NCBI GenBank assembly: GCA_965277075.1
Contig: OZ255707.1
Coordinates: 1,211,338-1,275,337, forward strand
From: Candidatus Lustribacter sp.
GTDB lineage: Bacteria > Vulcanimicrobiota > Vulcanimicrobiia > Vulcanimicrobiales > Vulcanimicrobiaceae
Reading direction: 5' to 3'
DNA: 64,000 bases
In this document: positions 1 to 64,000 of the stretch, piece after piece
Layout: every line of letters begins with the position of its first letter
How positions within the stretch are numbered: position 1 is the stretch's first letter
Translations under genes and position numbers: made by a program
Notes under the pieces: generated by a model
Database searches by the model: none
Told to the model about the DNA's origin: nothing
What the model saw: the letters and a program-made list of their open reading frames with translations, nothing else

Positions 1-497
1 CCGCGAAACGACGTATGCGGCTTGATCCGGTTGAGCGGAACGATCGCATTCGCGCCCAGCGCAATGGCGTCGACGTGGACCGGGACGCCGTTGGCCAATG
101 TCGTGATGGCGACGGTTTCCATCGTCGCGCGAATCGGCGCCCCGGCCGATGCTTCGGTCACACCCAGATGCGCGAGGACGTCGACCTGGCCTTGCGCGGT
201 TGATGCGCCGTGCGAACCCATCGCCGGCACGATGAACGGGTCGCCGCCGCGTTCCCGCAGTTCGCGAACGACCGCTGCGACAAACGCTCCGATCTGGGCG
301 ATGCCGCGACTGCCGACGCCGAGCGCGATGGGACCACGCGGGATCGTGACGTCGCGCAGCGCGACGGCAACGGCGACATCGACGTCGACGAGGGCCGCCG
401 GCGTCTGCGGCGTGCGCTCGACGAGCGTCAGCGGTGGAACGGTCACGACCGCGAGTTCGCGCTCGAACCGCTCGCGCAGCGGATCGACGACGAGCAT
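1..497 (-). CDS. Partial CDS (C-terminus beyond window edge), LarA-N/DUF2088-like domain protein
   Basis: Absent from the ORF track because it has no stop in the window. The ATG at 497-495 overlaps the TAA of the upstream gene (TAATG). Hand translation: MLVVDPLRERFERELAVVTVPPLTLVERTPQTPAALVDVDVAVAVALRDVTIPRGPIALGVGSRGIAQIGAFVAAVVRELRERGGDPFIVPAMGSHGASTAQGQVDVLAHLGVTEASAGAPIRATMETVAITTLANGVPVHVDAIALGANAIVPLNRIKPHTSFR. The VGSRGI...PFIVPAMGSHG..T..GQ...LGVTE block matches what I remember from lactate-racemase-domain family proteins. The family call is from memory only. Confidence 0.45.
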   Translation of the reverse strand, partial: MLVVDPLRERFERELAVVTVPPLTLVERTPQTPAALVDVDVAVAVALRDVTIPRGPIALGVGSRGIAQIGAFVAAVVRELRERGGDPFIVPAMGSHGASTAQGQVDVLAHLGVTEASAGAPIRATMETVAITTLANGVPVHVDAIALGANAIVPLNRIKPHTSFR

Positions 498-1189
498 TAC
501 GGGATGATCGTTTGCCGGACGGCCGGCGTCCACGTATCGCCGTCCACGCCGTTCGCAACGGCTTGGCATTCACGATATAGCGCGCCGGCTTCACGCATAT
601 CGCGAAACAGCGCCCGATGCGTGCCGGACTGCGGGATATCAACGCTGCCGAACCCGTACATCCGTCCGAGCACGCCTTGCACGAGCGTCGATCCCGCGAG
701 CGCGGTGTTCCCGAGCGGCGCGACACGACGCCGCAACACACCGCGAATGATGAAGATGCGACGGTTCGTCGCGACGGCGCGAACGCCGACATAATACGTT
801 GCGTCGCGCAGGAATGACCACACGCTCGCGATTGCGGCGACAGCGCTCAGCGCCTCGACGTAGGGCCGGAAGGTGAATGGGACCGTGTTCCACGCGACGC
901 CGAACGCAACGACGACGAGCGCCAGCACGACGAGCGGGCGGATCAGCACGATCGGATGCGGTGAACTGCCGAACGTCACGCGTTCGCCCGGAAGCAGCGT
1001 CGATGCGAGATCGCGCGGCACCGGAATGCGCGCGGCCGCTGCGACCGGAATCTGCGGTGCAGCCGGCGCCGCGACGGTCACCCGATGAAATGCGGTCGTC
1101 GCCTCGGTGTCGGGCACCTCGAGTTTCCGGGACGCATCGCGCGGTGAGTCCATGAGCACCGCTTCACGGAAGTGTGCGCGGACCCCCAC
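497..1189 (-). CDS. Membrane protein with bacterial PH (bPH_2/YdbS-like) domain
   Basis: 230-aa ORF with two hydrophobic helices (PLVVLALVVVAFGVAW, ALSAVAAIASVWSFL). These are followed by YYVGVRAVATNRRIFIIRGVLRRRVAPLGNTALAGSTLVQGVLGRMYGFGSVDI, the pattern typical of bPH_2 domains. The start is uncertain (1189, or the MDSPRD Met at 1153). Confidence 0.6.
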   Translation of the reverse strand: MGVRAHFREAVLMDSPRDASRKLEVPDTEATTAFHRVTVAAPAAPQIPVAAAARIPVPRDLASTLLPGERVTFGSSPHPIVLIRPLVVLALVVVAFGVAWNTVPFTFRPYVEALSAVAAIASVWSFLRDATYYVGVRAVATNRRIFIIRGVLRRRVAPLGNTALAGSTLVQGVLGRMYGFGSVDIPQSGTHRALFRDMREAGALYRECQAVANGVDGDTWTPAVRQTIIP

Positions 1190-1240
1190 CTCGCGCGAGC
1201 GAGGAAGCGCTCAGCGACGTTGCGGCAAAGTGGCGTACGT

Positions 1241-1687
1241 ATGGACCGGTTGACGCTCGTCGGTGTCAGTACGAAGTCGCGGTTCCGCCGCCCCGTTCCG
1301 AAAAGCTACAGCTACCGGTACGAAGTGGGCGCGTCGGCGGGTCCGCCCGGTGCGCCGCTCGTGACGACCGGCGCAGCGATCATCGAAACACGCTATCGCG
1401 GCCGCTCGGTGTCATGGAACGTGAGCACGACGATGTTCAGCGAAGCCTATCTCGTCAACGGAACGTATGTTGCGCCCGCACCGGAGAATCCGCTGACGTA
1501 TCCGGAGCGAACGGCAGGCGCGCCCGCGCCGGGGACCCCCGTGAAACCGGCGGCGACGCTGGTCGATGCGCGCGTCCAGCGGACGGCGCCGCGCGCCGAC
1601 CCCGCGGAATCGCCGACGCTTCCGCAGGAACGCATCTTCGCGTTCGGCCGCAAGTTCGCGCCGAACGCACGACGCAACACGCCGTAG
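1241..1687 (+). CDS. Hypothetical protein
   Basis: Internal ATG (MDRLTLVGV...) of track ORF 1172..1687. Third codon positions are mostly G/C, as in the real genes here. No recognisable domain. It ends back-to-back with the stop of nbaC. Confidence 0.3.
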   Translation: MDRLTLVGVSTKSRFRRPVPKSYSYRYEVGASAGPPGAPLVTTGAAIIETRYRGRSVSWNVSTTMFSEAYLVNGTYVAPAPENPLTYPERTAGAPAPGTPVKPAATLVDARVQRTAPRADPAESPTLPQERIFAFGRKFAPNARRNTP

Positions 1688-2218
1688 TCAGCGCGGATCG
1701 GGCATCACAAACGCACATTCCGAACACGTACGAAACGCTTCGCTGTCGAAAAAGCGTGCGTAGGCCTCGGATACCGGATCGAGCGCATAGTCGGCGACGA
1801 CGAACGGCTCCTCGTGCAACAGCGTGTCGCACGACCCGCAGTACCAGCGAAAGCGGTCGATCTCGCCGGCGGTGCGTTTGCGCTCGATGATCAGCGCGAA
1901 CGCATCGGGTGCGAAGCGCGGCGAATGCGGAATGCCGGACGGCGTATAGATGATCGAGCCCTCCGCAATCACCGAGACGTCTTCGGAACCCTCGGCGGTG
2001 CGGTAGTGCAGACGCATTTCACCGCGCAGCATGTACATCACTTCATCCGCCGGATTGACGTGAAACTCGCTGCGATATGGACGGCCGCGCGCGACGAACG
2101 CGAGCGTCTCCGGTTCTTGCCACAACACGTGCACGTAACGGCCCGTGCGCGCGAGCTCGTCGCTGATTGCGGTCAGGTCGGCGATCGGCATGTGAAAACC
2201 CGGCGGCATCCGGATCAC
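1688..2218 (-). CDS. nbaC: 3-hydroxyanthranilate 3,4-dioxygenase
   Basis: 176 aa with a cupin core (EFHVNPADEVMYMLRGEMRLHY...IPHSPRF). The C-terminus has the rubredoxin-like CGSC...CSEC pair typical of bacterial HAO. An ATGA overlap joins it to the upstream Mo subunit. Confidence 0.85.
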   Translation of the reverse strand: MIRMPPGFHMPIADLTAISDELARTGRYVHVLWQEPETLAFVARGRPYRSEFHVNPADEVMYMLRGEMRLHYRTAEGSEDVSVIAEGSIIYTPSGIPHSPRFAPDAFALIIERKRTAGEIDRFRWYCGSCDTLLHEEPFVVADYALDPVSEAYARFFDSEAFRTCSECAFVMPDPR

Positions 2219-4482
2219 GGCGCCGGCGCCGCGTGCTTGCGCTCGAGCGCTTCATAAATCCGTTCCGATGTAAGGGGAAACGCCGTGAGCCGAACCCCGA
2301 CGGCATCGAAGATCGCGTTGGCGATGCCCGGTGCGACGCCGCTATTGCTCAATTCGCCCGCCATCTTTGCGCCGTACGGACCGTGCACGGTCGGCATCGA
2401 CGTTTGCACGAGGATCGTGCGCAGCGGTGGGATATCCATCATCGTCGGAACCTTGTACTCGCCGAGACTCAACGTCGTGACCTTGCCGCTCTCGTCGACC
2501 GGCATCTCTTCCATCGTCGCGCTGCCGACGCCGTAGACGAAGCCGCCGTCGAGCTGACCTTGGTGTCCGACCGGATTGATGATGCGGCCGACGTCGGCCA
2601 CGAGCAACGCGTCCTCGATATGAAACGCGCCGGTTTCCGAGTCGACCGCGACGTCGAACGCGAATGCCGAAAAGCTGAAATCGGCCGGATGCGACGCATC
2701 GTGCGTCGACGCATCGAACTCGCCGGTGACGGTGATGACGCCGTCGCCGGCGGCGACCGCAGCCAGCCGCGCGAACGACGCATCGTCGTCGAACGTTTCG
2801 CCGGTGCGGTGCTTGATCTCCGCGGTCAACGCGCCGGCCGCGACGACGGCGGCTTGCCCGACGATGTGCGTGACGCGGCTGCCGCCCGAGCCGGGATCGT
2901 TCTTCGCTTCGCGCGTCGATCCGCGCCGCACCGCGATGCGCGACGCATCGATCCCGAGCGCGGTGCCCATGATGCGCCGCACGGCCGTGTAGATGCCCGC
3001 CCCGACATCCGGCACGCCGCACACGACGGAGATCGTGCCGTCGGCGGCCAGCGTTGCGTCGATCGCCGTCTTCCCGGCGCCCGTATGCCGGCAAACGAGC
3101 GCGAAGCCGCGCCCCACGCCCGGGGCGGCCGGTGCGCGTGACTCGAGATCGGTTTTGAGCGCGTCCAGAACGGCGACACCCTGCGGATCGTTCAGATGCT
3201 CGTTCGAGACCGCAGGTTCACCCGCGCGCACGACGTTGAGCATGCGCAATTCGAGTGCATCGATACCGAGATCGCGCGCGATGATGTCGACATGCTGTTC
3301 CCAAGCGAAGAACAGCTGCACGTCGGCGGGTGCGCGCACGTGCGCGCCCGCGATCGTGTTCGTGTAGACGCTCTGGATCTCGGCGACCGAATCCGGGATG
3401 TGATACGGAATCGTCGAGTAGCCGAAGCCGGGCAACAACATCGGCCCCGGCTTGCCGGCCGCGTAGGCGCCCCCGTCGTAGATCACCGTCGAATGGTGCG
3501 CGAGAAACTTGCCGTTCTCGTCGACGGCGGTTTTCAGCGTGACGTGCGCCGCATGCCGCGTCGTACTCGACTGCAACTCGTTGAGGTACGTCCACACATA
3601 CTTCACCGGCCGGCCCGTCGCTTTCGCGAGGAAGTAGCAAACGAATTCGTCGATCGTCAGCCCTTTGCCGCCGAAATCGCCGCCGATCGCGCAGGGCTCG
3701 ACCACGATCTTTTCCGGCGGAACATCGATCACGTGCGACATCCAGCGATGGACCGAAAACGGCTGCTTATTCGGGGTGTAGACGTGCACGACGTCCGCGG
3801 CGTCGATCCAGACGAACGTCGCGTGCGGTTCCATGTAGCCGGCATGTTGGCGCGGCGTCGTGAATCGATGTTCGTAGACGTGCGCAGCGCGCGCGAAGAC
3901 GGCTTCCGGATCGCCGCTCCCTTTCACGACGCGATTCGAACCTTGCGTGTTCGGATGCGGACGCGGCGGCGGCTCTTTCCCGGCGAAGAAGTACGAATCG
4001 CGATCCGGATGAATCACCGGCGCGTCGGGCGCGAGCGCGGCGACCGGATCGAGCACCGCCGGCAGCTCTTCGTACTCAACTTCGACGAGACGTGCGGCGA
4101 CTTCAGCCGCTTCCGGCGTCTCGGCGGCGACCGCGGCGACCCGGTCGCCGATGAAGACGACTTTTTCGTACGCGAGCACCGGCCAGTCGTAGAGCATGCG
4201 CCCCGAGCGTCTGCCCGGCGGCAGATCGGCCGACGTGAGAACGGCGTGCACGCCGGGCACGGCCCGCGCCGCCGTCGTATCGACGCTCACGATTCGCGCG
4301 TGCGGGAACGGGCTCACCGCAAACGCAGCCCACAACATATCCGGACGCGAGATGTCGGCCGTATATTGCGTCTTGCCGCTGACTTTTTCGGCGCCTTCGA
4401 TCCGAACTTCATCCGTGGTGAAAAGGCCGGTGACGGCGCCGGGCTGCTCGACCGGAGCCGTCGTTGTCGTGATCGTGGTCAT
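2215..4482 (-). CDS. Xanthine dehydrogenase/aldehyde oxidase family molybdopterin-binding large subunit
   Basis: 755 aa. The N-terminus reads EGAEKVSGKTQYTADI...HARIVSVDT. It also has GGDFGGKG and the usual a/b-hammerhead and MoCo-binding blocks. It lacks the CODH active-site loop. Confidence 0.9.
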   Translation of the reverse strand: MTTITTTTAPVEQPGAVTGLFTTDEVRIEGAEKVSGKTQYTADISRPDMLWAAFAVSPFPHARIVSVDTTAARAVPGVHAVLTSADLPPGRRSGRMLYDWPVLAYEKVVFIGDRVAAVAAETPEAAEVAARLVEVEYEELPAVLDPVAALAPDAPVIHPDRDSYFFAGKEPPPRPHPNTQGSNRVVKGSGDPEAVFARAAHVYEHRFTTPRQHAGYMEPHATFVWIDAADVVHVYTPNKQPFSVHRWMSHVIDVPPEKIVVEPCAIGGDFGGKGLTIDEFVCYFLAKATGRPVKYVWTYLNELQSSTTRHAAHVTLKTAVDENGKFLAHHSTVIYDGGAYAAGKPGPMLLPGFGYSTIPYHIPDSVAEIQSVYTNTIAGAHVRAPADVQLFFAWEQHVDIIARDLGIDALELRMLNVVRAGEPAVSNEHLNDPQGVAVLDALKTDLESRAPAAPGVGRGFALVCRHTGAGKTAIDATLAADGTISVVCGVPDVGAGIYTAVRRIMGTALGIDASRIAVRRGSTREAKNDPGSGGSRVTHIVGQAAVVAAGALTAEIKHRTGETFDDDASFARLAAVAAGDGVITVTGEFDASTHDASHPADFSFSAFAFDVAVDSETGAFHIEDALLVADVGRIINPVGHQGQLDGGFVYGVGSATMEEMPVDESGKVTTLSLGEYKVPTMMDIPPLRTILVQTSMPTVHGPYGAKMAGELSNSGVAPGIANAIFDAVGVRLTAFPLTSERIYEALERKHAAPAP

Positions 4483-4931
4483 ACGGGCGTGGCGAGTGCG
4501 CTCCGGAGATTCGCGGCGACTTCTTGTAAGGTTTGGTCGGCTTTTTTGCGGATCACCGGCTGACCGAAATCGCCGATACGGCCCATCACGTTCGCGTCCG
4601 TATCGACGTCGAGCTTCGTCCCGGTGCCTTGCGGCGTCAGCTTCATCGACAACGTTGCTTTGACCGCGCCGCCGATCCGTTTGTCGGCCGAATCGACGAG
4701 AAGTTGCGCGGTCTTCGCGGCCTCGTCACGCGCAACGATCGAAATCTCACTCGCCAGCGAAAGGCCGATCGGACCGACCTTCACTTTCACGACCGCCTTG
4801 TATTTGTCATCGCCGATCTTCTCGACGCCGTCGCAGCCGGGAATACATTTCGCGACCGACGGAACGTCCATCACGAAGTCCCACACGCGCTGCGGATCAG
4901 CATCGAGGTCGATGCTCTGCTCGAACTTCAC
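4479..4931 (-). CDS. SRPBCC/CoxG-family carbon monoxide dehydrogenase subunit G-like protein
   Basis: VKFEQSIDLDADPQRVWDFVMDVPSVAKCIPGCDGVEKIGDDKYKAVVKVKVGPI... is a typical CoxG sequence. I placed the start at GTG 4931, which forms a GTGA overlap with the FAD-subunit stop. The track ORF extends to 4979. Confidence 0.8.
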   Translation of the reverse strand: MKFEQSIDLDADPQRVWDFVMDVPSVAKCIPGCDGVEKIGDDKYKAVVKVKVGPIGLSLASEISIVARDEAAKTAQLLVDSADKRIGGAVKATLSMKLTPQGTGTKLDVDTDANVMGRIGDFGQPVIRKKADQTLQEVAANLRSALATPV

Positions 4932-5803
4932 GCCGGAACTCCGATGCCGGCGAGTTGTGCGATCGTGCGTTCGGTCCACACGCGCGCCATCTCGCGTTTG
5001 TATTTGGCCGAGCCGCGCACGTCGTCGAGCGGATCGACCTCGTCACGCACGAGCCCGGCGGCTTCTCGAACGACCTCGGGTGTCAACCGCTGGCCGAGCA
5101 GGGCCGATTCGACGGCTTTCGCGCGCAGCGGCGTTACGCCGAGCGCACCCAGACCGATGCGCAGATCGATGCACGTTCCCGCGTCGTCAAGGCCGAGCCG
5201 TACCGCGACCGAGACGGTCGCGTAATCGTCCTCGGTGCGCGGCAAGAATTTCTTGTACGCGAGCTTCGAGCCGGCCGGCATCGGGGGCACCTTGATCGAG
5301 CGCAATAACTCCGTCTCGCCCAGTGACGTCTCGAAATAGTCGGTGAAGAACGACTCCATCGAAATCAGGCGCGCAGCGCTGCCCGCCGACACGACGTCGA
5401 CCGACGCGTCGAGCGCGATCAAGACCGGCGGCGGGTCCTGTGCGGGATCGGCGTGCACGAGATTCCCGCCGAGCGTCGCTTGATTGCGAATGCGAATCGT
5501 CGCGATGACGCCCAGCGCCTTCGGCAGCGCGGCCGCGAAAGCGAAGGCTTCCGGCGACGTTTCAAGCACGCGGTGCGTCGTCATCGCGCCGACGTCGAGG
5601 CCGCCGTCGGGGGTCCGTTTGATGCCGCGCAGCTCCGGCACGTCACCCAGGCCGATGACGACGGAGGGCTGCACGAGCCCCTGCTGCATCATCAGCACGA
5701 GCGACGTGCCGCCTGCGATGAACTCCGCTTCGTCGCCATGTTCCGCGAGAAGCGCAAGCGCCTCGTCGATCGAGTGCGCCTGCGTGTAATCAAACGTTCG
5801 CAC
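4928..5803 (-). CDS. Xanthine dehydrogenase family FAD-binding (CoxM-like) subunit
   Basis: 291 aa: MRTFDYTQAHSIDEALALLAEHGDEAEFIAGGTSLVLMMQQGLVQP..., with a FAD_binding_5/CO_deh_flav_C pattern. Confidence 0.9.
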   Translation of the reverse strand: MRTFDYTQAHSIDEALALLAEHGDEAEFIAGGTSLVLMMQQGLVQPSVVIGLGDVPELRGIKRTPDGGLDVGAMTTHRVLETSPEAFAFAAALPKALGVIATIRIRNQATLGGNLVHADPAQDPPPVLIALDASVDVVSAGSAARLISMESFFTDYFETSLGETELLRSIKVPPMPAGSKLAYKKFLPRTEDDYATVSVAVRLGLDDAGTCIDLRIGLGALGVTPLRAKAVESALLGQRLTPEVVREAAGLVRDEVDPLDDVRGSAKYKREMARVWTERTIAQLAGIGVPA

Positions 5804-6269
5804 GATCGATCCCCGCGGCGTCTTCGATCGAGTCGATGATCTTGTAATAGCCGGTGCAGCGGCACAGGTTGCCCATCATCCATTCCTTGATTTCATCGCG
5901 ATTCGGCTTCGCGTTCGACGCGAGCAGCGCGGTCGCCGCGATGATCTGGCCGGACGTGCAAATACCGCACTGAAAGCCGCCCTTGCGAATGAACGCGTCT
6001 TGCAGCGCCGTCAACTGGTCGCCGTCGGCCAGGCCTTCGATCGTCGTCACCTTCCGGCCGTCGACGAAGATCGCCGGCAGCAAACACGACGACATCAGCG
6101 TCCCGTCGACGAGGATACTGCACGCGCCGCAGACGCCGATGCTGCAGCCGATCTTCGTGCCGGTCGCACCGATATCATCACGGAGAAGATCGACGACGAG
6201 CACTTCCGGACCGACCGACCGTTCGATCGGCGTGCCGTTGAGTTGGAATGAAATTTGATGCACGCTCAC
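5790..6269 (-). CDS. (2Fe-2S)-binding small subunit of the molybdo-hydroxylase (CoxS-like)
   Basis: Only the C-terminal 159 aa of track ORF 5790..6731 look real: VSVHQISFQLNGTPIE...GCSIGVCGACSILVDG...GFQCGICTSG...NLCRCTGY. The start is set at GTG 6269. The Arg/Gly-rich N-terminal extension in the track is a shadow ORF. Confidence 0.85.
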   Translation of the reverse strand: MSVHQISFQLNGTPIERSVGPEVLVVDLLRDDIGATGTKIGCSIGVCGACSILVDGTLMSSCLLPAIFVDGRKVTTIEGLADGDQLTALQDAFIRKGGFQCGICTSGQIIAATALLASNAKPNRDEIKEWMMGNLCRCTGYYKIIDSIEDAAGIDRANV

Positions 6270-6279
6270 GGCACAGCAC

Positions 6280-7365
6280 TTGCCACGGAAATACGAAGCC
6301 ACCCTCTTGGCTTGGTTCCGCGAACGCGATGGAGAACGCAACCAGAACGTGCCTCGTCCCAATCGCCGGCGCCGCAAACGGTCGTCGGCGTTTCCAACGT
6401 TCGTTCTCTTTGCTCTCGGCTTTGGTGCCGTCGTCACGGCCCTCGCGCTCTGGCTTTGGAGCCCCGCTTCGACTGATCGGTCGAAACCGCGCGCCGCACG
6501 AACGACGATCGCCGGCCGCGTGCATCCGCTGCCGGCGGTGACGGCCGCGCCGGAACCCGTGAGCACGCCGCCGCCGTCGTCGTCGTATGCGTCGCCGCGG
6601 GTAGCGATCACGCCCGCAGCGGAAATGCCGCCGGCCGTCGTGCCGTCGCCGATGGAATCCCCACCCGAATCGCCGGTGCCGAGCACATCGCCCATCGGCG
6701 GCGAGGGCCGGCCGCGACTTGCGATCATCATCGACGACTGCGGGCAGTGGCCGGTGACCGAACGCGCCTTTGTCGCGTTGCCGTTTCCCGTTACGCTTTC
6801 CGTGCTGCCGCACGTGCGCTACGGTCCGGCGATCGCACGCGCAGCCGACGCCGCGGGCAAGGGCGTCATGCTGCATCTTCCGATGCAAACGATGTCGGGC
6901 CGGTATCCGGGCCCCGGCACGATTACGACCTCGATGGACGACGCCGCGATCCGCACGGAAGTCGCCGATGATCTCGCCGCGCTGCCGGAAGCGCGCGGCG
7001 TCAACAACCACGAAGGCAGCCGCGCGACGGCCGACCGCCGCGTGATGGACGACGTCGTGGACGTGCTCGTCGCGGACGGCCGCTTCTGGATCGATTCGCG
7101 GACCAGCGCGGCCAGCGTTGCCGCCGACGTCGCACACCTGCGCGGCGTGCCGAGCGCGCGCCGCGACGTCTTTCTCGACAATGTCGACGATGTCGGCGCG
7201 GTTGAGTCGCAACTGCGCGAAGCAGCTGCACGAGCCCGCGCGAGCGGCTCCGCGATCGCGATCGGGCATCCGCGGCCGGCGACGCTGCTGGCGGTACGGA
7301 CCCTTGGACCAGAGTTCGCCGCCGACGGGATCGACCTCACGTTGGCGAGCGACCTCGTCCGCTGA
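6280..7365 (+). CDS. Divergent polysaccharide deacetylase (YibQ/DUF610 family), membrane anchored
   Basis: Contains a TM helix (FPTFVLFALGFGAVVTALALWLW) and a Pro/Ser-rich linker. The catalytic region reads RLAIIIDDCG...VLPH...HLPMQ...GVNNHEGSRAT...FWIDSRTS...RDVFLDN...AIGHPRPATL. The start may be downstream of 6280, because only 10 nt separate it from the divergent gene. Confidence 0.8.
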   Translation: MPRKYEATLLAWFRERDGERNQNVPRPNRRRRKRSSAFPTFVLFALGFGAVVTALALWLWSPASTDRSKPRAARTTIAGRVHPLPAVTAAPEPVSTPPPSSSYASPRVAITPAAEMPPAVVPSPMESPPESPVPSTSPIGGEGRPRLAIIIDDCGQWPVTERAFVALPFPVTLSVLPHVRYGPAIARAADAAGKGVMLHLPMQTMSGRYPGPGTITTSMDDAAIRTEVADDLAALPEARGVNNHEGSRATADRRVMDDVVDVLVADGRFWIDSRTSAASVAADVAHLRGVPSARRDVFLDNVDDVGAVESQLREAAARARASGSAIAIGHPRPATLLAVRTLGPEFAADGIDLTLASDLVR

Positions 7366-7529
7366 GCGGTCGCAGCGCGGGCCGGCGGTATGACGCCGAG
7401 CACGGCATCACGACGGAAGCGCTGATTTTTCTGGGCGAACTCGACCCCGAGGCCATCGGTCCCGCACTCGAGCACGCAACGCATTATGAAGCGACGCCGG
7501 TCGCCGACATCGATCGGCTTCTCGACGCG

Positions 7530-7982
7530 GTGCCGCTCGCGCCGGAGCGCGCCACGTTCGTCGATCTCGGTGCAGGAATGGGACGCGTCGTGTTGCACGC
7601 CGCGCGACGGCCATTCCGCCAAATCGTCGGCGTCGAGGTTTCGCCGGCGCTGCTCGAGGTCGCGAAAGAAAATCGCGCGGCCTATCGGGGCGCGCTCGCG
7701 TGTCGCGACGTGCGGCTCGTGCGTGCCGATGCCGCAACGTTCGCGTTTCCACGCGGGGACGTGGTTGTGTACCTCTACAACCCGTTCACGGCACCGGTGC
7801 TCGACGCGGTGCTGGCGCGGCTTGCGGCCCACCGCGGCGACGTCGTGATCGCCTATCACACGCCGGTCGAAGCGGCGAGGCTCGACGCGCACCTTGCGTT
7901 CATCGCAATTGCCGACGCGGGCGTCGGGCGCATCTGGCGCCGCAAAGATGTCTCGCCTTCGCGGCGTATGGGGGGGACCTAG
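7530..7982 (+). CDS. Class I SAM-dependent methyltransferase (first canonical start; true N-terminus probably upstream)
   Basis: Motif I FVDLGAGMGRVVL and VGVEVSP are present. The same frame stays open and protein-like upstream, back to about 7362 (YDAEHGITTEALIFLGELDPEAIGPALEHATHYEATPVADIDRLLDAV), with no ATG/GTG/TTG. Confidence 0.7.
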   Translation: MPLAPERATFVDLGAGMGRVVLHAARRPFRQIVGVEVSPALLEVAKENRAAYRGALACRDVRLVRADAATFAFPRGDVVVYLYNPFTAPVLDAVLARLAAHRGDVVIAYHTPVEAARLDAHLAFIAIADAGVGRIWRRKDVSPSRRMGGT

Positions 7983-7983
7983 C

Positions 7984-8478
7984 ATGAAGAACACCATCGC
8001 CGCTGCGTTTGCGGCCCTCGCGCTCGGCGCCGTCATCGCGAGCTGCGGCAACAACGGCAACGTCGCGACGGCGACCTCGACGCCGTCTCCGGTAGCGACA
8101 CCCAGTGTCGCGTGTACGCCGCCGCCGAACACGCAGATTCAGGTTGTGTATCCGCAGCCGCAAGCGTCGGGCGTGTCGACGGGGACGATCGTGATCGCGG
8201 TCGGTCCTTCCCCGTTGCCGACAAACTATAAGCTCTACGTGAGCGTCGCGACGCAGGCCGCTCCGACGGTGTCGCTCGGGAACGCGTTCGGCGCGGCGTT
8301 GCAAGTCATTCCGTTCTCATCCGTTCCGCAGCCGTCGCTCAACCCGCCCTTCGCGCTACCGATCTACGAGTCGTCGAACTTTGGCGGCACGTTCGGCGCC
8401 AGCGACATCTTTGAAGTGTTCCTCGCGAACACGAACTGCTTTCCGGGCACCGACCTCAACTCGTCGTTCAAGACATAA
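7984..8478 (+). CDS. Lipoprotein, unknown function
   Basis: The internal ATG at 7984 is preceded by a GGGGGGA run. The signal peptide MKNTIAAAFAALALGAVIASCGNNG carries a lipobox (IASC). The mature part is Ser/Thr/Pro rich. Confidence 0.7.
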   Translation: MKNTIAAAFAALALGAVIASCGNNGNVATATSTPSPVATPSVACTPPPNTQIQVVYPQPQASGVSTGTIVIAVGPSPLPTNYKLYVSVATQAAPTVSLGNAFGAALQVIPFSSVPQPSLNPPFALPIYESSNFGGTFGASDIFEVFLANTNCFPGTDLNSSFKT

Positions 8479-10249
8479 CGCTCGGCGCAATCGCGGGCAG
8501 AATTCGCCGGTCGGGCGCAGCGGCCGCCGAACGGTCGCGCCCATCGGCTTTCGCTCGGTAAAGGGCGCCGTCGGCAAAACTGATCAGCATCCCCGGAGTA
8601 TCCGATTCGTTCGGAACGAGGGTTGCGCAGCCGGCGCTGATCGTCAGGAGACCGTCGTCGAAGGCAATGGCGAGCGCGCGAACGGCCAAGCGAACCGTTT
8701 CCGCCGCCGTAATCGCGCCTTCCGGCGACGTCTCGGCAAGAATCAAGCCGAACTCTTCGCCGCCGTAGCGGGCCGCGAAGTCGCCCGGGCGGCGCGCGGC
8801 TCGCTCGATCTCGGCCGCGACCATCTTGAGCGCAGCGTCGCCCTGCTGATGGCCGAAGCGATCGTTGTACGCCTTGAAGCGGTCGATGTCGAAGAGCAAG
8901 AGCGAAAGCGGTCGTGCGGTTCGCACGCCACGCCGCCACTCGTTCTCCAGCGCATCGTCGAACGAACGGCGATTCGGGATGTCGGTCAGTTGATCGCGAT
9001 ACGCGTATACCGCGAGGCGTGCGGTTTCGCGTTCGGCCAAGCGAATGCGGTCGGCGAGCGCGAACGCCAGGAAGATCGCTTCCCATGCAACGCCGGTCGC
9101 CGAACAAAGATCGTCCCAAACGGGAAGCTTCAGGAGACCGTAATCGGCCGCTTCGGCGACAAACAGTCCGATGGCCGCACCCGCAAAGCCGATCACGTAG
9201 TACCGCGCGGAGACGACATCATTGAACCAGGCGACGAATCCGGCAGCGAGCAGCGTGACGATCATGAACAAAACGCAAATCGGATCGAGGAAACTCCACA
9301 TGTGCGAAACCGCGACGAAACCGGGAAAGCCGACGTAGAGCACGGCATCGAGCGCGAGTGCGCCGAGCGCGAGAAGCACGATGCGATCGGTCCACGGCGC
9401 GACGCGCGGTAAATCGAGGAACGAGCGCGTGAATGCGGTGACCAGCGCGAAATAGATCACGTACGCGATATATGCCGGCGCGTCGTCGCGAACGCCGAGC
9501 TGCGGCCACACGGCCGTCCACGCAACGCCGCTTTGAATCGTTTGGAACGCGATCATCGCCAGCATCGCGAGCGAGTAGAGCAGGTACGAAGGCTGGCGCA
9601 GCATCGCGTAGAGCAATAGGTTGAAGAGCGCCATCGCCAAGAGCATCCCGCCGAGGAATGCCATCGGCGCATAGTAGTCGTGCGCGTCCGCGTCGTCGGC
9701 GGCATCCAACGACGCCGCGGTGCGCAGTTCGAACGGAGCGAACGCCGTCTTCATCACGTTCATCTCGATCACGAGCGTGTCGCCGGCGCGCACCGTTTGC
9801 GGCAACGGCACGCGATCGTCGTAGGTGTGCTCCGCGCGCTGCGCGACCGGAATCTCCATCCCGATCGGTACGCGCGAACGCACGATGCCGGCGGGCGAGA
9901 CATCGCTCAAGGTGCCGCGCGCCACCATGAACGAGAGGTGCAGCATCCATCCGAAGCCGCCGCGAATTTCGGGCGGAAGCTGGACGCGGTACGTGACGGC
10001 CGCGGGCGTGACATATGTCATGCTCGCCGATTCCGGTACGTCCCCGAACGAAACAAAACATCGATCGGGTAGCCGCGCGATCTCGTCGACGCGCGTTGCG
10101 GGGCAACGCGTCGCGTCAAGCGCTTGCGCGAGGGACCGCAAATCGATCGCGTCGGACGCACGCGACGGTGCCGCGACCGCCGGCGGCGCGAGCAGCAGCA
10201 ACGCCAGCAGGATCGGCAGCCGGAACCGCCAGCGCCGACGGCTCGGCAT
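8468..10249 (-). CDS. 7TMR-DISM sensor diguanylate cyclase (GGDEF)
   Basis: The ATG at 10249 gives MPSRRRWRFRLPILLALLLLAPPAVAAP (signal). This is followed by a periplasmic domain, seven hydrophobic helices and a GGDEF domain (DIPNRRSFDDALE...RYGGEEFGLIL). Confidence 0.85.
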   Translation of the reverse strand: MPSRRRWRFRLPILLALLLLAPPAVAAPSRASDAIDLRSLAQALDATRCPATRVDEIARLPDRCFVSFGDVPESASMTYVTPAAVTYRVQLPPEIRGGFGWMLHLSFMVARGTLSDVSPAGIVRSRVPIGMEIPVAQRAEHTYDDRVPLPQTVRAGDTLVIEMNVMKTAFAPFELRTAASLDAADDADAHDYYAPMAFLGGMLLAMALFNLLLYAMLRQPSYLLYSLAMLAMIAFQTIQSGVAWTAVWPQLGVRDDAPAYIAYVIYFALVTAFTRSFLDLPRVAPWTDRIVLLALGALALDAVLYVGFPGFVAVSHMWSFLDPICVLFMIVTLLAAGFVAWFNDVVSARYYVIGFAGAAIGLFVAEAADYGLLKLPVWDDLCSATGVAWEAIFLAFALADRIRLAERETARLAVYAYRDQLTDIPNRRSFDDALENEWRRGVRTARPLSLLLFDIDRFKAYNDRFGHQQGDAALKMVAAEIERAARRPGDFAARYGGEEFGLILAETSPEGAITAAETVRLAVRALAIAFDDGLLTISAGCATLVPNESDTPGMLISFADGALYRAKADGRDRSAAAAPDRRILPAIAPSVMS

Positions 10250-10276
10250 GCGGCCTTTCGTTAGCCTCTCGCGATC

Positions 10277-11011
10277 ATGCCGAAGGCGGCCACCGATAAG
10301 GTCGCCGTTGCCGGGAAGTCCATACCAAGAACATCGTTGCACGGTCGTCGTGAAACCTGCGCCCTCAGTTGCAAAGTAACACATTCTTCGCATTTATCAG
10401 AGCGTACGGAACGCACATATTGCCGCAACGGCGCGTTCATCGCGGGCGCGTACCGTCGGCCGGTGATCGATGCAGCGCCGTGCCACCGTGAAGCCGTCGA
10501 GCTCGTCCTCGGGCGATTCGGAGACGGTCCGTGCGCGGTCGCGGAGCGGGCCGGCATCCGAATCGTCGTCCTCGGCTCCGGAGAGCGTTTCGACGAACGG
10601 TCGAGCGCGCTGCGCCGAATCGGCGCCGGCGTGGACGGCTGGCCGGTACCGCCGGCCGGCCTGTTCGTCGTCGAGGAGCGCACGATGTACCTGCGCTCGA
10701 CGACCCCGATGACCGTCGCGCATGAGTTCGGGCACGCGTTGGACTGCGCGCTGGGCGGCGGAGTCTACCTGAGCAGCGTCGACCCGCGAATCCGGCGTGC
10801 CTTCGCGCGTGCAACGGCCTTCGTCACCCCGTACGCGGCGTCGGCGTGCGATGAGTATTTTGCGGAAGCGTTACGCGCGTGGGTCGGCGTGAATGACTCG
10901 CCGTCACTCTGGCCGCGCGCAACGCGCGAGCGCTTATGGGCGCTCGATCCGCGCGTCGCGGAAATCGTCGCCTCACTGTTTGCTAACGAGCTGAGCGATC
11001 CGTCAACGTAG
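10277..11011 (+). CDS. HEXXH zinc metalloprotease-like protein (MtfA/ATLF-like zincin)
   Basis: Contains TVAHEFGHALD and a downstream DEYFAEALRAW (Glu-containing third-ligand motif). The first roughly 40 codons of the track ORF look non-coding, so the start is probably later. Confidence 0.6.
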   Translation: MPKAATDKVAVAGKSIPRTSLHGRRETCALSCKVTHSSHLSERTERTYCRNGAFIAGAYRRPVIDAAPCHREAVELVLGRFGDGPCAVAERAGIRIVVLGSGERFDERSSALRRIGAGVDGWPVPPAGLFVVEERTMYLRSTTPMTVAHEFGHALDCALGGGVYLSSVDPRIRRAFARATAFVTPYAASACDEYFAEALRAWVGVNDSPSLWPRATRERLWALDPRVAEIVASLFANELSDPST

Positions 11012-11019
11012 CGGCGCAA
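10955..11019 (+). repeat. Direct repeat copy A (3' end of the zincin gene plus stop)
   Basis: GTCGCGGAAATCGTCGC...CCGTCAACGTAGCG.CGCAA recurs at 11601-11664. The first 17 nt and a 14-nt block are identical. Overall about three quarters of positions match, with one 1-nt indel. Confidence 0.7.
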
Positions 11020-11118
11020 CACCCAGTAAACGCGAACGGCCCTGATACGGCTATCGACCAACAATGCATGAATTTCGGTTCGCGTCGGCTCTTTGCGGCG
11101 CTGTTTGCGAGCTCGACG

Positions 11119-11582
11119 TCACGCATAGCGCCTTTTGAGAGATACGATGCCATCGTTTATTTCTGCTTGAGCATTCGACGGCAGCGAATCAACGTCGTCG
11201 AGGAATAGTTGCCGTTCGAACGTCACGTGCCGTGTATTCATGAGTGCCTCGGCGCGCCATTCCCCGTCGCGCTTGCTCACAACCGTCAGCTGCATGGAAG
11301 CTCGCGAGGGGAGCGCATCGGATGCCGCGTCTGGCGCATATGAGATGATGGAGTGCATCACTGCTTGCACGGAGCCCATGAACCGCACGAATTTCACGTC
11401 GCCTGCGATGCGCGACCCCTTCACGGCTGTTTCGAAAATCCGTTGATGAAACGCAATGATTTGCTCGCGGCTGACTCTTTGTGAAAGTCCGATCCAGCAT
11501 CTTTTGCCACCGCGGCAACATTGGTTCCTGACTCGCGATGAGACCGATTGCGCCAACAGCGACAAACGTACGCCTTACCCAT
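11119..11582 (-). pseudogene. SnoaL-like/DUF4440 (SgcJ/EcaC-type) gene, apparently frameshifted
   Basis: The C-terminal part lies in frame of ORF 11119..11565 (REQIIAFHQRIFETAVKGSRIAGDVKFVRF...VVSKRDGEWRAEALMNTR). The expected N-terminal part (MGKAYVCRCWRNRSHRESGTNVAAVAKDAGSDF) lies in the frame of ORF 11421..11696. The inferred shift is near 11470-11490. Confidence 0.45.
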
Positions 11583-11600
11583 ACAGTTCGAAATCCCAGG

Positions 11601-11664
11601 GTCGCGGAAATCGTCGCGTCGCTTTCCGGAACGAAAGTAGCGAGCCGTCAACGTAGCGACGCAA
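11601..11664 (+). repeat. Direct repeat copy B (displaced or relic zincin 3' end)
   Basis: Reads NPRVAEIVASL..., compared with DPRVAEIVASL in copy A. It then goes out of frame through a 1-nt indel, yet retains CCGTCAACGTAGCG. Confidence 0.7.
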
Positions 11665-11846
11665 TATTTGCAGCATTGCTGCAGCACGGGAAGCAACGGG
11701 ATGAAGGCGACAAGGCGAGTCTTCCGGTGCGTGCAGCCTTGTCATCGTCACCGTGAACATGAACGACCGGCGGATGCCAACCCATTTCATTCCACACGGC
11801 GCCGGGGCGGATTGTTTGCCGGCGCCGGCTAGTGACCAGCGTAGGA

Positions 11847-12062
11847 TTAATCGCTGTCGTCAAGCACGAGCGCGTCTTCACCAAGAAGATAGGCAACGGC
11901 ACTGGCGATCTCCGTGCCCAGCGTCAACGCTAGATGCGTTTCGGTTGCGAGCAAATCGACGCGAAGATTGCCTGACGTTGAATGGCGCTCGAAAATGGCG
12001 AGGGTATTGGATGCACGGTGCTCGGCAGCCATCCTAGTGTCGTGAACCGAAAGTCCGCGCAC
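11847..12062 (-). CDS. Small hypothetical ORF downstream of the antitoxin-like gene
   Basis: 71 aa (61 aa from the second Met at 12032). No recognisable domain. It sits in the lower-GC island and its 5' end overlaps the left 14-bp inverted repeat. Confidence 0.2.
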   Translation of the reverse strand: MRGLSVHDTRMAAEHRASNTLAIFERHSTSGNLRVDLLATETHLALTLGTEIASAVAYLLGEDALVLDDSD

Positions 12063-12200
12063 AAAATCTCACTCGTCTTTTTGCACGACTCGTCGTCGTT
12101 CTTCGCTCACAACGCGGCGACGTTGCTTCCTCATCACTCCTCGATTCGTACAAAAATCCTTCGTGATCTTTTGCACGGAACTTCCTGTTCACGACACTAG
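12034..12200. repeat. Perfect 14-bp inverted repeat pair flanking 139 bp
   Basis: CTAGTGTCGTGAAC (12034-12047) and GTTCACGACACTAG (12187-12200) are exact reverse complements. The interior holds the direct repeat TCTTTT(T)GCACG at about 12074 and about 12166. Confidence 0.8.
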
Positions 12201-12592
12201 CGGTACGCAAACTCGAACGCGGCGCGAAGCACCTGTGTATACTGTTCGCTCTCGCTCGCCCCGCGCAGAACGCTGATTGGGGATTGCATCTCGAAGTGCT
12301 GATTGCAGCCGACGAACCAAGCTCGCGCGACGTCGCTGCCGACAAGATCATGCAGCACGCGCGCGGCTTGCAGGGCGGTACGCAGCGCTTCCTCTCGTTG
12401 CGGCTTTGCCTTGTCCTCAATCCAGCGCTGGACAAGGCGCGTCTCTTTCACGTCGCCGATCGCCGCCACGCGTTTCGGGCCGAGGATCCTAACCAAATCC
12501 GAGACCACCTCGGCTGGCGAGAGGCGCGCTACCTCGTCAATGCGCCCCGGGTGCAGCTCGCGGTCGTCCGGTAGCATCAATTCGCGCATCAA
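12197..12592 (-). CDS. Xre-like HTH / DUF2384 (MbcA/ParS-type) antitoxin-like protein, no partner toxin seen
   Basis: 131 aa. ...LGPKRVAAIGDVKETRLVQRWIEDKAKPQREEALRTALQAARVLHDLVG...ARAWFVGCNQHFEMQSPISVLRG fits the Xre-HTH plus toxin-binding-domain layout of that antitoxin family. The call is from memory. Confidence 0.55.
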   Translation of the reverse strand: MMRELMLPDDRELHPGRIDEVARLSPAEVVSDLVRILGPKRVAAIGDVKETRLVQRWIEDKAKPQREEALRTALQAARVLHDLVGSDVARAWFVGCNQHFEMQSPISVLRGASESEQYTQVLRAAFEFAYR

Positions 12593-12658
12593 GCCCTTAT
12601 CCTACCATATCTCCACCCGAAACTCCAGCACACACTCCGGGGTAAAATCCGCTTCGCC

Positions 12659-12690
12659 GCGTGCGCCATTATAGAGTGCTTTTCGCACGC
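12659..12690 (-). promoter_or_regulatory. Putative promoter/operator of the antitoxin-like gene
   Basis: The minus strand has a perfect TATAAT (12673-12668), bracketed by the inverted repeat GCGTGCG (12659-12665) / CGCACGC (12684-12690). It lies about 75 nt upstream of ATG 12592. The -35 is poor. Confidence 0.4.
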
Positions 12691-12947
12691 TAATATTCCG
12701 AAAACGCGGGTCCGGGACGGCTGCTCCACCGGCTCCGCCCGCCTCGGGGGGCATTCGGCATGGGGCCGCTCATCTCGCCGTCAACTCGACCTTGATCGCA
12801 ACGGCATCGTCGAAGTCCTTCGGCGACTGCCGCCACAACCGGACATCGAGTTGACGGTAGACGGGGCTCCGGTGGCGTTTTTTCGAGGAAACGATGGTAA
12901 TGGATTAAGCGGCGCACGGGTGACGTTGGGCATCGAGCTGTTGAGTG

Positions 12948-13575
12948 TTACGATCTCCGGATTTTGCTTCGGCTAATGTGCGGCGTCGTCGTGCAGCGGC
13001 GGCGTTCGCGCGCCGCATATTCGGCGCATTGCTGCAGCAGCTTTGCGACGAGCCCGGTCCAGCCGGTTTGGTGACTCGCGCCGATGCCGGCGCCGTTGTC
13101 GCCATGGAAATACTCGTAGAAGAGCACGTGGTCGCGCCAATGCGGATCGTTCTGAAAAGTTCGTTCCCGCCGAAGACGGGACGGCGCCCCGTCTCATCGC
13201 GCGTGAAGATCGAGATGAGCCGGTGCGAGATCTCGTTTGCTGCATCCCACAGCGTGCCGTCCGAGCCGTCCGGCAACCGTACTTTGAACGGATCGCCGAG
13301 GAAGTAGTGATACTTCTGGAGCGCTTCGACGAGCAAGTAGTTGATCGGGAACCAGACCGGTCCGCGCCAGTTGGAATTCCGCCGAAGAGCCCGCTCGATG
13401 ATTCCGCCGGCTCGTAGTCGACGCGGTGTTCGACGCCCGCAACGCGTAGGATGTACGGATGATCGCGGTGATAGGCCGAGATCGCGCGAATGCCGTGATT
13501 GCCGAGAAACTCGTTGGGATCGAGCATTTTCTCAAGAATCGTGCGCAGCCGCTCGGCGTTCACGATCGCTAGCAA
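12948..13575 (-). pseudogene. C-terminal remnant of a GH63/MGH1-like glycoside hydrolase with two frameshifts
   Basis: Three frames must be joined to read the protein. Frame 1: ...ERLRTILEKMLDPNEFLGNHGIRAISAYHRDHPY...VDYEPAESSSGLFGG. Frame 2: NSNWRGPVWFPINYLLVEALQKYHYFLGDPFKVRLPDGSDG...[11 protein letters not shown]. Frame 3: [40 protein letters not shown]. The N-terminal roughly 600+ aa are absent. Confidence 0.7.
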
Positions 13576-13587
13576 CCGGCGTTCTTG

Positions 13588-14565
13588 CGTTCGACTCGAT
13601 CACCTCGTGCTCGCGCTCGGGGCGGTCAGCAATTTTTTCGGTCACGATGCGATCGAACGGGTCGCCGTGGAGTTCAAATCGCTGACCGACGCGATCGGCA
13701 TACGTAATCGTGTCATCGACATGTTCGAACGCGCCGACCGCGAGCCGGACGAGGCGATACGGCGACGCTACTTGACGTTCTTCGTCGCCGGCGGCGGCTT
13801 CGCCGGCATCGAACTTGCCGGTGCGCTCAACGACTTCGCCCGCGGTATCGTCGCAGACTATCGCAGCCTTCATTCCGCCGACATCCGGTCGTCGTCGTCC
13901 ACTCACGTGACCGCATCTTGCCCGAACTGAGCGAAACGCTCGCGAGCTATGCGCTCACCAAGATGAAGGAACGCGGCGTTGCGTTTCAATTGAGCACGCA
14001 CGTTGCCGACGCGACGCCTGACGCCGTCTTGCTCGAGCCCGGCGAAGCAATCCTGGCCAACACCCTCGTTTGGACGGCCGGCACGATCCCGCATCCATTG
14101 GCCGGTGCGCTCGATATCGCGCACGATAAGCGCGGAGCGGTCGTGGTGACGGCTGAGTTAGCGGTGCCCGATCGCACCGGGCTCTGGGCACTTGGCGATT
14201 GTGCGGCGATTCCCGACCGCGCGAACGGTGGAACGTATCCGCCCACCGCACAGCACGCATTGCGCGAGGCGGCAACGTTCGCGCATAACGTCCTCGCCAG
14301 CGTGCGTGAGAAACCACTCGCGTCATTTTCATTCGAATCGCTCGGCTCGTTGTGCGTCATCGGCTATCAAACCGCGTGCGCTGAAGTACGAGTTCCGTTC
14401 AGCAGCAAGAAATTGCGCTTCTCCGGCACATTCGCGTGGTTTCTCTGGCGCGCGATCTATCTCGCAAAGTTGCCCGGATTCGAGCGTAAGGTGCGCGTTC
14501 TCGTCGACTGGACAACGGAGCTCTTTTTCCCGCGCGACACCGTGCAAACGATCGAACTATCATGA
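13588..14565 (+). pseudogene. Type II NADH dehydrogenase (NDH-2), 5'-truncated with one frameshift
   Basis: Homology begins at LDHLVLALGAVSNFFG, so the first roughly 100 aa and the first GxGxxG are missing. The second dinucleotide fold FFVAGGGFAGIELAG is present. The frame shifts at about 13885 (ADIR|VVVVHSRDRILPEL; CCGGTC where CCGGGTC is expected). The C-terminus is FAWFLWRAIYLAKLPGF. Confidence 0.7.
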
Positions 14566-15640
14566 CGCCCGCTGCCGTTGCGCGGCCGCCCTCGCGAGGA
14601 TCCGCCCTCATCTGGTCGCTCGGCTTCGCCTTCTTGGCGTGGATTTTCGTCTGTGCGGTCGCCGATCTTGGCCATAGCACGGACGGACTGCGCCCGATGA
14701 TGGACACCGCACGCGCGCGCTTTCCGCTCTTGGTCGGCGTGGTTCTCGCTTCGGTGCCGGTCGGTCTCATCGTCGGCAGCATCGCCGGCGCGCGTGTTGC
14801 CGATCGGCCGCGGTTGAACGTTGCGCGAGCGCTCGTCGCGGGCGGTTCGCGGGCATCTTCGGCGGCTGGGCATTCGGCAAATGGGTGGAGCAAGCGGGTT
14901 TTTTCCGCTCATCGCCGGCCTGGTACATTCGAAGGTTGTGCTCGTCGGCGTTGCGCTCCACTTCGCGATCGCGATCGTGATCGGCGCAACGTTCGGTTTA
15001 CTGTTCCAGCGCGAAATCCGCGGTCTGGGATCGAGCTTGGCATGGGGCGCCTCGTACGGTCTCTTGTGGTGGTTCGTCGGTCCGCTCACGCTTCTGCCGC
15101 TCTTTGCGGGAGCGCATCCTGACTGGTCGAGCGGTCACGCAGCGTCGGTTTTTGGTTCGCTCGTCGGTCACATCGTGTACGGGCTGATCGTCGGCTTGCT
15201 CTATGCGATCGTCGACGGTTCGTGGATATGGTCCACCTCATCATCTCGGCGATCATCGGAGCCACGTACGGACTCTTCTTCCACTACGAAGCGTCGGACG
15301 AACTGGGCGCCATTGCGTGGGGCGCCGTGTATGGTCTTCATCTGGTGGTTCATCGGCCCGTTGACGCTGTTCCCGATCCTGCTCGGCGGCACGTTCACCT
15401 GGACGACGACGGCGGCGAACGCTCAATTACCGTCGCTGATCGGGCACCTGATCAACGGCATGGGGTTTGGCCGTCGTCTTTCGCGCGCTCGAACGGCGTC
15501 ATTTGAAGCACCTCTTTATCGACGAGCGGCTCGAGCGTCGCTGGATGCGCAAACGCAGACCGGCCGGCGGCCCGGCGCCGGCGCTGTGGCTGTTCTTTCT
15601 CGGAGCCGGCACCATGTTACCGATCGTGCCCGGGGGTTAG
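14562..15640 (+). pseudogene. Internally duplicated polytopic membrane protein, about five frameshifts
   Basis: The ATG overlaps the NDH-2 stop (ATGA). The protein-like reading switches frames 0>2>1>0>1>2. One shift is at a T6 run (14899-14904) and one is at GGTCTTCATC (about 15335). Two repeat units carry IGAT(F/Y)GL(L/F)F...WGA.YGL.WWF.GPLTL.P. The final frame ends ...LFFLGAGTMLPIVPGG* at 15640. Confidence 0.6.
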
Positions 15641-16896
15641 CCGAAGCGTCGCCGGAGCCGGCGCGAAGACGCGGATCAGATCGTCGACGACGGGACTGTA
15701 GCGGATTCGCGTGCGGCGGACCAGGCTCTCGAATCCGTCGGCGTAGTGCGCCTTGGCTTTTTCCATCCGCAGTTCGATCGTGCGATTGCGTTCCGGATCG
15801 CGAACGACGCCGATCGGGTCTTCGCCGTTCTCGACCTTCGCAAGCTCGCGGCGTAACATGCGGCGGAAAAGCGTGAGGCCACGATCGGATGCCCCGAGCG
15901 TTTCGCGCGTGCGGTCGGCGATGGGACCTTGCGTCACCCACGCCATGATATCTTGTCCGTCGACGAGGTCGGTGAGATACTCACCGCGTTCGTCGACGAA
16001 CGGGACATCGTACATCGGCACGTCGTCGAGCAGCTTCGCCGGAACGGCTTGCCCCTCGAGCGGGACGTACGCGTTGTACCAGTAGTGCATCGTATGCGTG
16101 TCGTCCATGGGCACGCGAATCTGAAACGCGTGCATCCGCCACGAATCGCTGGCATTGCCGACGGCGAGAATGTTCGGAAACACCATCGGATGGCCGGTCT
16201 TCCAATCGTCGGCGTCTTCCGACTGACCTTCGAGCAGGCGCCGCTTGTAAATGCCGAAGTCGAACTCGTCGAACGCAATCTTCACGTGGTGGCGCGCAAT
16301 TGCCACGCTCTCGCCGTCTTGCTCGCGTTCGAACTCGTAAAGCTTTCCGTGCAGCCACTCCGTGTGGACCGGATCCACTGAGTTCTCCATGATTTGCAGC
16401 CAGTTGCACGGAACGACCGCGCGCCCGATCATGCGGATCGCGCGGTCGGTCACGAAGCCGTCGAGTCGCGGGAGCAGCGGCACCGGTTGCGGACCAAGAT
16501 ACGCAAAAAGCATTCCGCCGAGCTGTTCGACCGCATACGCCGGCGTGCGAATCTTGTCTTTGAAACGGCTCTCTTCGGGCTCGTTCGGCTGCTCGACGCA
16601 CGCACCGGTACGGTCGAACTCCCAGCCGTGGTACGGACAGCGTATTCCGGCAGCCGTCGGAATACCGTATGCAAGCGATGCCCGTCGATGCGGGCACGAC
16701 TCCTCGATCAAACCGAAGCGGCCGGAACGATCGCGATACAAGACGAGGTCTTCACCGAGCAATCGCACGCGCTTCGTCCACACCTCGCGCATCTCGGTGA
16801 CGCCGGCAACCGGATACCAGTAGCGTCGCATCAGCGCGCCCATCGGCGTTCCCGGACCGATCCGCGTGAGCAGTTCGTTCTCCTGCGCGGTGAGCA

Positions 16897-16897
<1 letters not shown>
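15617..16897 (-). CDS. Rieske (2Fe-2S) non-heme-iron oxygenase, alpha-subunit-like
   Basis: 426 aa with the Rieske motif CPHRRASL...CPYHGWEF and the mononuclear-iron motif NWLQIMENSVDPVHTEWLH. Its ATG overlaps the leuA TAA (TAATG). Confidence 0.85.
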
Positions 16898-18733
<1,836 letters not shown>

Positions 18734-18785
18734 CTCCCGCTGTATACGACGTCCCCCCGGGCAGGCGCCTGCGCCGGGCCGGAGC

Positions 18786-19676
18786 TCAGCCGCCGAGCGC
18801 AGAGAGCGGCACGAAGTCGGCGCCGTCGCGCTGCGCACGATCGGCGAACCGTGCGAGCGCGTCGAACGACAGCGTTCGGGCGTGAATGGCGACGATCGCC
18901 GAACCGGTTCGCTGCGCCATCGCCAGCGCGTCGCGCAGCATGAAATCGACGTAGGGAGCGTCGTCGCGCGCATCGGCGATGACGTCTCGCACGAGCGCAC
19001 GGTGCGCGGTCGCGCGCGCTGCGCCGGCGACCGCGTCGTCTTCGGTGAGCGCGGCGTCGACGACGAGCGTGCGACGGCCGATCGTTCGCATCAGTTGGCG
19101 CGATCGCAGTTCGTTGAGCGAGGCGATCACGGCTGACGCACAGTCGCGCAGCAGCGCGGCAACCGCGCGCGGCGTCGCGTCGTTTCCATCGATCACCGCA
19201 AACTTGCCGGCGTTACGGATCGCGTCGCACGTCGCGCGCGCGTTGTCGTCGGCGGGCGCAACCACGAGGTTGATCGGGAACGGCGAATCGACGAATTGAT
19301 CGATCGCGCCGCCCGCGCGGCCGGCGTCGACGACCAGGACGGCAATCTTTGCGCGGTCGCGGCGCGCATCGAAGCCGTTACGTCGCGTGTAATCGGCGAC
19401 CGCGAGCGATGGATCGCCGTAGGGATCTGCGCCGACGGCGGCATCGAGGGAATGCGTCCCGAGGAGTTGGCGTGTGAAAAGCCGCTGGCGAATCGGCGAC
19501 GGTAACGCGGCCTCGTCGTTGCGCGCCGGCGGCAGCGCACCGGCCGCGCCGATCGAACGGCCACCCGCGAATCCCGCCGCGATTGAAATCGCGGCGGCAA
19601 CGAGAACGACGAACCAGAACGCGGTCGAGAAACCCCTCACATAATCGGTGTTCGGCGTTCCGAGGAGATCGCCCAT
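18786..19676 (-). CDS. Membrane-anchored degenerate YibQ-like (divergent polysaccharide deacetylase fold) protein
   Basis: Only the C-terminal 296 aa of track ORF 18786..20777 look real: MGDLLGTPNTDYVRGFSTAFWFVVLVAAAISIAAGF..KIAVLVVDAGRAGG...IVAIHARTLSFDALARFADRAQRDGADFVPLSAL. An alternative start is GTG 19640, which makes a GTGA overlap with the rodA stop. It is colinear with the YibQ protein at 6280-7365 but lacks the HLPM, NNHEGS and GHP motifs. Confidence 0.6.
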   Translation of the reverse strand: MGDLLGTPNTDYVRGFSTAFWFVVLVAAAISIAAGFAGGRSIGAAGALPPARNDEAALPSPIRQRLFTRQLLGTHSLDAAVGADPYGDPSLAVADYTRRNGFDARRDRAKIAVLVVDAGRAGGAIDQFVDSPFPINLVVAPADDNARATCDAIRNAGKFAVIDGNDATPRAVAALLRDCASAVIASLNELRSRQLMRTIGRRTLVVDAALTEDDAVAGAARATAHRALVRDVIADARDDAPYVDFMLRDALAMAQRTGSAIVAIHARTLSFDALARFADRAQRDGADFVPLSALGG

Positions 19677-20929
19677 ACCATCGCGACCAAAAGAAAATTC
19701 GTCACCAGGGAGCTTCCGCCGTAGGAAACAAACGGCAGCGTGATCCCGGTGAGCGGAAAGAGGCGCAGCACGCCGCCGACGATGATGACGACCTGAAATC
19801 CGAGCGTCGCCGCGAGGCCCGTCGCGAGGAGTTTTGCATACAGGTCGGGCTGGCGCTGGGCCACCGCGAGCGCGCGCACGATCAAAGCGAGGAACGCCAG
19901 CCCGAGCACGATCGCGCCAAGCGCGCCCCATTCTTCGGTGTAGGCCGCATAAACGTAGTCGGTCGCGACGTCCGGGATGTACTCCGGGTGGCCCCCGTGA
20001 TAGCCGGCGCCGAACAGTCCGCCCCCCGCGAGCGCGTAGAGCGACTGCACCGTCTGGTAACCCGCGCCGTACCGATCGGCGAACGGATCGTGCCACACGG
20101 CAATGCGCGCTTGCACGTAGGGGTAGTGCGTCGCCGCCCACACGGCGGCAGCACCGAAGATCGCGGTACAACCGGCGATCAAATCGATGCGTCGCGTCGC
20201 GACGTAGAGCATCGAGGCGAACGTCGCAAAGAGCAGCGTCGCCATGCCGAGATCCCGTTCGAAGACGAGGATCGTCATCGAAACGCCCCACCCGATGAAG
20301 AGCGGCCCGAGATATTTTGCGTTCGCGCGCAGTGACCACGGCTTCGTACGCGCGATCACGTCGGCCGTGCCGGCGAGATACGACGCCATGAACAGCACGA
20401 CGAGCAGCTTGATCACTTCGACCGGTTCGAACTGTACGGCGCCGACGCGAATCCATAAGCGCGCTCCGTTCACCTGTTCGCCGAAGAGCGCCAGCGCGAC
20501 GAACAGCAGGATCGCGACGACGATCCACACGTACGTGTATGCGGCGAGCACGCGGAAGCGCGTGAGCGCAGGGCCTGCTACGAGCGCGAGCGCGAGCGAA
20601 AACGCCAGCAGCCACGCCTGCCGTGCTGCCAGCTCGGGCGAAAGTCGCGCCACGAGCAGCAGTCCGATCGCCGCGACCGTGACGGCGATCGCCGGGAGCG
20701 TGTCGTCGCGTTCGGTCGGGTACGGCTGCATGACGACCCACGCCAACGCCAATACGCCGAGCGCCGCGAGCAGCCACGGCGGACCGACGTGCGGCGCCGC
20801 GAGCGAGAGAACGGCGCCGCCGAAGGCGATTGCAATCGCCATCGGCGCGACCGCGTGCAGCAACGCCGTGGCGCGCTGCAGGCGGGGATCAGGGGCCAAG
20901 AAACGTGTGGAAAATTGCGGCCGCGACAA
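19637..20929 (-). CDS. SEDS family protein (FtsW/RodA/SpoVE)
   Basis: 430 aa, polytopic. Contains ...LWIRVGAVQFEPVEVIKLLVVLFMASYL...DLGMATLLFATF...LPFVSYGGSSLVTNF. Confidence 0.88.
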   Translation of the reverse strand: MSRPQFSTRFLAPDPRLQRATALLHAVAPMAIAIAFGGAVLSLAAPHVGPPWLLAALGVLALAWVVMQPYPTERDDTLPAIAVTVAAIGLLLVARLSPELAARQAWLLAFSLALALVAGPALTRFRVLAAYTYVWIVVAILLFVALALFGEQVNGARLWIRVGAVQFEPVEVIKLLVVLFMASYLAGTADVIARTKPWSLRANAKYLGPLFIGWGVSMTILVFERDLGMATLLFATFASMLYVATRRIDLIAGCTAIFGAAAVWAATHYPYVQARIAVWHDPFADRYGAGYQTVQSLYALAGGGLFGAGYHGGHPEYIPDVATDYVYAAYTEEWGALGAIVLGLAFLALIVRALAVAQRQPDLYAKLLATGLAATLGFQVVIIVGGVLRLFPLTGITLPFVSYGGSSLVTNFLLVAMVWAISSERRTPIM

Positions 20930-21734
20930 GCGAGAAGATCACCAGAATCGTGAGCGCGAGCGCCGCATTGCGTACGCAAAACGCGCGACCGCCGTCATCG
21001 GGCGCAGCCGCTTCGGTCAACGCCCGGCCGACGATAACGGTTCCGGCGAAATTGCCGCCGCGCATGCGCCCGACTTCGAGGAGCCGCTGCGTGACCGACT
21101 CGGATGAATCCGTCGTGCGCAACGTCGTCGCGATTTCATCTTCGGTGATCGTGGAGTGAAACGCGCCGGTCGCGAGCACGAGCGCATCGCCGTCGACGAG
21201 ACGCACGTTGCTCACCGTCGCGTCGAGCGTCGGCTGCGCGCCGAGGGTACGCGTGAGAATATGTCCCGTCATCGCGTCCGTCGAGGCGCTGGTCCACGGC
21301 GGCGACCAGCCGTCACCGGCGAGTTCGTCGTCGCTCGTGAGCGCCATGAGCGCGTCTTCGCGGCAGAGGTACGCGCGCGTTCGGCCGACGTGCGCGATGT
21401 GCGCGCGGTCGCCGACGATTAGCGCGACCGAGATCGAGGTTCCCGAGGCGACGTGATCGTCGTGGCTGCCGGAGTGGGCGAACACGCGCGCATTCGCGGT
21501 GGAGAGCGCCGCGATCAGCGATGCGCGTGCGTCACGGCCGTCGGATCGTACCCGGCGGCGCAAAGCGTCGCGAACGGCCGTCACGGCGACGAGCGGCGCG
21601 CCCTGTCCGCGAATATTGCCGAAGCCTTCGGCGACCGCCAACAGCACGACGCCCTTGCCGATCATCTCTGCGATGTGAGCTTCGATTTGCCCACGGGAAC
21701 CCGCACCCGGTTTGGACCCGACCGCTATTTCCAC
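20889..21734 (-). CDS. PP2C-fold protein with C-terminal TM anchor, catalytic Asp residues replaced (pseudophosphatase candidate)
   Basis: Colinear with PstP-type PP2C, but the motifs read IEAHIAE (for RxxNED), AVAEGFGN (ADGMGG), HVGRTRAY (GDSR), LATGAFH (SDGL) and GGNFAGTVIV (GG.DN.TVV). The C-terminal helix is ALALTILVIFSLVAAAIF. Confidence 0.65.
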   Translation of the reverse strand: MEIAVGSKPGAGSRGQIEAHIAEMIGKGVVLLAVAEGFGNIRGQGAPLVAVTAVRDALRRRVRSDGRDARASLIAALSTANARVFAHSGSHDDHVASGTSISVALIVGDRAHIAHVGRTRAYLCREDALMALTSDDELAGDGWSPPWTSASTDAMTGHILTRTLGAQPTLDATVSNVRLVDGDALVLATGAFHSTITEDEIATTLRTTDSSESVTQRLLEVGRMRGGNFAGTVIVGRALTEAAAPDDGGRAFCVRNAALALTILVIFSLVAAAIFHTFLGP

Positions 21735-22138
21735 GTCCCGACCCCTCGGAAGATGATCGATGCTGCTCCGATTCCGATTTCATCGCCGCCGGTCAACCGT
21801 TGACCCGCCGAGACGACGCCGTTGACCGTGGAGCCGTTACGGCTTCCTAGGTCCTCGACGTACACCCCATCATCCCGCATTTCGATCCGCGCGTGCAAGC
21901 GGCTGACGCGCGGATCGTCGATGCGCACGTCGGCCGTTGGCGCGCGACCGACCAGAATCCGCCGCCCGAAGCGACGGGTCGCAATCGTCGCGCCGTCGTC
22001 GACGACCACCTCGATGCCGGCCGGGATCGTGGCGTCGAGCGCCGGCCGTGGCGGCGGACCGCGACGGTCACGAACGACGGTCACGAAGAACGCCAGACCT
22101 GCCGTTATCGCCAGCGTCGCGTAGCGCGGATCAGCCAC
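21725..22138 (-). CDS. FHA domain protein with N-terminal TM helix (FhaB/FipA-like)
   Basis: The GTG at 22138 overlaps the upstream stop. Sequence: VADPRYATLAITAGLAFFVTVV...ILVGRAPTADVRIDDPRVSRLHARIEMRDDGVYVEDLGSRNGSTVNG. The N-terminal part of the track ORF is a shadow extension. Confidence 0.8.
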   Translation of the reverse strand: MADPRYATLAITAGLAFFVTVVRDRRGPPPRPALDATIPAGIEVVVDDGATIATRRFGRRILVGRAPTADVRIDDPRVSRLHARIEMRDDGVYVEDLGSRNGSTVNGVVSAGQRLTGGDEIGIGAASIIFRGVGTWK

Positions 22139-22730
22139 GAATCTCGAGCACCGTCTCACCGATGACGACCGACGTGCCCGCCGCGAGCGGCGCGCGCCGA
22201 ATTCGCGTTCCGTCGACGAACGTTCCGTTCGACGAATCATGGTCTTCGATCGCAAAACCGTTGCCGTCCGCGACGACGAGCGCATGCCGTCGGGACACGC
22301 GACCGTCGCGAACGATGACATCGTTGTCGTCGCTTCGTCCGATACGCAAGCCGTCGCGCAGCGGCTCGCGTTCGCCGTCCGGTCGAACGATCGCCAGCGC
22401 GAGCGGGCGGTCATCGACGAGCGCTTCGATCGTCACCGAACCGGCCACGACGGCTGCGTCTTCGTAGAGTACCGCACGCGGACGTTCACCGTCGCAGTGT
22501 TCCCGCAACATCGCACTCCAACGCGCTTCGAGAAACGTCCGATCCGCTGCGAAACGCACGTGATCGACCGGGTGTACGCGAACGAGAAAGGTATCGGTCG
22601 GAGTTGCCGCTTGCGCGGCGATCAGTTTGCGTCCGACGTGTTCGGGTTCGAGCGCACTCGGGAAGATGCGCGCGAACGTTCCCTCGACGACCTGCGCGCA
22701 GAGCAGCTCGAAGCGCGCGACGGCGTTCAC
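22131..22730 (-). CDS. FhaA-like protein (DUF3662 N-domain plus FHA)
   Basis: N-terminus MNAVARFELLCAQVVEGTFARIFPSALEPEHVGRKL and C-terminal FHA (LRIGRSDDNDVIVRDGRVSRRHALVVADGNGFAIEDHDSSNGTFVDG). An ATGA overlap joins it to the rsmB stop. Confidence 0.8.
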   Translation of the reverse strand: MNAVARFELLCAQVVEGTFARIFPSALEPEHVGRKLIAAQAATPTDTFLVRVHPVDHVRFAADRTFLEARWSAMLREHCDGERPRAVLYEDAAVVAGSVTIEALVDDRPLALAIVRPDGEREPLRDGLRIGRSDDNDVIVRDGRVSRRHALVVADGNGFAIEDHDSSNGTFVDGTRIRRAPLAAGTSVVIGETVLEIRG

Positions 22731-24079
22731 GGCCGCTGCAGCACCGCGATATAGAAACCGTCGCGCCCGTCGAGACCCGGCGGAACGAGCACGTCGCCGG
22801 CCGGCGTCGCGAACGGCGCGTAGCGGGAAGGAAGCGGCGCGCGCGTAAACGCCGAGTGCGCCGCGAGAAACGGTTCGATCACGCCTTCCGACTCACGCCG
22901 GTCGGTCGAGCAAACGGCGTAAACGAGCCGACCACCGGACACGAGTACGTTCGCGCACGATGACAGGATCGCGCTCTGCACGGGGGCGAGACGGTCGCCG
23001 TCACCGGGTTTTTTGCGCCAGCGCGCCTCCGGCTGACGCCCGATGATCCCGAGTCCCGAGCACGGCGCGTCGACGACAATCGCGTCGTACGTTTCCGCCG
23101 TATCGAGTGCCGTCGCATCGGCGGTCCGCACCTCTGCCGACGACGCTCCGGCGTCCACGAGCCGTACGCGCGCCAGTTCGCACTTGCGAGCGTCGTCGTC
23201 GACGGCGACGATCGTCGCACCGTCGCGTGTCGCGCTCACGATCTGCATGAGCTTGTTGCCGCGACCGCTGCAGGCGTCGAGGATCCGTTCCCCGGGTTGC
23301 GGATCGAGCAGGTCGACCGGAAAGCACGCCGCCTCCGCATGAACGTCGGCGCGGTCGCCGAGTGCTTCGCGCAACGCGGGAACGGGGACGGTGCCCGCGA
23401 TCACGATCGCGTCGGCGGCATACGGCGAGGCGTGCCCGGCGATACCGAACTCGGCGAGCCGCGCCAGCACGTCGTCCCGCGTCGCACGCCGGCGATCGAT
23501 CGAGAGCCCGACGGCGGCAGGTGCGTTGACGCCCTCGAGGATATCGTCGAGCTGCGCATCGCCGAAGCGTTCGCGCCACATCCGCACGATCCAGGTCGGC
23601 AACGAGTACAACGTTCCAAGCAGATCGTCACGGTCGGGAAATGTTGCCGCGTCGACCGGCGCCTCGGCATCTTCCGACACGCGGCGAAGAACGGCGTTGA
23701 CGAGCCCCGCGGTCCCGGCGTGACCGTAGCGGCGCGCGAGCTGGACGCTCTCGGAAACGGCGGCATACTCATGCACGCGCATCGCCCGCAGCTGATAGGT
23801 GCCCATCCGCAGAATTTCCGCAATCATGTTGGGGAGTTTCGCCGCGCGCGCGCCGAGATAGGGTGCGAGTTGGAAGTCGAGCCAGCGCCGGCGTTCGATC
23901 GTGCCGTACGCGAGTTCGGTCACGAAACTGCGATCGCGCGCGTCCAGGTTCGCGCGTCGCAGATGACGGTCGAGCGATTCGGCTGCGCCGCGCTGGTCGG
24001 GGCCGAACACGTCCTTGATGACGGCGAATGCGACGTTGCGGGCACTCGGCGCCGGTCGCGTGCTGACGCCGGCGGCCAT
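22727..24079 (-). CDS. rsmB: 16S rRNA (cytosine967-C5)-methyltransferase
   Basis: The start ATG 24079 overlaps the fmt stop (TGATG). It has a NusB-like N-domain, then ILDACSGRGNKL, DAPCSGLGIIGRQPE and VYAVCS. Confidence 0.88.
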   Translation of the reverse strand: MAAGVSTRPAPSARNVAFAVIKDVFGPDQRGAAESLDRHLRRANLDARDRSFVTELAYGTIERRRWLDFQLAPYLGARAAKLPNMIAEILRMGTYQLRAMRVHEYAAVSESVQLARRYGHAGTAGLVNAVLRRVSEDAEAPVDAATFPDRDDLLGTLYSLPTWIVRMWRERFGDAQLDDILEGVNAPAAVGLSIDRRRATRDDVLARLAEFGIAGHASPYAADAIVIAGTVPVPALREALGDRADVHAEAACFPVDLLDPQPGERILDACSGRGNKLMQIVSATRDGATIVAVDDDARKCELARVRLVDAGASSAEVRTADATALDTAETYDAIVVDAPCSGLGIIGRQPEARWRKKPGDGDRLAPVQSAILSSCANVLVSGGRLVYAVCSTDRRESEGVIEPFLAAHSAFTRAPLPSRYAPFATPAGDVLVPPGLDGRDGFYIAVLQRP

Positions 24080-25059
24080 CAGGCCGGCACCGCGAGATAG
24101 GTCGCGTCGGCGCGCCGCCCGTTCGCATACGCCTCCATCGACATCGGGCCGCGTCCCGCCGGGACGAGTTCGTCGACCGCGACCCAGCCATCCGTCGCCC
24201 GAACGTAGAGCATGCCGCGTAGCGATATCACGGCGCCGGGTCCGGTCTCCGTCGCGCCGTGCGGCGCTGCTGCAAGCCCGTGCGCACGCAAAATTTTCAG
24301 CGGCGGCAGCGGGGCGGAACCGTCGCGCGCCCCCAGCGCCGGAAATGCCGCGCCGGGCTTCGGCGCGAGCGCGCGAATGCGATCGACGAGTTCGCGCGAC
24401 GTCGCGCGCGCGGGGAGAACGCCGTCGGCCTTGGTCCACGGACGCGTGAGCGTTCGCGCGATCGCCTCGGCATCGATACCGCGTTCCCGTGCGCACCGCG
24501 CTTGCGGCGTGCGGCCGAGAACGCCGCTCGCATCGGCATCAAGCGTGTCGGCCAGCAAGGCTGCGCCGATTTCAGCGAGGCGGTCGTGAAGTTCGCCGTA
24601 CGTTTCGCGCTCACCGATGGCGAGCGGGTCCGTTTGCGCCAGTACATCGCCCGTATCCATCCCCGCGTCCATGGCAATGATCGACACGGCCGTCCACGTG
24701 CACCCGTCGCGAATCGCCGATTGGATCGGCGTCGCGCCGCGGTAGAGCGGAAGCAGCGACGGATGGATGTTGAGCCACAGCGGCACGGCATCGAGCAACG
24801 TCTGCGGAACGATGCGGCCGTACGACGCGACGACGCACCGATCCGGCATCTGCGCGCGAACGTCTGCCGCGAACTCGCGCAGCTTCGCCGGCGTACGCAC
24901 CGGCAGGCCCAGCGCGAGCGCGGCAACTTTCACCGGCGTCGCGGCAAGTTTGTGACCCCGTCCGGCCGGGCGATCCGGCTGCGTTATGACCGTCACGTTC
25001 GCGCGCGCGGCAAGCACCGCGAGACTCGGAACCGCAAAGGCGCTCGTTCCAAAGAACAA
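24079..25059 (-). CDS. fmt: Methionyl-tRNA formyltransferase
   Basis: FFGTSAFAVPSL...ITQPDRPAGRGHKL..PVK...NIHPSLLPLYRGATPIQSAI. Confidence 0.92.
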   Translation of the reverse strand: MFFGTSAFAVPSLAVLAARANVTVITQPDRPAGRGHKLAATPVKVAALALGLPVRTPAKLREFAADVRAQMPDRCVVASYGRIVPQTLLDAVPLWLNIHPSLLPLYRGATPIQSAIRDGCTWTAVSIIAMDAGMDTGDVLAQTDPLAIGERETYGELHDRLAEIGAALLADTLDADASGVLGRTPQARCARERGIDAEAIARTLTRPWTKADGVLPARATSRELVDRIRALAPKPGAAFPALGARDGSAPLPPLKILRAHGLAAAPHGATETGPGAVISLRGMLYVRATDGWVAVDELVPAGRGPMSMEAYANGRRADATYLAVPA

Positions 25060-25064
25060 CGCGT

Positions 25065-25595
25065 TCAGCGGGTCAACGCCGCTTCGGCTTCGGCCTGCTC
25101 TTCTTCGGTCTTCGCGGAGCGCACGTTCTTCGCTTTATCGATGTAGAGCACGCCGTCGAGATGGTCCATCTCGTGCTGCAGACAGCGCGCGAACCAACCC
25201 TCGGCCGGCCACTCGATTTTCTTCCCATGACGGTCGAGCCCGCTGCACACGAGACGTTCGAATCGCGTGATCTCGCCGACCATGCCGGGAACCGAGAGGC
25301 ATCCTTCCGTCGCTTCGATCTCCCCCTCGGTTGCCGAGAACTTCGGATTGATCACGACGAGCGGACCGTGCAGCTCGTCTTCATCGTTCAGATCGACGGT
25401 GAAAAGGCGTTTGCTGACGTTTACCTGCGGCGCGGCGAGCCCGATGCCCGGGGCAGCGTACATCGTCTCGAACATATCATCGATCAATTGCTGAAACATC
25501 GGGTCGGCAATCGCAGCCGGGTCGACCCGTTTCGCGACTTTCCGCAAGGTCGGATGCCCGTCGGTGATGATCTCGCGCAGGTAGGCCATGGTCAC
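25065..25595 (-). CDS. def: Peptide deformylase
   Basis: The three PDF motifs are present: GIGLAAPQV, EGCLSVPG and QHEMDHL. Confidence 0.95.
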   Translation of the reverse strand: MTMAYLREIITDGHPTLRKVAKRVDPAAIADPMFQQLIDDMFETMYAAPGIGLAAPQVNVSKRLFTVDLNDEDELHGPLVVINPKFSATEGEIEATEGCLSVPGMVGEITRFERLVCSGLDRHGKKIEWPAEGWFARCLQHEMDHLDGVLYIDKAKNVRSAKTEEEQAEAEAALTR

Positions 25596-26780
25596 TCAGT
25601 ATAACGCATCGGCCGCCCGGGCGGGTTCACTTCGCCCCTCCGGAGGCGGCCCCGTGTGGTCGCCGTGCCCGTGGTCGCCGTGATCCATCGGATTCCGCCA
25701 GTTGAGGTAGACGAGCCATGCCGCGACGGCGCCGAACACGAGATTGAGCCAAAACGTGTAGTCGATCGAAACGTGAAGCAGCATCTGCACGATGTTCGGG
25801 TTCGGTTTCGGCACCAGGTGCAACGCGTTGAACACGAGGTCCATCAGGATGGCGCTGGTCGCCATCGTGATGTAGAAGACGATGCCGATGTATGCCGCCA
25901 TCTTCAGGCCGTAATATTTCCGATAGACGTCGAGCAGCGGGAGCACGATGAGGTCGGCATAGAGGAACGCGAGCACGCCGCTAAAGCCGATACCGCCGGC
26001 CCAGAGGATCGCCGCCATCGGAACGTTGCCGATCGAGCAAACGAACGTGACGATTGCGATGAGCGGCCCGATGAAGCCGCCGCCGATCGTCTGCGCCCAA
26101 CCCGGCGCATCACCGAGGAAGAGCGCGTGCCAGACGCCGTTCGGGACGAACGCCGCGAGAAAGCCCGCGATCAGGAAGCCGAGTACGAGATCGGTCCACA
26201 ACATCGACCAATCCATCGCGAAGTGTTGCGCCATGACGATGGGGAAGTGCGGGTTGCGCACCTTGGCCCACCACGTTGCACCGTCAACCGTCATATCGTG
26301 ATCCATCCCCGCCTCGGCATGCGTCGCGTGCTCGCGCGCTCGTTCGATCAACGCCTTGGGATAGGTCAGCTTCACGAGCACGGTCATGATAACGATCAGC
26401 ACGACGCCGCCGATCCATTCGGCAAGCGTGAATTGCCACGCCATGAGCAACCACAGGACGATGCCGAGCTCGATCACCAGATTCGTCGACGAGAAGAGAA
26501 ATGCGAGGGACGGGATGAGCGCCGCACCCTTTGCAAACATCGAGCGTGCGATCGCAGCCGACGCGTAGGAACACGACGAGCTCGCGGCTCCGAACACCGT
26601 GGCGAGCGCGATCTCCTTCGGTCCATCGCGTCCGAGCAGTTCGCGCATGCGTTGATTCGAAACGAGCGTCTGAATCGCACCCGATATGGCGAAGCCCAAA
26701 ACGAGACTCCAGCCGACATCCCAGAACATCCCGGCGGAGAGCAACAGCGCTTCCCAAACTTTGCCGAATTGCATCATCAC
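25596..26780 (-). CDS. Permease (UPF0718/ArsP-type) with His-rich C-terminal tail
   Basis: 394 aa, polytopic. Contains FGAASSSCSYASAAIARS and FVCSIGNVPMAA. The tail is NPMDHGDHGHGDHTGPPPEG. Its stop abuts the def start. Confidence 0.6.
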   Translation of the reverse strand: MMMQFGKVWEALLLSAGMFWDVGWSLVLGFAISGAIQTLVSNQRMRELLGRDGPKEIALATVFGAASSSCSYASAAIARSMFAKGAALIPSLAFLFSSTNLVIELGIVLWLLMAWQFTLAEWIGGVVLIVIMTVLVKLTYPKALIERAREHATHAEAGMDHDMTVDGATWWAKVRNPHFPIVMAQHFAMDWSMLWTDLVLGFLIAGFLAAFVPNGVWHALFLGDAPGWAQTIGGGFIGPLIAIVTFVCSIGNVPMAAILWAGGIGFSGVLAFLYADLIVLPLLDVYRKYYGLKMAAYIGIVFYITMATSAILMDLVFNALHLVPKPNPNIVQMLLHVSIDYTFWLNLVFGAVAAWLVYLNWRNPMDHGDHGHGDHTGPPPEGRSEPARAADALY

Positions 26781-26781
26781 A

Positions 26782-27198
26782 CTAAGGCGCGTGTCCGTAC
26801 CACGCTTGTAACCAGTTCCGCATCTGTGCGATCTCTTGGTTTTGGCTCTTGATGATTTCTCGCGCGAGCGCCTTTAGCTCGGGATGCGTTCCTCTGAGAA
26901 GTTCGATGTTCGCCATATCGACGGCAGATTGATGGTGCGGGATCATCATGACCATGAAGTCGCGGTCTTGAACACCGGTGAGCGCCGACTTCGACATCGC
27001 TTGCATCATGTGCGTCATCGCGGCATTCATCTCGGTGTCGCCGGCCGATTGCGATGCCATGCGCATGTCGCCGGTGCTCGTCGACTGCTCCGCAGCGACT
27101 ACAACAGGTCGCAATGTGACCGCTGTACCGCTGCCGAGAATGATTCCGAGCGCGAGCATCGCGGTACCGATTCGAAGGTGTTTCATGTGTGTCCTCAC
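26782..27198 (-). CDS. DUF305 family protein (secreted, metal-homeostasis associated)
   Basis: Signal-like N-terminus, then DRDFMVMMIPHHQSAVDMA...LAREIIKSQNQEIAQMRNWL, the hallmark of DUF305. The start is 27198 or 27186. Confidence 0.75.
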   Translation of the reverse strand: MRTHMKHLRIGTAMLALGIILGSGTAVTLRPVVVAAEQSTSTGDMRMASQSAGDTEMNAAMTHMMQAMSKSALTGVQDRDFMVMMIPHHQSAVDMANIELLRGTHPELKALAREIIKSQNQEIAQMRNWLQAWYGHAP

Positions 27199-27240
27199 TT
27201 GTACGAACGTCGTGGGAATGATGGGCGTCCACCGAACGGC

Positions 27241-28512
27241 CTAGTCTGAATCTCCGCTGATCGCATACGGCAGAAGCTCGTACGCACCGTCGGTCACGAC
27301 GCGTGAAACGCGGCGTAGTTGCGGCGAGCGAATCGCAGCAAAGCCCGCCGACTCCAGTGCCACGCGGACCGCGATGCGTCGATATGAACCGCCGGCCAGC
27401 GGCTCGAAGACGAGTGGTTGCCCCGTGTCGGGATCGCGTACGAGCGCGCGGGCCGGGACGACGTACGCATCGGCGGCCGTTCGCACGATGATCGTCGCGG
27501 CCGCGGTGGCGCCCGGGCGCAACACGGTCGCGGAATTCGGCATAATAAATGCCTGTAAGGTACGCGTCTCGGGGTCGAGCGAAGCGTTGACGGTCGAGAC
27601 GGTGCCGGCGAACGTTGTCGGCGAACCGTTGATCGTGATTGTCGCACGATCGCCGGTCTTGACACCGGTCGACTGATCCTCGCTAAGACGAACAGCAACG
27701 ACGGCCTTGGCCGGATCGACGATCGCGAGCACGTTCGTGGTCGTGTCGACGACCTCGCCCGGGCCCTTCGTGCGCGTTGTCACGATGCCGTCGAACGGCG
27801 CGACGATGGTCAAGAGCGCTGCACGCGTTTGCGCCGTTGCGAGCGAGGAACGCGACCGCTCGAGCTCCGCGCGCGCGACGTCGATGTCCGCGACGCGCGG
27901 ACCGGCGATAAGAAGCGATCCGGCCTCCTGTTTGTCGCGTAGATCGGCCGCCGCATCCGCGTACGCCGCCTGTGCCTGCTCGACGTCGCGGCGGGACGCG
28001 ATACCGACCGCCGCCAGCGACTGCTGACGCTGCAACTCGGCACGTGCGGTCCGCGCCTTGGCGTCGGCGCCGGCCACGAGCGCACGATTCTGCGCGAGCT
28101 CCTGCGGGCGAGCCCCGGCGCGTGTCTTCGCGAGCTCCGCTTGCGCGGCACTGACATCGGCCGACGCCTGCGCAACGTCACGCTGCGCAAGACGATTGTC
28201 GAGCCGCGCAAGAACCTCGCCGCGCGAAACACGGTCGCCGATGGAAACGTCGACCGACGCGATCTGGCCTGCAGTCGGAAATGTAAGGTCTGCTTGAGCA
28301 CCGGCCCCCGCCAGCACCTCGCCGCCGGCAGAAATCGCCCCCGTGAGCGACCGGTGTTCGACGCGCGCAAAATGTACGGGGACCGCGGGTCGTTCCACCG
28401 TGCCGGCCGGCGGAGTTTTTTCAGGGCCGCTTTCGTTCGCGCTTTTGGTCGAGCACCCGGCGAGGAAAATGAGTGCCGCTGCAACGAACGCCGTCATTTG
28501 GCGACGGTTCAT
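27241..28512 (-). CDS. Efflux RND periplasmic adaptor (MFP) lipoprotein
   Basis: Lipobox FLAGCS, coiled-coil Ala/Gln-rich hairpin, and beta-barrel/MP domains (…GDRATITINGSPTTFAGTVSTVN…). Confidence 0.85.
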   Translation of the reverse strand: MNRRQMTAFVAAALIFLAGCSTKSANESGPEKTPPAGTVERPAVPVHFARVEHRSLTGAISAGGEVLAGAGAQADLTFPTAGQIASVDVSIGDRVSRGEVLARLDNRLAQRDVAQASADVSAAQAELAKTRAGARPQELAQNRALVAGADAKARTARAELQRQQSLAAVGIASRRDVEQAQAAYADAAADLRDKQEAGSLLIAGPRVADIDVARAELERSRSSLATAQTRAALLTIVAPFDGIVTTRTKGPGEVVDTTTNVLAIVDPAKAVVAVRLSEDQSTGVKTGDRATITINGSPTTFAGTVSTVNASLDPETRTLQAFIMPNSATVLRPGATAAATIIVRTAADAYVVPARALVRDPDTGQPLVFEPLAGGSYRRIAVRVALESAGFAAIRSPQLRRVSRVVTDGAYELLPYAISGDSD

Positions 28513-29819
28513 GGCGCGATCGGATTCCCGAGCAGAATGTCGAGCTTTGCAATGGCGGCAGCATAGTCGCCGCGAGCCTGGTCGCGGTCGGACTGCGCCG
28601 TCGCGACACTCGTGCGAGCGGTGATAACATCGAGCGTTCCGAGCGCGCCTGCTCGAAACCCGATTTGGGCGATCGAGAGACTTTGTGTTGCTTGACGTAC
28701 GGACTCGTCTGCGAAGTCAAGTCGCGCTCGACTCGATTCGATTGCCGCTCGCGCGGCTTCGATCGACGCACGAAGTTGTACTTCGCGGCCGGAAAGTTGC
28801 ACACGCGTCAGCGCGGCGCTCGCCTGCGCTTCGCTTTCGGCTCCGCGGATCGTCCCGAAATCGACAATCGGAATGCTCACGCCGACCGAGGCCGTAGGCC
28901 CGCGCGATGTTTGATTTCCGAGTTGCGGCGCACGTTGCAGCAAATACCCGGCCGCGATGGAAAGCGTTGGGCGACGCTGTGCACGAGCCGCATCGAGTTG
29001 CGCGTTCGAACGCGCGAGCATCGCCTGCAGCTGCGTCGACGTCGGATCGAGACGGAGGGCACGTTGAAGGGCCGCAGTGTCGTCAGAGGCGTTCGCGACG
29101 GCCGGCTGCGGATCGATGGACAACGATGCCGCCGGATCGATCGGCCGCCCGATAAGCGCACCGAGCGCGATCGCACCTTGACGGAGTGCGGAACGTGCTT
29201 GAAACAGTTCGGTCTCCGCTCGCCGCGCTTCAACCGTTGCCCGCAAGACTTCAAAACTGCCGATCGCTCCGGCGCGTTCGCGAAGCCGTGCCGCCGTGAC
29301 GAGGTCGTTCGCGCTTCCCGCGTTTTGTTCGGCCGCGACGGTTCGCGCCTGTGCGCCGGCGACGGCATAATACGCATCGACGATTCGTTGCCGAACGTCG
29401 CGCACGGTGGCTTCGGCCTCCCCACGGGCCGACGCCACATCGACCCGAGCAATCGCCCGTAGCGCGGCGATGCCGGGCGCCAACTGTTGAAGAAAACCCG
29501 CCGAAAGCTGTTGCAGCGAGCCGATGCCGGCTGGAACATCCTCCGTCACACCCGGTTGTACGACGAACTGCAACGGCGGGACCGCCGCTTGCTGCACGCG
29601 GGCTTCCGCCGCAAGGATCGCCGACCGTGCCGCAACGATTTCGAGATTGTGCATATCGCCCTCGTGCAGCACGGCTCCGAGATCGATCGCTCCGGCCAGC
29701 GGCGCCGGACTTGGCGACGCGGGTACGAGTTGCGCCGAAACGCGTTGCGTCATCGCAAGAAAGGCGAGAGCGACGAGCGAAGCGCAAAGCGCCCGATATG
29801 CGCTGAGTGGTACGATCAT
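28509..29819 (-). CDS. TolC-family outer-membrane efflux protein
   Basis: 436 aa with a signal peptide (...AMTQRVSAQ) and two OEP repeats showing the typical Ala/Gln/Arg heptad pattern. Overlaps both neighbours by 4 nt. Confidence 0.8.
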   Translation of the reverse strand: MIVPLSAYRALCASLVALAFLAMTQRVSAQLVPASPSPAPLAGAIDLGAVLHEGDMHNLEIVAARSAILAAEARVQQAAVPPLQFVVQPGVTEDVPAGIGSLQQLSAGFLQQLAPGIAALRAIARVDVASARGEAEATVRDVRQRIVDAYYAVAGAQARTVAAEQNAGSANDLVTAARLRERAGAIGSFEVLRATVEARRAETELFQARSALRQGAIALGALIGRPIDPAASLSIDPQPAVANASDDTAALQRALRLDPTSTQLQAMLARSNAQLDAARAQRRPTLSIAAGYLLQRAPQLGNQTSRGPTASVGVSIPIVDFGTIRGAESEAQASAALTRVQLSGREVQLRASIEAARAAIESSRARLDFADESVRQATQSLSIAQIGFRAGALGTLDVITARTSVATAQSDRDQARGDYAAAIAKLDILLGNPIAP

Positions 29820-32800
29820 CGCAGCGCCGGCTCCCCGGCGTGCGCCATCGACTTCCGCGGGGCCGAACGATCGTTCGGCTGTCGACGATTTCGAAAAGAT
29901 ACGTAGAACACCGGCATGAGATAGAGCGTAAAAAATGTCGAGAAAAGCAGACCGCCGATGGTCGCGACGGCGAGCGGCTTTTGCATCTCGCTGCCGGCGC
30001 CAAGGCCGATCGCGAGCGGAACGACACCGAGCAACGATGTGAGCGTCGTCATGATGATCGGACGCATCCGCAAACGGCCCGCGTGAACCATCGCCTCCTC
30101 CGCGGTGCTGCCTTGCGCGACGAGCTTGTCCACTTCGTCGAAGAGCAGGATGCCGTTCTTGACGACCCCGCCGACGAGCAGAATCAAACCCATGAACGAC
30201 GAGACGTTGAGCGGAATGTTGGTGATGCGCAACGCGGCGACCACGCCGAAGAGTGCCAGGGGCACCGACGAAATAACCACGATCGGGATGCGGAACCCAC
30301 GAAATTCAAAAACCATCGTGATGAAGACGAGCAGAATTGCGATGGCGATCGCCGTGCCGAACTCGGCAAATGACTGCCGTTGCAACGCATAGCGACCGCC
30401 ATAGACGAGACGGTATCCGGAAGGCAGCCGCACGTCGCGAAGCGCGGTGCGAATGTCCGCGATCGTTCCGCCGAGGTCGCGGCCGCTCACGTTCGCCGTT
30501 ACGCGAACGATCTGCTCGAGGTTCTCTTCGTTGCGCTCGGTGGTCGATCCGAGCGGAACGATATCAGCCAGCGAACTCAAACTGTAACTCGAACCATTCG
30601 GCGCGACGATCGGCAGCGTTTGCAGATCGCCGAGCGAGACGTCATTCCACGGCACCGCATAACGGACGCGTACCGGAATCGGGATCGGCAGCCGCGGTAT
30701 CGTCGTCGCGACGACGCCGTCGAAGCCGGCGGCAACGGCCGCTGTGAGCGATGTCGTCGTGAACCCCACGCGGCTGCCGGCGAACGGTTTGAGCCGCACG
30801 AGCGTGTTCGGCGTCGAAAAGACGATGCCGTTGAAATCGTCGACGACGCCTCGGACCTTTGCGATGCGGTCGTCGACGTCTTTCGCGATTGATTCCAGTC
30901 GCGTCTCGTCGCTGCCGAGAATTTTGATTTCAATCGTGCCCGGCGTGTTCGAGAGATCGTTGAGCAAGTCTTGAAGTATCTGCGTGATCGTAAATTTGAG
31001 GATCGGGACCTTCGCGCCGACGTCGCCGCGGATGTCGTCAAGAATTTTGTCGACTCCGTCTTTGCGTTTGTCCCGTTCGAGCATCGTCGCGCGAATGTTC
31101 CCCGCGTTCGGAGGAGCGGGAAAGAAGCCCGACGGATCGAGCCCGGTGAGCCGGGCGTATGCGACGACATTGGGATTCGAACCGATAACGCCTTCGACTT
31201 GTTTCAGGGCTCGGTCCGTCTCATCGAGCGACGTCCCCGGCGGCATCGTAAAATTGAACTCGAACGCCCCTTCATCCATCTCCGGCAAGAAGTCACTTCC
31301 AAGACCGCTCCCGATGAGCAACGTAAACGCGAGAATCGCAGCGGCACACCCGAAAGCAACGAGCGGCCTGCGCAGGAGCCACCGAAGGCCCGGCTCGTAA
31401 CGCTGCAAAAGCCAGTCCATCGAACGCGTACCCGGGTGGCGCGCTCGCGCTTGCGGCGTCTTCGGTGCTCGCAAGAAGTACGCCGAGAGCAGCGGCGTGA
31501 TGAACAGCGCGAAGAACAGGGAGAGCGTTAGCGCTGTTGCAAGCGTGACGGAGAGAGCGGAAAAGAACGCACCTGTTATTCCTGAGAGCAGCGCCAGCGG
31601 AGCAAAGACGACGACGGTGGTGACGGTTGATGCGATCATCGGAACCGAAATTTCCGCCATACCGCGCCGGACGGCTTCGAAGCGCTCGACCCCGTCCTGC
31701 AAATGACGGTAGATGTTCTCGACCACGAAGATCGCATCGACGATGACGAGGCCGACACCGATCGCGAGACCGCCGAGCGTCATGAGATTTAAGCCTTGAC
31801 CGAAAAGGCGCATGAAGAAGAACGCGATCGCGATCGTCAGCGGAATGACGGTTGCGGCGACAAGCGTGCTCCGAATCGAACCAAGAAAGAACCACATGAC
31901 GGCGACGGACAGCAGCGTCCCGAGGAGAATCGAATCGCGCAGGCTCCGAACGGAATCGTTCACGAGCGTCGCCTGATTCCAATACGGGACGATCGAGGCG
32001 CCCGCACCGAGCGTTTGCGTCTCTTTCTGAAGCGCTGCACTGACGTCGCGATCGATCTGCGAGACGTTACCGCCGGGTTGTGCATAGACGTTGAGCAGGA
32101 CGGCGTCGCGGCCCCCGGATGAGACGAGCGACGTTCTCAGCTCGAGCGCATCGTGGACGGTCGCAACATCACCAACGGTAATGGGTGTCCCCTTGCGGTT
32201 TTCGACGACGATTTTTGCGACGTCTTCGGGGGACCGAGGTCCGCCGCTCACGAGCACGATTTGGCTCTGATGAAACCCGTTGAAATGACCGACCGATGTC
32301 ACCGCGTTATCGGCGGCAATCGCCGAAGAGAGCTTGTCGATGTCGATCCCGCGCGATGCCGCTTGCTGCGGCTCGACGGAAACCCAGTACTCGGGACGGC
32401 GGCCGCCGACCACACGAACCTGCGCAACGCCGTCGATTCCCGTTAGCGCCGGCTTGACCGTGAATTCCGCGAGCCGGCGAATCTCTGCCGTGCTCTTCCC
32501 GGCAACCGCAACCGTGTAGCCGAAAACAGGAAAGATATTCGGATTAACATATTGCGCCTGCACGTCCGTACCGGGCGGCAGCGTTGCCCGCGCATCGGAG
32601 ACGACGGAATTAACGCGCTGCAGATCGACGTTGACATCGATCGACGGGTCGAAGGTGATGGAAACAAGGCTCGATCCCTGCGCGGAATTCGATTGAACGA
32701 GCTTGACGCCGACGATCGTCGAAACTGCCAGCTCGATCGGCCGCGTGATGTTCTGCTGCACCTGTTCCGGCGGCATCTGCCCGGCTTGCGCGACCACGAC

Positions 32801-32935
32801 GACGCGCGCGAACGATATACGCGGATAGATCGACATGGGAAGCTGGCCGACCGACATGAGTCCGAGGGCGACGAAAACGGCGAGCGCGACGAGCAAACCG
32901 CGAGCGTTGCGCAAAGCGAAGTCGGCAAAGGCCAA
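29816..32935 (-). CDS. RND efflux permease (AcrB/CusA/CzcA superfamily)
   Basis: 1039 aa with a 12-TM plus two-large-loop layout. A TTG start is preceded by GGAG. The substrate class is not decidable by eye. Confidence 0.9.
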   Translation of the reverse strand: MAFADFALRNARGLLVALAVFVALGLMSVGQLPMSIYPRISFARVVVVAQAGQMPPEQVQQNITRPIELAVSTIVGVKLVQSNSAQGSSLVSITFDPSIDVNVDLQRVNSVVSDARATLPPGTDVQAQYVNPNIFPVFGYTVAVAGKSTAEIRRLAEFTVKPALTGIDGVAQVRVVGGRRPEYWVSVEPQQAASRGIDIDKLSSAIAADNAVTSVGHFNGFHQSQIVLVSGGPRSPEDVAKIVVENRKGTPITVGDVATVHDALELRTSLVSSGGRDAVLLNVYAQPGGNVSQIDRDVSAALQKETQTLGAGASIVPYWNQATLVNDSVRSLRDSILLGTLLSVAVMWFFLGSIRSTLVAATVIPLTIAIAFFFMRLFGQGLNLMTLGGLAIGVGLVIVDAIFVVENIYRHLQDGVERFEAVRRGMAEISVPMIASTVTTVVVFAPLALLSGITGAFFSALSVTLATALTLSLFFALFITPLLSAYFLRAPKTPQARARHPGTRSMDWLLQRYEPGLRWLLRRPLVAFGCAAAILAFTLLIGSGLGSDFLPEMDEGAFEFNFTMPPGTSLDETDRALKQVEGVIGSNPNVVAYARLTGLDPSGFFPAPPNAGNIRATMLERDKRKDGVDKILDDIRGDVGAKVPILKFTITQILQDLLNDLSNTPGTIEIKILGSDETRLESIAKDVDDRIAKVRGVVDDFNGIVFSTPNTLVRLKPFAGSRVGFTTTSLTAAVAAGFDGVVATTIPRLPIPIPVRVRYAVPWNDVSLGDLQTLPIVAPNGSSYSLSSLADIVPLGSTTERNEENLEQIVRVTANVSGRDLGGTIADIRTALRDVRLPSGYRLVYGGRYALQRQSFAEFGTAIAIAILLVFITMVFEFRGFRIPIVVISSVPLALFGVVAALRITNIPLNVSSFMGLILLVGGVVKNGILLFDEVDKLVAQGSTAEEAMVHAGRLRMRPIIMTTLTSLLGVVPLAIGLGAGSEMQKPLAVATIGGLLFSTFFTLYLMPVFYVSFRNRRQPNDRSAPRKSMAHAGEPALR

Positions 32936-32966
32936 AGAAGCTCCAACGGGCGGACAGCAGCCCAGT

Positions 32967-32981
32967 ACTACATCGTGTAGT
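32967..32981. promoter_or_regulatory. BlaI/CopY-type operator candidate (ACTACA-TCG-TGTAGT)
   Basis: Perfect 6-3-6 palindrome containing the TACA...TGTA dyad. It lies 32-46 nt upstream of the RND start codon and downstream of the blaR1-like gene. Confidence 0.5.
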
Positions 32982-33038
32982 TACAAACGGAGGTTGATGT
33001 TCCTGTGCTTCGCGCGTGCAGCTAGTGCCCTGGATGAC

Positions 33039-33824
33039 TTAGCAGTGATGCGATCTGAGATACGGCAGATCGTGCATGAAGTCGGCGTGTGAGATGGCTA
33101 ACGCGATAAAGAACGCGATCACCGCTGCCGGCGCGGCGACGTTCATGAAGGGCGACGGACGCCGTTCCGCCCGACCGTCGTTACACAGGACATGTCGATC
33201 GCGAGCGCGCCGCGTAAGGAGCCGCTCGTACACGAGCGGATCGCCGCTCCCGGCGACCTCGACGTTCGCTCGGATTTCTCGTCGTAGGCGAAGCGTGCGT
33301 TCAAGACTCGTGAAGCCGGGGAGCAATAACGCCGAGAAAAGGATGTGCCAGAACAGGTTCCATGCGGCATCACGATTGCGAACGTGCACCATCTCGTGCC
33401 GCGCCACAAGCCTGAACTCGAGGCCGTCGAGGTCCTCGATGAAACCGCGCGAGACGAATATCTTCGCTCGGAGGATGCCCGACGCCGTAAAGCAGATCGA
33501 TGCTGCGGCCTCCAGATAAACGATCTCCGGCGGACGCACCGCCGCCCGTTGCGCCTCGTGACGGAAAGCCTCGTTCAGCTGCGACGGCGGTTCGCTCGAC
33601 AGAGCCGAAAGCAGCGCGAGCCTGTTTCGTACGAGTCCGATTTGAACGACCACCGCGCCCATCGAAAGCAGGGCGGCGCCAAGCACGAGTTGCGGCAAGA
33701 TGCGGTGCAACGCGAGAATGCCGTGGTACATCGGATCCATCGGCGCAAACCAGCAGAAGCGATCGGCGATAAGTGAAAGCGGGAACAGAAAAATGAGGAG
33801 CGAGAGCCAAACGTACCGGCGCAC
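33039..33824 (-). CDS. M56 family (BlaR1/MecR1-like) membrane metallopeptidase, no sensor domain
   Basis: 261 aa with several TM helices and HEMVHVRNRD (HEXXH). Confidence 0.75.
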   Translation of the reverse strand: MRRYVWLSLLIFLFPLSLIADRFCWFAPMDPMYHGILALHRILPQLVLGAALLSMGAVVVQIGLVRNRLALLSALSSEPPSQLNEAFRHEAQRAAVRPPEIVYLEAAASICFTASGILRAKIFVSRGFIEDLDGLEFRLVARHEMVHVRNRDAAWNLFWHILFSALLLPGFTSLERTLRLRREIRANVEVAGSGDPLVYERLLTRRARDRHVLCNDGRAERRPSPFMNVAAPAAVIAFFIALAISHADFMHDLPYLRSHHC

Positions 33825-33832
33825 GCGAATCC

Positions 33833-34264
33833 TCAGGAGGCACGCCGTCGCCGTTTTGGCAGCAGCCGCAACATCGTCTCGAGGGCAGCCTCGTCACTCG
33901 CGATCGCATCGACAAAGCCGTGGATCGCGGCCTGACCATGCTCATCGAGCAGCCCGGCAATGACGTCTCCAACGACGCGATTGACGAATTGCTCCCGACT
34001 CAACGCGGCCGCGTAGCACGTGTCCCGGTGCACACCGCTCTTTTTGACCAAGCCCTTCTTCTGGAGACGCAGCAGCTCGGTCGAAATCGTCGTGTACGCG
34101 ACCGGCGCACGCGCGTCGAGGTCGCGTGCGATCGCATGGAGCGAGCCGCCACCGCTCGACCACAAGTGCTCCATGATGCGCGACTGCAGCTCGCCGAGGG
34201 CCTGAGCGGACCCCTTCGCGCGCGGCCGAAACGCAATCGGTCCTCGAAACTTCATCCCACCCAT
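33833..34264 (-). CDS. BlaI/MecI/CopY family transcriptional repressor
   Basis: Winged-helix N-domain (LGELQSRIMEHLWSSGGGSLHAIARDLDARAPVAYTTISTELLRLQKKGLVKK) and a dimerisation C-terminus. Confidence 0.85.
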   Translation of the reverse strand: MGGMKFRGPIAFRPRAKGSAQALGELQSRIMEHLWSSGGGSLHAIARDLDARAPVAYTTISTELLRLQKKGLVKKSGVHRDTCYAAALSREQFVNRVVGDVIAGLLDEHGQAAIHGFVDAIASDEAALETMLRLLPKRRRRAS

Positions 34265-34312
34265 CGCCCACGCATACGACGCTCCGTCATAACGACCCGC
34301 CCGCAGGGGGCG

Positions 34313-34549
34313 TTATTTGAAGTCGCGCTCGAGATGCGTCGTACCCTGCTGACCGTTCGCAGTTGCCGAGATATCGAACGCCCATTTCGTCGCGTGGCCG
34401 AGCTTCGGATTCGCAATGTACGTACCGTTGCCGTGCTCCCGGACGATGATGTCTGCGCCCTTCATCGACATCGTCGGCATGCTCGTTGCGATTTTGACCG
34501 CCGCTCCGTGAACCGGTGCGCCCGCAGCATTCTTCACGGTAACGATCAC
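34313..34549 (-). CDS. FixH/YtkA-like domain protein lacking an N-terminal signal (possibly disrupted)
   Basis: IVTVKNAAGAPVHGAAVKIATSMPTMSMKGADIIVREHGNGTYIANPKLGHATKWAF fits the YtkA/FixH Ig-like domain. The in-frame upstream sequence (..EASDGKLSVTAAFTPDPPSSKGSDT) has no start codon and is closed by a stop at 34652-34654. Confidence 0.5.
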   Translation of the reverse strand: MIVTVKNAAGAPVHGAAVKIATSMPTMSMKGADIIVREHGNGTYIANPKLGHATKWAFDISATANGQQGTTHLERDFK

Positions 34550-34696
34550 CGTGTCGCTGCCTTTACTCGAGGGCGGGTCGGGTGTGAACGCTGCCGTAAC
34601 GGATAGCTTCCCGTCCGATGCCTCCGCGTCGGTGAGAAGCGCTCGGACGCATCATGAGAGCTGCCGGCATCCTTCGGCACGCCGGGACAGGTACGA

Positions 34697-35158
34697 TCAG
34701 CTACTCTTCGTGAGTTGGTTACGAAAGGTCATACCGACGCGCTCCATGAGTGCAATCGATGCAGCATTATCACGGCGCGCCACCCCCCAGATCTCCGAAG
34801 CGCCGTCGACGACGAACGCCCGCTCAAGAACGGCGCGTGCCGCCTCCGTGCCGTACCCGCGGCGCCGCAACGCACGATCGATCAGCCAATCCGCCTCGAA
34901 CCGTTGACGCGGACGGTGATGACGGACACCAGCGTGCCCGATCACCCGGTCCGTTGCCGCTTCAACCACGGCATAATTTCCAAATCCGAAGTCGTCCGGC
35001 GTAAACGTCGATCCGTTGCCGAAATACCGCATGGTCTCCGCGTCACCGTAGATGCCGACGATCGCTCCGGCATCCGCAATCTCCCAACGCCGAAGAAGAA
35101 GGCGTGGCGTGGTGGCGACGATCATGATTGCGACGTAAGCCACCTTGCTGATGGACAA
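34697..35158 (-). CDS. GNAT family N-acetyltransferase (RimJ/RimL-like)
   Basis: TPRLLLRRWEIADAGAIVGIYGDAETMRYF...ADWLIDRALRRRGYGTEAARAVLERAF...NAASIALMERVGM. The start may be 35125. Confidence 0.65.
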   Translation of the reverse strand: MSISKVAYVAIMIVATTPRLLLRRWEIADAGAIVGIYGDAETMRYFGNGSTFTPDDFGFGNYAVVEAATDRVIGHAGVRHHRPRQRFEADWLIDRALRRRGYGTEAARAVLERAFVVDGASEIWGVARRDNAASIALMERVGMTFRNQLTKSS

Positions 35159-35183
35159 CGCATCTCTGTGCCATGGTGACGAG

Positions 35184-37412
35184 ATGAAATATCAACCAGC
35201 GCGCCGCCTCGGCTCGATCGCACGCGACGAGCGGATTCGCTGTATTCTCGTGTTTCTGTGCGCGTTTGTCGCGTTGGTCGCAACCGCACGCTCGGCGCCG
35301 GCCGCCGAGGCCGGCGGCCCGAGGCACTTTTTGGGCGATCGCTACGTGCGGACACGCATTCTTCCCGAGTCCGGAACGGTCGCGCGGGGTGGTTCGACAT
35401 CACTCGCGATCGAGTTCACCACGTCCCCAGGTTGGCACATTTACTGGCGTAATCCGGGCGACGCCGGCGGTCCCCCGGAAAGTAAGTGGACGCTCGCGCA
35501 TGGCATCTCGGTGGGTCCGACGATGTGGCCGACGCCCGATCGGCGGACGGACGCCGGGATCACGACGTACGTCTACACCGGTCGGACCACGCTGCTCGTT
35601 CCCCTCGACATCGCCCGCGACGCACATCTCGGTACGACGGCCCTGCACGCTGATCTTACGTGGCTGGTTTGTTCGAATGTCTGCGTTCCGGGAAGCGGAA
35701 AGGCCAGCGCCAACGTAGTGATCGCCGATAACGCGACGTTGCCTGATCCACGGAACGACAGCCTCTTCGCCGCTGCACGCGCGCGTCTGCCGCTGCAGGC
35801 GAATTTCGAATCGACTTTCACGGCAAGCCATGGCTCCTTGCGCATTGCGGAGCCGCGCGCACCCTTCGGTGAGCGTCTGACCGACGCGTACTTCTTTCCG
35901 CTCGACCCGAACCTCATCGCCCAATCTTCTCCGCAACGGCTCACGACCGACGGTACGCTGACGCTAACGCTGCAGCTCAAAAACGCGCAAGACGGCGCGC
36001 CGCGGCAGATCGACGGTGTGCTGGCGATCAAATCGATCGATGCCGTCGGGCATCGCCAATTTCGTGGCTACGCTATCAACGCTGTGCCTGCGTCGATCGC
36101 GCAAGTGACCGCGCCACGATCGCTCGTTGCAGCGCTGGTACTTGCGTTTCTCGGCGGCATCGTTCTCAACGTGATGCCCTGCGTGTTTCCCGTCCTTTCG
36201 TTCAAAGCGCTTGGCGCCATCAAAGAGGTCGATCCACGTCAGCGCTGGTCACGAGCGACGTCTTACGCGCTCGGCGTCATCGGAAGCTGCTTAACCCTGG
36301 GCGTGCTCCTGCTCGCGCTGCGCGGCGGCGGCCAGGCGATCGGATGGGGATTCCAATATCAGTCGCCACTTTTCGTCGCACTGCTCACGCTGCTGCTGCT
36401 CGCGCTCGCACTCTCGATGTCGGGCGTCGCGGAGTTCGTCATCCCGCTGCCCGGCCCGCTCGCTCACCGCAACGGCGGTAACGGGAACGTTACAGCGTTC
36501 GTCGACGGTGCCCTCGTAACGCTGATCGCATCTGCGTGCACCGCTCCCTTTATGGGCGCGGCGTTGGGCTTTGCTTTAACCGCGAGCGGTCCCGCCGGCT
36601 TGAGCGTCTTTGCAGCGCTCGGTCTCGGCCTTGCCCTGCCCTACGTCATCGTGACGGGTGTTCCCGCGATCGCCGCGCGGCTGCCGAAACCGGGCAGGTG
36701 GATGGTCTTAGCGCAACGCCTTTTTGCCTTTCCGCTTTATGCTACGGTCGCGTGGCTCGTTTGGGTCTTTTCTCAGGAAGTCGACGGCGGCTCTCTGTTT
36801 TCGTTGCTGATCGCGCTCGTCTGTGTCGGCTTCGCCGTCTCGGCGTACGGCGCGTCGGCCGATCTCGGGCGAGTTTGGCGGCGGGCGTTCGTTCTGCTGA
36901 GCATCGTGGCTTTCGCTGCGGCGATCGCAATCGTCGCGCCGGTCAACGCGATGCAGCATAGCGCGAGCAAAGAAGCCAGCTCGACCGAGGTCTTGCATTA
37001 CGAGCCGTTCGCAGCGTCGCGGCTTGCTGCGTTGCGCGCGGCTCATCGTGCCGTGCTGGTCAACGTCACCGCGGCATGGTGCATCACCTGTCAGGTCAAC
37101 GATCGCCTTGCGCTCGGGCGGCCGGAGGTGCTGGAGCGATTCGCCGCCCAGCACGTCACACTTTTGCGGGCTGACTGGACGAATCAAGATGCGCGGATTA
37201 CCGAGTATCTGCAGCAGTTCGGTCGTAGCGGCGTTCCACTCTACGTGTACTATGCGGCTGACGGCAACGTTGACGTTTGGCCGCAACTCCTCACGCCGAG
37301 CCTTGTCCTCGAGCGGCTGGAACACCATCATGTCGTTGCCCTCAGCGCGCGCTTGTCACAAGACGCGTATCTTCATGCGTTATCCCAAGGCACCCCCACG
37401 GCTGATCAATAG
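35184..37412 (+). CDS. DsbD/ScsB-family thiol:disulfide reductase (N-terminal DsbD-alpha-like, DsbD_2 TM core, C-terminal thioredoxin)
   Basis: The start is at the MKYQPARR Met. Contains [16 protein letters not shown]...[10 protein letters not shown], a TM core with [10 protein letters not shown] and SACTAPF, and the C-terminal motif [10 protein letters not shown]. Confidence 0.85.
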
Positions 37413-37820
37413 GTCGATCGCATCGGTATATGACTGTTTGCCGCGGCCGGCGATCTGTGCGATGCAGACATCGGCAATCGTCGAGATACGGCGGAACGGC
37501 TCGCGTTCCTCAACGTTGCTGAGATGCACTTCGACGGTCGGAACGCGGACGGCGGCGATGCAATCGCGCAGCGCATACGACGTATGCCCGTACGCGCCGG
37601 GGTTGATCACCATACCGGCGGCCCATTGTCGCGCGCCCTGTATGCGGTCGATCAGCCGCCCTTCGTGATTCGATTGATAGCAGCGTACGCGCACGCCCTT
37701 GCTGCGAGCGTAATCGGCGACGTGCGCGTCGAGTTGCGCGAGCGTCAGCGTTCCATAGATTTCCGGTTCGCGTTCGCCGAGCAGGTTGAGATTCGGGCCA
37801 TGAACGACGAAAATCGTCAC
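37380..37820 (-). CDS. aroQ: Type II 3-dehydroquinate dehydratase
   Basis: [23 protein letters not shown]...[11 protein letters not shown]...[16 protein letters not shown]...VEVHLSN. Confidence 0.93.
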
Positions 37821-38893
37821 GCGATGGCGGCGAGGGCACGGCGTAACGAGCGTTCGTCGACGTCGTCGACGAACGCTGCACCGGCGAGATCGCTGATCAC
37901 GATGAACCGCACGCGGCCGGCCTTGCGCTTCTTGTCCGATGCGGTCGCCGCGATGACCGTATCGGGCTCCGGATGGACGGGAGGCGTCGGAATCGCACGG
38001 ACGAGACGATCGATACGATCGGCGAGCTGCGCGTCCAGACCGCGCTCACGCGAAAGTGCGATCGCGGCGCGCATGCCGAGCGTGACGGCTTCGCCATGGC
38101 GCAGCGTGCCGTAGCCGCACGCTTTTTCGAGCGCGTGTCCGAACGTGTGGCCAAAGTTCAACACGGCGCGCCCGCCGGTCTCGTCGCGCTCGCGCTCGTC
38201 GGCTGCGACGACGCGAGCTTTCGCAGCGACGCAGCTTGCGACGATCGTCGCGAGCACATCCGGATCGGCCCGCAGCGCACGCGGCAATTCGCGTTCGAGA
38301 TATGCGAACAACGGCGGGTCCGCGACGATCGCCGTCTTCAGCGCTTCCCCGAGACCCGCCGCGAGATCGCGCGGATCGAGGGTCGCGAAGGCAGCCGGAT
38401 CGATCGCGACGAGAACCGGATGATGAAATGCACCGACGAGATTTTTCCCGGCCTCGATGTTGACGGCGGTTTTGCCGCCGACCGACGCGTCGACCGCCGC
38501 CAGCAAGGTCGTCGGCACCGCGCACCAGCGAATGCCGCGCAGGTACGCCGCGGCGACATAGCCCCCGAGGTCCGTCACGGTACCGCCGCCGACGGCGACG
38601 AGCAGCGTGTCGCGGTCGGCGTGCGCCGCGGCGAGCCAATCGAAAAGCAGCGCGGCGTTCGCGATCGTCTTGATCGCCTCGCCGCCCGCGACGCGACGCG
38701 TCGCGACGACGCGTTCGCCGAGCGCCGCGATGATGCGCGCGGCCAGCGGCTCGACGTTCGCGTCGTAGAGTACCGCGAACGCCGGCGCCGGAAGCGATTG
38801 CACCGCTCCGATCGTATCGCCGCCGATCGCGACGTCGTACGACCGCTCGTCGCCGAGATCGACGCGCACGCGCCGCGCGTCGCCCGCGATCAT
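37817..38893 (-). CDS. aroB: 3-dehydroquinate synthase
   Basis: 358 aa. Contains [27 protein letters not shown] and [15 protein letters not shown] overlaps occur on both sides. Confidence 0.92.
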
Positions 38894-39420
38894 ACGCGTT
38901 GCTCCAGCGGACCGGCGCGACGCGCGAGCTCCGCCAGCACGGCCGCCGCGACGAGCCGTGGTGCGGGCGTCGCGCTGATCGTTATGTGCGCCGCGCGATA
39001 ACGCGCCTCGCGGCGAACGGCGAGTTCGCGAAGTCGCGCGAGCGGATCGCCGGCGAGGAGCGGCCGCGACGAAGCGGTCCCGACGCGTGCGGCGAGCGTC
39101 GCAACGGAAGCGTGCAGCCAGACCAGCATCTCCTGTCGGACATCGTCGAACGAATCGTCGTTTTCGAGCGCGCCGCCGCCGAGCGCGATCACGCAGGGAT
39201 CGTCGCGATCGAGCGCGCGCCGAACGGCCGCACGTTCGCGCGCACGGAACGCGGGCTCACCGTCCCGGACGAAAAGTTCGCTGACGCTCGCGCCCGCGTG
39301 CACTTCGACTTCACGGTCGATGTCGACGAACGCACGGCCGAGGTGTTTCGCGATCATCGTACCGACCGTCGACTTTCCCGATCCGGCGGTTCCGCACAAG
39401 ACGATATGCTCAGCGCGCAC
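38890..39420 (-). CDS. aroK: Shikimate kinase
   Basis: Walker A motif CGTAGSGKSTVG plus FVDIDREVE. The start is GTG 39420 or ATG 39438, overlapping the aroC end. Confidence 0.85.
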   Translation of the reverse strand: MRAEHIVLCGTAGSGKSTVGTMIAKHLGRAFVDIDREVEVHAGASVSELFVRDGEPAFRARERAAVRRALDRDDPCVIALGGGALENDDSFDDVRQEMLVWLHASVATLAARVGTASSRPLLAGDPLARLRELAVRREARYRAAHITISATPAPRLVAAAVLAELARRAGPLEQRV

Positions 39421-40582
39421 GGGCCCGCTCTCGCGCATATCCGACGCTCGTGTGCAGCGCATCGATCGTATCGGCGGGATAGGTTTCGAGCACCGCGTCG
39501 GCCAGGACGAGCGCCAGCAACGATTCGCCGATCACGGCTGCCGCCGGGACCGCGCAGACGTCGCTGCGTTCGATGTACGCATTCGTCGCTTCGCCGGAAC
39601 GGAGGTCGACCGAGGGCAGCGGTTTCATCAGCGTTGCGATCGGCTTCATCGCGGCGCGCACGACGACCGGCTGGCCTGTGCTGATGCCGCCCTCGACCCC
39701 GCCGGCGCGATTCGTCCCATAGGTTGCGCGCGCGCCGTCTGTCCCCGGAAAGTACGCATCGTGCACGGCCGACCCCGGCAGCGCCGCACCGCGAAAGCCC
39801 AGCCCGAGCTCGACGCCTTTGATCGCGTTGAGTGCGAGAAACGCTTCGCCGATACGGCCGTCGAGACGGCGGTCCCACTGCGCGTGCGATCCGACGCCGA
39901 TCGGCATTCCGGCGGCAACGACTTCGAAGATGCCGCCCAGCGTATCGCCCGCTTCGCGCGCCGCATCGATCTGAGCGACGATGCGATTCGCCGCGTTCGG
40001 GTCGAGGACGCGCACCGGCGACGCGTCGACGCGTTCGTTGAGCGTGGCGACGTCGCTGTCGAGCGGCGTCTCGTCGACCACTTCGCCGATACGCACGACG
40101 CGGCTCGCAATCGTCACCCCGATCTCGGCGAGTATCCGCCGCGCGATCGCGCCCAGCGCGACACGCATGGCGGTTTCGCGCGCACTCGCACGTTCCAGAA
40201 TGTCGCGCATATCGGGTCGGCTATACTTGATACCGCCGACGAGATCGGTGTGGCCCGGACGCGGAACGTAGACGGCTCGGGCCGCTTCATCGTCGCGCGG
40301 CTCGATCGCCATGATATCGAGCCATTTTTGATGGTCGCGATTTTCGATGAAGAGGGCGATCGGGCTGCCGATCGTTTCACCACGGCGCACGCCGCCGAGA
40401 ATCTTCACCTCGTCGGTTTCGATCTTCATGCGGTTGCCGCGACCGTAGCCCATTTTGCGCCGCACCGAATCGGCGTGAATGTGGTCGAGCGTAAGCTCCA
40501 GACCGGCCGGCACGCCTTCCATGATTCCGGTCAGCGCGGGTCCATGCGATTCACCGGCCGTAAGATAGCGTAACCTGCTCAC
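39410..40582 (-). CDS. aroC: Chorismate synthase
   Basis: The GTG at 40582 (GTGA overlap with the aroE stop) gives VSRLRYLTAGESHGPALTGIMEGVPAGL... Also contains GRSSARETA-like RASARETAMRV. The N-terminal part of the track ORF is a shadow extension. Confidence 0.92.
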   Translation of the reverse strand: MSRLRYLTAGESHGPALTGIMEGVPAGLELTLDHIHADSVRRKMGYGRGNRMKIETDEVKILGGVRRGETIGSPIALFIENRDHQKWLDIMAIEPRDDEAARAVYVPRPGHTDLVGGIKYSRPDMRDILERASARETAMRVALGAIARRILAEIGVTIASRVVRIGEVVDETPLDSDVATLNERVDASPVRVLDPNAANRIVAQIDAAREAGDTLGGIFEVVAAGMPIGVGSHAQWDRRLDGRIGEAFLALNAIKGVELGLGFRGAALPGSAVHDAYFPGTDGARATYGTNRAGGVEGGISTGQPVVVRAAMKPIATLMKPLPSVDLRSGEATNAYIERSDVCAVPAAAVIGESLLALVLADAVLETYPADTIDALHTSVGYARERARAR

Positions 40583-41412
40583 GAAGCCTCCACGAGCGCG
40601 GCGAGTCGCGTTTCGACCGCATCGTCGAGCACGACATCGCCGAACCAACAATGAAACGTCGCGATCGCCTGGGCGACGAGCATCGGCGTACCGTTGATGG
40701 CACGCCGGCCGGCTGACCGCGCAGCCCGGACGAACGGCGTCAGCGACGGTTTGTATTGCAGGTCGATGCACCAGCCGTCCGGCGAGCACGCGTTGACCGC
40801 CGACGCGACGGCCGCGCCGTCGCTCGTCGCATTAATCAGAATCGTCGAACCCTCGTCGACGTCGCCGGCGAGCAGCACCGTCGTCCCGACGTCGTGGCGC
40901 AAGTCGGCGATCAAAACGCGCGCATGTTCCGGCGTCCGGTTCTTGACCGTCACACTGGAGGCACCGCCGTGCGCGAGCGCGAGGACCGCCGCCCGTGCGG
41001 CCCCGCCGGCACCGAGCACAGTGGCCGTCGCCCCGCGCGGATCCGCCCCCGCGTATGCCAACAACGACGTCACGCCGCCGACATCGGTGTTCACGGCCGT
41101 CGCGCGGCCGTCGCAAAACACGATCACGTTGGCCGCGCCCACGATGCCGGCGTCCGGCGTCACCTCATCGGCCGCGGCGATCGCACGCGCCTTATGCGGA
41201 GCGGTCACATTCCACCCGTCGTATGTCCCGCGCGCGCGCGCAAATGCCGCTGCAAAATTCGTCGGAGTCAATTCGAGGCGCTCGTAGGTCAGGGGAATAC
41301 CGCTGGCGGCTGAGAGCGCCGCGAAAATCTCGGGCGAACGCGAGTGCGCGATCGGCTGGCCGACGACGGCGAAGCGCTTGACGGCCATCCGCGCGGCCGA
41401 TGCGGTACTCAT
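40579..41412 (-). CDS. aroE: Shikimate dehydrogenase
   Basis: The ATG at 41412 (ATGA overlap with the aroA stop) gives ...RFAVVGQPIAHSRSPEIFAA...WNVTAPHK...NTDVGG...GAGGAARA. Confidence 0.88.
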   Translation of the reverse strand: MSTASAARMAVKRFAVVGQPIAHSRSPEIFAALSAASGIPLTYERLELTPTNFAAAFARARGTYDGWNVTAPHKARAIAAADEVTPDAGIVGAANVIVFCDGRATAVNTDVGGVTSLLAYAGADPRGATATVLGAGGAARAAVLALAHGGASSVTVKNRTPEHARVLIADLRHDVGTTVLLAGDVDEGSTILINATSDGAAVASAVNACSPDGWCIDLQYKPSLTPFVRAARSAGRRAINGTPMLVAQAIATFHCWFGDVVLDDAVETRLAALVEAS

Positions 41413-42689
41413 GCGTCGCACAGCGCTGCGAGATCGGCGAAGAACGTCGGATGCGAAATCGCGACGCACTGCGCGTTGCCGACCGTAACGGCGTCGCTCG
41501 CGCCGAGCGCGGCGATTGCGAAGGCCATCGCAAGACGGTGATCCTCGCAACTGTCGACGCGTCCTCCGCGCAGCCGCGCGCCGCCGCGGACGTCGAAGCC
41601 GTCGCTGACCGTTGCAACGTCGGCACCGAGCACGCGGAGCCCGTCGACGAGCACGGCGATACGATCGCTTTCTTTCACGCGTAACTCGGCCGCGCCGCGC
41701 ACCGTTGTCGTCCCCGTCGCGTACGTCGCGACCACGCCGAGCAGCGGCAGTTCGTCGACGATCGCCGGAACGTCCGCTTCGCCGATCGCGATCGCACCCA
41801 GCGGCCGTTGCCGTACTTCGATGCGACCCATCGGTTCCGGATCGTTGCGTTCGACAACGACCGTGACGTCGGCACCCATACGTTCGAGCGCGGCGACGAA
41901 CCCGAGGCGCGTCGGATTGAGGTTGACGTCACGCACGACGATGCGGCTGCCGGGTACGATCGCGGCCGCCGCAAGCCAGAACGCGGCCGCCGACGGATCG
42001 CCCGGAACGTGCACGTCGGCGGCGTGGAGTGCTTGCGGCCCATCGATGACGATGACGTCGCGCTCGTCCCGCCGCACCGCGACGCCGAACTTCGGCAACA
42101 GGCGCAGCGTGTGGTCGCGCGCGTTGCCGCTGCCGGCGATCGTGGTGCGGCCGCTCGCACCGGTTGCCGCCAGGGTGAGCGAACTCGCGACCTGCGCGCT
42201 CGCAACGCGCATCTGAATCGCGCTGCCGTGTAACGCGTGCCCGCCGCGTACGTGCACCGGTGCGTTGCCCGCTTCGGTGTCGATCGCGGCTCCGAGTTCG
42301 GCCAGGGGATCTGCGACGCGCCGCATCGGACGCCGGCGCAGCGAGTCGTCGCCGTCGAGCGTTGCGGCGACGCCGCGTCCGGCGATGGCGCCCATCAACA
42401 GGCGCATCGTGGTTCCCGAATTGCCGCAATCGAGCGCGGCGGCCGGCGTCCGCCAGGCTCCGCCCCGAATTCGCACATCGCCGTTCGTGCGCACGACGTG
42501 TGCGCCGAGTGCAGCGACACACGCCATCGACGACGCGACGTCGGCGCCCGGCGCAACGTTGGTTATGTGCGACTCGCCTTCGCCCAACGCGGCGAAAATC
42601 ACGGCGCGGTGCGAAATCGATTTGTCGCCCGGAACGCGCGGCGCTTCATCGGCGAGTTTTCCCGCCGGCGCGACGACGTGTGAGCTCAC
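41409..42689 (-). CDS. aroA: 3-phosphoshikimate 1-carboxyvinyltransferase (EPSP synthase)
   Basis: The GTG at 42689 overlaps the upstream TAG. Contains VPGDKSISHRAVIFAAL...DCGNSGTTMRLLMG...RVKESDR...DHRLAMAFAIAAL. Confidence 0.92.
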   Translation of the reverse strand: MSSHVVAPAGKLADEAPRVPGDKSISHRAVIFAALGEGESHITNVAPGADVASSMACVAALGAHVVRTNGDVRIRGGAWRTPAAALDCGNSGTTMRLLMGAIAGRGVAATLDGDDSLRRRPMRRVADPLAELGAAIDTEAGNAPVHVRGGHALHGSAIQMRVASAQVASSLTLAATGASGRTTIAGSGNARDHTLRLLPKFGVAVRRDERDVIVIDGPQALHAADVHVPGDPSAAAFWLAAAAIVPGSRIVVRDVNLNPTRLGFVAALERMGADVTVVVERNDPEPMGRIEVRQRPLGAIAIGEADVPAIVDELPLLGVVATYATGTTTVRGAAELRVKESDRIAVLVDGLRVLGADVATVSDGFDVRGGARLRGGRVDSCEDHRLAMAFAIAALGASDAVTVGNAQCVAISHPTFFADLAALCDA

Positions 42690-44485
42690 TATTCGGCGTT
42701 CTCCTGGACCAGCGGGATCGCCGCCAGATCTGCAACGATCTGCTCGAAGTCCGCGAAGGTGAGCGCCTGTTCCGCGTCGCTCTTCGCGACGGCCGGATTC
42801 GGATGCACTTCGATCAAGATGCCGTTGGCCCCGACGGCTTTCGCCGCGCGGCACAACGGCCGGATCCAGCGCCGCACACCGACACCGTGCGACGGATCGA
42901 CCATGATCGGAAGATGCGTGCGTTCGCGAAGCACGGGCACGGCTGAGAGATCGAGCGTATTGCGCGTCGCGGTCTCAAACGTGCGAATACCGCGCTCACA
43001 GAGGACGACGTCGGGGTTGCCTTCCGCGAGGATATATTCCGCAGCACTGAGCAACTCGTCGATGCTCGCCGACATGCCGCGTTTGAGCAGCACCGGTTTC
43101 TGGGTCTTACCGACCGCTTTGAGCAAGTCGAAATTCTGCATGTTACGCGCGCCGATTTGGAACATGTCGACCGACGACTCCATGCGCTCGACCTGATCGA
43201 TGCTCATCACCTCGCTCACGATCGGCAGCCCGCTTTCACGTCCCGCCTCCGCCAAGAGCGCGAGACCATCCCAACCGAGCCCCTGGAACGCGTACGGCGA
43301 CGTGCGTGGTTTGAACGCACCGCCGCGCATCAGGACCGCGCCGTGCTCGGCGATCTCGTGCGCAACCGCGAGCACCTGTTCGCGTGACTCGACGCTGCAT
43401 GGGCCGGCCGCGATGATGAACGTGCCGTCTTCGATCACGATGTTCCCGACCTTCACGCGCGAGCGCGGCTGACCGGGTTCGCGCGTCACTTTCGGAAAGT
43501 TTTGCTTCTGCTTGCTCGCGGACGGCACGACGGCCGGCGTGTTATCGACGACGACGTCGATCACGCGGCGAAGGCGCGGCGGTGCTTGGTCCGCATCATA
43601 CGAGCCGATGACGTGCAACGTCGATGTGTCGTTTCGCAGGTCGCGCAGCGCCTGCGCGAAGGCCTCGTCGCGAACGTCGCCGTCGATGTCGGCGTAGAAC
43701 GCGAAGTCGCTCGTTCCGAGCCGCGACTTCGAGTCGAGCTTCGACACGTTGAGTCCGTTCTTGCCGAATGCGTCGAGCGAACGCGCCAGCGCGCCCGGCT
43801 TGTTCGCGACGGCGAACACGAGCGACGTTTTCCGGTGGTCCGTCGATGCGGCCGGTTCGAACTCGCGCGCCACGCCCTGCGCTGCCGGTGCACGGAAGAG
43901 TAGAAAGCGCGTCGTGTTGTCGGGATGATCGGCGATCGTGCCGGCAAGTTCGATCAGGCCGTAGCGTTCCGCCGCTTCGCGCGAGCAGATCGCCGCATGT
44001 GCCGGATTCTTCGCTGCGGCCACGTCGCGCGCGGCGATCGCGGTGTCGCCGACCGGCACGCGCTTCACGTCCGGCAGCGTCGCGAGGAACCGGCCGCATT
44101 CGGCCAGGACGATCGGATGCGAGGAAACTTCGCGAACGCCGTCGAGCGTCGCACCCGGAAGGCCGACGAGCCGGTGTTCGAGCCGCAAGACGACCTCGGC
44201 CAACGGATCGAGTTCGTATTCGGCGAGCACGTCGTAGCCCTCGCGAATCGTTCCGGCGATCGCGTTGTCGATCGGCAGCAGGCCGACGTCGGCGCGTCCG
44301 GCGAGGACGGCATGGGCGACGGCCCGGAACGACGGAGCGCCGAGCGGCGTGAACGATACGCCGCGGCGCGCCGCATAGCCGTCGAGGACGACGTGCGAGT
44401 ACGCGCCTTCAATGCCCTCGAACGCGGCGGTCAGCGTAAGGTGCGGGGCGTCTGCGATCCGGGCATCAGTGGCGGCGGTGGTCAT
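42689..44485 (-). CDS. Fusion protein: prephenate dehydratase + ACT domain + type Ibeta 3-deoxy-7-phosphoheptulonate (DAHP) synthase
   Basis: ATG 44485 is preceded by GGAG. The N-terminal half has PDT motifs (FEGIEGAYSH...LLPIDNAIAGTIREGY...TRFLLF) and an ACT domain (TSLVFAVANKPGALARSLDAFGKNGLNVSKLDSK). A linker follows, then DAHPS (IIAAGPCSVESREQ...LMRGGAFKPRTSPYAFQGLG...LLKRG...VDPSHG). It is one uninterrupted 598-codon frame. Confidence 0.85.
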   Translation of the reverse strand: MTTAATDARIADAPHLTLTAAFEGIEGAYSHVVLDGYAARRGVSFTPLGAPSFRAVAHAVLAGRADVGLLPIDNAIAGTIREGYDVLAEYELDPLAEVVLRLEHRLVGLPGATLDGVREVSSHPIVLAECGRFLATLPDVKRVPVGDTAIAARDVAAAKNPAHAAICSREAAERYGLIELAGTIADHPDNTTRFLLFRAPAAQGVAREFEPAASTDHRKTSLVFAVANKPGALARSLDAFGKNGLNVSKLDSKSRLGTSDFAFYADIDGDVRDEAFAQALRDLRNDTSTLHVIGSYDADQAPPRLRRVIDVVVDNTPAVVPSASKQKQNFPKVTREPGQPRSRVKVGNIVIEDGTFIIAAGPCSVESREQVLAVAHEIAEHGAVLMRGGAFKPRTSPYAFQGLGWDGLALLAEAGRESGLPIVSEVMSIDQVERMESSVDMFQIGARNMQNFDLLKAVGKTQKPVLLKRGMSASIDELLSAAEYILAEGNPDVVLCERGIRTFETATRNTLDLSAVPVLRERTHLPIMVDPSHGVGVRRWIRPLCRAAKAVGANGILIEVHPNPAVAKSDAEQALTFADFEQIVADLAAIPLVQENAE

Positions 44486-44502
44486 CGCGTCTCCATCATC
44501 AT

Positions 44503-44535
44503 AAAAAGAGAAAAACCCCTCGCGCCGGCGAGGGG
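44503..44535 (-). terminator. Intrinsic terminator (attenuator) immediately upstream of the aro operon
   Basis: Minus strand reads CCCCTCGC-CGGC-GCGAGGGG followed by TTTTTCTCTTTTT. It ends about 18 nt before ATG 44485. Confidence 0.7.
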
Positions 44536-44570
44536 CTCTTGCTGCGGTCGTCCGTGGATACGGACCGACG

Positions 44571-44648
44571 TTACGGCAAAGGCACTTCGCGCCGACGCGA
44601 TTGCGGCCGGCTAAAAAAGGCGAAGTAACCATAGTCGTAACGGAGCAT
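44571..44648 (-). CDS. Candidate Tyr/Phe-rich leader peptide (25 aa)
   Basis: ATG CTC CGT TAC GAC TAT GGT TAC TTC GCC TTT TTT AGC CGG CCG CAA TCG CGT CGG CGC GAA GTG CCT TTG CCG TAA translates to MLRYDYGYFAFFSRPQSRRREVPLP. There are 3 Tyr and 3 Phe codons within codons 4-12. Confidence 0.55.
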   Translation of the reverse strand: MLRYDYGYFAFFSRPQSRRREVPLP

Positions 44649-44656
44649 CCAAGCCG

Positions 44657-44686
44657 TTTCTACCACGGCCGCGTTCCGGCTGTCAA
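44657..44686 (-). promoter_or_regulatory. Putative promoter of the aro leader (TTGACA-18-TGgTAGAAA)
   Basis: On the minus strand, TTGACA is at 44686-44681 and an extended -10 (TGGTAGAAA) ends at 44657. The leader ATG follows 8 nt later with no SD, which suggests a leaderless or near-leaderless transcript. Confidence 0.4.
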
Positions 44687-44699
44687 TGTGCGGGCGCGG

Positions 44700-46517
44700 T
44701 CAGGCACTGCCGAGCGCGCGATCGAGGTAGAAGGCAGCGCTGATCAACGCCATGTGCGTGAACGCTTGCGGAAAGTTGCCCATGTGCTCGCCGGCCGTCC
44801 CGGTCTCTTCGGAAAAAAGTCCGAGATGATTCGCGTAGCCGAGCATCTTTTCGAAAAGGTACCGCGCTTTGGGCAAGTCGCCCGACCGCGCCACGCACTC
44901 GACGAACCAGAACGAACACATATTGAACGTTCCCTCGCCTCCGGCGATTCCGTCCGCACCGTCGCTGCCGCGATACCGGAAGACGAGACTGTCATCGGTC
45001 AGCTGGTCCTCGACGGCACGGAGTGTCGAGAGCCAGCGCGGGTCCGTCGGCGCGATGAAACGGACCAGCGGCATCAAGAGGCACGCGGCATCGAGCCGAT
45101 CGCTTCCCTCGGCTTGCACGAATGCGCCCAACGCTTCGTTCCAGAAACGCTCGTGGATGAACTGATAGAGGGCATCGCGTTGCGCGATCCAGGTTTCGAG
45201 CGGAGCCGGTAAGGACCGCTTCATCGCAACGCGCACGGCGCGGTCGAGAGCGACCCAGCACATCACCTTGGTGTGCAACAGACTTGCGCGCTCGCGGCGA
45301 AATTCCCAAATGCCGTCGTCGGGCAAGCTCCAGTTGGCGGCGACCCAATTGACGGTTCGTACGATGCCGTTCCACCCGCGCCAAGAAACCTGCTCGCCGT
45401 ATTTATCGGAGAGATACAACGAGTCCATGAACTCGCCGTAGATATCGATCTGCAGTTGATGTTCGGCTCCGTTGCCGATCCGCACCGGCCGCGAACCGGC
45501 GTATCCGTCGAGATGCGGCAGCTCCATTTCGGAGAGTTCGCTCCCGCCGTCGAGGCGATACACCGCTCGCAGCGTGCCGTCGGAACCCGAGTCTTCGGCG
45601 CGCGCCTGCAGCCAGCGCATGAACGCGTTCGCTTCGTCGACGTACCCGAGCCGCAGGAGCGCGTACACGGTGAAGGCGGAATCCCGCAGCCACGTGTACC
45701 GGTAGTCCCAGTTACGCGTTCCACCGGCGAGTTCGGGCAGGCCGAAGGTCGGCGCCGCCACGACCGAACCGTGGTCGACTGAGGTCAGCAATTTAAGCGT
45801 CAATGCGGATCGGTTGACGACTTCTCGCCACCTGCCGCGGTATGCCGAGCGTCCCGACCACGCACGCCAGAAATCGCACGTCGCCTTGAACGCTTGGGGC
45901 ACGTACTCGGCCGTGACCGCAACGCTTTGCGCGCCGTGCGCGGCGTCCTCGAGGATGAAAAACGCCGTGTCGCCCGCCGGCAGAACGAAGTCCGCCCGTG
46001 ACGCTCCGCCGTCGATCTCGAGCCGGACGTTCGAGCGCAAACGTAGGCGAATTCCACCCGGGCCGCCGGACGTGAAGACGTGCGAACCGTCTTCGGATTC
46101 CAGCCGATGTTCGGCCCGGCCGTAATCGAACGCCGGCGCGCACAGCATATGGAATCGGACGTCGTTGCGCACCGCCTTGATACGCCGAACCAGCCGCGGA
46201 CCACCGTCGGCATCACCGACGCTCATGAAGTCTGATATTTCCGCCACGCCGTCGCGCGAGAGGGCGCGCGTCAACAGCACGTTGGTTTCGTGAAAGTAGA
46301 GCTGCCGTGCCTGCGCGGCGTCGAAAGCGGCCGCTAATTCGAACCGTCCGCCGCGCTCGCGATCGAGCAACGAAGCAAAGATCGACGGACTATCAAATCG
46401 AGGCCAGCAGCAAAAGTCGATGGTTCCGGTCATATCGACAAGGGCGGCCGTTCGCATGTCGCCGACGATTCCGTGGTTCGCGATGGATTGCGACGTCACG
46501 GCAGGGATGTGACGCAC
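44700..46517 (-). CDS. Glycoside hydrolase family 15 (glucoamylase/trehalase-like)
   Basis: 605 aa. Contains ...HGIVGDMRTAALVDMTGTIDFCCWPRFDSPSIFASLLD...NWDYRYTWLRDSAFT...EGTFNMCSFWFVE...GNFPQAFTHMALI. The start is 46517 or GTG 46499. Confidence 0.88.
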   Translation of the reverse strand: MRHIPAVTSQSIANHGIVGDMRTAALVDMTGTIDFCCWPRFDSPSIFASLLDRERGGRFELAAAFDAAQARQLYFHETNVLLTRALSRDGVAEISDFMSVGDADGGPRLVRRIKAVRNDVRFHMLCAPAFDYGRAEHRLESEDGSHVFTSGGPGGIRLRLRSNVRLEIDGGASRADFVLPAGDTAFFILEDAAHGAQSVAVTAEYVPQAFKATCDFWRAWSGRSAYRGRWREVVNRSALTLKLLTSVDHGSVVAAPTFGLPELAGGTRNWDYRYTWLRDSAFTVYALLRLGYVDEANAFMRWLQARAEDSGSDGTLRAVYRLDGGSELSEMELPHLDGYAGSRPVRIGNGAEHQLQIDIYGEFMDSLYLSDKYGEQVSWRGWNGIVRTVNWVAANWSLPDDGIWEFRRERASLLHTKVMCWVALDRAVRVAMKRSLPAPLETWIAQRDALYQFIHERFWNEALGAFVQAEGSDRLDAACLLMPLVRFIAPTDPRWLSTLRAVEDQLTDDSLVFRYRGSDGADGIAGGEGTFNMCSFWFVECVARSGDLPKARYLFEKMLGYANHLGLFSEETGTAGEHMGNFPQAFTHMALISAAFYLDRALGSA

Positions 46518-46547
46518 AAAAAGAAGCCGGTCGCCGAAGCGACCGGC
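46515..46547 (-). terminator. Intrinsic terminator after the HiPIP gene
   Basis: Minus strand reads GCCGGTCGC-TTCG-GCGACCGGC followed by TTCTTTTTGTG, 46 nt after the HiPIP stop. Its U-tract abuts the GH15 start region. Confidence 0.6.
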
Positions 46548-46593
46548 CGCGTGAGTCGGGGCGCGCTAGTGTGCTGTCTTCTGAGACCGCACA

Positions 46594-46857
46594 CTAATGA
46601 GCTTTAGGCGCGAATGCGATACAGTAGCCGTTCGGACTGATCACGCCTTTGACGACCGAGCAGCCTGCCGGTGCCTTGAAGAGCGAACACGCCGAACATT
46701 TCTGACCCTTCGGGCCGGGTTTCAACTGGTACTTGAATTGCGCTTTGGTTCCGCTCGAATCGTCGGCGGCGGCCGCAACAGCGGTCGTCGCGGCAACCGC
46801 GAGCGGTAAACCGGCAATCAGGGAGATGATTTCGCCGCGAGAAATTCTATCTGACAC
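46594..46857 (-). CDS. High-potential iron-sulfur protein (HiPIP)
   Basis: 87 aa with a GTG start 7 nt after GGAGG and a signal-like N-terminus. The four-Cys pattern is KCSACSLF...GCSVV...NGYCIAF. Confidence 0.7.
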   Translation of the reverse strand: MSDRISRGEIISLIAGLPLAVAATTAVAAAADDSSGTKAQFKYQLKPGPKGQKCSACSLFKAPAGCSVVKGVISPNGYCIAFAPKAH

Positions 46858-46870
46858 GATGATGCCTCCG

Positions 46871-46892
46871 GAAGTACGTTAGAAGTACGTTA
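46871..46892. repeat. Perfect 11-bp tandem duplication spanning the hslU stop codon
   Basis: GAAGTACGTTA occurs twice (46871-46881 and 46882-46892). On the minus strand this reads TAACGTACTTC twice. The first copy in transcription order (46892-46882) starts with the hslU stop codon TAA. The HiPIP SD follows immediately. Confidence 0.85.
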
Positions 46893-48338
46893 TAAGATGA
46901 AATTGGAGAGGTCCGCGTTGGCAGCGATCTCCTCCAGCCGTTCAACGACATACGAAGCGTCGATCGTTACGGTTGCTGCCGTCTCCGGTGCTGCATACCC
47001 AATCTCCTCGAATAATCGCTCCAATACGGTGTGTAGACGCCGCGCCCCGATGTTTTCACTCCGCTCGTTAACCTCGGTTGCAATACGGGCGATCGCTGCG
47101 ATCGCATCCGGCATCACGTCGAGGGTCACGCCGTCCGTTGCAAGTAGCGCCGTGTATTGACTGAGCAGCGCGTTCTTGGGCTGTGTGAGGATCGTCTCGA
47201 AGTCGGCTGCCGTCAGGCTATCGAGCTCGACCCGAATGGGAAACCGTCCCTGCAGCTCGGGGATGAGGTCCGACGGCTTGCTCATGTGGAATGCGCCCGC
47301 CGCGATGAAGAGCACGTGATCGGTTGCGAGCGCCCCGTACTTCGTGTTGACCGTGCTGCCCTCAACGATCGGTAAGATGTCGCGCTGCACGCCCTCGCGC
47401 GAGACGTCGACGCCGCGACCTTCGCGCGTCGCGATCTTGTCGATCTCGTCGATGAAGATGATACCGCGCTCTCCGGCGCGGCGTAGCGCTTCACGTTTGA
47501 CCGCGTCCATATCGATCAGTTTGCCTTCTTCTTCTTGCCCGAAGATACGGCGCGCGTCGACGACCGTCACCCGCTTCTTCGCGCGCTTCTTGGGCAGCAA
47601 GCCGGACAGCATTTCGTTCATGTCGCCGCCGCCGTTCATGCCCGCCGGATCGCCGCCGCCCATCACGCCGATCGGCAACTGCTGCGCTTCCTCGACGTCA
47701 ATCTCGATCAGCCGCACGTCGTAGAAACCGCGTTCGATGTCGGCGCGCGCTTCGTCGCGAATGCGTTGCGACTCGTGCGGCGGCGCTTGCTGCACGGCCG
47801 GCGCCGGAGGAGCTTGCTGCTGCGCGCCTTGCGCGCCGAACGAATTGCCGAAGATCGAGCCGAGCGTCGCCGAAAACGGATTGGATTGCTGCGGCTGCGG
47901 CGGCCGCGTTTCGGGATGCAACACGTCGATGATGCGTTCGACCGCGGCGTGATCGGCGGCATCTTTCACATCGCCGCGGCGCTCGTCGCGCACCATACGA
48001 ATCGACGCTTCGGCCAAATCGCGAACCATCGACTCGACGTCGCGTCCGACGTAACCGACCTCGGTGTACTTCGTCGCCTCGACTTTGACGAAGGGCGCGC
48101 CGGCAAGCGATGCGAGCCGGCGCGCGATCTCCGTTTTGCCGACGCCCGTCGGCCCGATCATCAGGATGTTCTTCGGAATGATATCGCGCTGCATCTCGTC
48201 CGGCAGTTTCTCGCGCCGGTAGCGGTTGCGCAGCGCGATCGCGACCGCCCGCTTCGCCTTCGCTTGCCCGACGATGTACTTGTCGAGTTCCGCGACGATC
48301 TGTCGCGGCGTGAGTTCGTCGATCGTGGTGGTGATCAT
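46890..48338 (-). CDS. hslU: ATP-dependent protease ATPase subunit HslU
   Basis: The ATG at 48338 gives [42 protein letters not shown]. Also has Walker A ([15 protein letters not shown]) and [10 protein letters not shown]. Confidence 0.93.
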
Positions 48339-48342
48339 AGCG

Positions 48343-48873
48343 TTAGGCGACCTCGACCGTAATGTCGTCGTTGGTGTAGATGCAGATGCGCGATGCAATC
48401 GTAAGCGACTCGCGCGCGATCGCTTCGGCGTCGAGCGCGGAATGATGCAGGAGCGCGGTCGCCGCCGCTTGGGCGAAGGGGCCGCCGCTGCCGATCGCCG
48501 CGATACCCTCGTCGGGTTCGATCACGTCGCCCGTCCCGCTCAAGACCAACAGATGCTCCGGATTTCCGACGAGCAGCAACGCCTCGAGCCGCCGTAACGC
48601 GCGGTCTTGCCGCCAGTCTTTGGCCAATTCGACGGCCGCCCGCATCAGATTGCTCCCCGATGCGTTGAGCTTGCCTTCGAATTTTTCGAGCAGCGTGATG
48701 CCGTCGGCGGCACTTCCGGCAAAACCGGCGATGACCGCGCCGTTCGCGACGCGCCGTACCTTGCGCGCGCCGTGCTTCATCACCGTCTTGTCGAGCGTCA
48801 CCTGGCCGTCGCCCGCCATGGCAATCTTGCCGTCGCGCAACACCGCGACGATCGTGGTCGAACGTATCCGCAT
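48343..48873 (-). CDS. hslV: ATP-dependent protease subunit HslV
   Basis: [27 protein letters not shown]...GFAGSAADG...GSGG. A short propeptide precedes the catalytic Thr. Confidence 0.92.
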
Positions 48874-48973
48874 CGTTCTTGGTACTCTTCGGCTCGTCTC
48901 CGAGTTGCGGCGGGTTCCCGCATTTCTCGTATCGACCCGAAGCTTCGGTCGTTGCGAATGGTATCGGACGCGG

Positions 48974-49360
48974 TCATCTGCTCACGACCGGTACGTGCCG
49001 CAACAGGAAGTCAACGATGAGGCCGGCGATCTGCGCGGCATGCGATTCGAGAGCGAAATGGCCCGCGTCGAGCAGGTGGATTTCGGCATCCGGGATGTCT
49101 CGTGCGAACGCCTCGGCACCTCGCGGCAGAAAGAACGGATCGTTCTTGCCCCAAACCGCAAGCAGCGGTGGCCGGCGATCGCGGAAGTACTGCTGGAATT
49201 TCGGATAGAGCGCGACGTTGTTACGGTAGTCGCCGAAGAGATCGAGCTGAATTTCGTCATTGCCGGGACGGGACAACAAGAACGCGTCGAGCGTGTACGA
49301 CTCCGGCGCAACCGTTGATGGATCGCTTACACCCTCCGTATACTGAAATCGAAGGATTGT
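48974..49360 (-). pseudogene. C-terminal remnant of an alpha/beta hydrolase (epoxide-hydrolase-like)
   Basis: Only ILRFQYTEGVSDPSTVAPESYTLDAFLLSRPGNDEIQLDLFGDYRNNVALYPKFQQYFRDRRPPLLAVWGKNDPFFLPRGAEAFARDIPDAEIHLLDAGHFALESH... is protein-like. The nucleophile-elbow half is missing, and the upstream part of track ORF 48974..49573 looks like junk. Confidence 0.55.
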
Positions 49361-49451
49361 GGGCGGACATGGAACCCCTCCGGGATGAACGAGCAACTGC
49401 CGAAAAGTAACCAGCATGAACTGTGATTGATAGTTACCGATCGGGCGTAAC

Positions 49452-49480
49452 TTGTCAATAGGCTTTTTAGTCGTTACACT
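49452..49480 (+). promoter_or_regulatory. Putative promoter giving a leaderless CGNR-gene mRNA (TTGTCA-17-TACACT)
   Basis: TTGTCA (49452-49457), a 17-nt spacer, TACACT (49475-49480), then 6 nt to ATG 49487. No SD is present. Confidence 0.4.
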
Positions 49481-49486
49481 CGTCCG

Positions 49487-50134
49487 ATGACTCGCACGCC
49501 GTCGCTCGCCTCGCCGCTGGTGCCGCCGCTCTTTGTGGCGAGCCACCTCGCGCTCGACTTTCTCAATTCGCACGCGACACCAAACGGCGAGTCGATCGAG
49601 TGGATCGGTAACGGCACGGCTTTTGCAACGTGGTATCGGGCAGCCGGGCTCGCGGTTACACCCTCGGCGAGGGCACGAATTGCCCGGTTCAAACCCGAGG
49701 AACTGGACGCGACGGCGGCCACTGCTCGCGCACTTCGAGAATCAATCCGGGCCGGCTTGCGAATACCCCAGACCGCACGCACGAATCCGCAGCTGCGGGC
49801 CGTCCTCAATCGATGGATGGCGAAGGGATCGAGCTTTCTCCAGCTCGAGGACGGCGGCGACGAGGTAGAACTCGTCGCGTGCGACCGGTGGACTGACGCC
49901 GAGCAGCTTCTCGTACCGCTCGCGACCGCGGCCGCGCAGTTGTTGGTCGCGGAAAATCTTTCGCGCGTACGCGTTTGCGAGGGGCCCACGTGCAGCCTCT
50001 GGTTCCTCGACCGAACGAAGGCGGGTACGCGCTGCTTTTGCAGCGCCGCGACCTGTGGTAACCGAGCCAAGGTCGCGGCATTTCGCGCACGCGAACGGGG
50101 GTCGCTGAAGGGGCCCCGCGCGAAGTCCCGTTAG
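49487..50134 (+). CDS. CGNR zinc-finger (ABATE domain) protein
   Basis: N-terminus LALDFLNS.... C-terminus VRVCEGPTCSLWFLDRTKAGTRCFCSAATCGNRAKVAAFRARE. Confidence 0.8.
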   Translation: MTRTPSLASPLVPPLFVASHLALDFLNSHATPNGESIEWIGNGTAFATWYRAAGLAVTPSARARIARFKPEELDATAATARALRESIRAGLRIPQTARTNPQLRAVLNRWMAKGSSFLQLEDGGDEVELVACDRWTDAEQLLVPLATAAAQLLVAENLSRVRVCEGPTCSLWFLDRTKAGTRCFCSAATCGNRAKVAAFRARERGSLKGPRAKSR

Positions 50135-50149
50135 CCGCTGGGCGGCGCG

Positions 50150-51499
50150 TTAGCGAGCGGCGAGTTCGCGCGGTGCGACCGACCGTGCGAAGGCGTCGAT
50201 GTGCTCGAGCGCGCGCAGGGCGAGCGCGGCTCGCCGTTCCCGTTTCTCGCGGATCGGTTTACCGGGCAGCGGCGAGAACCACGTCCAGGTGACGTTCGCC
50301 GGCTGGAAATCGGGTGACGCCGCGTTCTGCAGGTGCGCGACGACCGCACCGAGCGCCGTATCGGCAGGCACCCTCGGCGCCGGCTCACCGTGCATGGCGT
50401 GCGCGGCGGAGATGCCCGCGATCATTCCGCCGGCTGCGGCTTCGACGTAGCCTTCCGCGCCCGTGATCTGACCGGCGAAATACATGCCCGCCCGCGACCG
50501 CAATTGCAACGTCGCATCCAGCAGCCGCGGTGCATCGATGAACGTGTTGCGATGCATCACGCCCAGCCGCACCCACTCCGCGTTTGCGAGTCCCGGCAGT
50601 TTTCCGAAGGCCTCTTTCTGTGCCGGCCACGTGAGCCGGGTTTGAAAGCCGACCAGATTCATCGCGCGGCCGGCGGCGTCTTCGTTGCGCAGCTGCACGA
50701 CGGCATACGGCGCCCGTCCGGTGCGCGGATCGCGCAAACCGACCGGTTTAAGCGGACCGAAGCGCATCGCATCTTCGCCGCGCAGCGCCATCTCTTCGAT
50801 CGGAAGGCAACCCTCGAAGTACGGGATCTTACCCGCTGTGGCGTCGAGCTCGAAGCCCTTCGGATCGTGCCGGGGTAGCGTGCGCAGATCGTCAACGAAG
50901 CGCAAATACTGTTCGCGGTCGAGCGGGATGTTGAGATAGTCTTCGCCCTCGCCTTTGTCGTAGCGCGACTTGTAGTAGCACTGCTCGAGATCGATCGACT
51001 CGGTTGCCACGATCGGCGCGGCCGCGTCGTAATAGTGCAGCCGGCCGCCGCCCACGAGTGCGTCGATCTGCGCGGCGAGTGCCGGCGAGGGCAACGGACC
51101 GCAAGCAACGATGACGACGCCGTCGGCCGGGATCGCATCAATCCCCGCACGCACGATTTCGACGGTCGGCAGCGCCGCAAGTCGCGACTCGACCAATGCG
51201 CCGAAACGCTCGCGATCGACCGCGAGCGCGCCGCCGGCCGGCACCGCCGTAGCACGCGCCGACGTGACGATCAGCGAATCGAGCCGCACGAGCTCTTCCT
51301 TGAGCAGACCAACGGCGTTCTCGAACGCCGCGCCGCGCATCGAATTGCTGCAGACCAGTTCCGCCAGCATCGATGTGTGATGCGCCGGCCCCGACGCGTG
51401 TGGTCGCTGCTCGTACAAACGCACGGCCGCGCCGCGCCGCGCGACTTGCCACGCCGCCTCACATCCAGCGAGTCCGCCACCGATGACGGTGACGGTCAT
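50150..51499 (-). CDS. trmFO: Methylenetetrahydrofolate--tRNA-(uracil-5-)-methyltransferase
   Basis: MTVTVIGGGLAGCEAAWQVARRG...LAELVCSNS...FAGQITGAEGYVEAAAGG. Confidence 0.9.
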   Translation of the reverse strand: MTVTVIGGGLAGCEAAWQVARRGAAVRLYEQRPHASGPAHHTSMLAELVCSNSMRGAAFENAVGLLKEELVRLDSLIVTSARATAVPAGGALAVDRERFGALVESRLAALPTVEIVRAGIDAIPADGVVIVACGPLPSPALAAQIDALVGGGRLHYYDAAAPIVATESIDLEQCYYKSRYDKGEGEDYLNIPLDREQYLRFVDDLRTLPRHDPKGFELDATAGKIPYFEGCLPIEEMALRGEDAMRFGPLKPVGLRDPRTGRAPYAVVQLRNEDAAGRAMNLVGFQTRLTWPAQKEAFGKLPGLANAEWVRLGVMHRNTFIDAPRLLDATLQLRSRAGMYFAGQITGAEGYVEAAAGGMIAGISAAHAMHGEPAPRVPADTALGAVVAHLQNAASPDFQPANVTWTWFSPLPGKPIREKRERRAALALRALEHIDAFARSVAPRELAAR

Positions 51500-53710
51500 C
51501 TACACGGGTTCCAGTTCTTCAGCCTCGTCGCGTGCCGGCGAGCCACCCAGCGTGGACGTGTCGTGCTCTTTGTCCGTGTGGCATTCGAACGTCACGGCGC
51601 CGCCGCGTTTGTTTTTCGCGACGACGTAGTCGCCGCAAACGGGACACGGATCGGGAACGACGCGGTCCCAGGAGACGAAGTCACACTTCGGATAATTCGC
51701 GCAGCCGTAGAACGTGCGGCCTTTGCGCGACTTACGCTCGACGATCATCCCGCCGTCCTTAGGACAGATCGCGCCGGTGTCTTTGAGAATCGGCATCGTC
51801 GTCTTGCATTCGGGATAGCCCGTACACGAGATGAACTTGCCGAAGCGCCCCGTCTTGATCACCATCGGCCGCTCGCACGTCGGGCAAATCTTATCGGTCG
51901 GCTCGTCGCGCTGTTCGAACTTCGGCAGCTTCTCTTCGGCCGTCGCCAGTTCGCGGCTGAACTTGTCGTAGAACGTTCGTAAGACCGCAACCCAGTCGTC
52001 GCCGCGATCGGCGACGCCGTCGAGTTCGCCTTCCATCTGTGCCGTAAACTTCGGATCGACGACGTCGGTGAAATGCTCGGCCAAGAGGTCGTTGACCGAA
52101 ATGCCGATGTCCGTCGGGTGAAAACGGCGCTCGAGCTGTTCGACGTAGCCGCGTGCCTGAATCGTTTCGACGATCGAACTGTACGTCGACGGGCGCCCGA
52201 TGCCGTTCTCCTCGAGCGCGCGAACCAGCGACGCTTCCGTGAAGCGTGGCGGCGGTTCGGTGAAGTGCTGCTTCGGTTCGAGCGCTTTGAGGTCGAGCAG
52301 CTCGTCGGCGGTGAGCTTCGGCAAGAGCGGCTTTTTCGGATCGCCCGTGAGCTCGTCGGGCACGACGCCCGCGTCGTCGCGTCCCTCCTCGTACACGCGC
52401 AAAAAGCCGGCGAATTTCAGCACGCTGCCCGTCGAACGAAACGTGTATGCGTGGTCCTCGACTGCACTCCGCTTTGCTTCGTTTCGCTCCGGTCCACGCC
52501 GCCCGATGATCATGTCGATCGTCGTCTGATCGAAGACGGCCGGCGCCATCTGCGAGGCGACGAAGCGCTCCCAAATCAGACGGTACAGGCGGAGGTCGTC
52601 CCGCTTGAGAATCCCGGCGAGCGACTCGGGCGTGCGATGAACCGACGTCGGTCGTATCGCTTCGTGGGCGTCCTGCGCACCTTCGCGAATCTTGAACTGC
52701 TTCTGCGAACCGACGAACTCGCCGCCGTACGACGAGGTGATGAAATCCCGCGCCGCGTCGCGCGCCGAGTCGCTGATGCGCGTCGAGTCGGTCCGCATGT
52801 AGGTGATGAGCCCCTGCGTTCCTTCGGCGCCCAAATCCACGCCTTCGTATAATGACTGCGCCAGCTGCATCGTCTTGCGAACGCGGAACTTCAGTTTGCG
52901 CGAGGCTTCCTGCTGGATCGTTGAGGTCGTGAACGGCGCGGCGGCGTTCCGCTTCGTCTCGCGTTCTTTGACCGAGGACACGCGCCACTCCGCATCGCGG
53001 ACCGCCTCGAGGACCTCGGTCGCCGTCTGTTCGTTCGTGACCTCGGCCTTCGCCCCGTCGATCTGGTAGAGCTCGGCCGGAAAAACCAACGGTGGAAGCC
53101 CGTTGGCAACGGCGTCGGCCTTCGATAGGCGCGCCGTGAGAGACCAGTACTCGCGCGGGATGAACGCGAGAATCTCGCGTTCGCGGTCGACGATCAGGCG
53201 AACAGCCACGGACTGCACGCGGCCGGCGGAGAGGCCGCCTCGGACTTTCGCCCACAGCAGCGGTGAGATTTTATAGCCGACGAGCCGGTCCAGAATGCGG
53301 CGCGCCTGTTGCGCGTTGACCCGCGGCATATCGATCGAGTGCGGATCGGCGATCGCCGCGAGCGCGGCGTCCTTCGTGATCTCGTGTAACTCAATCCGTT
53401 TCGGATTCTCGAGCTTCAGCAACTCGGCCAGATGCCATGCGATCGCTTCGCCTTCGCGATCGGGGTCGGTCGCGAGATAGACGTCGCTGGCCGACTTCGC
53501 CGCCGACTTGAGCTCTTTGATGATGTCGCCCTTGCCCTTGATCGTCAGGTACTTGGGCGCGAAATCGTGGTCCACATCGACGCCGAGCGTCGACTTCGGC
53601 AAGTCGCGGACGTGTCCGACCGAGGCCTTCACGACAAAGCGCGGCGGCAAGAATTTCTTGATGGTTCTGGCTTTCGTCGGCGATTCGACGATGATAAGTG
53701 GTTTTGCCAC
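51500..53710 (-). CDS. topA: DNA topoisomerase I
   Basis: The GTG at 53710 follows GAGGT and gives VAKPLIIVESPTKARTIKKFL (Toprim). Also contains ...GLITYMRTDS... (catalytic Tyr). The C-terminus has CPTC...C..C and CPVC zinc-ribbon repeats. Confidence 0.93.
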   Translation of the reverse strand: MAKPLIIVESPTKARTIKKFLPPRFVVKASVGHVRDLPKSTLGVDVDHDFAPKYLTIKGKGDIIKELKSAAKSASDVYLATDPDREGEAIAWHLAELLKLENPKRIELHEITKDAALAAIADPHSIDMPRVNAQQARRILDRLVGYKISPLLWAKVRGGLSAGRVQSVAVRLIVDREREILAFIPREYWSLTARLSKADAVANGLPPLVFPAELYQIDGAKAEVTNEQTATEVLEAVRDAEWRVSSVKERETKRNAAAPFTTSTIQQEASRKLKFRVRKTMQLAQSLYEGVDLGAEGTQGLITYMRTDSTRISDSARDAARDFITSSYGGEFVGSQKQFKIREGAQDAHEAIRPTSVHRTPESLAGILKRDDLRLYRLIWERFVASQMAPAVFDQTTIDMIIGRRGPERNEAKRSAVEDHAYTFRSTGSVLKFAGFLRVYEEGRDDAGVVPDELTGDPKKPLLPKLTADELLDLKALEPKQHFTEPPPRFTEASLVRALEENGIGRPSTYSSIVETIQARGYVEQLERRFHPTDIGISVNDLLAEHFTDVVDPKFTAQMEGELDGVADRGDDWVAVLRTFYDKFSRELATAEEKLPKFEQRDEPTDKICPTCERPMVIKTGRFGKFISCTGYPECKTTMPILKDTGAICPKDGGMIVERKSRKGRTFYGCANYPKCDFVSWDRVVPDPCPVCGDYVVAKNKRGGAVTFECHTDKEHDTSTLGGSPARDEAEELEPV

Positions 53711-53814
53711 GCTGACCTCGGATGAGTAAACGCCTTCAGTATAAACCCGCACGTCAAGGTCGACATGAGACACGTTTTGGAGAGTGCCCCATGACACGCG
53801 GTCGGTCAGCCGAG

Positions 53815-53843
53815 TTGCATAAATTCGCAATTCCTTGTAGGAT
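53815..53843 (+). promoter_or_regulatory. Putative promoter of the Lys-rich protein gene (TTGCAT-17-TAGGAT)
   Basis: TTGCAT (53815-53820), a 17-nt spacer, TAGGAT (53838-53843), about 70 nt upstream of ATG 53917. Confidence 0.35.
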
Positions 53844-53916
53844 GCGATTAAATGCGCGTCGATACGCGCGACGCCACACCGAACTCTGCACCGTCCATTT
53901 TGGACGTGGAGGTTGA

Positions 53917-54315
53917 ATGGAATCGGATCCGATGACCGGCGAAGACGCGATGGCATCTACCGCGCCGGCCAAAAAAACGCGTCGTAAGAGCAGCGGCCGG
54001 AAGAAGGCCTCTGCGAAGAAAACGACCGCGAAAAAGACCACCCGCAAGAAGACCGGCGGCCGTAAAAAAGCCGTTGGAGCAAAGAAAAAAACCGCCAAGA
54101 AGGTAGCCGGCTCGCGCAAGAAGACCACGCGCAAAAAGGCCACCGCGAAGAAGACCACCCGGAAGAAGACCGCCAAGAAAGCCGCGAAGAAAACGGCCGG
54201 CCGTAAGAAGGCCGTCGGACGCAAAAAGGTCGCCAAGAAAGTCACCGGCCGCAAGAAAAAGACGACCGCCAAGAAGACGACCCGCAAGAAAGCAACGCGG
54301 AAAAAGAAAGCTTGA
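53917..54315 (+). CDS. Lysine-rich histone H1-like / nucleoid-associated repeat protein
   Basis: 132 aa. GGAGG lies 4 nt upstream of the ATG. An acidic N-terminus (MESDPMTGEDAM) is followed by roughly 115 aa of KKT/KKA repeats. These form two ~41-48 aa units, each containing GRKKAVG. A strong terminator follows. Confidence 0.75.
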   Translation: MESDPMTGEDAMASTAPAKKTRRKSSGRKKASAKKTTAKKTTRKKTGGRKKAVGAKKKTAKKVAGSRKKTTRKKATAKKTTRKKTAKKAAKKTAGRKKAVGRKKVAKKVTGRKKKTTAKKTTRKKATRKKKA

Positions 54316-54334
54316 TCTCGGGCGAAACACCACA

Positions 54335-54362
54335 AGAGCGACGCAACGTCGCTCTTTTTTTT
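54335..54362 (+). terminator. Intrinsic terminator
   Basis: AGAGCGACG-CAA-CGTCGCTCT followed by a run of T residues to 54362. It abuts the stop of the convergent ATPase gene. Confidence 0.8.
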
Positions 54363-55392
54363 ACGCGATAACCGCCGGACCGCGGGTGAGGTCGGGCGCC
54401 ACGCCGCCGTGCTCTTCCACCCAGTGACAGGCTGCGCGATGTCCGTCTTCATACTCAGCGAAGGCGGGCACCTCGACTTTACACCGGTCGAACGCGATCG
54501 GGCAACGTGTGTGGAACCGGCAGCCCGACGGCGGATTGACGGGCGAGGGAATGTCGCCGGTCAAAATGATCCGTTTGCGACGCCGTTCGACCGACGGATC
54601 GGGAATCGGAATCGCCGAGAGCAGCGCCTGCGTGTACGGGTGCAGCGGGTTCGCGTAGAGGCGGTCGCGGTCGGCCAACTCGATGATCTTGCCCACGTAC
54701 ATCACGGCGACGCGCGTCGAGATGTGGCGTACGACGGAGAGGTCGTGGGCGATAAATAGGAACGTCAGGTTCAGTCGCCGCTGCAGATCCTGGAGCAGGT
54801 TGATGACCTGCGCTTGGATCGAGACGTCAAGCGCGGACACCGGCTCGTCGGCAACGATGAACTTCGGGTTGACGGCGAGCGCGCGTGCGATGCCGATGCG
54901 TTGGCGTTGGCCGCCCGAAAATTCGTGCGGGTAGCGGTTCGCGTGATACGGCTGAAGACCGACCATCGAAAGCAGTTCCTGAACCCGTTTTTCGGCATCG
55001 CTTCCCGCTGCCAGATGGTGAATCGTCAGCGGCTCGCGGACGATGTCGCCGACCGTCATGCGCGGGTTCAGCGATGCGTACGGATCTTGGAAGATGATTT
55101 GCATCTCTTTGCGGAGCGGACGCAATTCGGCGCGCGTTAACGTCTGAATCTCGCGACCGTCGAACGCGATCGTTCCGGCCGTCGGGTCGGTGAGCCGCAG
55201 GATGACGCGTCCGGCGGTCGTCTTGCCGGAACCTGATTCGCCGACGAGCCCGAGCGTTTCGCCGCGACGGATGTCGAAGTCGATGTCGTCGACCGCCTGA
55301 ACGTCGCCGACGCGGCGCTGGAGCAAGCCCGACGTGATCGGAAAATATTTTTTGAGACCGCGCACGGCCAGGAGCGTCTCGGCGGCGTTCAC
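54361..55392 (-). CDS. Opp/Dpp-type ABC transporter ATP-binding protein (OppF-like)
   Basis: The GTG at 55392 makes a GTGA overlap. Has Walker A (GESGSGKTT), signature (FSGGQRQR) and Walker B ([11 protein letters not shown]). The C-terminus carries the oligo_HPY Cys motif. Confidence 0.88.
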
Positions 55393-56417
55393 GAGATCGC
55401 TTCCAATGTCGTCTGCGGAGCCGTTTCCACGTCGAGCGTGCGCTGCCCGACGGTCTGCTCGTCGTAGAGATAGCAACGCGCCACGTGACCGTCACCGAAG
55501 TCGTAGAGCGGCACCGGTTGGTCGCAGACCGGCATCTTGTAGCGGCAGCGCGGCGCGAACGCGCAGCCGGGCGGCATGTGCAAGAGGTTCGGCGGAGCGC
55601 CCTCGATAGGTATAAGCCGGTCGCCGGTCGAGTCGAGTCGCGGCAGCGATTCCAACAAGCCCATCGTGTAGGGCATCTTCGGGCGATTGAAGATGTCGTC
55701 GGCCGAACCGTATTCGACCATATTCCCGCCGTACATCACGAGCACGTTTTTGCATGTCTCGGCGACGACGCCGAGATCGTGCGTGATCAAGACGATCGCC
55801 GAGCCGAGCCGCTGCTGCATCTCGTTCATCAGCTCGATGATCTGCGCTTGGATCGTCACGTCGAGTGCGGTCGTCGGTTCGTCGGCGATCAGGACGGCCG
55901 GATCGCACGAGAGCGCCATCGCGATCATAACGCGTTGTCGCATGCCGCCGGAGAACTGATGCGGGTAGTCGCGGATGCGCTTCTCCGGTGCGGGAATCCG
56001 AACGAGTTTGAGCATCTCGACCGCTTTGTCGAACGCGTCCTTTTTCGAATAGCCGAGGTGCAGACGCGTCGCCTCAGCGATCTGCTCGCCGACCGTCATG
56101 ACCGGATTGAGCGAGGTCATCGGATCTTGGAAGATCATCGCGATGTCGGCACCGCGAATCTTCCGCATCTCCGCTTCGCTCTTCTTCAGCAGATCTTCGC
56201 CGCGTAAGAGCACCTCGCCGCGTTCGATCTTGCCGGGCGGCTGTGGGATGAGCCGCATGATCGAAAGTGATGTAACCGATTTGCCCGAACCCGATTCGCC
56301 GACGATCCCGAGCGTCGTGCCGGCCTCGACCGCGAACGAAAGGCCGTTGACCGCACGGATCAGGCCGTCTTCGGTCTTGAACGTCGTGGCCAAGTCCCGG
56401 ACGTCGAGCAGAGCCAA
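55389..56417 (-). CDS. Opp/Dpp-type ABC transporter ATP-binding protein (OppD-like)
   Basis: [19 protein letters not shown] and [11 protein letters not shown]. Confidence 0.88.
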
Positions 56418-56420
56418 GCG

Positions 56421-56804
56421 CTAAATTCCGGAGAGCGAGACGAGCGTTGCGATCACGACGAACGCAACGGCGATTCCACCCGTGAGCCGGGCGAGTTGCG
56501 CGTCGAAGCCGACGCGCCCGCGGTAGTTCGATTCGACGCGTCCGCCGATCGTGCCGGAGAGACCCTCTTGCTTTGTCGTTTGCACCGCGAGCAGCGCGAT
56601 GAGTGCAAGCGCGCAGATGATGAACAACCCGGCCAGCGTGTGCGTCAACCAGGGCGCGTGCTGCTGCAGCGGCGACTGCGCCTGATAGTGCAGGTTGAGA
56701 TTCTGCAACACTTGCGGTGGAAGCGACACGGCCGCCGCGGTCGCTTTAGCGACCGGCGCCGCACCGGCGGCCGGCGTTACGGCGGCGAGCAAAGCGGTCA
56801 ACAC
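56421..56804 (-). CDS. secG: Preprotein translocase subunit SecG (with unusual N-terminal extension, or a later start)
   Basis: The C-terminal 75 aa, [32 protein letters not shown]...[21 protein letters not shown], fit SecG. TTG 56648 is an alternative start. Confidence 0.65.
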
Positions 56805-56875
56805 GATAGCGGACTCCTCAAAAAGATGTCGGGAAAACCAGCCCGACGACTACGCTATGAGGCGCCGCCGGCCCT

Positions 56876-58759
56876 CTACCGCGGAAGCGCGACCTCGCGC
56901 AACGCGGAGACACGCTTTGCAACATGCTCGCCCGTGAGCCCGAACTGCGCGCGTTGCGCTTCCGGCTTCCCATGATGGACGAGGACATTCGGTACGCCGA
57001 TCCGCTCGACGTGCAGCGACAATCCGCGATCGCTGATGAACTCGACGACCGCCGAACCGAAGCCGCCGGCCAGCGAATGCTCTTCTAACGTAATCACGCG
57101 CGAATGCGTCTCGGCCAGCTCGATCAACAAGCTCTCATCGAGCGGTTTGACGAAGCGCATGTTGACGACGGTCGGCTTCGCGTCGTCCGGCAGCAGCGCG
57201 TACGCATCGAGCGCGGCATCGACCGTCGGACCGAGCGCGAGGATTGCGAGATCCTTACCCCGGCGCAAGACTTCCGCGCGACCGACGACCATCGGCGCGA
57301 GCGGCTCGTCCCATTTCCCGCTCGAACTGCCGCGCGGATAACGAATGCCGACCGGCGTCTCGAGCGCGAGCGCCAGATCGAGCATCGGCTGCAATTCGGC
57401 TTCGTTGCGCGGGGCCATGAGCGTCATGTTGGGCAACGTGCGCAAGTAGGCGATGTCGTAGAGGCCCATGTGCGTCGGCCCGTCGTCGCCGACGAAGCCC
57501 GCGCGATCCAGCGCGAAGACGACCGGCAGATTCTGAATCGACACATCGTGGACGATCTGGTCGTACGCGCGTTGGAGGAACGTCGAATAGATCGCGCAGA
57601 CCGGCTTGACGTTGCTCGTCGCGGTACCGGCGGCAAAGCACACGGCATGCGCCTCGGCGATACCGACATCGAAGTAGCGCGCCGGATAGGTCTTCGCGAA
57701 CTTTGCGAGACCGGTACCGTCCGGCATCGCGGCCGTGATTCCGATGACGCGTGAATCACGCGCGGCTGCGTTGATCAACGCGTCCGCGAACGCTTGAGCG
57801 AAGGTCGGACGGCCGCTCTTCTTCTCGAGTTTGCCTTCGTCGGGAGAATAGACGTTCGGCCCGACGCCATGGAACGTACGCGAATCGGTCTCGGCCGGCT
57901 CGAAGCCCTTGCCTTTGGTCGTGCGTACGTGGAGGAGCACCGGGCCGGGAATCTTGCGCGCGTTCGAGATCACGTCGACGAGCACGTCGTAGTCGTGTCC
58001 GTCGATCGGCCCGATGTACCGGAAGCCCATCTCCTCGAAGATCACTGCCGTCTTGCCTTCCGGCGAGACGAACTTCATGGCGGCCGTCTCGGCCGTCGAA
58101 AGCGCCCGGCGTGCCGCCGTGCCGAACGGCACGTGCCCCAGCACGTCTTTGGTCAGTTCGCGTGCCGTGGTCGCCAGCGGCTTCGTGCGAAGAACCGAAA
58201 GGTACGAGGCGATCGAACCGACGTTCGGCGCGATCGACATCTCGTTGTCGTTGAGGATCACGATGAAATTCGTCTTGAGGCAGCCGGCATTGTTGATCGC
58301 CTCATACGCGAGCCCGCCGGTGAGCGCACCGTCGCCGATCACCGCGACGACCGTCTCCTTCGTGCCGCGCAGATCGCGAGCCGTCGCCATGCCGAGCGCC
58401 GCGGAGATCGACGTCGACGCGTGGCCGGCACCGAACGAATCGAACGGCGATTCCGTCCGCATCGCAAAGCCGGATAGGCCGCCCGCTTGGCGCAGCGTGT
58501 CGATGCGGTCGGCCCGACCGGTCAGCATCTTGTGAACGTACACCTGGTGGCTGACGTCGAAAACGATGCGGTCGACCTTCACGTCGAGAACCCGGTGCAG
58601 TGCGAGCGTCAACTCGACGACGCCGAGATTCGGCGCAAGGTGGCCGCCGTTGACGGCGCAGACCTGAATGAGCGTTTCGCGGATTTCTTTGGCGAGAAGA
58701 TCGATGTCGGCGCGGCTCAGGTGACTGAGATCGGCCGGCATGCCGAGGCGGTCCAGCAT
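56876..58759 (-). CDS. dxs: 1-deoxy-D-xylulose-5-phosphate synthase
   Basis: The ATG at 58759 gives MLDRLGMPADLSHLSRADIDLLAKEIRETLI..GGHLAPNLGVVELT. Also contains GDGALTGG and DVGIAEAHAV. Confidence 0.93.
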   Translation of the reverse strand: MLDRLGMPADLSHLSRADIDLLAKEIRETLIQVCAVNGGHLAPNLGVVELTLALHRVLDVKVDRIVFDVSHQVYVHKMLTGRADRIDTLRQAGGLSGFAMRTESPFDSFGAGHASTSISAALGMATARDLRGTKETVVAVIGDGALTGGLAYEAINNAGCLKTNFIVILNDNEMSIAPNVGSIASYLSVLRTKPLATTARELTKDVLGHVPFGTAARRALSTAETAAMKFVSPEGKTAVIFEEMGFRYIGPIDGHDYDVLVDVISNARKIPGPVLLHVRTTKGKGFEPAETDSRTFHGVGPNVYSPDEGKLEKKSGRPTFAQAFADALINAAARDSRVIGITAAMPDGTGLAKFAKTYPARYFDVGIAEAHAVCFAAGTATSNVKPVCAIYSTFLQRAYDQIVHDVSIQNLPVVFALDRAGFVGDDGPTHMGLYDIAYLRTLPNMTLMAPRNEAELQPMLDLALALETPVGIRYPRGSSSGKWDEPLAPMVVGRAEVLRRGKDLAILALGPTVDAALDAYALLPDDAKPTVVNMRFVKPLDESLLIELAETHSRVITLEEHSLAGGFGSAVVEFISDRGLSLHVERIGVPNVLVHHGKPEAQRAQFGLTGEHVAKRVSALREVALPR

Positions 58760-58792
58760 GGGCGGCTCTTCGACGCCCCGAACGCCGCCCCC

Positions 58793-59431
58793 GTGCACGT
58801 ACCGGCCGAGAGTCCGACGGCGATCGCGCTTCCATACCGCAAACGTGTCTGGACCGATCTGGCGCGAATCTTTTCGACCGTCTGCAATCCGTTCGTGACG
58901 TCGCTTGCGCTCTTCGTCATCTTGGCGGCCGTTCGCTCGCGAACGGCGCCCGACTTCTGGGTGCTGCTTTTCAACAGTGCATTCTTCACGTCGATCGGTC
59001 CGATGATCTACGTGTTCTGGCTTTACGCGACCGGCCGAATTTCCGATCTCGACATGTCGGTCCGGGCCGAGCGCGAGCGCGTTTTCGTCGTCTTCGTCAT
59101 CTTCTTCGCACTCGGTACGATCGATTTGTGGGTGATCGCCGCCCCCGCGATCGTCACCGCCTCAATGGCGGGCTACGCGGTTTCATCGCTCGTCGTTCAG
59201 TGGATCACGCGCTATTGGAAAATATCGACGCACGCGCTCGGGATCACCGCGCCGCTCATCGCGCTCTGCGTCCTGTACGGAACGCGACCGATACCGTTCT
59301 TGGTGCTGATTCCGATCGTGTGTTGGGCGCGCGTCTATTTGCGCGCACACACGGTGTTGCAGGTCGTCGCCGGGGTCGCGCTCGCGACGACCTCGACATT
59401 GGTGGTCTTCCGGCTCTTCCACGTCATCTGA
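58793..59431 (+). CDS. PAP2-superfamily membrane phosphatase-like protein
   Basis: Only the C-terminal two-thirds of track ORF 58487..59431 can be real, because the rest overlaps dxs. It is polytopic, with KISTHALG and RVYLRAHTVLQVVAG motifs. The start is GTG 58793 or GTG 58895. Confidence 0.55.
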   Translation: MHVPAESPTAIALPYRKRVWTDLARIFSTVCNPFVTSLALFVILAAVRSRTAPDFWVLLFNSAFFTSIGPMIYVFWLYATGRISDLDMSVRAERERVFVVFVIFFALGTIDLWVIAAPAIVTASMAGYAVSSLVVQWITRYWKISTHALGITAPLIALCVLYGTRPIPFLVLIPIVCWARVYLRAHTVLQVVAGVALATTSTLVVFRLFHVI

Positions 59432-61703
59432 GCGGCAGCACGGCGCGCGCGTGGCTTCCTCCGTCCGGCCGCGGCACGACGCTCAGGTCGCGTGCCAGCA
59501 TTGAGGCGATGTAGAGGCCACGACCGGACTCGCTCATCACGTCGTTCGGCAAGCGCGCATGAAACGTGAATCCCGCGCCGCGATCGAGCACGTGCATGAC
59601 CGGGTATTCGCCGGTCGCGTCGAGCGCGACTTCCGCGACGCCGCCGGAATGCCGCAAGACGTTGCCGACGAGTTCGCTGAAGAGCAATTCCGCGGTGCAC
59701 ACGTCTTCGTCGACCGCGCCGTTCTCCCGCAACCGGTCGGCCAGCGCATAGCGCACGCCGCGCACGTCCAACCCGTCCGTCACGTCGATGGTCCAGCGCG
59801 CGGTCGGAATCGCGCCGACGTGCATCGTGAGGATCGCGACGTCATCGATCGGTTCGCGTACGACGGCGTCGAGAATCTCGCGCGCCGGATCGCTGGACAC
59901 GAGCACCTCGGCGCGCTCGAGCGCCTCGCGCAAAAGCGCTTCGCCTTCGAGAAGATTACGCGTCGCTTCGACTAAGCCGTCGGTATACAACACCAACAGC
60001 GAGTCTTCGGCGAGAACGATCGTACGCGACGCATCGTCGTTGCGCGCCGGGCGCAGACCGAGCGGCAAGCCGCGTGCCGTCAATTCGGTGACGGAGCCGT
60101 CATTGCGGCGGACGAGCGGCGCGGGATGACCGGCCGACGCATACGTGAGGTTCGATGTGAGCGGATCGAACACGGCCGCGAACGCCGTGACGATGCGGTC
60201 CGGTTGCTCGGATCGCAGCGCGCGGTCGGCCGCGTCGAGCATCGCGACCGGGTCGGGATAGATCTGCGCGGCCCCGCGGATCGCTTGGCGCACCGCGCCC
60301 ATCGTCACCGCGGCGTCGAGCCCGCTGCCGGCGACGTCGCCGATCGAGAGTACGACACGCCCGTCGGTGAGGCGGAAGACGTCGTACCAGTCACCGCCGA
60401 CCTGCGCTTCGCTGCGCGCGGCTGAATACACCGCGTCGAAAACGAGTCCCGGAATCTCCGGCAGCGTTGCCGGTAACGCCGCCCGCTGAAACGCAGCCGA
60501 AGCGCGATGTTCGCGCTCGAGTTCCCGAACGAGCATGTCCCGCGCATCGCGGGCGTCCTGCACGTCGTGCGTCGCGCCCACCCACCGAACGATGGTCCCG
60601 GCTTCGTTGCGAACGGGTTCCGCGACCGTTTGGAACCACCGATACGTTCCGTCGAAGCGGCGAAAGCGGCTCTCGTTCACGAGCCGCTCGCCGGTTTCGA
60701 AGGCGTGTGCATATGCGCCGAGCGCTTCGACGTCGTCCGGATGAATGAGGCTCAACCAAATGTCGATCGATTCGTCGAGCGTCAATCCGGTGTATTCGGT
60801 CCAACGCTTATTGACCGACGTCAGCGTTCCATCGGCGAGGGACGTCCAGAGAATCGTCGGCAACACGTCGGCCAGCACGCGGGCTTGCCGCTCGCTATCG
60901 ATGAGGACCGACTGAGCGCGCTTCGTGTCGTCGATATCGGTGCACGTCCCAAACCAGCGTACGACGTTTCCCCGGGTATCGCGCATCGGGACACCGCGTG
61001 CCAGAAACCACCGGTAGGTGCCGTCGCGCGCGCGGAAACGATACTCCGTTTCATACAATCGCTCGTCACGAAAGGCCGACATCCATACTTCACGCGTGCG
61101 CTCGAGGTCCTCCGGATGCAGCGCCGCCATCCAGGCGTCGTCGAGCGACGACGCGGGCGTCAGCCCCGTGTAGTCGTACCAACGGTCGTTGAAGAAATCA
61201 CTGCGGCCATCCGAGGCGGTCTGCCAAACGAGTTGCGGAATCGCTTGGGCGAACGCGGAAACGCCGTCCTCCAAGCGTTCGCCGGAACCGTGACGATACT
61301 GATGGATGTCGGTCGCGGTGCCGAGCCAGTACGTCACCTCGCCGCTGCCATCAAAAACGGGAACGATGCGCGCGACAAACCAGCGAGCATCGGTGTCGGG
61401 CCGGTCGGCCGGTTTGAAACGCATCTCGAGAACGAACGTGCGCGACTCCGCGATCGCGGCACTCAGCTCCGGTATGAGACGTGCGATGTCGTCCGCCGTC
61501 GTCATGCGAATCCATTCGGCTGGACGGCAGGCGACCTCGAGCGGCACACCGAGGAACGCGAGCAACGGCGCATTGATCCAGTCGACGTTGCCGTGCCGGT
61601 CGTGCGTCCAGATGAAGTGCGGTAACCGATCGGCGAACGCCCGTATTTCGCCGGCGGCCGACGGCGGATGATCCGGTTCCGGAGGCTCGATCGTCGACAT
61701 CAT
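59424..61703 (-). CDS. Three PAS domains + SpoIIE/PP2C phosphatase + RsbW-like HATPase domain protein
   Basis: The ATG at 61703 follows GGGGAG. Three PAS/PAC units end in ...WLGTATDIHQ, WFGTCTDIDD and WVGATHDVQD. SpoIIE region: GGDWYDV...GDVAGSG...YTDGLVE. C-terminus: ELVGNVLRHS...DRGAGF...GRGLYI. Confidence 0.85.
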   Translation of the reverse strand: MMSTIEPPEPDHPPSAAGEIRAFADRLPHFIWTHDRHGNVDWINAPLLAFLGVPLEVACRPAEWIRMTTADDIARLIPELSAAIAESRTFVLEMRFKPADRPDTDARWFVARIVPVFDGSGEVTYWLGTATDIHQYRHGSGERLEDGVSAFAQAIPQLVWQTASDGRSDFFNDRWYDYTGLTPASSLDDAWMAALHPEDLERTREVWMSAFRDERLYETEYRFRARDGTYRWFLARGVPMRDTRGNVVRWFGTCTDIDDTKRAQSVLIDSERQARVLADVLPTILWTSLADGTLTSVNKRWTEYTGLTLDESIDIWLSLIHPDDVEALGAYAHAFETGERLVNESRFRRFDGTYRWFQTVAEPVRNEAGTIVRWVGATHDVQDARDARDMLVRELEREHRASAAFQRAALPATLPEIPGLVFDAVYSAARSEAQVGGDWYDVFRLTDGRVVLSIGDVAGSGLDAAVTMGAVRQAIRGAAQIYPDPVAMLDAADRALRSEQPDRIVTAFAAVFDPLTSNLTYASAGHPAPLVRRNDGSVTELTARGLPLGLRPARNDDASRTIVLAEDSLLVLYTDGLVEATRNLLEGEALLREALERAEVLVSSDPAREILDAVVREPIDDVAILTMHVGAIPTARWTIDVTDGLDVRGVRYALADRLRENGAVDEDVCTAELLFSELVGNVLRHSGGVAEVALDATGEYPVMHVLDRGAGFTFHARLPNDVMSESGRGLYIASMLARDLSVVPRPDGGSHARAVLPLR

Positions 61704-61765
61704 TTCACTCCCCGGTGTGTCCCGGAGCCCCGCCTTCAACGCCGCCCGAGCTTTTCCGGCCGCGT

Positions 61766-62533
61766 TTACGTGGCGCCGACGAGCGCGCTGACACGACCGT
61801 CGAAATCGCCGGTGCACCGGCGCACGTTCCGCTCGAACACGGCGACATCGCCGTTCGTGACGTACGTCGTCTGCGAGGTTCTTTGAGGTAAGCCGAGTGC
61901 GGCGACCGCGCGAGCTTGTTCGACTGCCGGGTCGACACGCTTCACCGCTGGCAGCGCGCGCGCGAAGTGCCGGTCCAGCAGCGGATAGTGGGTGCACCCA
62001 TAAACGATGGCATCGGTCTCCTTCGGCAGCGTCGCGACCAGTGCATCGACGGCCGCGCGCGCCGCGTCGCCCCCGGCGGCCCCCGCTTCGACGATCGGAA
62101 CGAGTGCAGGCGCCGCGATCCCTGTGATGTCAACGGCCGGTGCGACGGCACGGATTGCGCGAACGTACGCTTCGCTACGGATCGTTGCCGCCGTTGCGAT
62201 CACCGCTACGTGGCGAAACGTCGTGCCGGCGAAGGCGCGCGCTCCGTTGTCGATCAGATCGACGATCGGCAACACGAACGCGATGTCCGGCCAACCAAGG
62301 CGGCTGGCGACGGCGCACGACGTGTTGCAGCCCATGACGACGACGTCGGCGCCGTGGTTGCGTAACCACGCGAGATTGCTCGCCAACAGCGAGTGCAGCT
62401 CGGCATCCCCTCGCTCGCCGTACGGGACGTGCGCTTGATCGGCAAAATACAGTGCGTCATCGCTGACCCCGGCTGCGCGCAATGCGGCGAGCACGGTCAA
62501 TCCGCCGAGTCCCGAATCGTAGACGCCGATCAC
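61766..62533 (-). CDS. murI: Glutamate racemase
   Basis: The GTG at 62533 makes a GTGA overlap and gives VIGVYDSGLGGLTVL. Also contains ...MGCNTS... and ...YGCTHYPLL. Confidence 0.9.
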   Translation of the reverse strand: MIGVYDSGLGGLTVLAALRAAGVSDDALYFADQAHVPYGERGDAELHSLLASNLAWLRNHGADVVVMGCNTSCAVASRLGWPDIAFVLPIVDLIDNGARAFAGTTFRHVAVIATAATIRSEAYVRAIRAVAPAVDITGIAAPALVPIVEAGAAGGDAARAAVDALVATLPKETDAIVYGCTHYPLLDRHFARALPAVKRVDPAVEQARAVAALGLPQRTSQTTYVTNGDVAVFERNVRRCTGDFDGRVSALVGAT

Positions 62534-64000
62534 TGATCGGCCTGCGAAGCCTGCGCCGGCGGCGCGCCGGCATACGCCTTCACCCCGTTGGCGATTCCTT
62601 GCGCCATGTTTTGTAGGAAGGCGGCCGACCCGAGCAATGCGGCATCGTGCAAATTCGAGATGAAGGCCGTTTCGATGAGCACTGCCGGCATCGTGGTGTG
62701 ATGGATCACGTAGAAATTCTCGTGGCGCGGTCCGATGTCGTTTGTCCCGGCCGTCCCGACGACGGCGTGTTCCAACGTCGTCGCGAGCAATTGATCTTGC
62801 GGTTTGTACCAATAGAACGTCGTGCCGTTGATTGTGCTGCTCTCGGAGTAGTTGACGTGAATGCTGATAAAGAGACGCGCGTTGACATTGTTTGCGACGT
62901 CGCAGCGCGTCTGCAAATAGGCGCGGTCACTCGGATTGGGCTTTCCGTCGGAAGCCATCAACGCGAGGTTCGACTGGGTGACGGGATCGACGTCGCTATC
63001 GCGCGTCATACGGACGAGCCAGCCTTGCGCCCGCAGGAGCGTGCGCAACCGGCGCGCGATGTCGATCGTGATCGATTTCTCAACCAGACCGTTGTGCGCG
63101 GTTCCCATATCGTCGCCGCCGTGACCCGGATCGAGAACGATGACGCGCGAGCCGTTCACCGGAGGCGCGTATTTCCAGTCGGGCGGCGCCGCGGGGGTCT
63201 GAGCAGCCGGCGCAACCGGCACCGGAGCGAGCGCGACATTCGGATCGACGGCACCCGAACCGATGCGCCCGCCGCCCGTTCGCACCGCGGCGATCGCGTC
63301 GACATTCGTCGCCCCAATGGTGAAGCCGTCGGCGGCCGGCTCGACGTCGATGCGCTTTTCACCGCGCATCGTCAGCGCGATGCGCACGACCGGTACTGCC
63401 GCGCTGCCGATCTGCCGGACGCGCACGCTTCCGACGGCCGGGATATCGGGATGTTCATCGCGTCCCGCGTCGGTCAGCGTCGCATTGTGAATGTCGACGT
63501 ACCAGCGCAAATCGGCGAGGCGATGCCAATCGTAGCTCGCGCTGCCGTCGAGGGACACGCGGATCGCAAGACCGTCGTCGACGGGCGTCAATACGACGCC
63601 GGTGACAACGGCTGGTGTCGCCGCGGCGACCACCGGAGCATCGGAGGCGGACGGCGAGGCCGGCGGCGCGGGCATGCCGAGGACAGGCGGCGGGGGCTGC
63701 TGCGCGGGCGCCGGCAACGTTCCAACGGCGGCGCCGATACCGGTGAACGCGAGCGCAACTTCGAACGGCGACGATGGGACCTCGATCTCGTGCTGCGCCC
63801 CGCGCGGCGCATCGAAGGTCACGACGGTCGTCGGGTTCTTCGGCGAACCGCCGCTGACGATCGAGACGGTTGTCGATGCGCCGATTCGCCGGTCACCGGC
63901 CAGTGTCGAAGCGACCCCGCTGAACGCGAGCTCGACATGTTCGGGCGTCTCGACGCGCTTCACGTATGCGAGCTGCGTGGCACCGCGGATGACGACGACG
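62530..64000 (-). CDS. N-acetylmuramoyl-L-alanine amidase with AMIN domains (possibly 5'-partial)
   Basis: Amidase_3 core: VIVLDPGHGGDDMGTAHNGLVEKSITIDIARRL...SIHVNY...ETAFISN. The frame remains open upstream of the first start (63963) to the window edge. Confidence 0.85.
   Translation of the reverse strand, partial: VVVIRGATQLAYVKRVETPEHVELAFSGVASTLAGDRRIGASTTVSIVSGGSPKNPTTVVTFDAPRGAQHEIEVPSSPFEVALAFTGIGAAVGTLPAPAQQPPPPVLGMPAPPASPSASDAPVVAAATPAVVTGVVLTPVDDGLAIRVSLDGSASYDWHRLADLRWYVDIHNATLTDAGRDEHPDIPAVGSVRVRQIGSAAVPVVRIALTMRGEKRIDVEPAADGFTIGATNVDAIAAVRTGGGRIGSGAVDPNVALAPVPVAPAAQTPAAPPDWKYAPPVNGSRVIVLDPGHGGDDMGTAHNGLVEKSITIDIARRLRTLLRAQGWLVRMTRDSDVDPVTQSNLALMASDGKPNPSDRAYLQTRCDVANNVNARLFISIHVNYSESSTINGTTFYWYKPQDQLLATTLEHAVVGTAGTNDIGPRHENFYVIHHTTMPAVLIETAFISNLHDAALLGSAAFLQNMAQGIANGVKAYAGAPPAQASQADQ

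Follow-up and report, generated by a model that had tools for sequence, protein, structure and literature searches.

The window, that is, the whole 64,000-nucleotide stretch of DNA analysed, contains between a GH15 gene and a block of shikimate-pathway genes an element that very probably acts as a ribosome-mediated (leader-peptide) transcription attenuator of the trpL/pheL type. We assign this reading, deduced from sequence comparison and folding, a probability of about 85%. The element would gate a gene coding for a fusion of prephenate dehydratase, an ACT domain and DAHP synthase (PDT-ACT-DAHPS) together with, in this genome, six further shikimate genes. The region combines an aromatic-rich leader ORF, a terminator in front of the first gene, an antiterminator pairing (regions 2:3) that excludes the terminator pairing (regions 3:4), a 1:2 hairpin involving the regulatory codons, and a stop codon placed so as to occlude region 2. 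The pheL/trpL-type interpretation had been advanced in an earlier note made from the letters of the window, and it proves largely right, being supported by comparative data on 50 leaders. The features, all on the minus strand, are as follows.

44681..44686, minus strand: -35 hexamer TTGACA of the putative leader/operon promoter, read directly and conserved in relatives.
44657..44665, minus strand: extended -10-like element TG-g-TAGAAA, followed by 8 nt to the leader ATG at 44648.
44571..44648, minus strand: leader ORF MLRYDYGYFAFFSRPQSRRREVPLP, 25 codons plus UAA, read directly, with equivalents in relatives.
44613..44639, minus strand: regulatory codons Tyr4, Tyr6, Tyr8, Phe9, Phe11 and Phe12, the proposed ribosome stall zone.
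44620..44642, minus strand: region 1, the 5' strand of P1, overlapping codons 3-10 including Tyr/Phe codons (from the minimum free energy, MFE, pairs).
44591..44611, minus strand: P1c, the apical hairpin of P1, whose 3' side (44596-44591) is the start of the antiterminator strand (MFE pairs).
44573..44596, minus strand: region 2, pairing with region 1 (P1, the anti-antiterminator) or with region 3 (the antiterminator).
44547..44569, minus strand: P2, a small hairpin (GUCG-GUCCG-UAUCC-ACGGAC-GAC) present in both states.
44524..44545, minus strand: region 3, the 3' strand of the antiterminator, made of the terminator 5' arm, the 4-nt loop (44527-44524) and the 5 nt that precede the arm.
44503..44540, minus strand: intrinsic terminator with arms 44540-44528 and 44523-44511, loop CGGC (44527-44524) and a U-run to 44503.
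44483..44494, minus strand: Shine-Dalgarno (SD) sequence GGAG (44494-44491) and start codon ATG (44485-44483) of the fusion gene.
42689..44485, minus strand: prephenate dehydratase-ACT-DAHP synthase (type I-beta) fusion gene, assigned by Pfam, PDB sequence search and homologues.
37380..42854, minus strand: aroA, aroE, aroC, aroK, aroB and aroQ, contiguous or overlapping, assigned by Pfam.

Direct reading confirms the 25-codon Tyr/Phe-rich ORF previously proposed at 44648-44571, six of whose codons 4-12 specify Tyr or Phe. The window has, counting both strands, 307 ORFs of 15-35 codons that begin with ATG; this one alone has at least five aromatics per 10 codons, reaching six against four in the runner-up. 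An equivalent ORF of 20-28 codons occurs in about 46 of the 50 usable related loci (fusion protein 67-89% identical to that of the window) and in both closest relatives (L054 and L055). The leader ORFs of relatives have 5-7 Trp, Tyr or Phe within 10 codons, and the leader peptides are 24% W/Y/F compared with 5.6% in the neighbouring proteins. The ATG start is conserved (GTG in one locus), and the frame leading to the aromatic codons is open in all relatives except L041, which is frameshifted across them. A lack of conservation of the short ORF or its aromatic codons, named in the earlier note as reason to abandon the idea, was looked for and both turned out to be conserved across the 50 leaders. 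The codon make-up of the family is one Trp, about three Tyr and one to five Phe; the Trp codon, present in most relatives' leaders, is absent from that of the window, where TGG became CGG compared with the closest relatives. Since only the aromatic cluster is constrained while the residues around it vary, and since the C-terminal half is read in two frames with different stops (ending in RRGRPLP or in APAR) over nearly identical nucleotides, what selection preserves is the RNA and the translation of its aromatic codons and not the peptide as such.

The stop codon of the upstream GH15 gene is TGA 44702-44700, and the candidate promoter follows it, its TTGACA (44686-44681) and TG-g-TAGAAA separated by an 18-nt spacer and located, as had been described, 8 nt before ATG 44648. 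A scan with a consensus promoter did not have it among its matches because TAGAAA lacks the final T; for this reason, it was judged by its conservation in relatives, which supports it as a probable promoter. In 45 of the 47 related leaders, TTGAC precedes the ATG by 37-39 nt (38 ± 1), and in 38 of the 47 a TA[A/C][G/A]A[C] hexamer begins 14-15 nt 5' of the ATG, with a spacer of 17-18 nt. A 4-mer resembling an SD precedes the leader ATG in just 2 of the 47. The short distance from promoter to ATG and the lack of an SD imply that the leader mRNA is probably leaderless or has a 5' UTR of at most 2 nt, so that translation of the leader would depend on a putative leaderless start. The earlier suggestion of a leaderless ORF is thus backed by the conserved promoter-ATG spacing as well as by the rarity of SD-like motifs.

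The terminator, previously reported at 44535-44503, is indeed strong. Its G+C-rich stem of 13 pairs (AAGAGCCCCUCGC-CGGC-GCGAGGGGUUUUU, 44540-44511) is followed by a U-rich run, UUUUUCUCUUUUU (44515-44503), that starts inside the 3' arm; of the 12 nt following the G/C core, 10 are U. Among relatives the median is 8 U in 12 nt, and many have interrupted tails with 5-8. The hairpin is found in 46 of 46 sequences (-19 to -31 kcal/mol) with 97-98% of its alignment cells able to pair in both the MAFFT and the model-fitted alignments, and it belongs to the unconstrained MFE structure of 45 of the 46. The 165-nt leader as a whole folds with z = -3.65, a value equalled by none of 200 shuffles.

The competing helices were mapped on the same transcripts. 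In the MFE fold, P1 pairs 44642-44620 with 44590-44570, so that the regulatory codons pair with region 2, which itself overlaps the last leader codons and the first base (44573) of the UAA stop (44573-44571). Its helices show compensatory change: 8 of the 9 P1b pairs vary on both sides in the model-fitted alignment (5 of 9 in the MAFFT alignment), with three alternative solutions (ACUUCGC:GCGAAGU, UCGGCU:AGCCGA and CCUACCG:CGGUAGG), as do 5 of the 7 pairs of P1c (helix 3 of the model-fitted alignment). P2, noted before at 44565-44550 and mapped here to 44569-44547, also covaries, UA being replaced by CG in 12 sequences (helices 5-6 of the model-fitted alignment), and sits within the loop closed by the antiterminator. 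The latter pairs 44596-44573 with 44545-44524, enclosing P2 and taking up specifically the 5' arm of the terminator hairpin. The 10-bp antiterminator originally proposed (44599-44590 with 44530-44521) is the upper part of this longer helix. With region 1 masked by a ribosome and region 4 absent, 44 of 46 sequences have the 2:3 helix as their MFE structure (about -25 to -36 kcal/mol), and 90-91% of its alignment cells pair, compared with 40-48% in slid controls. As this helix is nearly invariant, its support comes from conservation and pairing potential and not from covariation. Across the related leaders the 2:3 duplex has a mean z of -2.7 relative to dinucleotide shuffles, whereas that of the window alone is unexceptional against its G+C-rich background (z about -1.9, equalled by 6% of shuffles and 15% of genomic windows). 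The z-score of the 1:2 duplex is weak (-1.4) because fixed windows were used; such fixed-window statistics are crude, and we relied on pair counts instead.

The 50 versions of the leader, including that of the window, are all located directly upstream of the PDT-ACT-DAHPS gene in genomes of Eremiobacterota (Vulcanimicrobiota) whose fusion protein is 67-92% identical to the window's. They share the aromatic-rich ORF, P1 with compensatory changes, P2 and the terminator, and sequence conservation is high in regions 2-4 and P2. This answers a search proposed in the earlier note, upstream of orthologues in related genomes, and agrees with its remark that the lineage did not look like Enterobacteria, since the leader belongs to another phylum. 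MAFFT combined with RNAalifold on 46 leaders recovered the terminator alone, as the 5' half was not structurally aligned; folds of the single sequences, a projected structure and an alignment by covariance model took its place. For the OFF structure (P1, P2 and terminator), 81% of the cells pair in the MAFFT alignment, compared with 39-47% in slid controls, and both partners vary in 16 pairs; in the model-fitted alignment (n = 50) 85% pair and 24 of 41 pairs show double-sided changes, a figure reached by none of 500 shuffles. The covariance model has a single strong match in the 64-kb window (84 bits), and all its other strong matches lie directly upstream of the fusion gene. The element accompanies this gene irrespective of upstream or downstream neighbours; in one locus (L015), a clean deletion of the whole leader joins the promoter to the SD and keeps the TTGAC element. 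The suggested Rfam search for Phe_leader and related models gave a negative result: no Rfam 15 family reached its gathering score in the whole window or in six related loci, Phe_leader, Trp_leader and the other curated leader families included, and an E-value scan of 44300-44900 yielded only sub-threshold matches driven by the terminator.

In the attenuation mechanism that we propose, transcription would begin at the leader AUG or no more than about 2 nt away from it, and a ribosome would then translate the 25-codon leader. With plentiful charged Tyr-tRNA and Phe-tRNA (and Trp-tRNA in most relatives), the ribosome would reach the stop codon, which is a UAA at the 3' edge of region 2 or, in leaders of 20-21 codons, a UAG within it, and would cover region 2; the 3:4 terminator could then form and transcription would end at about 44503. 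In agreement with this, when a ribosome of assumed footprint size is placed at the stop codon, the terminator is part of the MFE structure in 46 of 46 sequences. If the leader were not translated, region 1 would pair with region 2 in P1 and the terminator would form again. When aromatic aminoacyl-tRNA is scarce, the ribosome would stall on codons 4-12, covering region 1 and freeing region 2 (44596-44573) to pair with region 3 (44545-44524) as soon as the latter emerges, with pre-formed P2 keeping both regions close. This pairing would sequester the 5' arm of the terminator and let RNA polymerase read through into the operon. A thermodynamic switch was considered and rejected: in each of the 46 sequences, folds that include the complete terminator favour the terminator state over the antiterminator state by about 10 kcal/mol, even with the stall mask applied. 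On these modelled energies, antitermination must be kinetic, as in trpL, which is normal for leader-peptide attenuators. Folding with a ribosome-covered leader, as the earlier note had advised, thus favours the antiterminator in the nascent masked RNA but not at equilibrium.

Concerning the regulated genes, Pfam matches place the PDT-ACT-DAHPS gene and six aro genes in a contiguous minus-strand block from 44485 to 37380, which is probably an operon in the clade of the window. L054 and L055, both close relatives, share this gene order, as do L001-L006, L045 and L025; aro genes follow the fusion gene in 8 of the 53 loci of the genome collection plus the two closest relatives, and unrelated genes come after it outside this clade. 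Control of the whole common pathway, as initially proposed, would therefore hold only for the clade of the window; elsewhere only the fusion gene appears, from its constant position behind the leader, to be the conserved regulatory target. The start of the fusion gene is ATG 44485 and not ATG 44632, which would open a long in-frame ORF through the terminator, because homologues of 595-600 amino acids fit the former. A mini-ORF, AUGAUGAUGGAGACGCGAUGA (MMMETR and a stop, 44502-44482), overlaps the SD and the start codon; we treat it as incidental because its frame is unconserved in relatives, which retain just GAUGGAGACGCGAUG.

Several other explanations were weighed. The region could be an ordinary intergenic one, in which the hairpin terminates GH15 transcription, the aro genes have a separate promoter, and the aromatic-rich ORF arises by chance. 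Since no other terminator occurs from the GH15 stop (44700) to the hairpin, GH15 transcripts probably do end there, and terminator-like sites are not enriched overall across the region (10 found, 14 expected). However, GH15 is the upstream gene in the window only, and relatives with other genes in that position keep the leader; moreover, the promoter lies upstream and not downstream of the hairpin, the ORF is the sole outlier among the 307 short ORFs of the window, and it is conserved with its aromatic codons in about 50 genomes. These facts make a chance arrangement extremely improbable. We give equally little credit to the idea that the ORF codes for a functional micro-protein, such as an aromatic-rich membrane peptide co-expressed with the operon: its conservation and the hydrophobic or aromatic first half would suit such a peptide, but what is conserved is composition and not sequence, the C-terminal half uses two frames with differing stops and lengths on the same nucleotides, and a terminator comes directly after the ORF.

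The conservation of regions 2-4 and P2, the latter without a sensing role in the attenuator model, might instead suggest a structured RNA whose ligand is a protein, a tRNA or a small molecule (a riboswitch, a T-box or a TRAP-like element), with the ORF being incidental. This is very improbable in view of an RNA of only about 150 nt with no Rfam match in the window or the six relatives, no T-box-like specifier or T-loop and no GAG/UAG repeats. An untranslated RNA would need neither the ORF start nor the frame nor the aromatic codons, all of them kept while the sequence varies, and dual pairing constraints would explain the invariance of regions 2 and 3. Closer to the attenuator, and a little less unlikely than the foregoing, is a leader that senses aromatic aminoacyl-tRNA but acts through Rho-dependent termination, through mRNA stability or on the initiation of fusion-gene translation. 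The interrupted U tracts of many relatives and the terminator hairpin always favoured at equilibrium are compatible with such an output, and folds of some relatives indicate that a pyrimidine tail, CUCUU, could weakly pair with the GGAG(AG) SD. Against it, the SD lies 16-50 nt past the hairpin and is unsequestered in both main states, the G+C-rich stem and U-rich tail fit an intrinsic terminator, and the antiterminator specifically consumes the 5' arm of the hairpin. Transcription attenuation by a translated leader thus remains our preferred reading.

Compared with known systems, the element shares with E. coli pheL-pheA and trpL-trpEDCBA the four-region logic, with regulatory codons in region 1 and 1:2, 2:3 and 3:4 pairings, and a stop codon that lets the terminating ribosome block region 2; in these systems, too, the terminator exceeds the antiterminator in stability, which implies kinetic control. 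By contrast, the element lacks an SD and is probably leaderless, it stays below threshold with every Rfam model, a conserved P2 is added inside the antiterminator loop, its codons are mixed Tyr/Phe(/Trp) instead of a run for one amino acid, and its target is the first enzyme of the common pathway and not a terminal branch. Multivalent attenuators are known in Enterobacteria, namely those of ilvGMEDA (Leu/Val/Ile codons) and thr (Thr/Ile codons), which also use a single leader peptide with codons for several end-products of a shared pathway but differ in amino acids, lineage and sequence.

Attenuators before DAHP synthase genes are likewise already known, in Corynebacterium and Acholeplasma, and the element described here adds a new lineage. 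In C. glutamicum, the Phe-Tyr-Phe leader aroR, predicted in PMC4046766, attenuates the aroF (DAHP synthase) operon in a ribosome-mediated manner, according to the account in PMC11802643 that summarises Neshat et al. 2014. Corynebacterium leader peptides can be encoded by leaderless transcripts (PMC5784534). In these accounts, aroR resembles our element in function, having mixed Phe/Tyr codons before a DAHP synthase operon of a high-G+C organism. It belongs to another phylum, has a single F-Y-F motif with a reported response to Phe and not Tyr (PMC11802643), compared with 5-7 aromatic codons here, usually including one Trp; ours precedes a PDT-ACT-DAHPS fusion accompanied, in the window's clade, by all common-pathway genes. 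In Acholeplasma, the conserved Phe uORF uORFC-13-1 beside an intrinsic terminator upstream of aroF has been proposed to act by attenuation (PMC8632094). The likeness lies in a conserved uORF with a Phe codon plus a terminator before a DAHP synthase gene; it comes from A+T-rich Tenericutes with one conserved Phe in place of a Trp/Tyr/Phe cluster, and, judged by its description, is unrelated in sequence and structure. No aro leader appears in a survey of RNA regulation in Actinobacteria (PMC1262725) or in one of premature terminators (PMC2965389).

We lean, by a modest degree, towards the broader view of a phylum-wide, leaderless and multivalent attenuator outside Rfam that reads all three aromatic aminoacyl-tRNAs and sets transcription of the committed shikimate step. 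We found no published report of cis-regulatory RNA in Eremiobacterota (Vulcanimicrobiota), as a full-text search combining Eremiobacterota with attenuator gave no paper, although one such query proves little. To judge from the source names of the assemblies (bog, palsa, SPRUCE), the phylum is known mainly from soil and peat metagenome bins. As the mechanism is textbook, the conceptual gain is modest, although it offers a testable model in which Eremiobacterota match aromatic amino-acid synthesis to tRNA charging via one leader, which would respond to Tyr and Phe, in most cases also to Trp, and regulate the entry step of the common pathway. In the Lustribacter-like clade, such a phylum-wide attenuator would set the entire common pathway plus prephenate dehydratase. 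It would extend the range of leader-peptide attenuation past Proteobacteria, Actinobacteria, some Firmicutes and Acholeplasma and enlarge the set of leader peptides that are probably leaderless. A new RNA family could be founded on the alignment of 50 sequences and its covariance model, and would keep the leader from being mistaken for a hypothetical gene or for an N-terminal extension of the fusion gene.

The same window holds a second example of a leader with a terminator, at leuA, where the leader has Leu codons and is conserved in relatives. If both are what they seem, leaderless leader-peptide attenuation may be a general regulatory style of this phylum dominated by uncultured members.

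Our comparative analyses indicate that the leader preceding the gene for a fused prephenate dehydratase-ACT-DAHP synthase (PDT-ACT-DAHPS) in this Candidatus Lustribacter sp., hereafter the aro leader, is a ribosome-mediated attenuator, a reading to which we give a probability of about 85%. The leader ORF, promoter-like pair, small hairpin and terminator on which an earlier note had based this proposal are all present in their proposed places on direct reading of the sequence:

44702-44700, minus strand: stop codon TGA of a GH15 gene, read from the sequence
44686-44681, minus strand: TTGACA, -35 element of a promoter-like pair, read from the sequence
44665-44657, minus strand: extended -10 element TG-g-TAGAAA, separated from TTGACA by an 18-nt spacer and followed by 8 nt and the leader ATG
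44648-44571, minus strand: leader ORF encoding MLRYDYGYFAFFSRPQSRRREVPLP, ATG at 44648, stop codon UAA at 44573-44571, read from the sequence
44569-44547, minus strand: small hairpin (P2)
44540-44511, minus strand: terminator hairpin, 13 bp, G+C-rich, followed by a U-rich tail
44494-44491, minus strand: SD sequence GGAG of the fusion gene, whose start ATG is at 44485

Codons 4-12 of the leader ORF include six for Tyr or Phe, and among the 307 short ATG ORFs of the window it is the only one with at least five aromatic residues in 10 codons. None of 200 shuffled versions of the leader RNA folds as stably as the original (z = -3.65). An in-frame ATG at 44632 was ruled out as the start of the fusion gene since the homologous proteins are 595-600 aa long, which places the start at 44485. 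The stretch AUGAUGAUGGAGACGCGAUGA (44482-44502, minus strand) contains a 6-codon mini-ORF (MMMETR*) that overlaps the fusion gene's SD and ATG; relatives keep GAUGGAGACGCGAUG only, and the mini-ORF is thus probably incidental.

Searches with the fusion protein retrieved 53 genomic loci, from each of which the upstream DNA was extracted, and two closer relatives were added separately. The best protein matches and the 53 loci belong essentially all to the Eremiobacterota (Vulcanimicrobiota), with a few in bins labelled otherwise; the nearest relatives of the window are Candidatus Lustribacter-like MAGs. In agreement with the attenuator proposal, the short aromatic ORF is conserved: about 46 of the 50 usable loci, whose fusion proteins are 67-89% identical to that of the window, carry at the same position an ATG ORF of 20-28 codons with 5-7 Trp, Tyr or Phe per 10 consecutive codons (for example MLVNGFGYFGFFSWAISRRRADSLP, MTVAGWSYRYFYASCNAHRRGRPLP, MTVPSWSYRYFYASRSAPAR, MAQYFWFYFYAECAALRRGRPLP, MPVWFYFGFFAQRTAPRRGRPLP and MVKQALTQRFPFFFFADTTARRCGRLSR). 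Aromatic residues make up 24% of the leader peptides versus 5.6% of neighbouring proteins, and at least one Trp occurs in 43 of 46 leaders. The residues flanking the aromatic cluster are variable, and two reading frames with different stops are used for the 3' half of the ORF, over near-identical nucleotides (...RRGRPLP-UAA in leaders of 25 codons, ...APAR-UAG in those of 20-21). This implies that translation through the aromatic codons and the RNA sequence are conserved, not the peptide itself.

Folded one by one, the leaders share a single architecture. In the OFF state, they form P1, P2 and the terminator, P1 being a long interrupted hairpin with an apical sub-hairpin, whose 5' strand (region 1) contains the aromatic codons and whose 3' strand constitutes region 2. 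One segment, P1b, occurs with three alternative sequences in which the two strands compensate each other: the window and its two closest relatives have ACUUCGC:GCGAAGU, other Lustribacter-like genomes UCGGCU:AGCCGA, and the majority CCUACCG:CGGUAGG. In a MAFFT alignment of 46 sequences, 81% of the cells for OFF pairs are paired, against 39-47% in slid controls, and 16 pairs changed on both sides. An alignment of 50 sequences fitted to the structural model, which therefore leans towards the structure, gives 85% (slid controls, 38-48%) and double-sided changes in 24 of 41 pairs (8 of 9 in P1b), values reached by none of 500 shuffles. P2 shows covariation as well, UA being replaced by CG in 12 sequences. 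The terminator is the minimum free energy (MFE) structure in 46/46 leaders when a ribosome is set on the stop codon, and in 45/46 when there is none. The Trp codon is lost in the window, where AGC TGG TCG (S-W-S), retained in the closest relatives (L054, 2883-2891; L055, 2877-2885), has become AGC CGG CCG (S-R-P) at 44604-44612; these changes are still compatible with the apical hairpin of P1.

Ribosome stalling was mimicked by masking the RNA to 12 nt past the last aromatic codon, and the nascent transcript by cutting the RNA off ahead of the terminator's 3' arm. Under these conditions, the MFE structure of 44 of the 46 leaders is a long interrupted helix in which region 2 pairs with the entire 5' arm of the terminator (region 3), enclosing P2, with energies of about -25 to -36 kcal/mol; in the window, it joins 44596-44573 to 44545-44524. 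The 10-bp antiterminator originally suggested is the upper part of this longer 2:3 helix, for which 90-91% of alignment cells pair, compared with 40-48% when partners are slid, and the mean duplex z is -2.7 versus dinucleotide shuffles. The helix is almost invariant and displays little covariation, as expected since each strand must pair with two partners. With the full terminator included, the terminator state keeps an advantage of about 10 kcal/mol despite the stall mask; the 2:3 pairing thus wins in the stalled, truncated RNA but not at equilibrium, and antitermination must be kinetic. The same holds for E. coli trpL.

In every respect visible in the sequence, this anatomy fits a classical four-region attenuator: regulatory codons in region 1, alternative pairings 1:2 (P1), 2:3 (antiterminator) and 3:4 (terminator), a leader stop codon within or at the end of region 2, and a terminator shortly before the SD. 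A shortage of charged Tyr-tRNA or Phe-tRNA, and also of Trp-tRNA in most relatives, would stall the ribosome on codons 4-12, so that the freed region 2 could pair with region 3 ahead of the synthesis of region 4, leading to read-through; without stalling, the terminator would form. P2 probably serves to hold the two antiterminator strands close together. In other bacteria, a C-terminal Pro before the stop is a slow-termination context, and the terminal Pro of the 25-codon leaders (...RPLP-UAA) could keep the ribosome on region 2 for longer or, alternatively, simply reflect the G+C-rich sequence of the stem. The pheL/trpL-type logic put forward in the earlier note is therefore supported, with corrections regarding the extent of operon control (limited to one clade), the kinetic nature of the switch, the length of the antiterminator and the lost Trp.

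The suggestion that the leader is itself leaderless gains support from conservation as well. TTGAC precedes the leader ATG by 37-39 nt in 45 of 47 cases, and a TA[A/C][G/A]A[C] hexamer, usually with TGg before it, begins 14-15 nt upstream of the ATG in 38/47, with spacers of 17-18 nt in the relatives; an SD-like 4-mer occurs in only 2/47. From this promoter spacing and SD scarcity we infer that transcripts probably begin at the AUG or 1-2 nt before it. Corynebacterium offers documented cases of leaderless leader peptides (PMC5784534, PMC11857589).

The fusion gene (42689-44485, minus strand) encodes, according to Pfam, a complete prephenate dehydratase with ACT domain (residues ~20-300) and a type I-beta DAHP synthase (~330-590). 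The fusion is kept across the phylum, and a search of the PDB retrieved no such fusion, only the separate enzymes or DAHPS with other regulatory domains; its ACT domain may impose Phe feedback control on DAHPS. In the window, aroA, aroE, aroC, aroK, aroB and aroQ (Pfam) follow without gaps on the same strand down to 37380. This arrangement of aroA-aroE-aroC is restricted to the Lustribacter-like clade and locus L025 (8 of the 53 genome-collection loci, plus L054 and L055). In the majority clade (L007-L053), these three genes are not adjacent to the fusion gene (45/53 loci), and the two loci examined, L021 and L017, have unrelated genes downstream (DUF5666, class II aldolase and GST in L021; LuxR in L017). 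Control of a whole shikimate operon, as initially proposed, thus applies to the Lustribacter-like clade, but the conserved regulatory target is the PDT-ACT-DAHPS gene. The aro operon meets at its end a convergent gene for a DsbD-like protein (35145-37412, plus strand). Further along, a BlaI-like repressor (33833-34264) and a BlaR1/M56-like peptidase (33039-33824), both on the minus strand, adjoin an AcrB-like RND efflux pump (29816-32935) and a membrane-fusion protein (27241-28512), also minus.

The gene upstream of the leader varies by lineage, and only the window has the GH15/trehalase-like gene (44700-46517) there. In L054, L055 and L001-L006, a cluster of hslV, hslU and an 87-aa ORF directly precedes the aro leader, so GH15 is an insertion specific to the lineage of the window. 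Between the 87-aa ORF and GH15 lies a strong hairpin of terminator type, GGCCGGTCGC-TTCG-GCGACCGGCT with a T run (46525-46548). No terminator follows GH15 ahead of the leader promoter, and GH15 transcripts are thus likely to stop at the attenuator hairpin too.

We turned the leader alignment into a covariance model, which matches the 64-kb window strongly at one place only (44499-44648, minus strand, 84 bits). Strong matches were obtained in 50 sources altogether, each of them directly preceding the fusion gene. Rfam scans, envisaged as a check from the outset, matched no family to the leader. Among atypical loci, L009 starts its leader with GTG, L003 and L030 have assembly gaps, and L051 has unrelated upstream DNA. 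In L041 (2805-2947), a +1 frameshift (ATGGCCGCTTGCGACC...) puts the aromatic codons out of frame and the RNA elements are intact (147 bits), representing either an assembly indel or an inactivated sensor. L015, on a 3.5-Mb contig, lacks any match to the model: a clean deletion of the whole leader (~2940-3000) joins the promoter (TTGACG-N-TGGTAAGAC) to the fusion-gene CTTTCCGGAGAGCACGATG, which would make it a constitutive variant.

The aro leader follows the same logic as pheL and trpL, and resembles the ilvGMEDA and thr leaders, which each use several amino acids, in employing several in one leader. Its closest functional relative is aroR of C. glutamicum (Phe-Tyr-Phe), upstream of the aroF operon, a ribosome-mediated attenuator responding to Phe (PMC11802643, PMC4046766); in Acholeplasma, aroF is preceded by a uORF that contains Phe, together with a terminator (PMC8632094). 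As of 2010, leader peptides were regarded as a feature of Proteobacteria and Actinobacteria alone, to which some Firmicutes were just being added (PMC2965389). A full-text literature search returned no paper that mentions attenuators in Eremiobacterota. The aro leader is thus a well-supported new RNA sequence family in a new phylum, and to our knowledge the first element of its kind there. Its mechanism is orthodox and entails no new principle; its distinguishing traits are the mixed Trp/Tyr/Phe codon cluster, the probable leaderless start, the extra hairpin in the antiterminator loop and the unusual fused target enzyme.

Another putative attenuator of the leader-peptide kind precedes leuA (16897-18588, minus strand) in the window, in the region 18600-18760. 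Its short ORF (ATG at 18733) has four Leu codons, TATACA 7 nt upstream of the ATG and no usable SD, and is followed by a terminator-like hairpin (GGAGCCCGCCGC-GAAA-GCGACGGGCUCUU) with a U-rich tail; a modest alternative pairing overlaps the terminator 5' arm. Relatives at 80% and 68% LeuA identity carry MTHQSSVLSLLLLSDTSP and MNGSLRPLALAILLSGTPPA, and Leu-rich leaders occur in the leuA-locus relatives L057 and L058 and at many more distant leuA loci, which supports a regular use of leader-peptide attenuation by this lineage. With the aro covariance model, the leuA leader scores a weak full-length match (20.6 bits, E 0.006).
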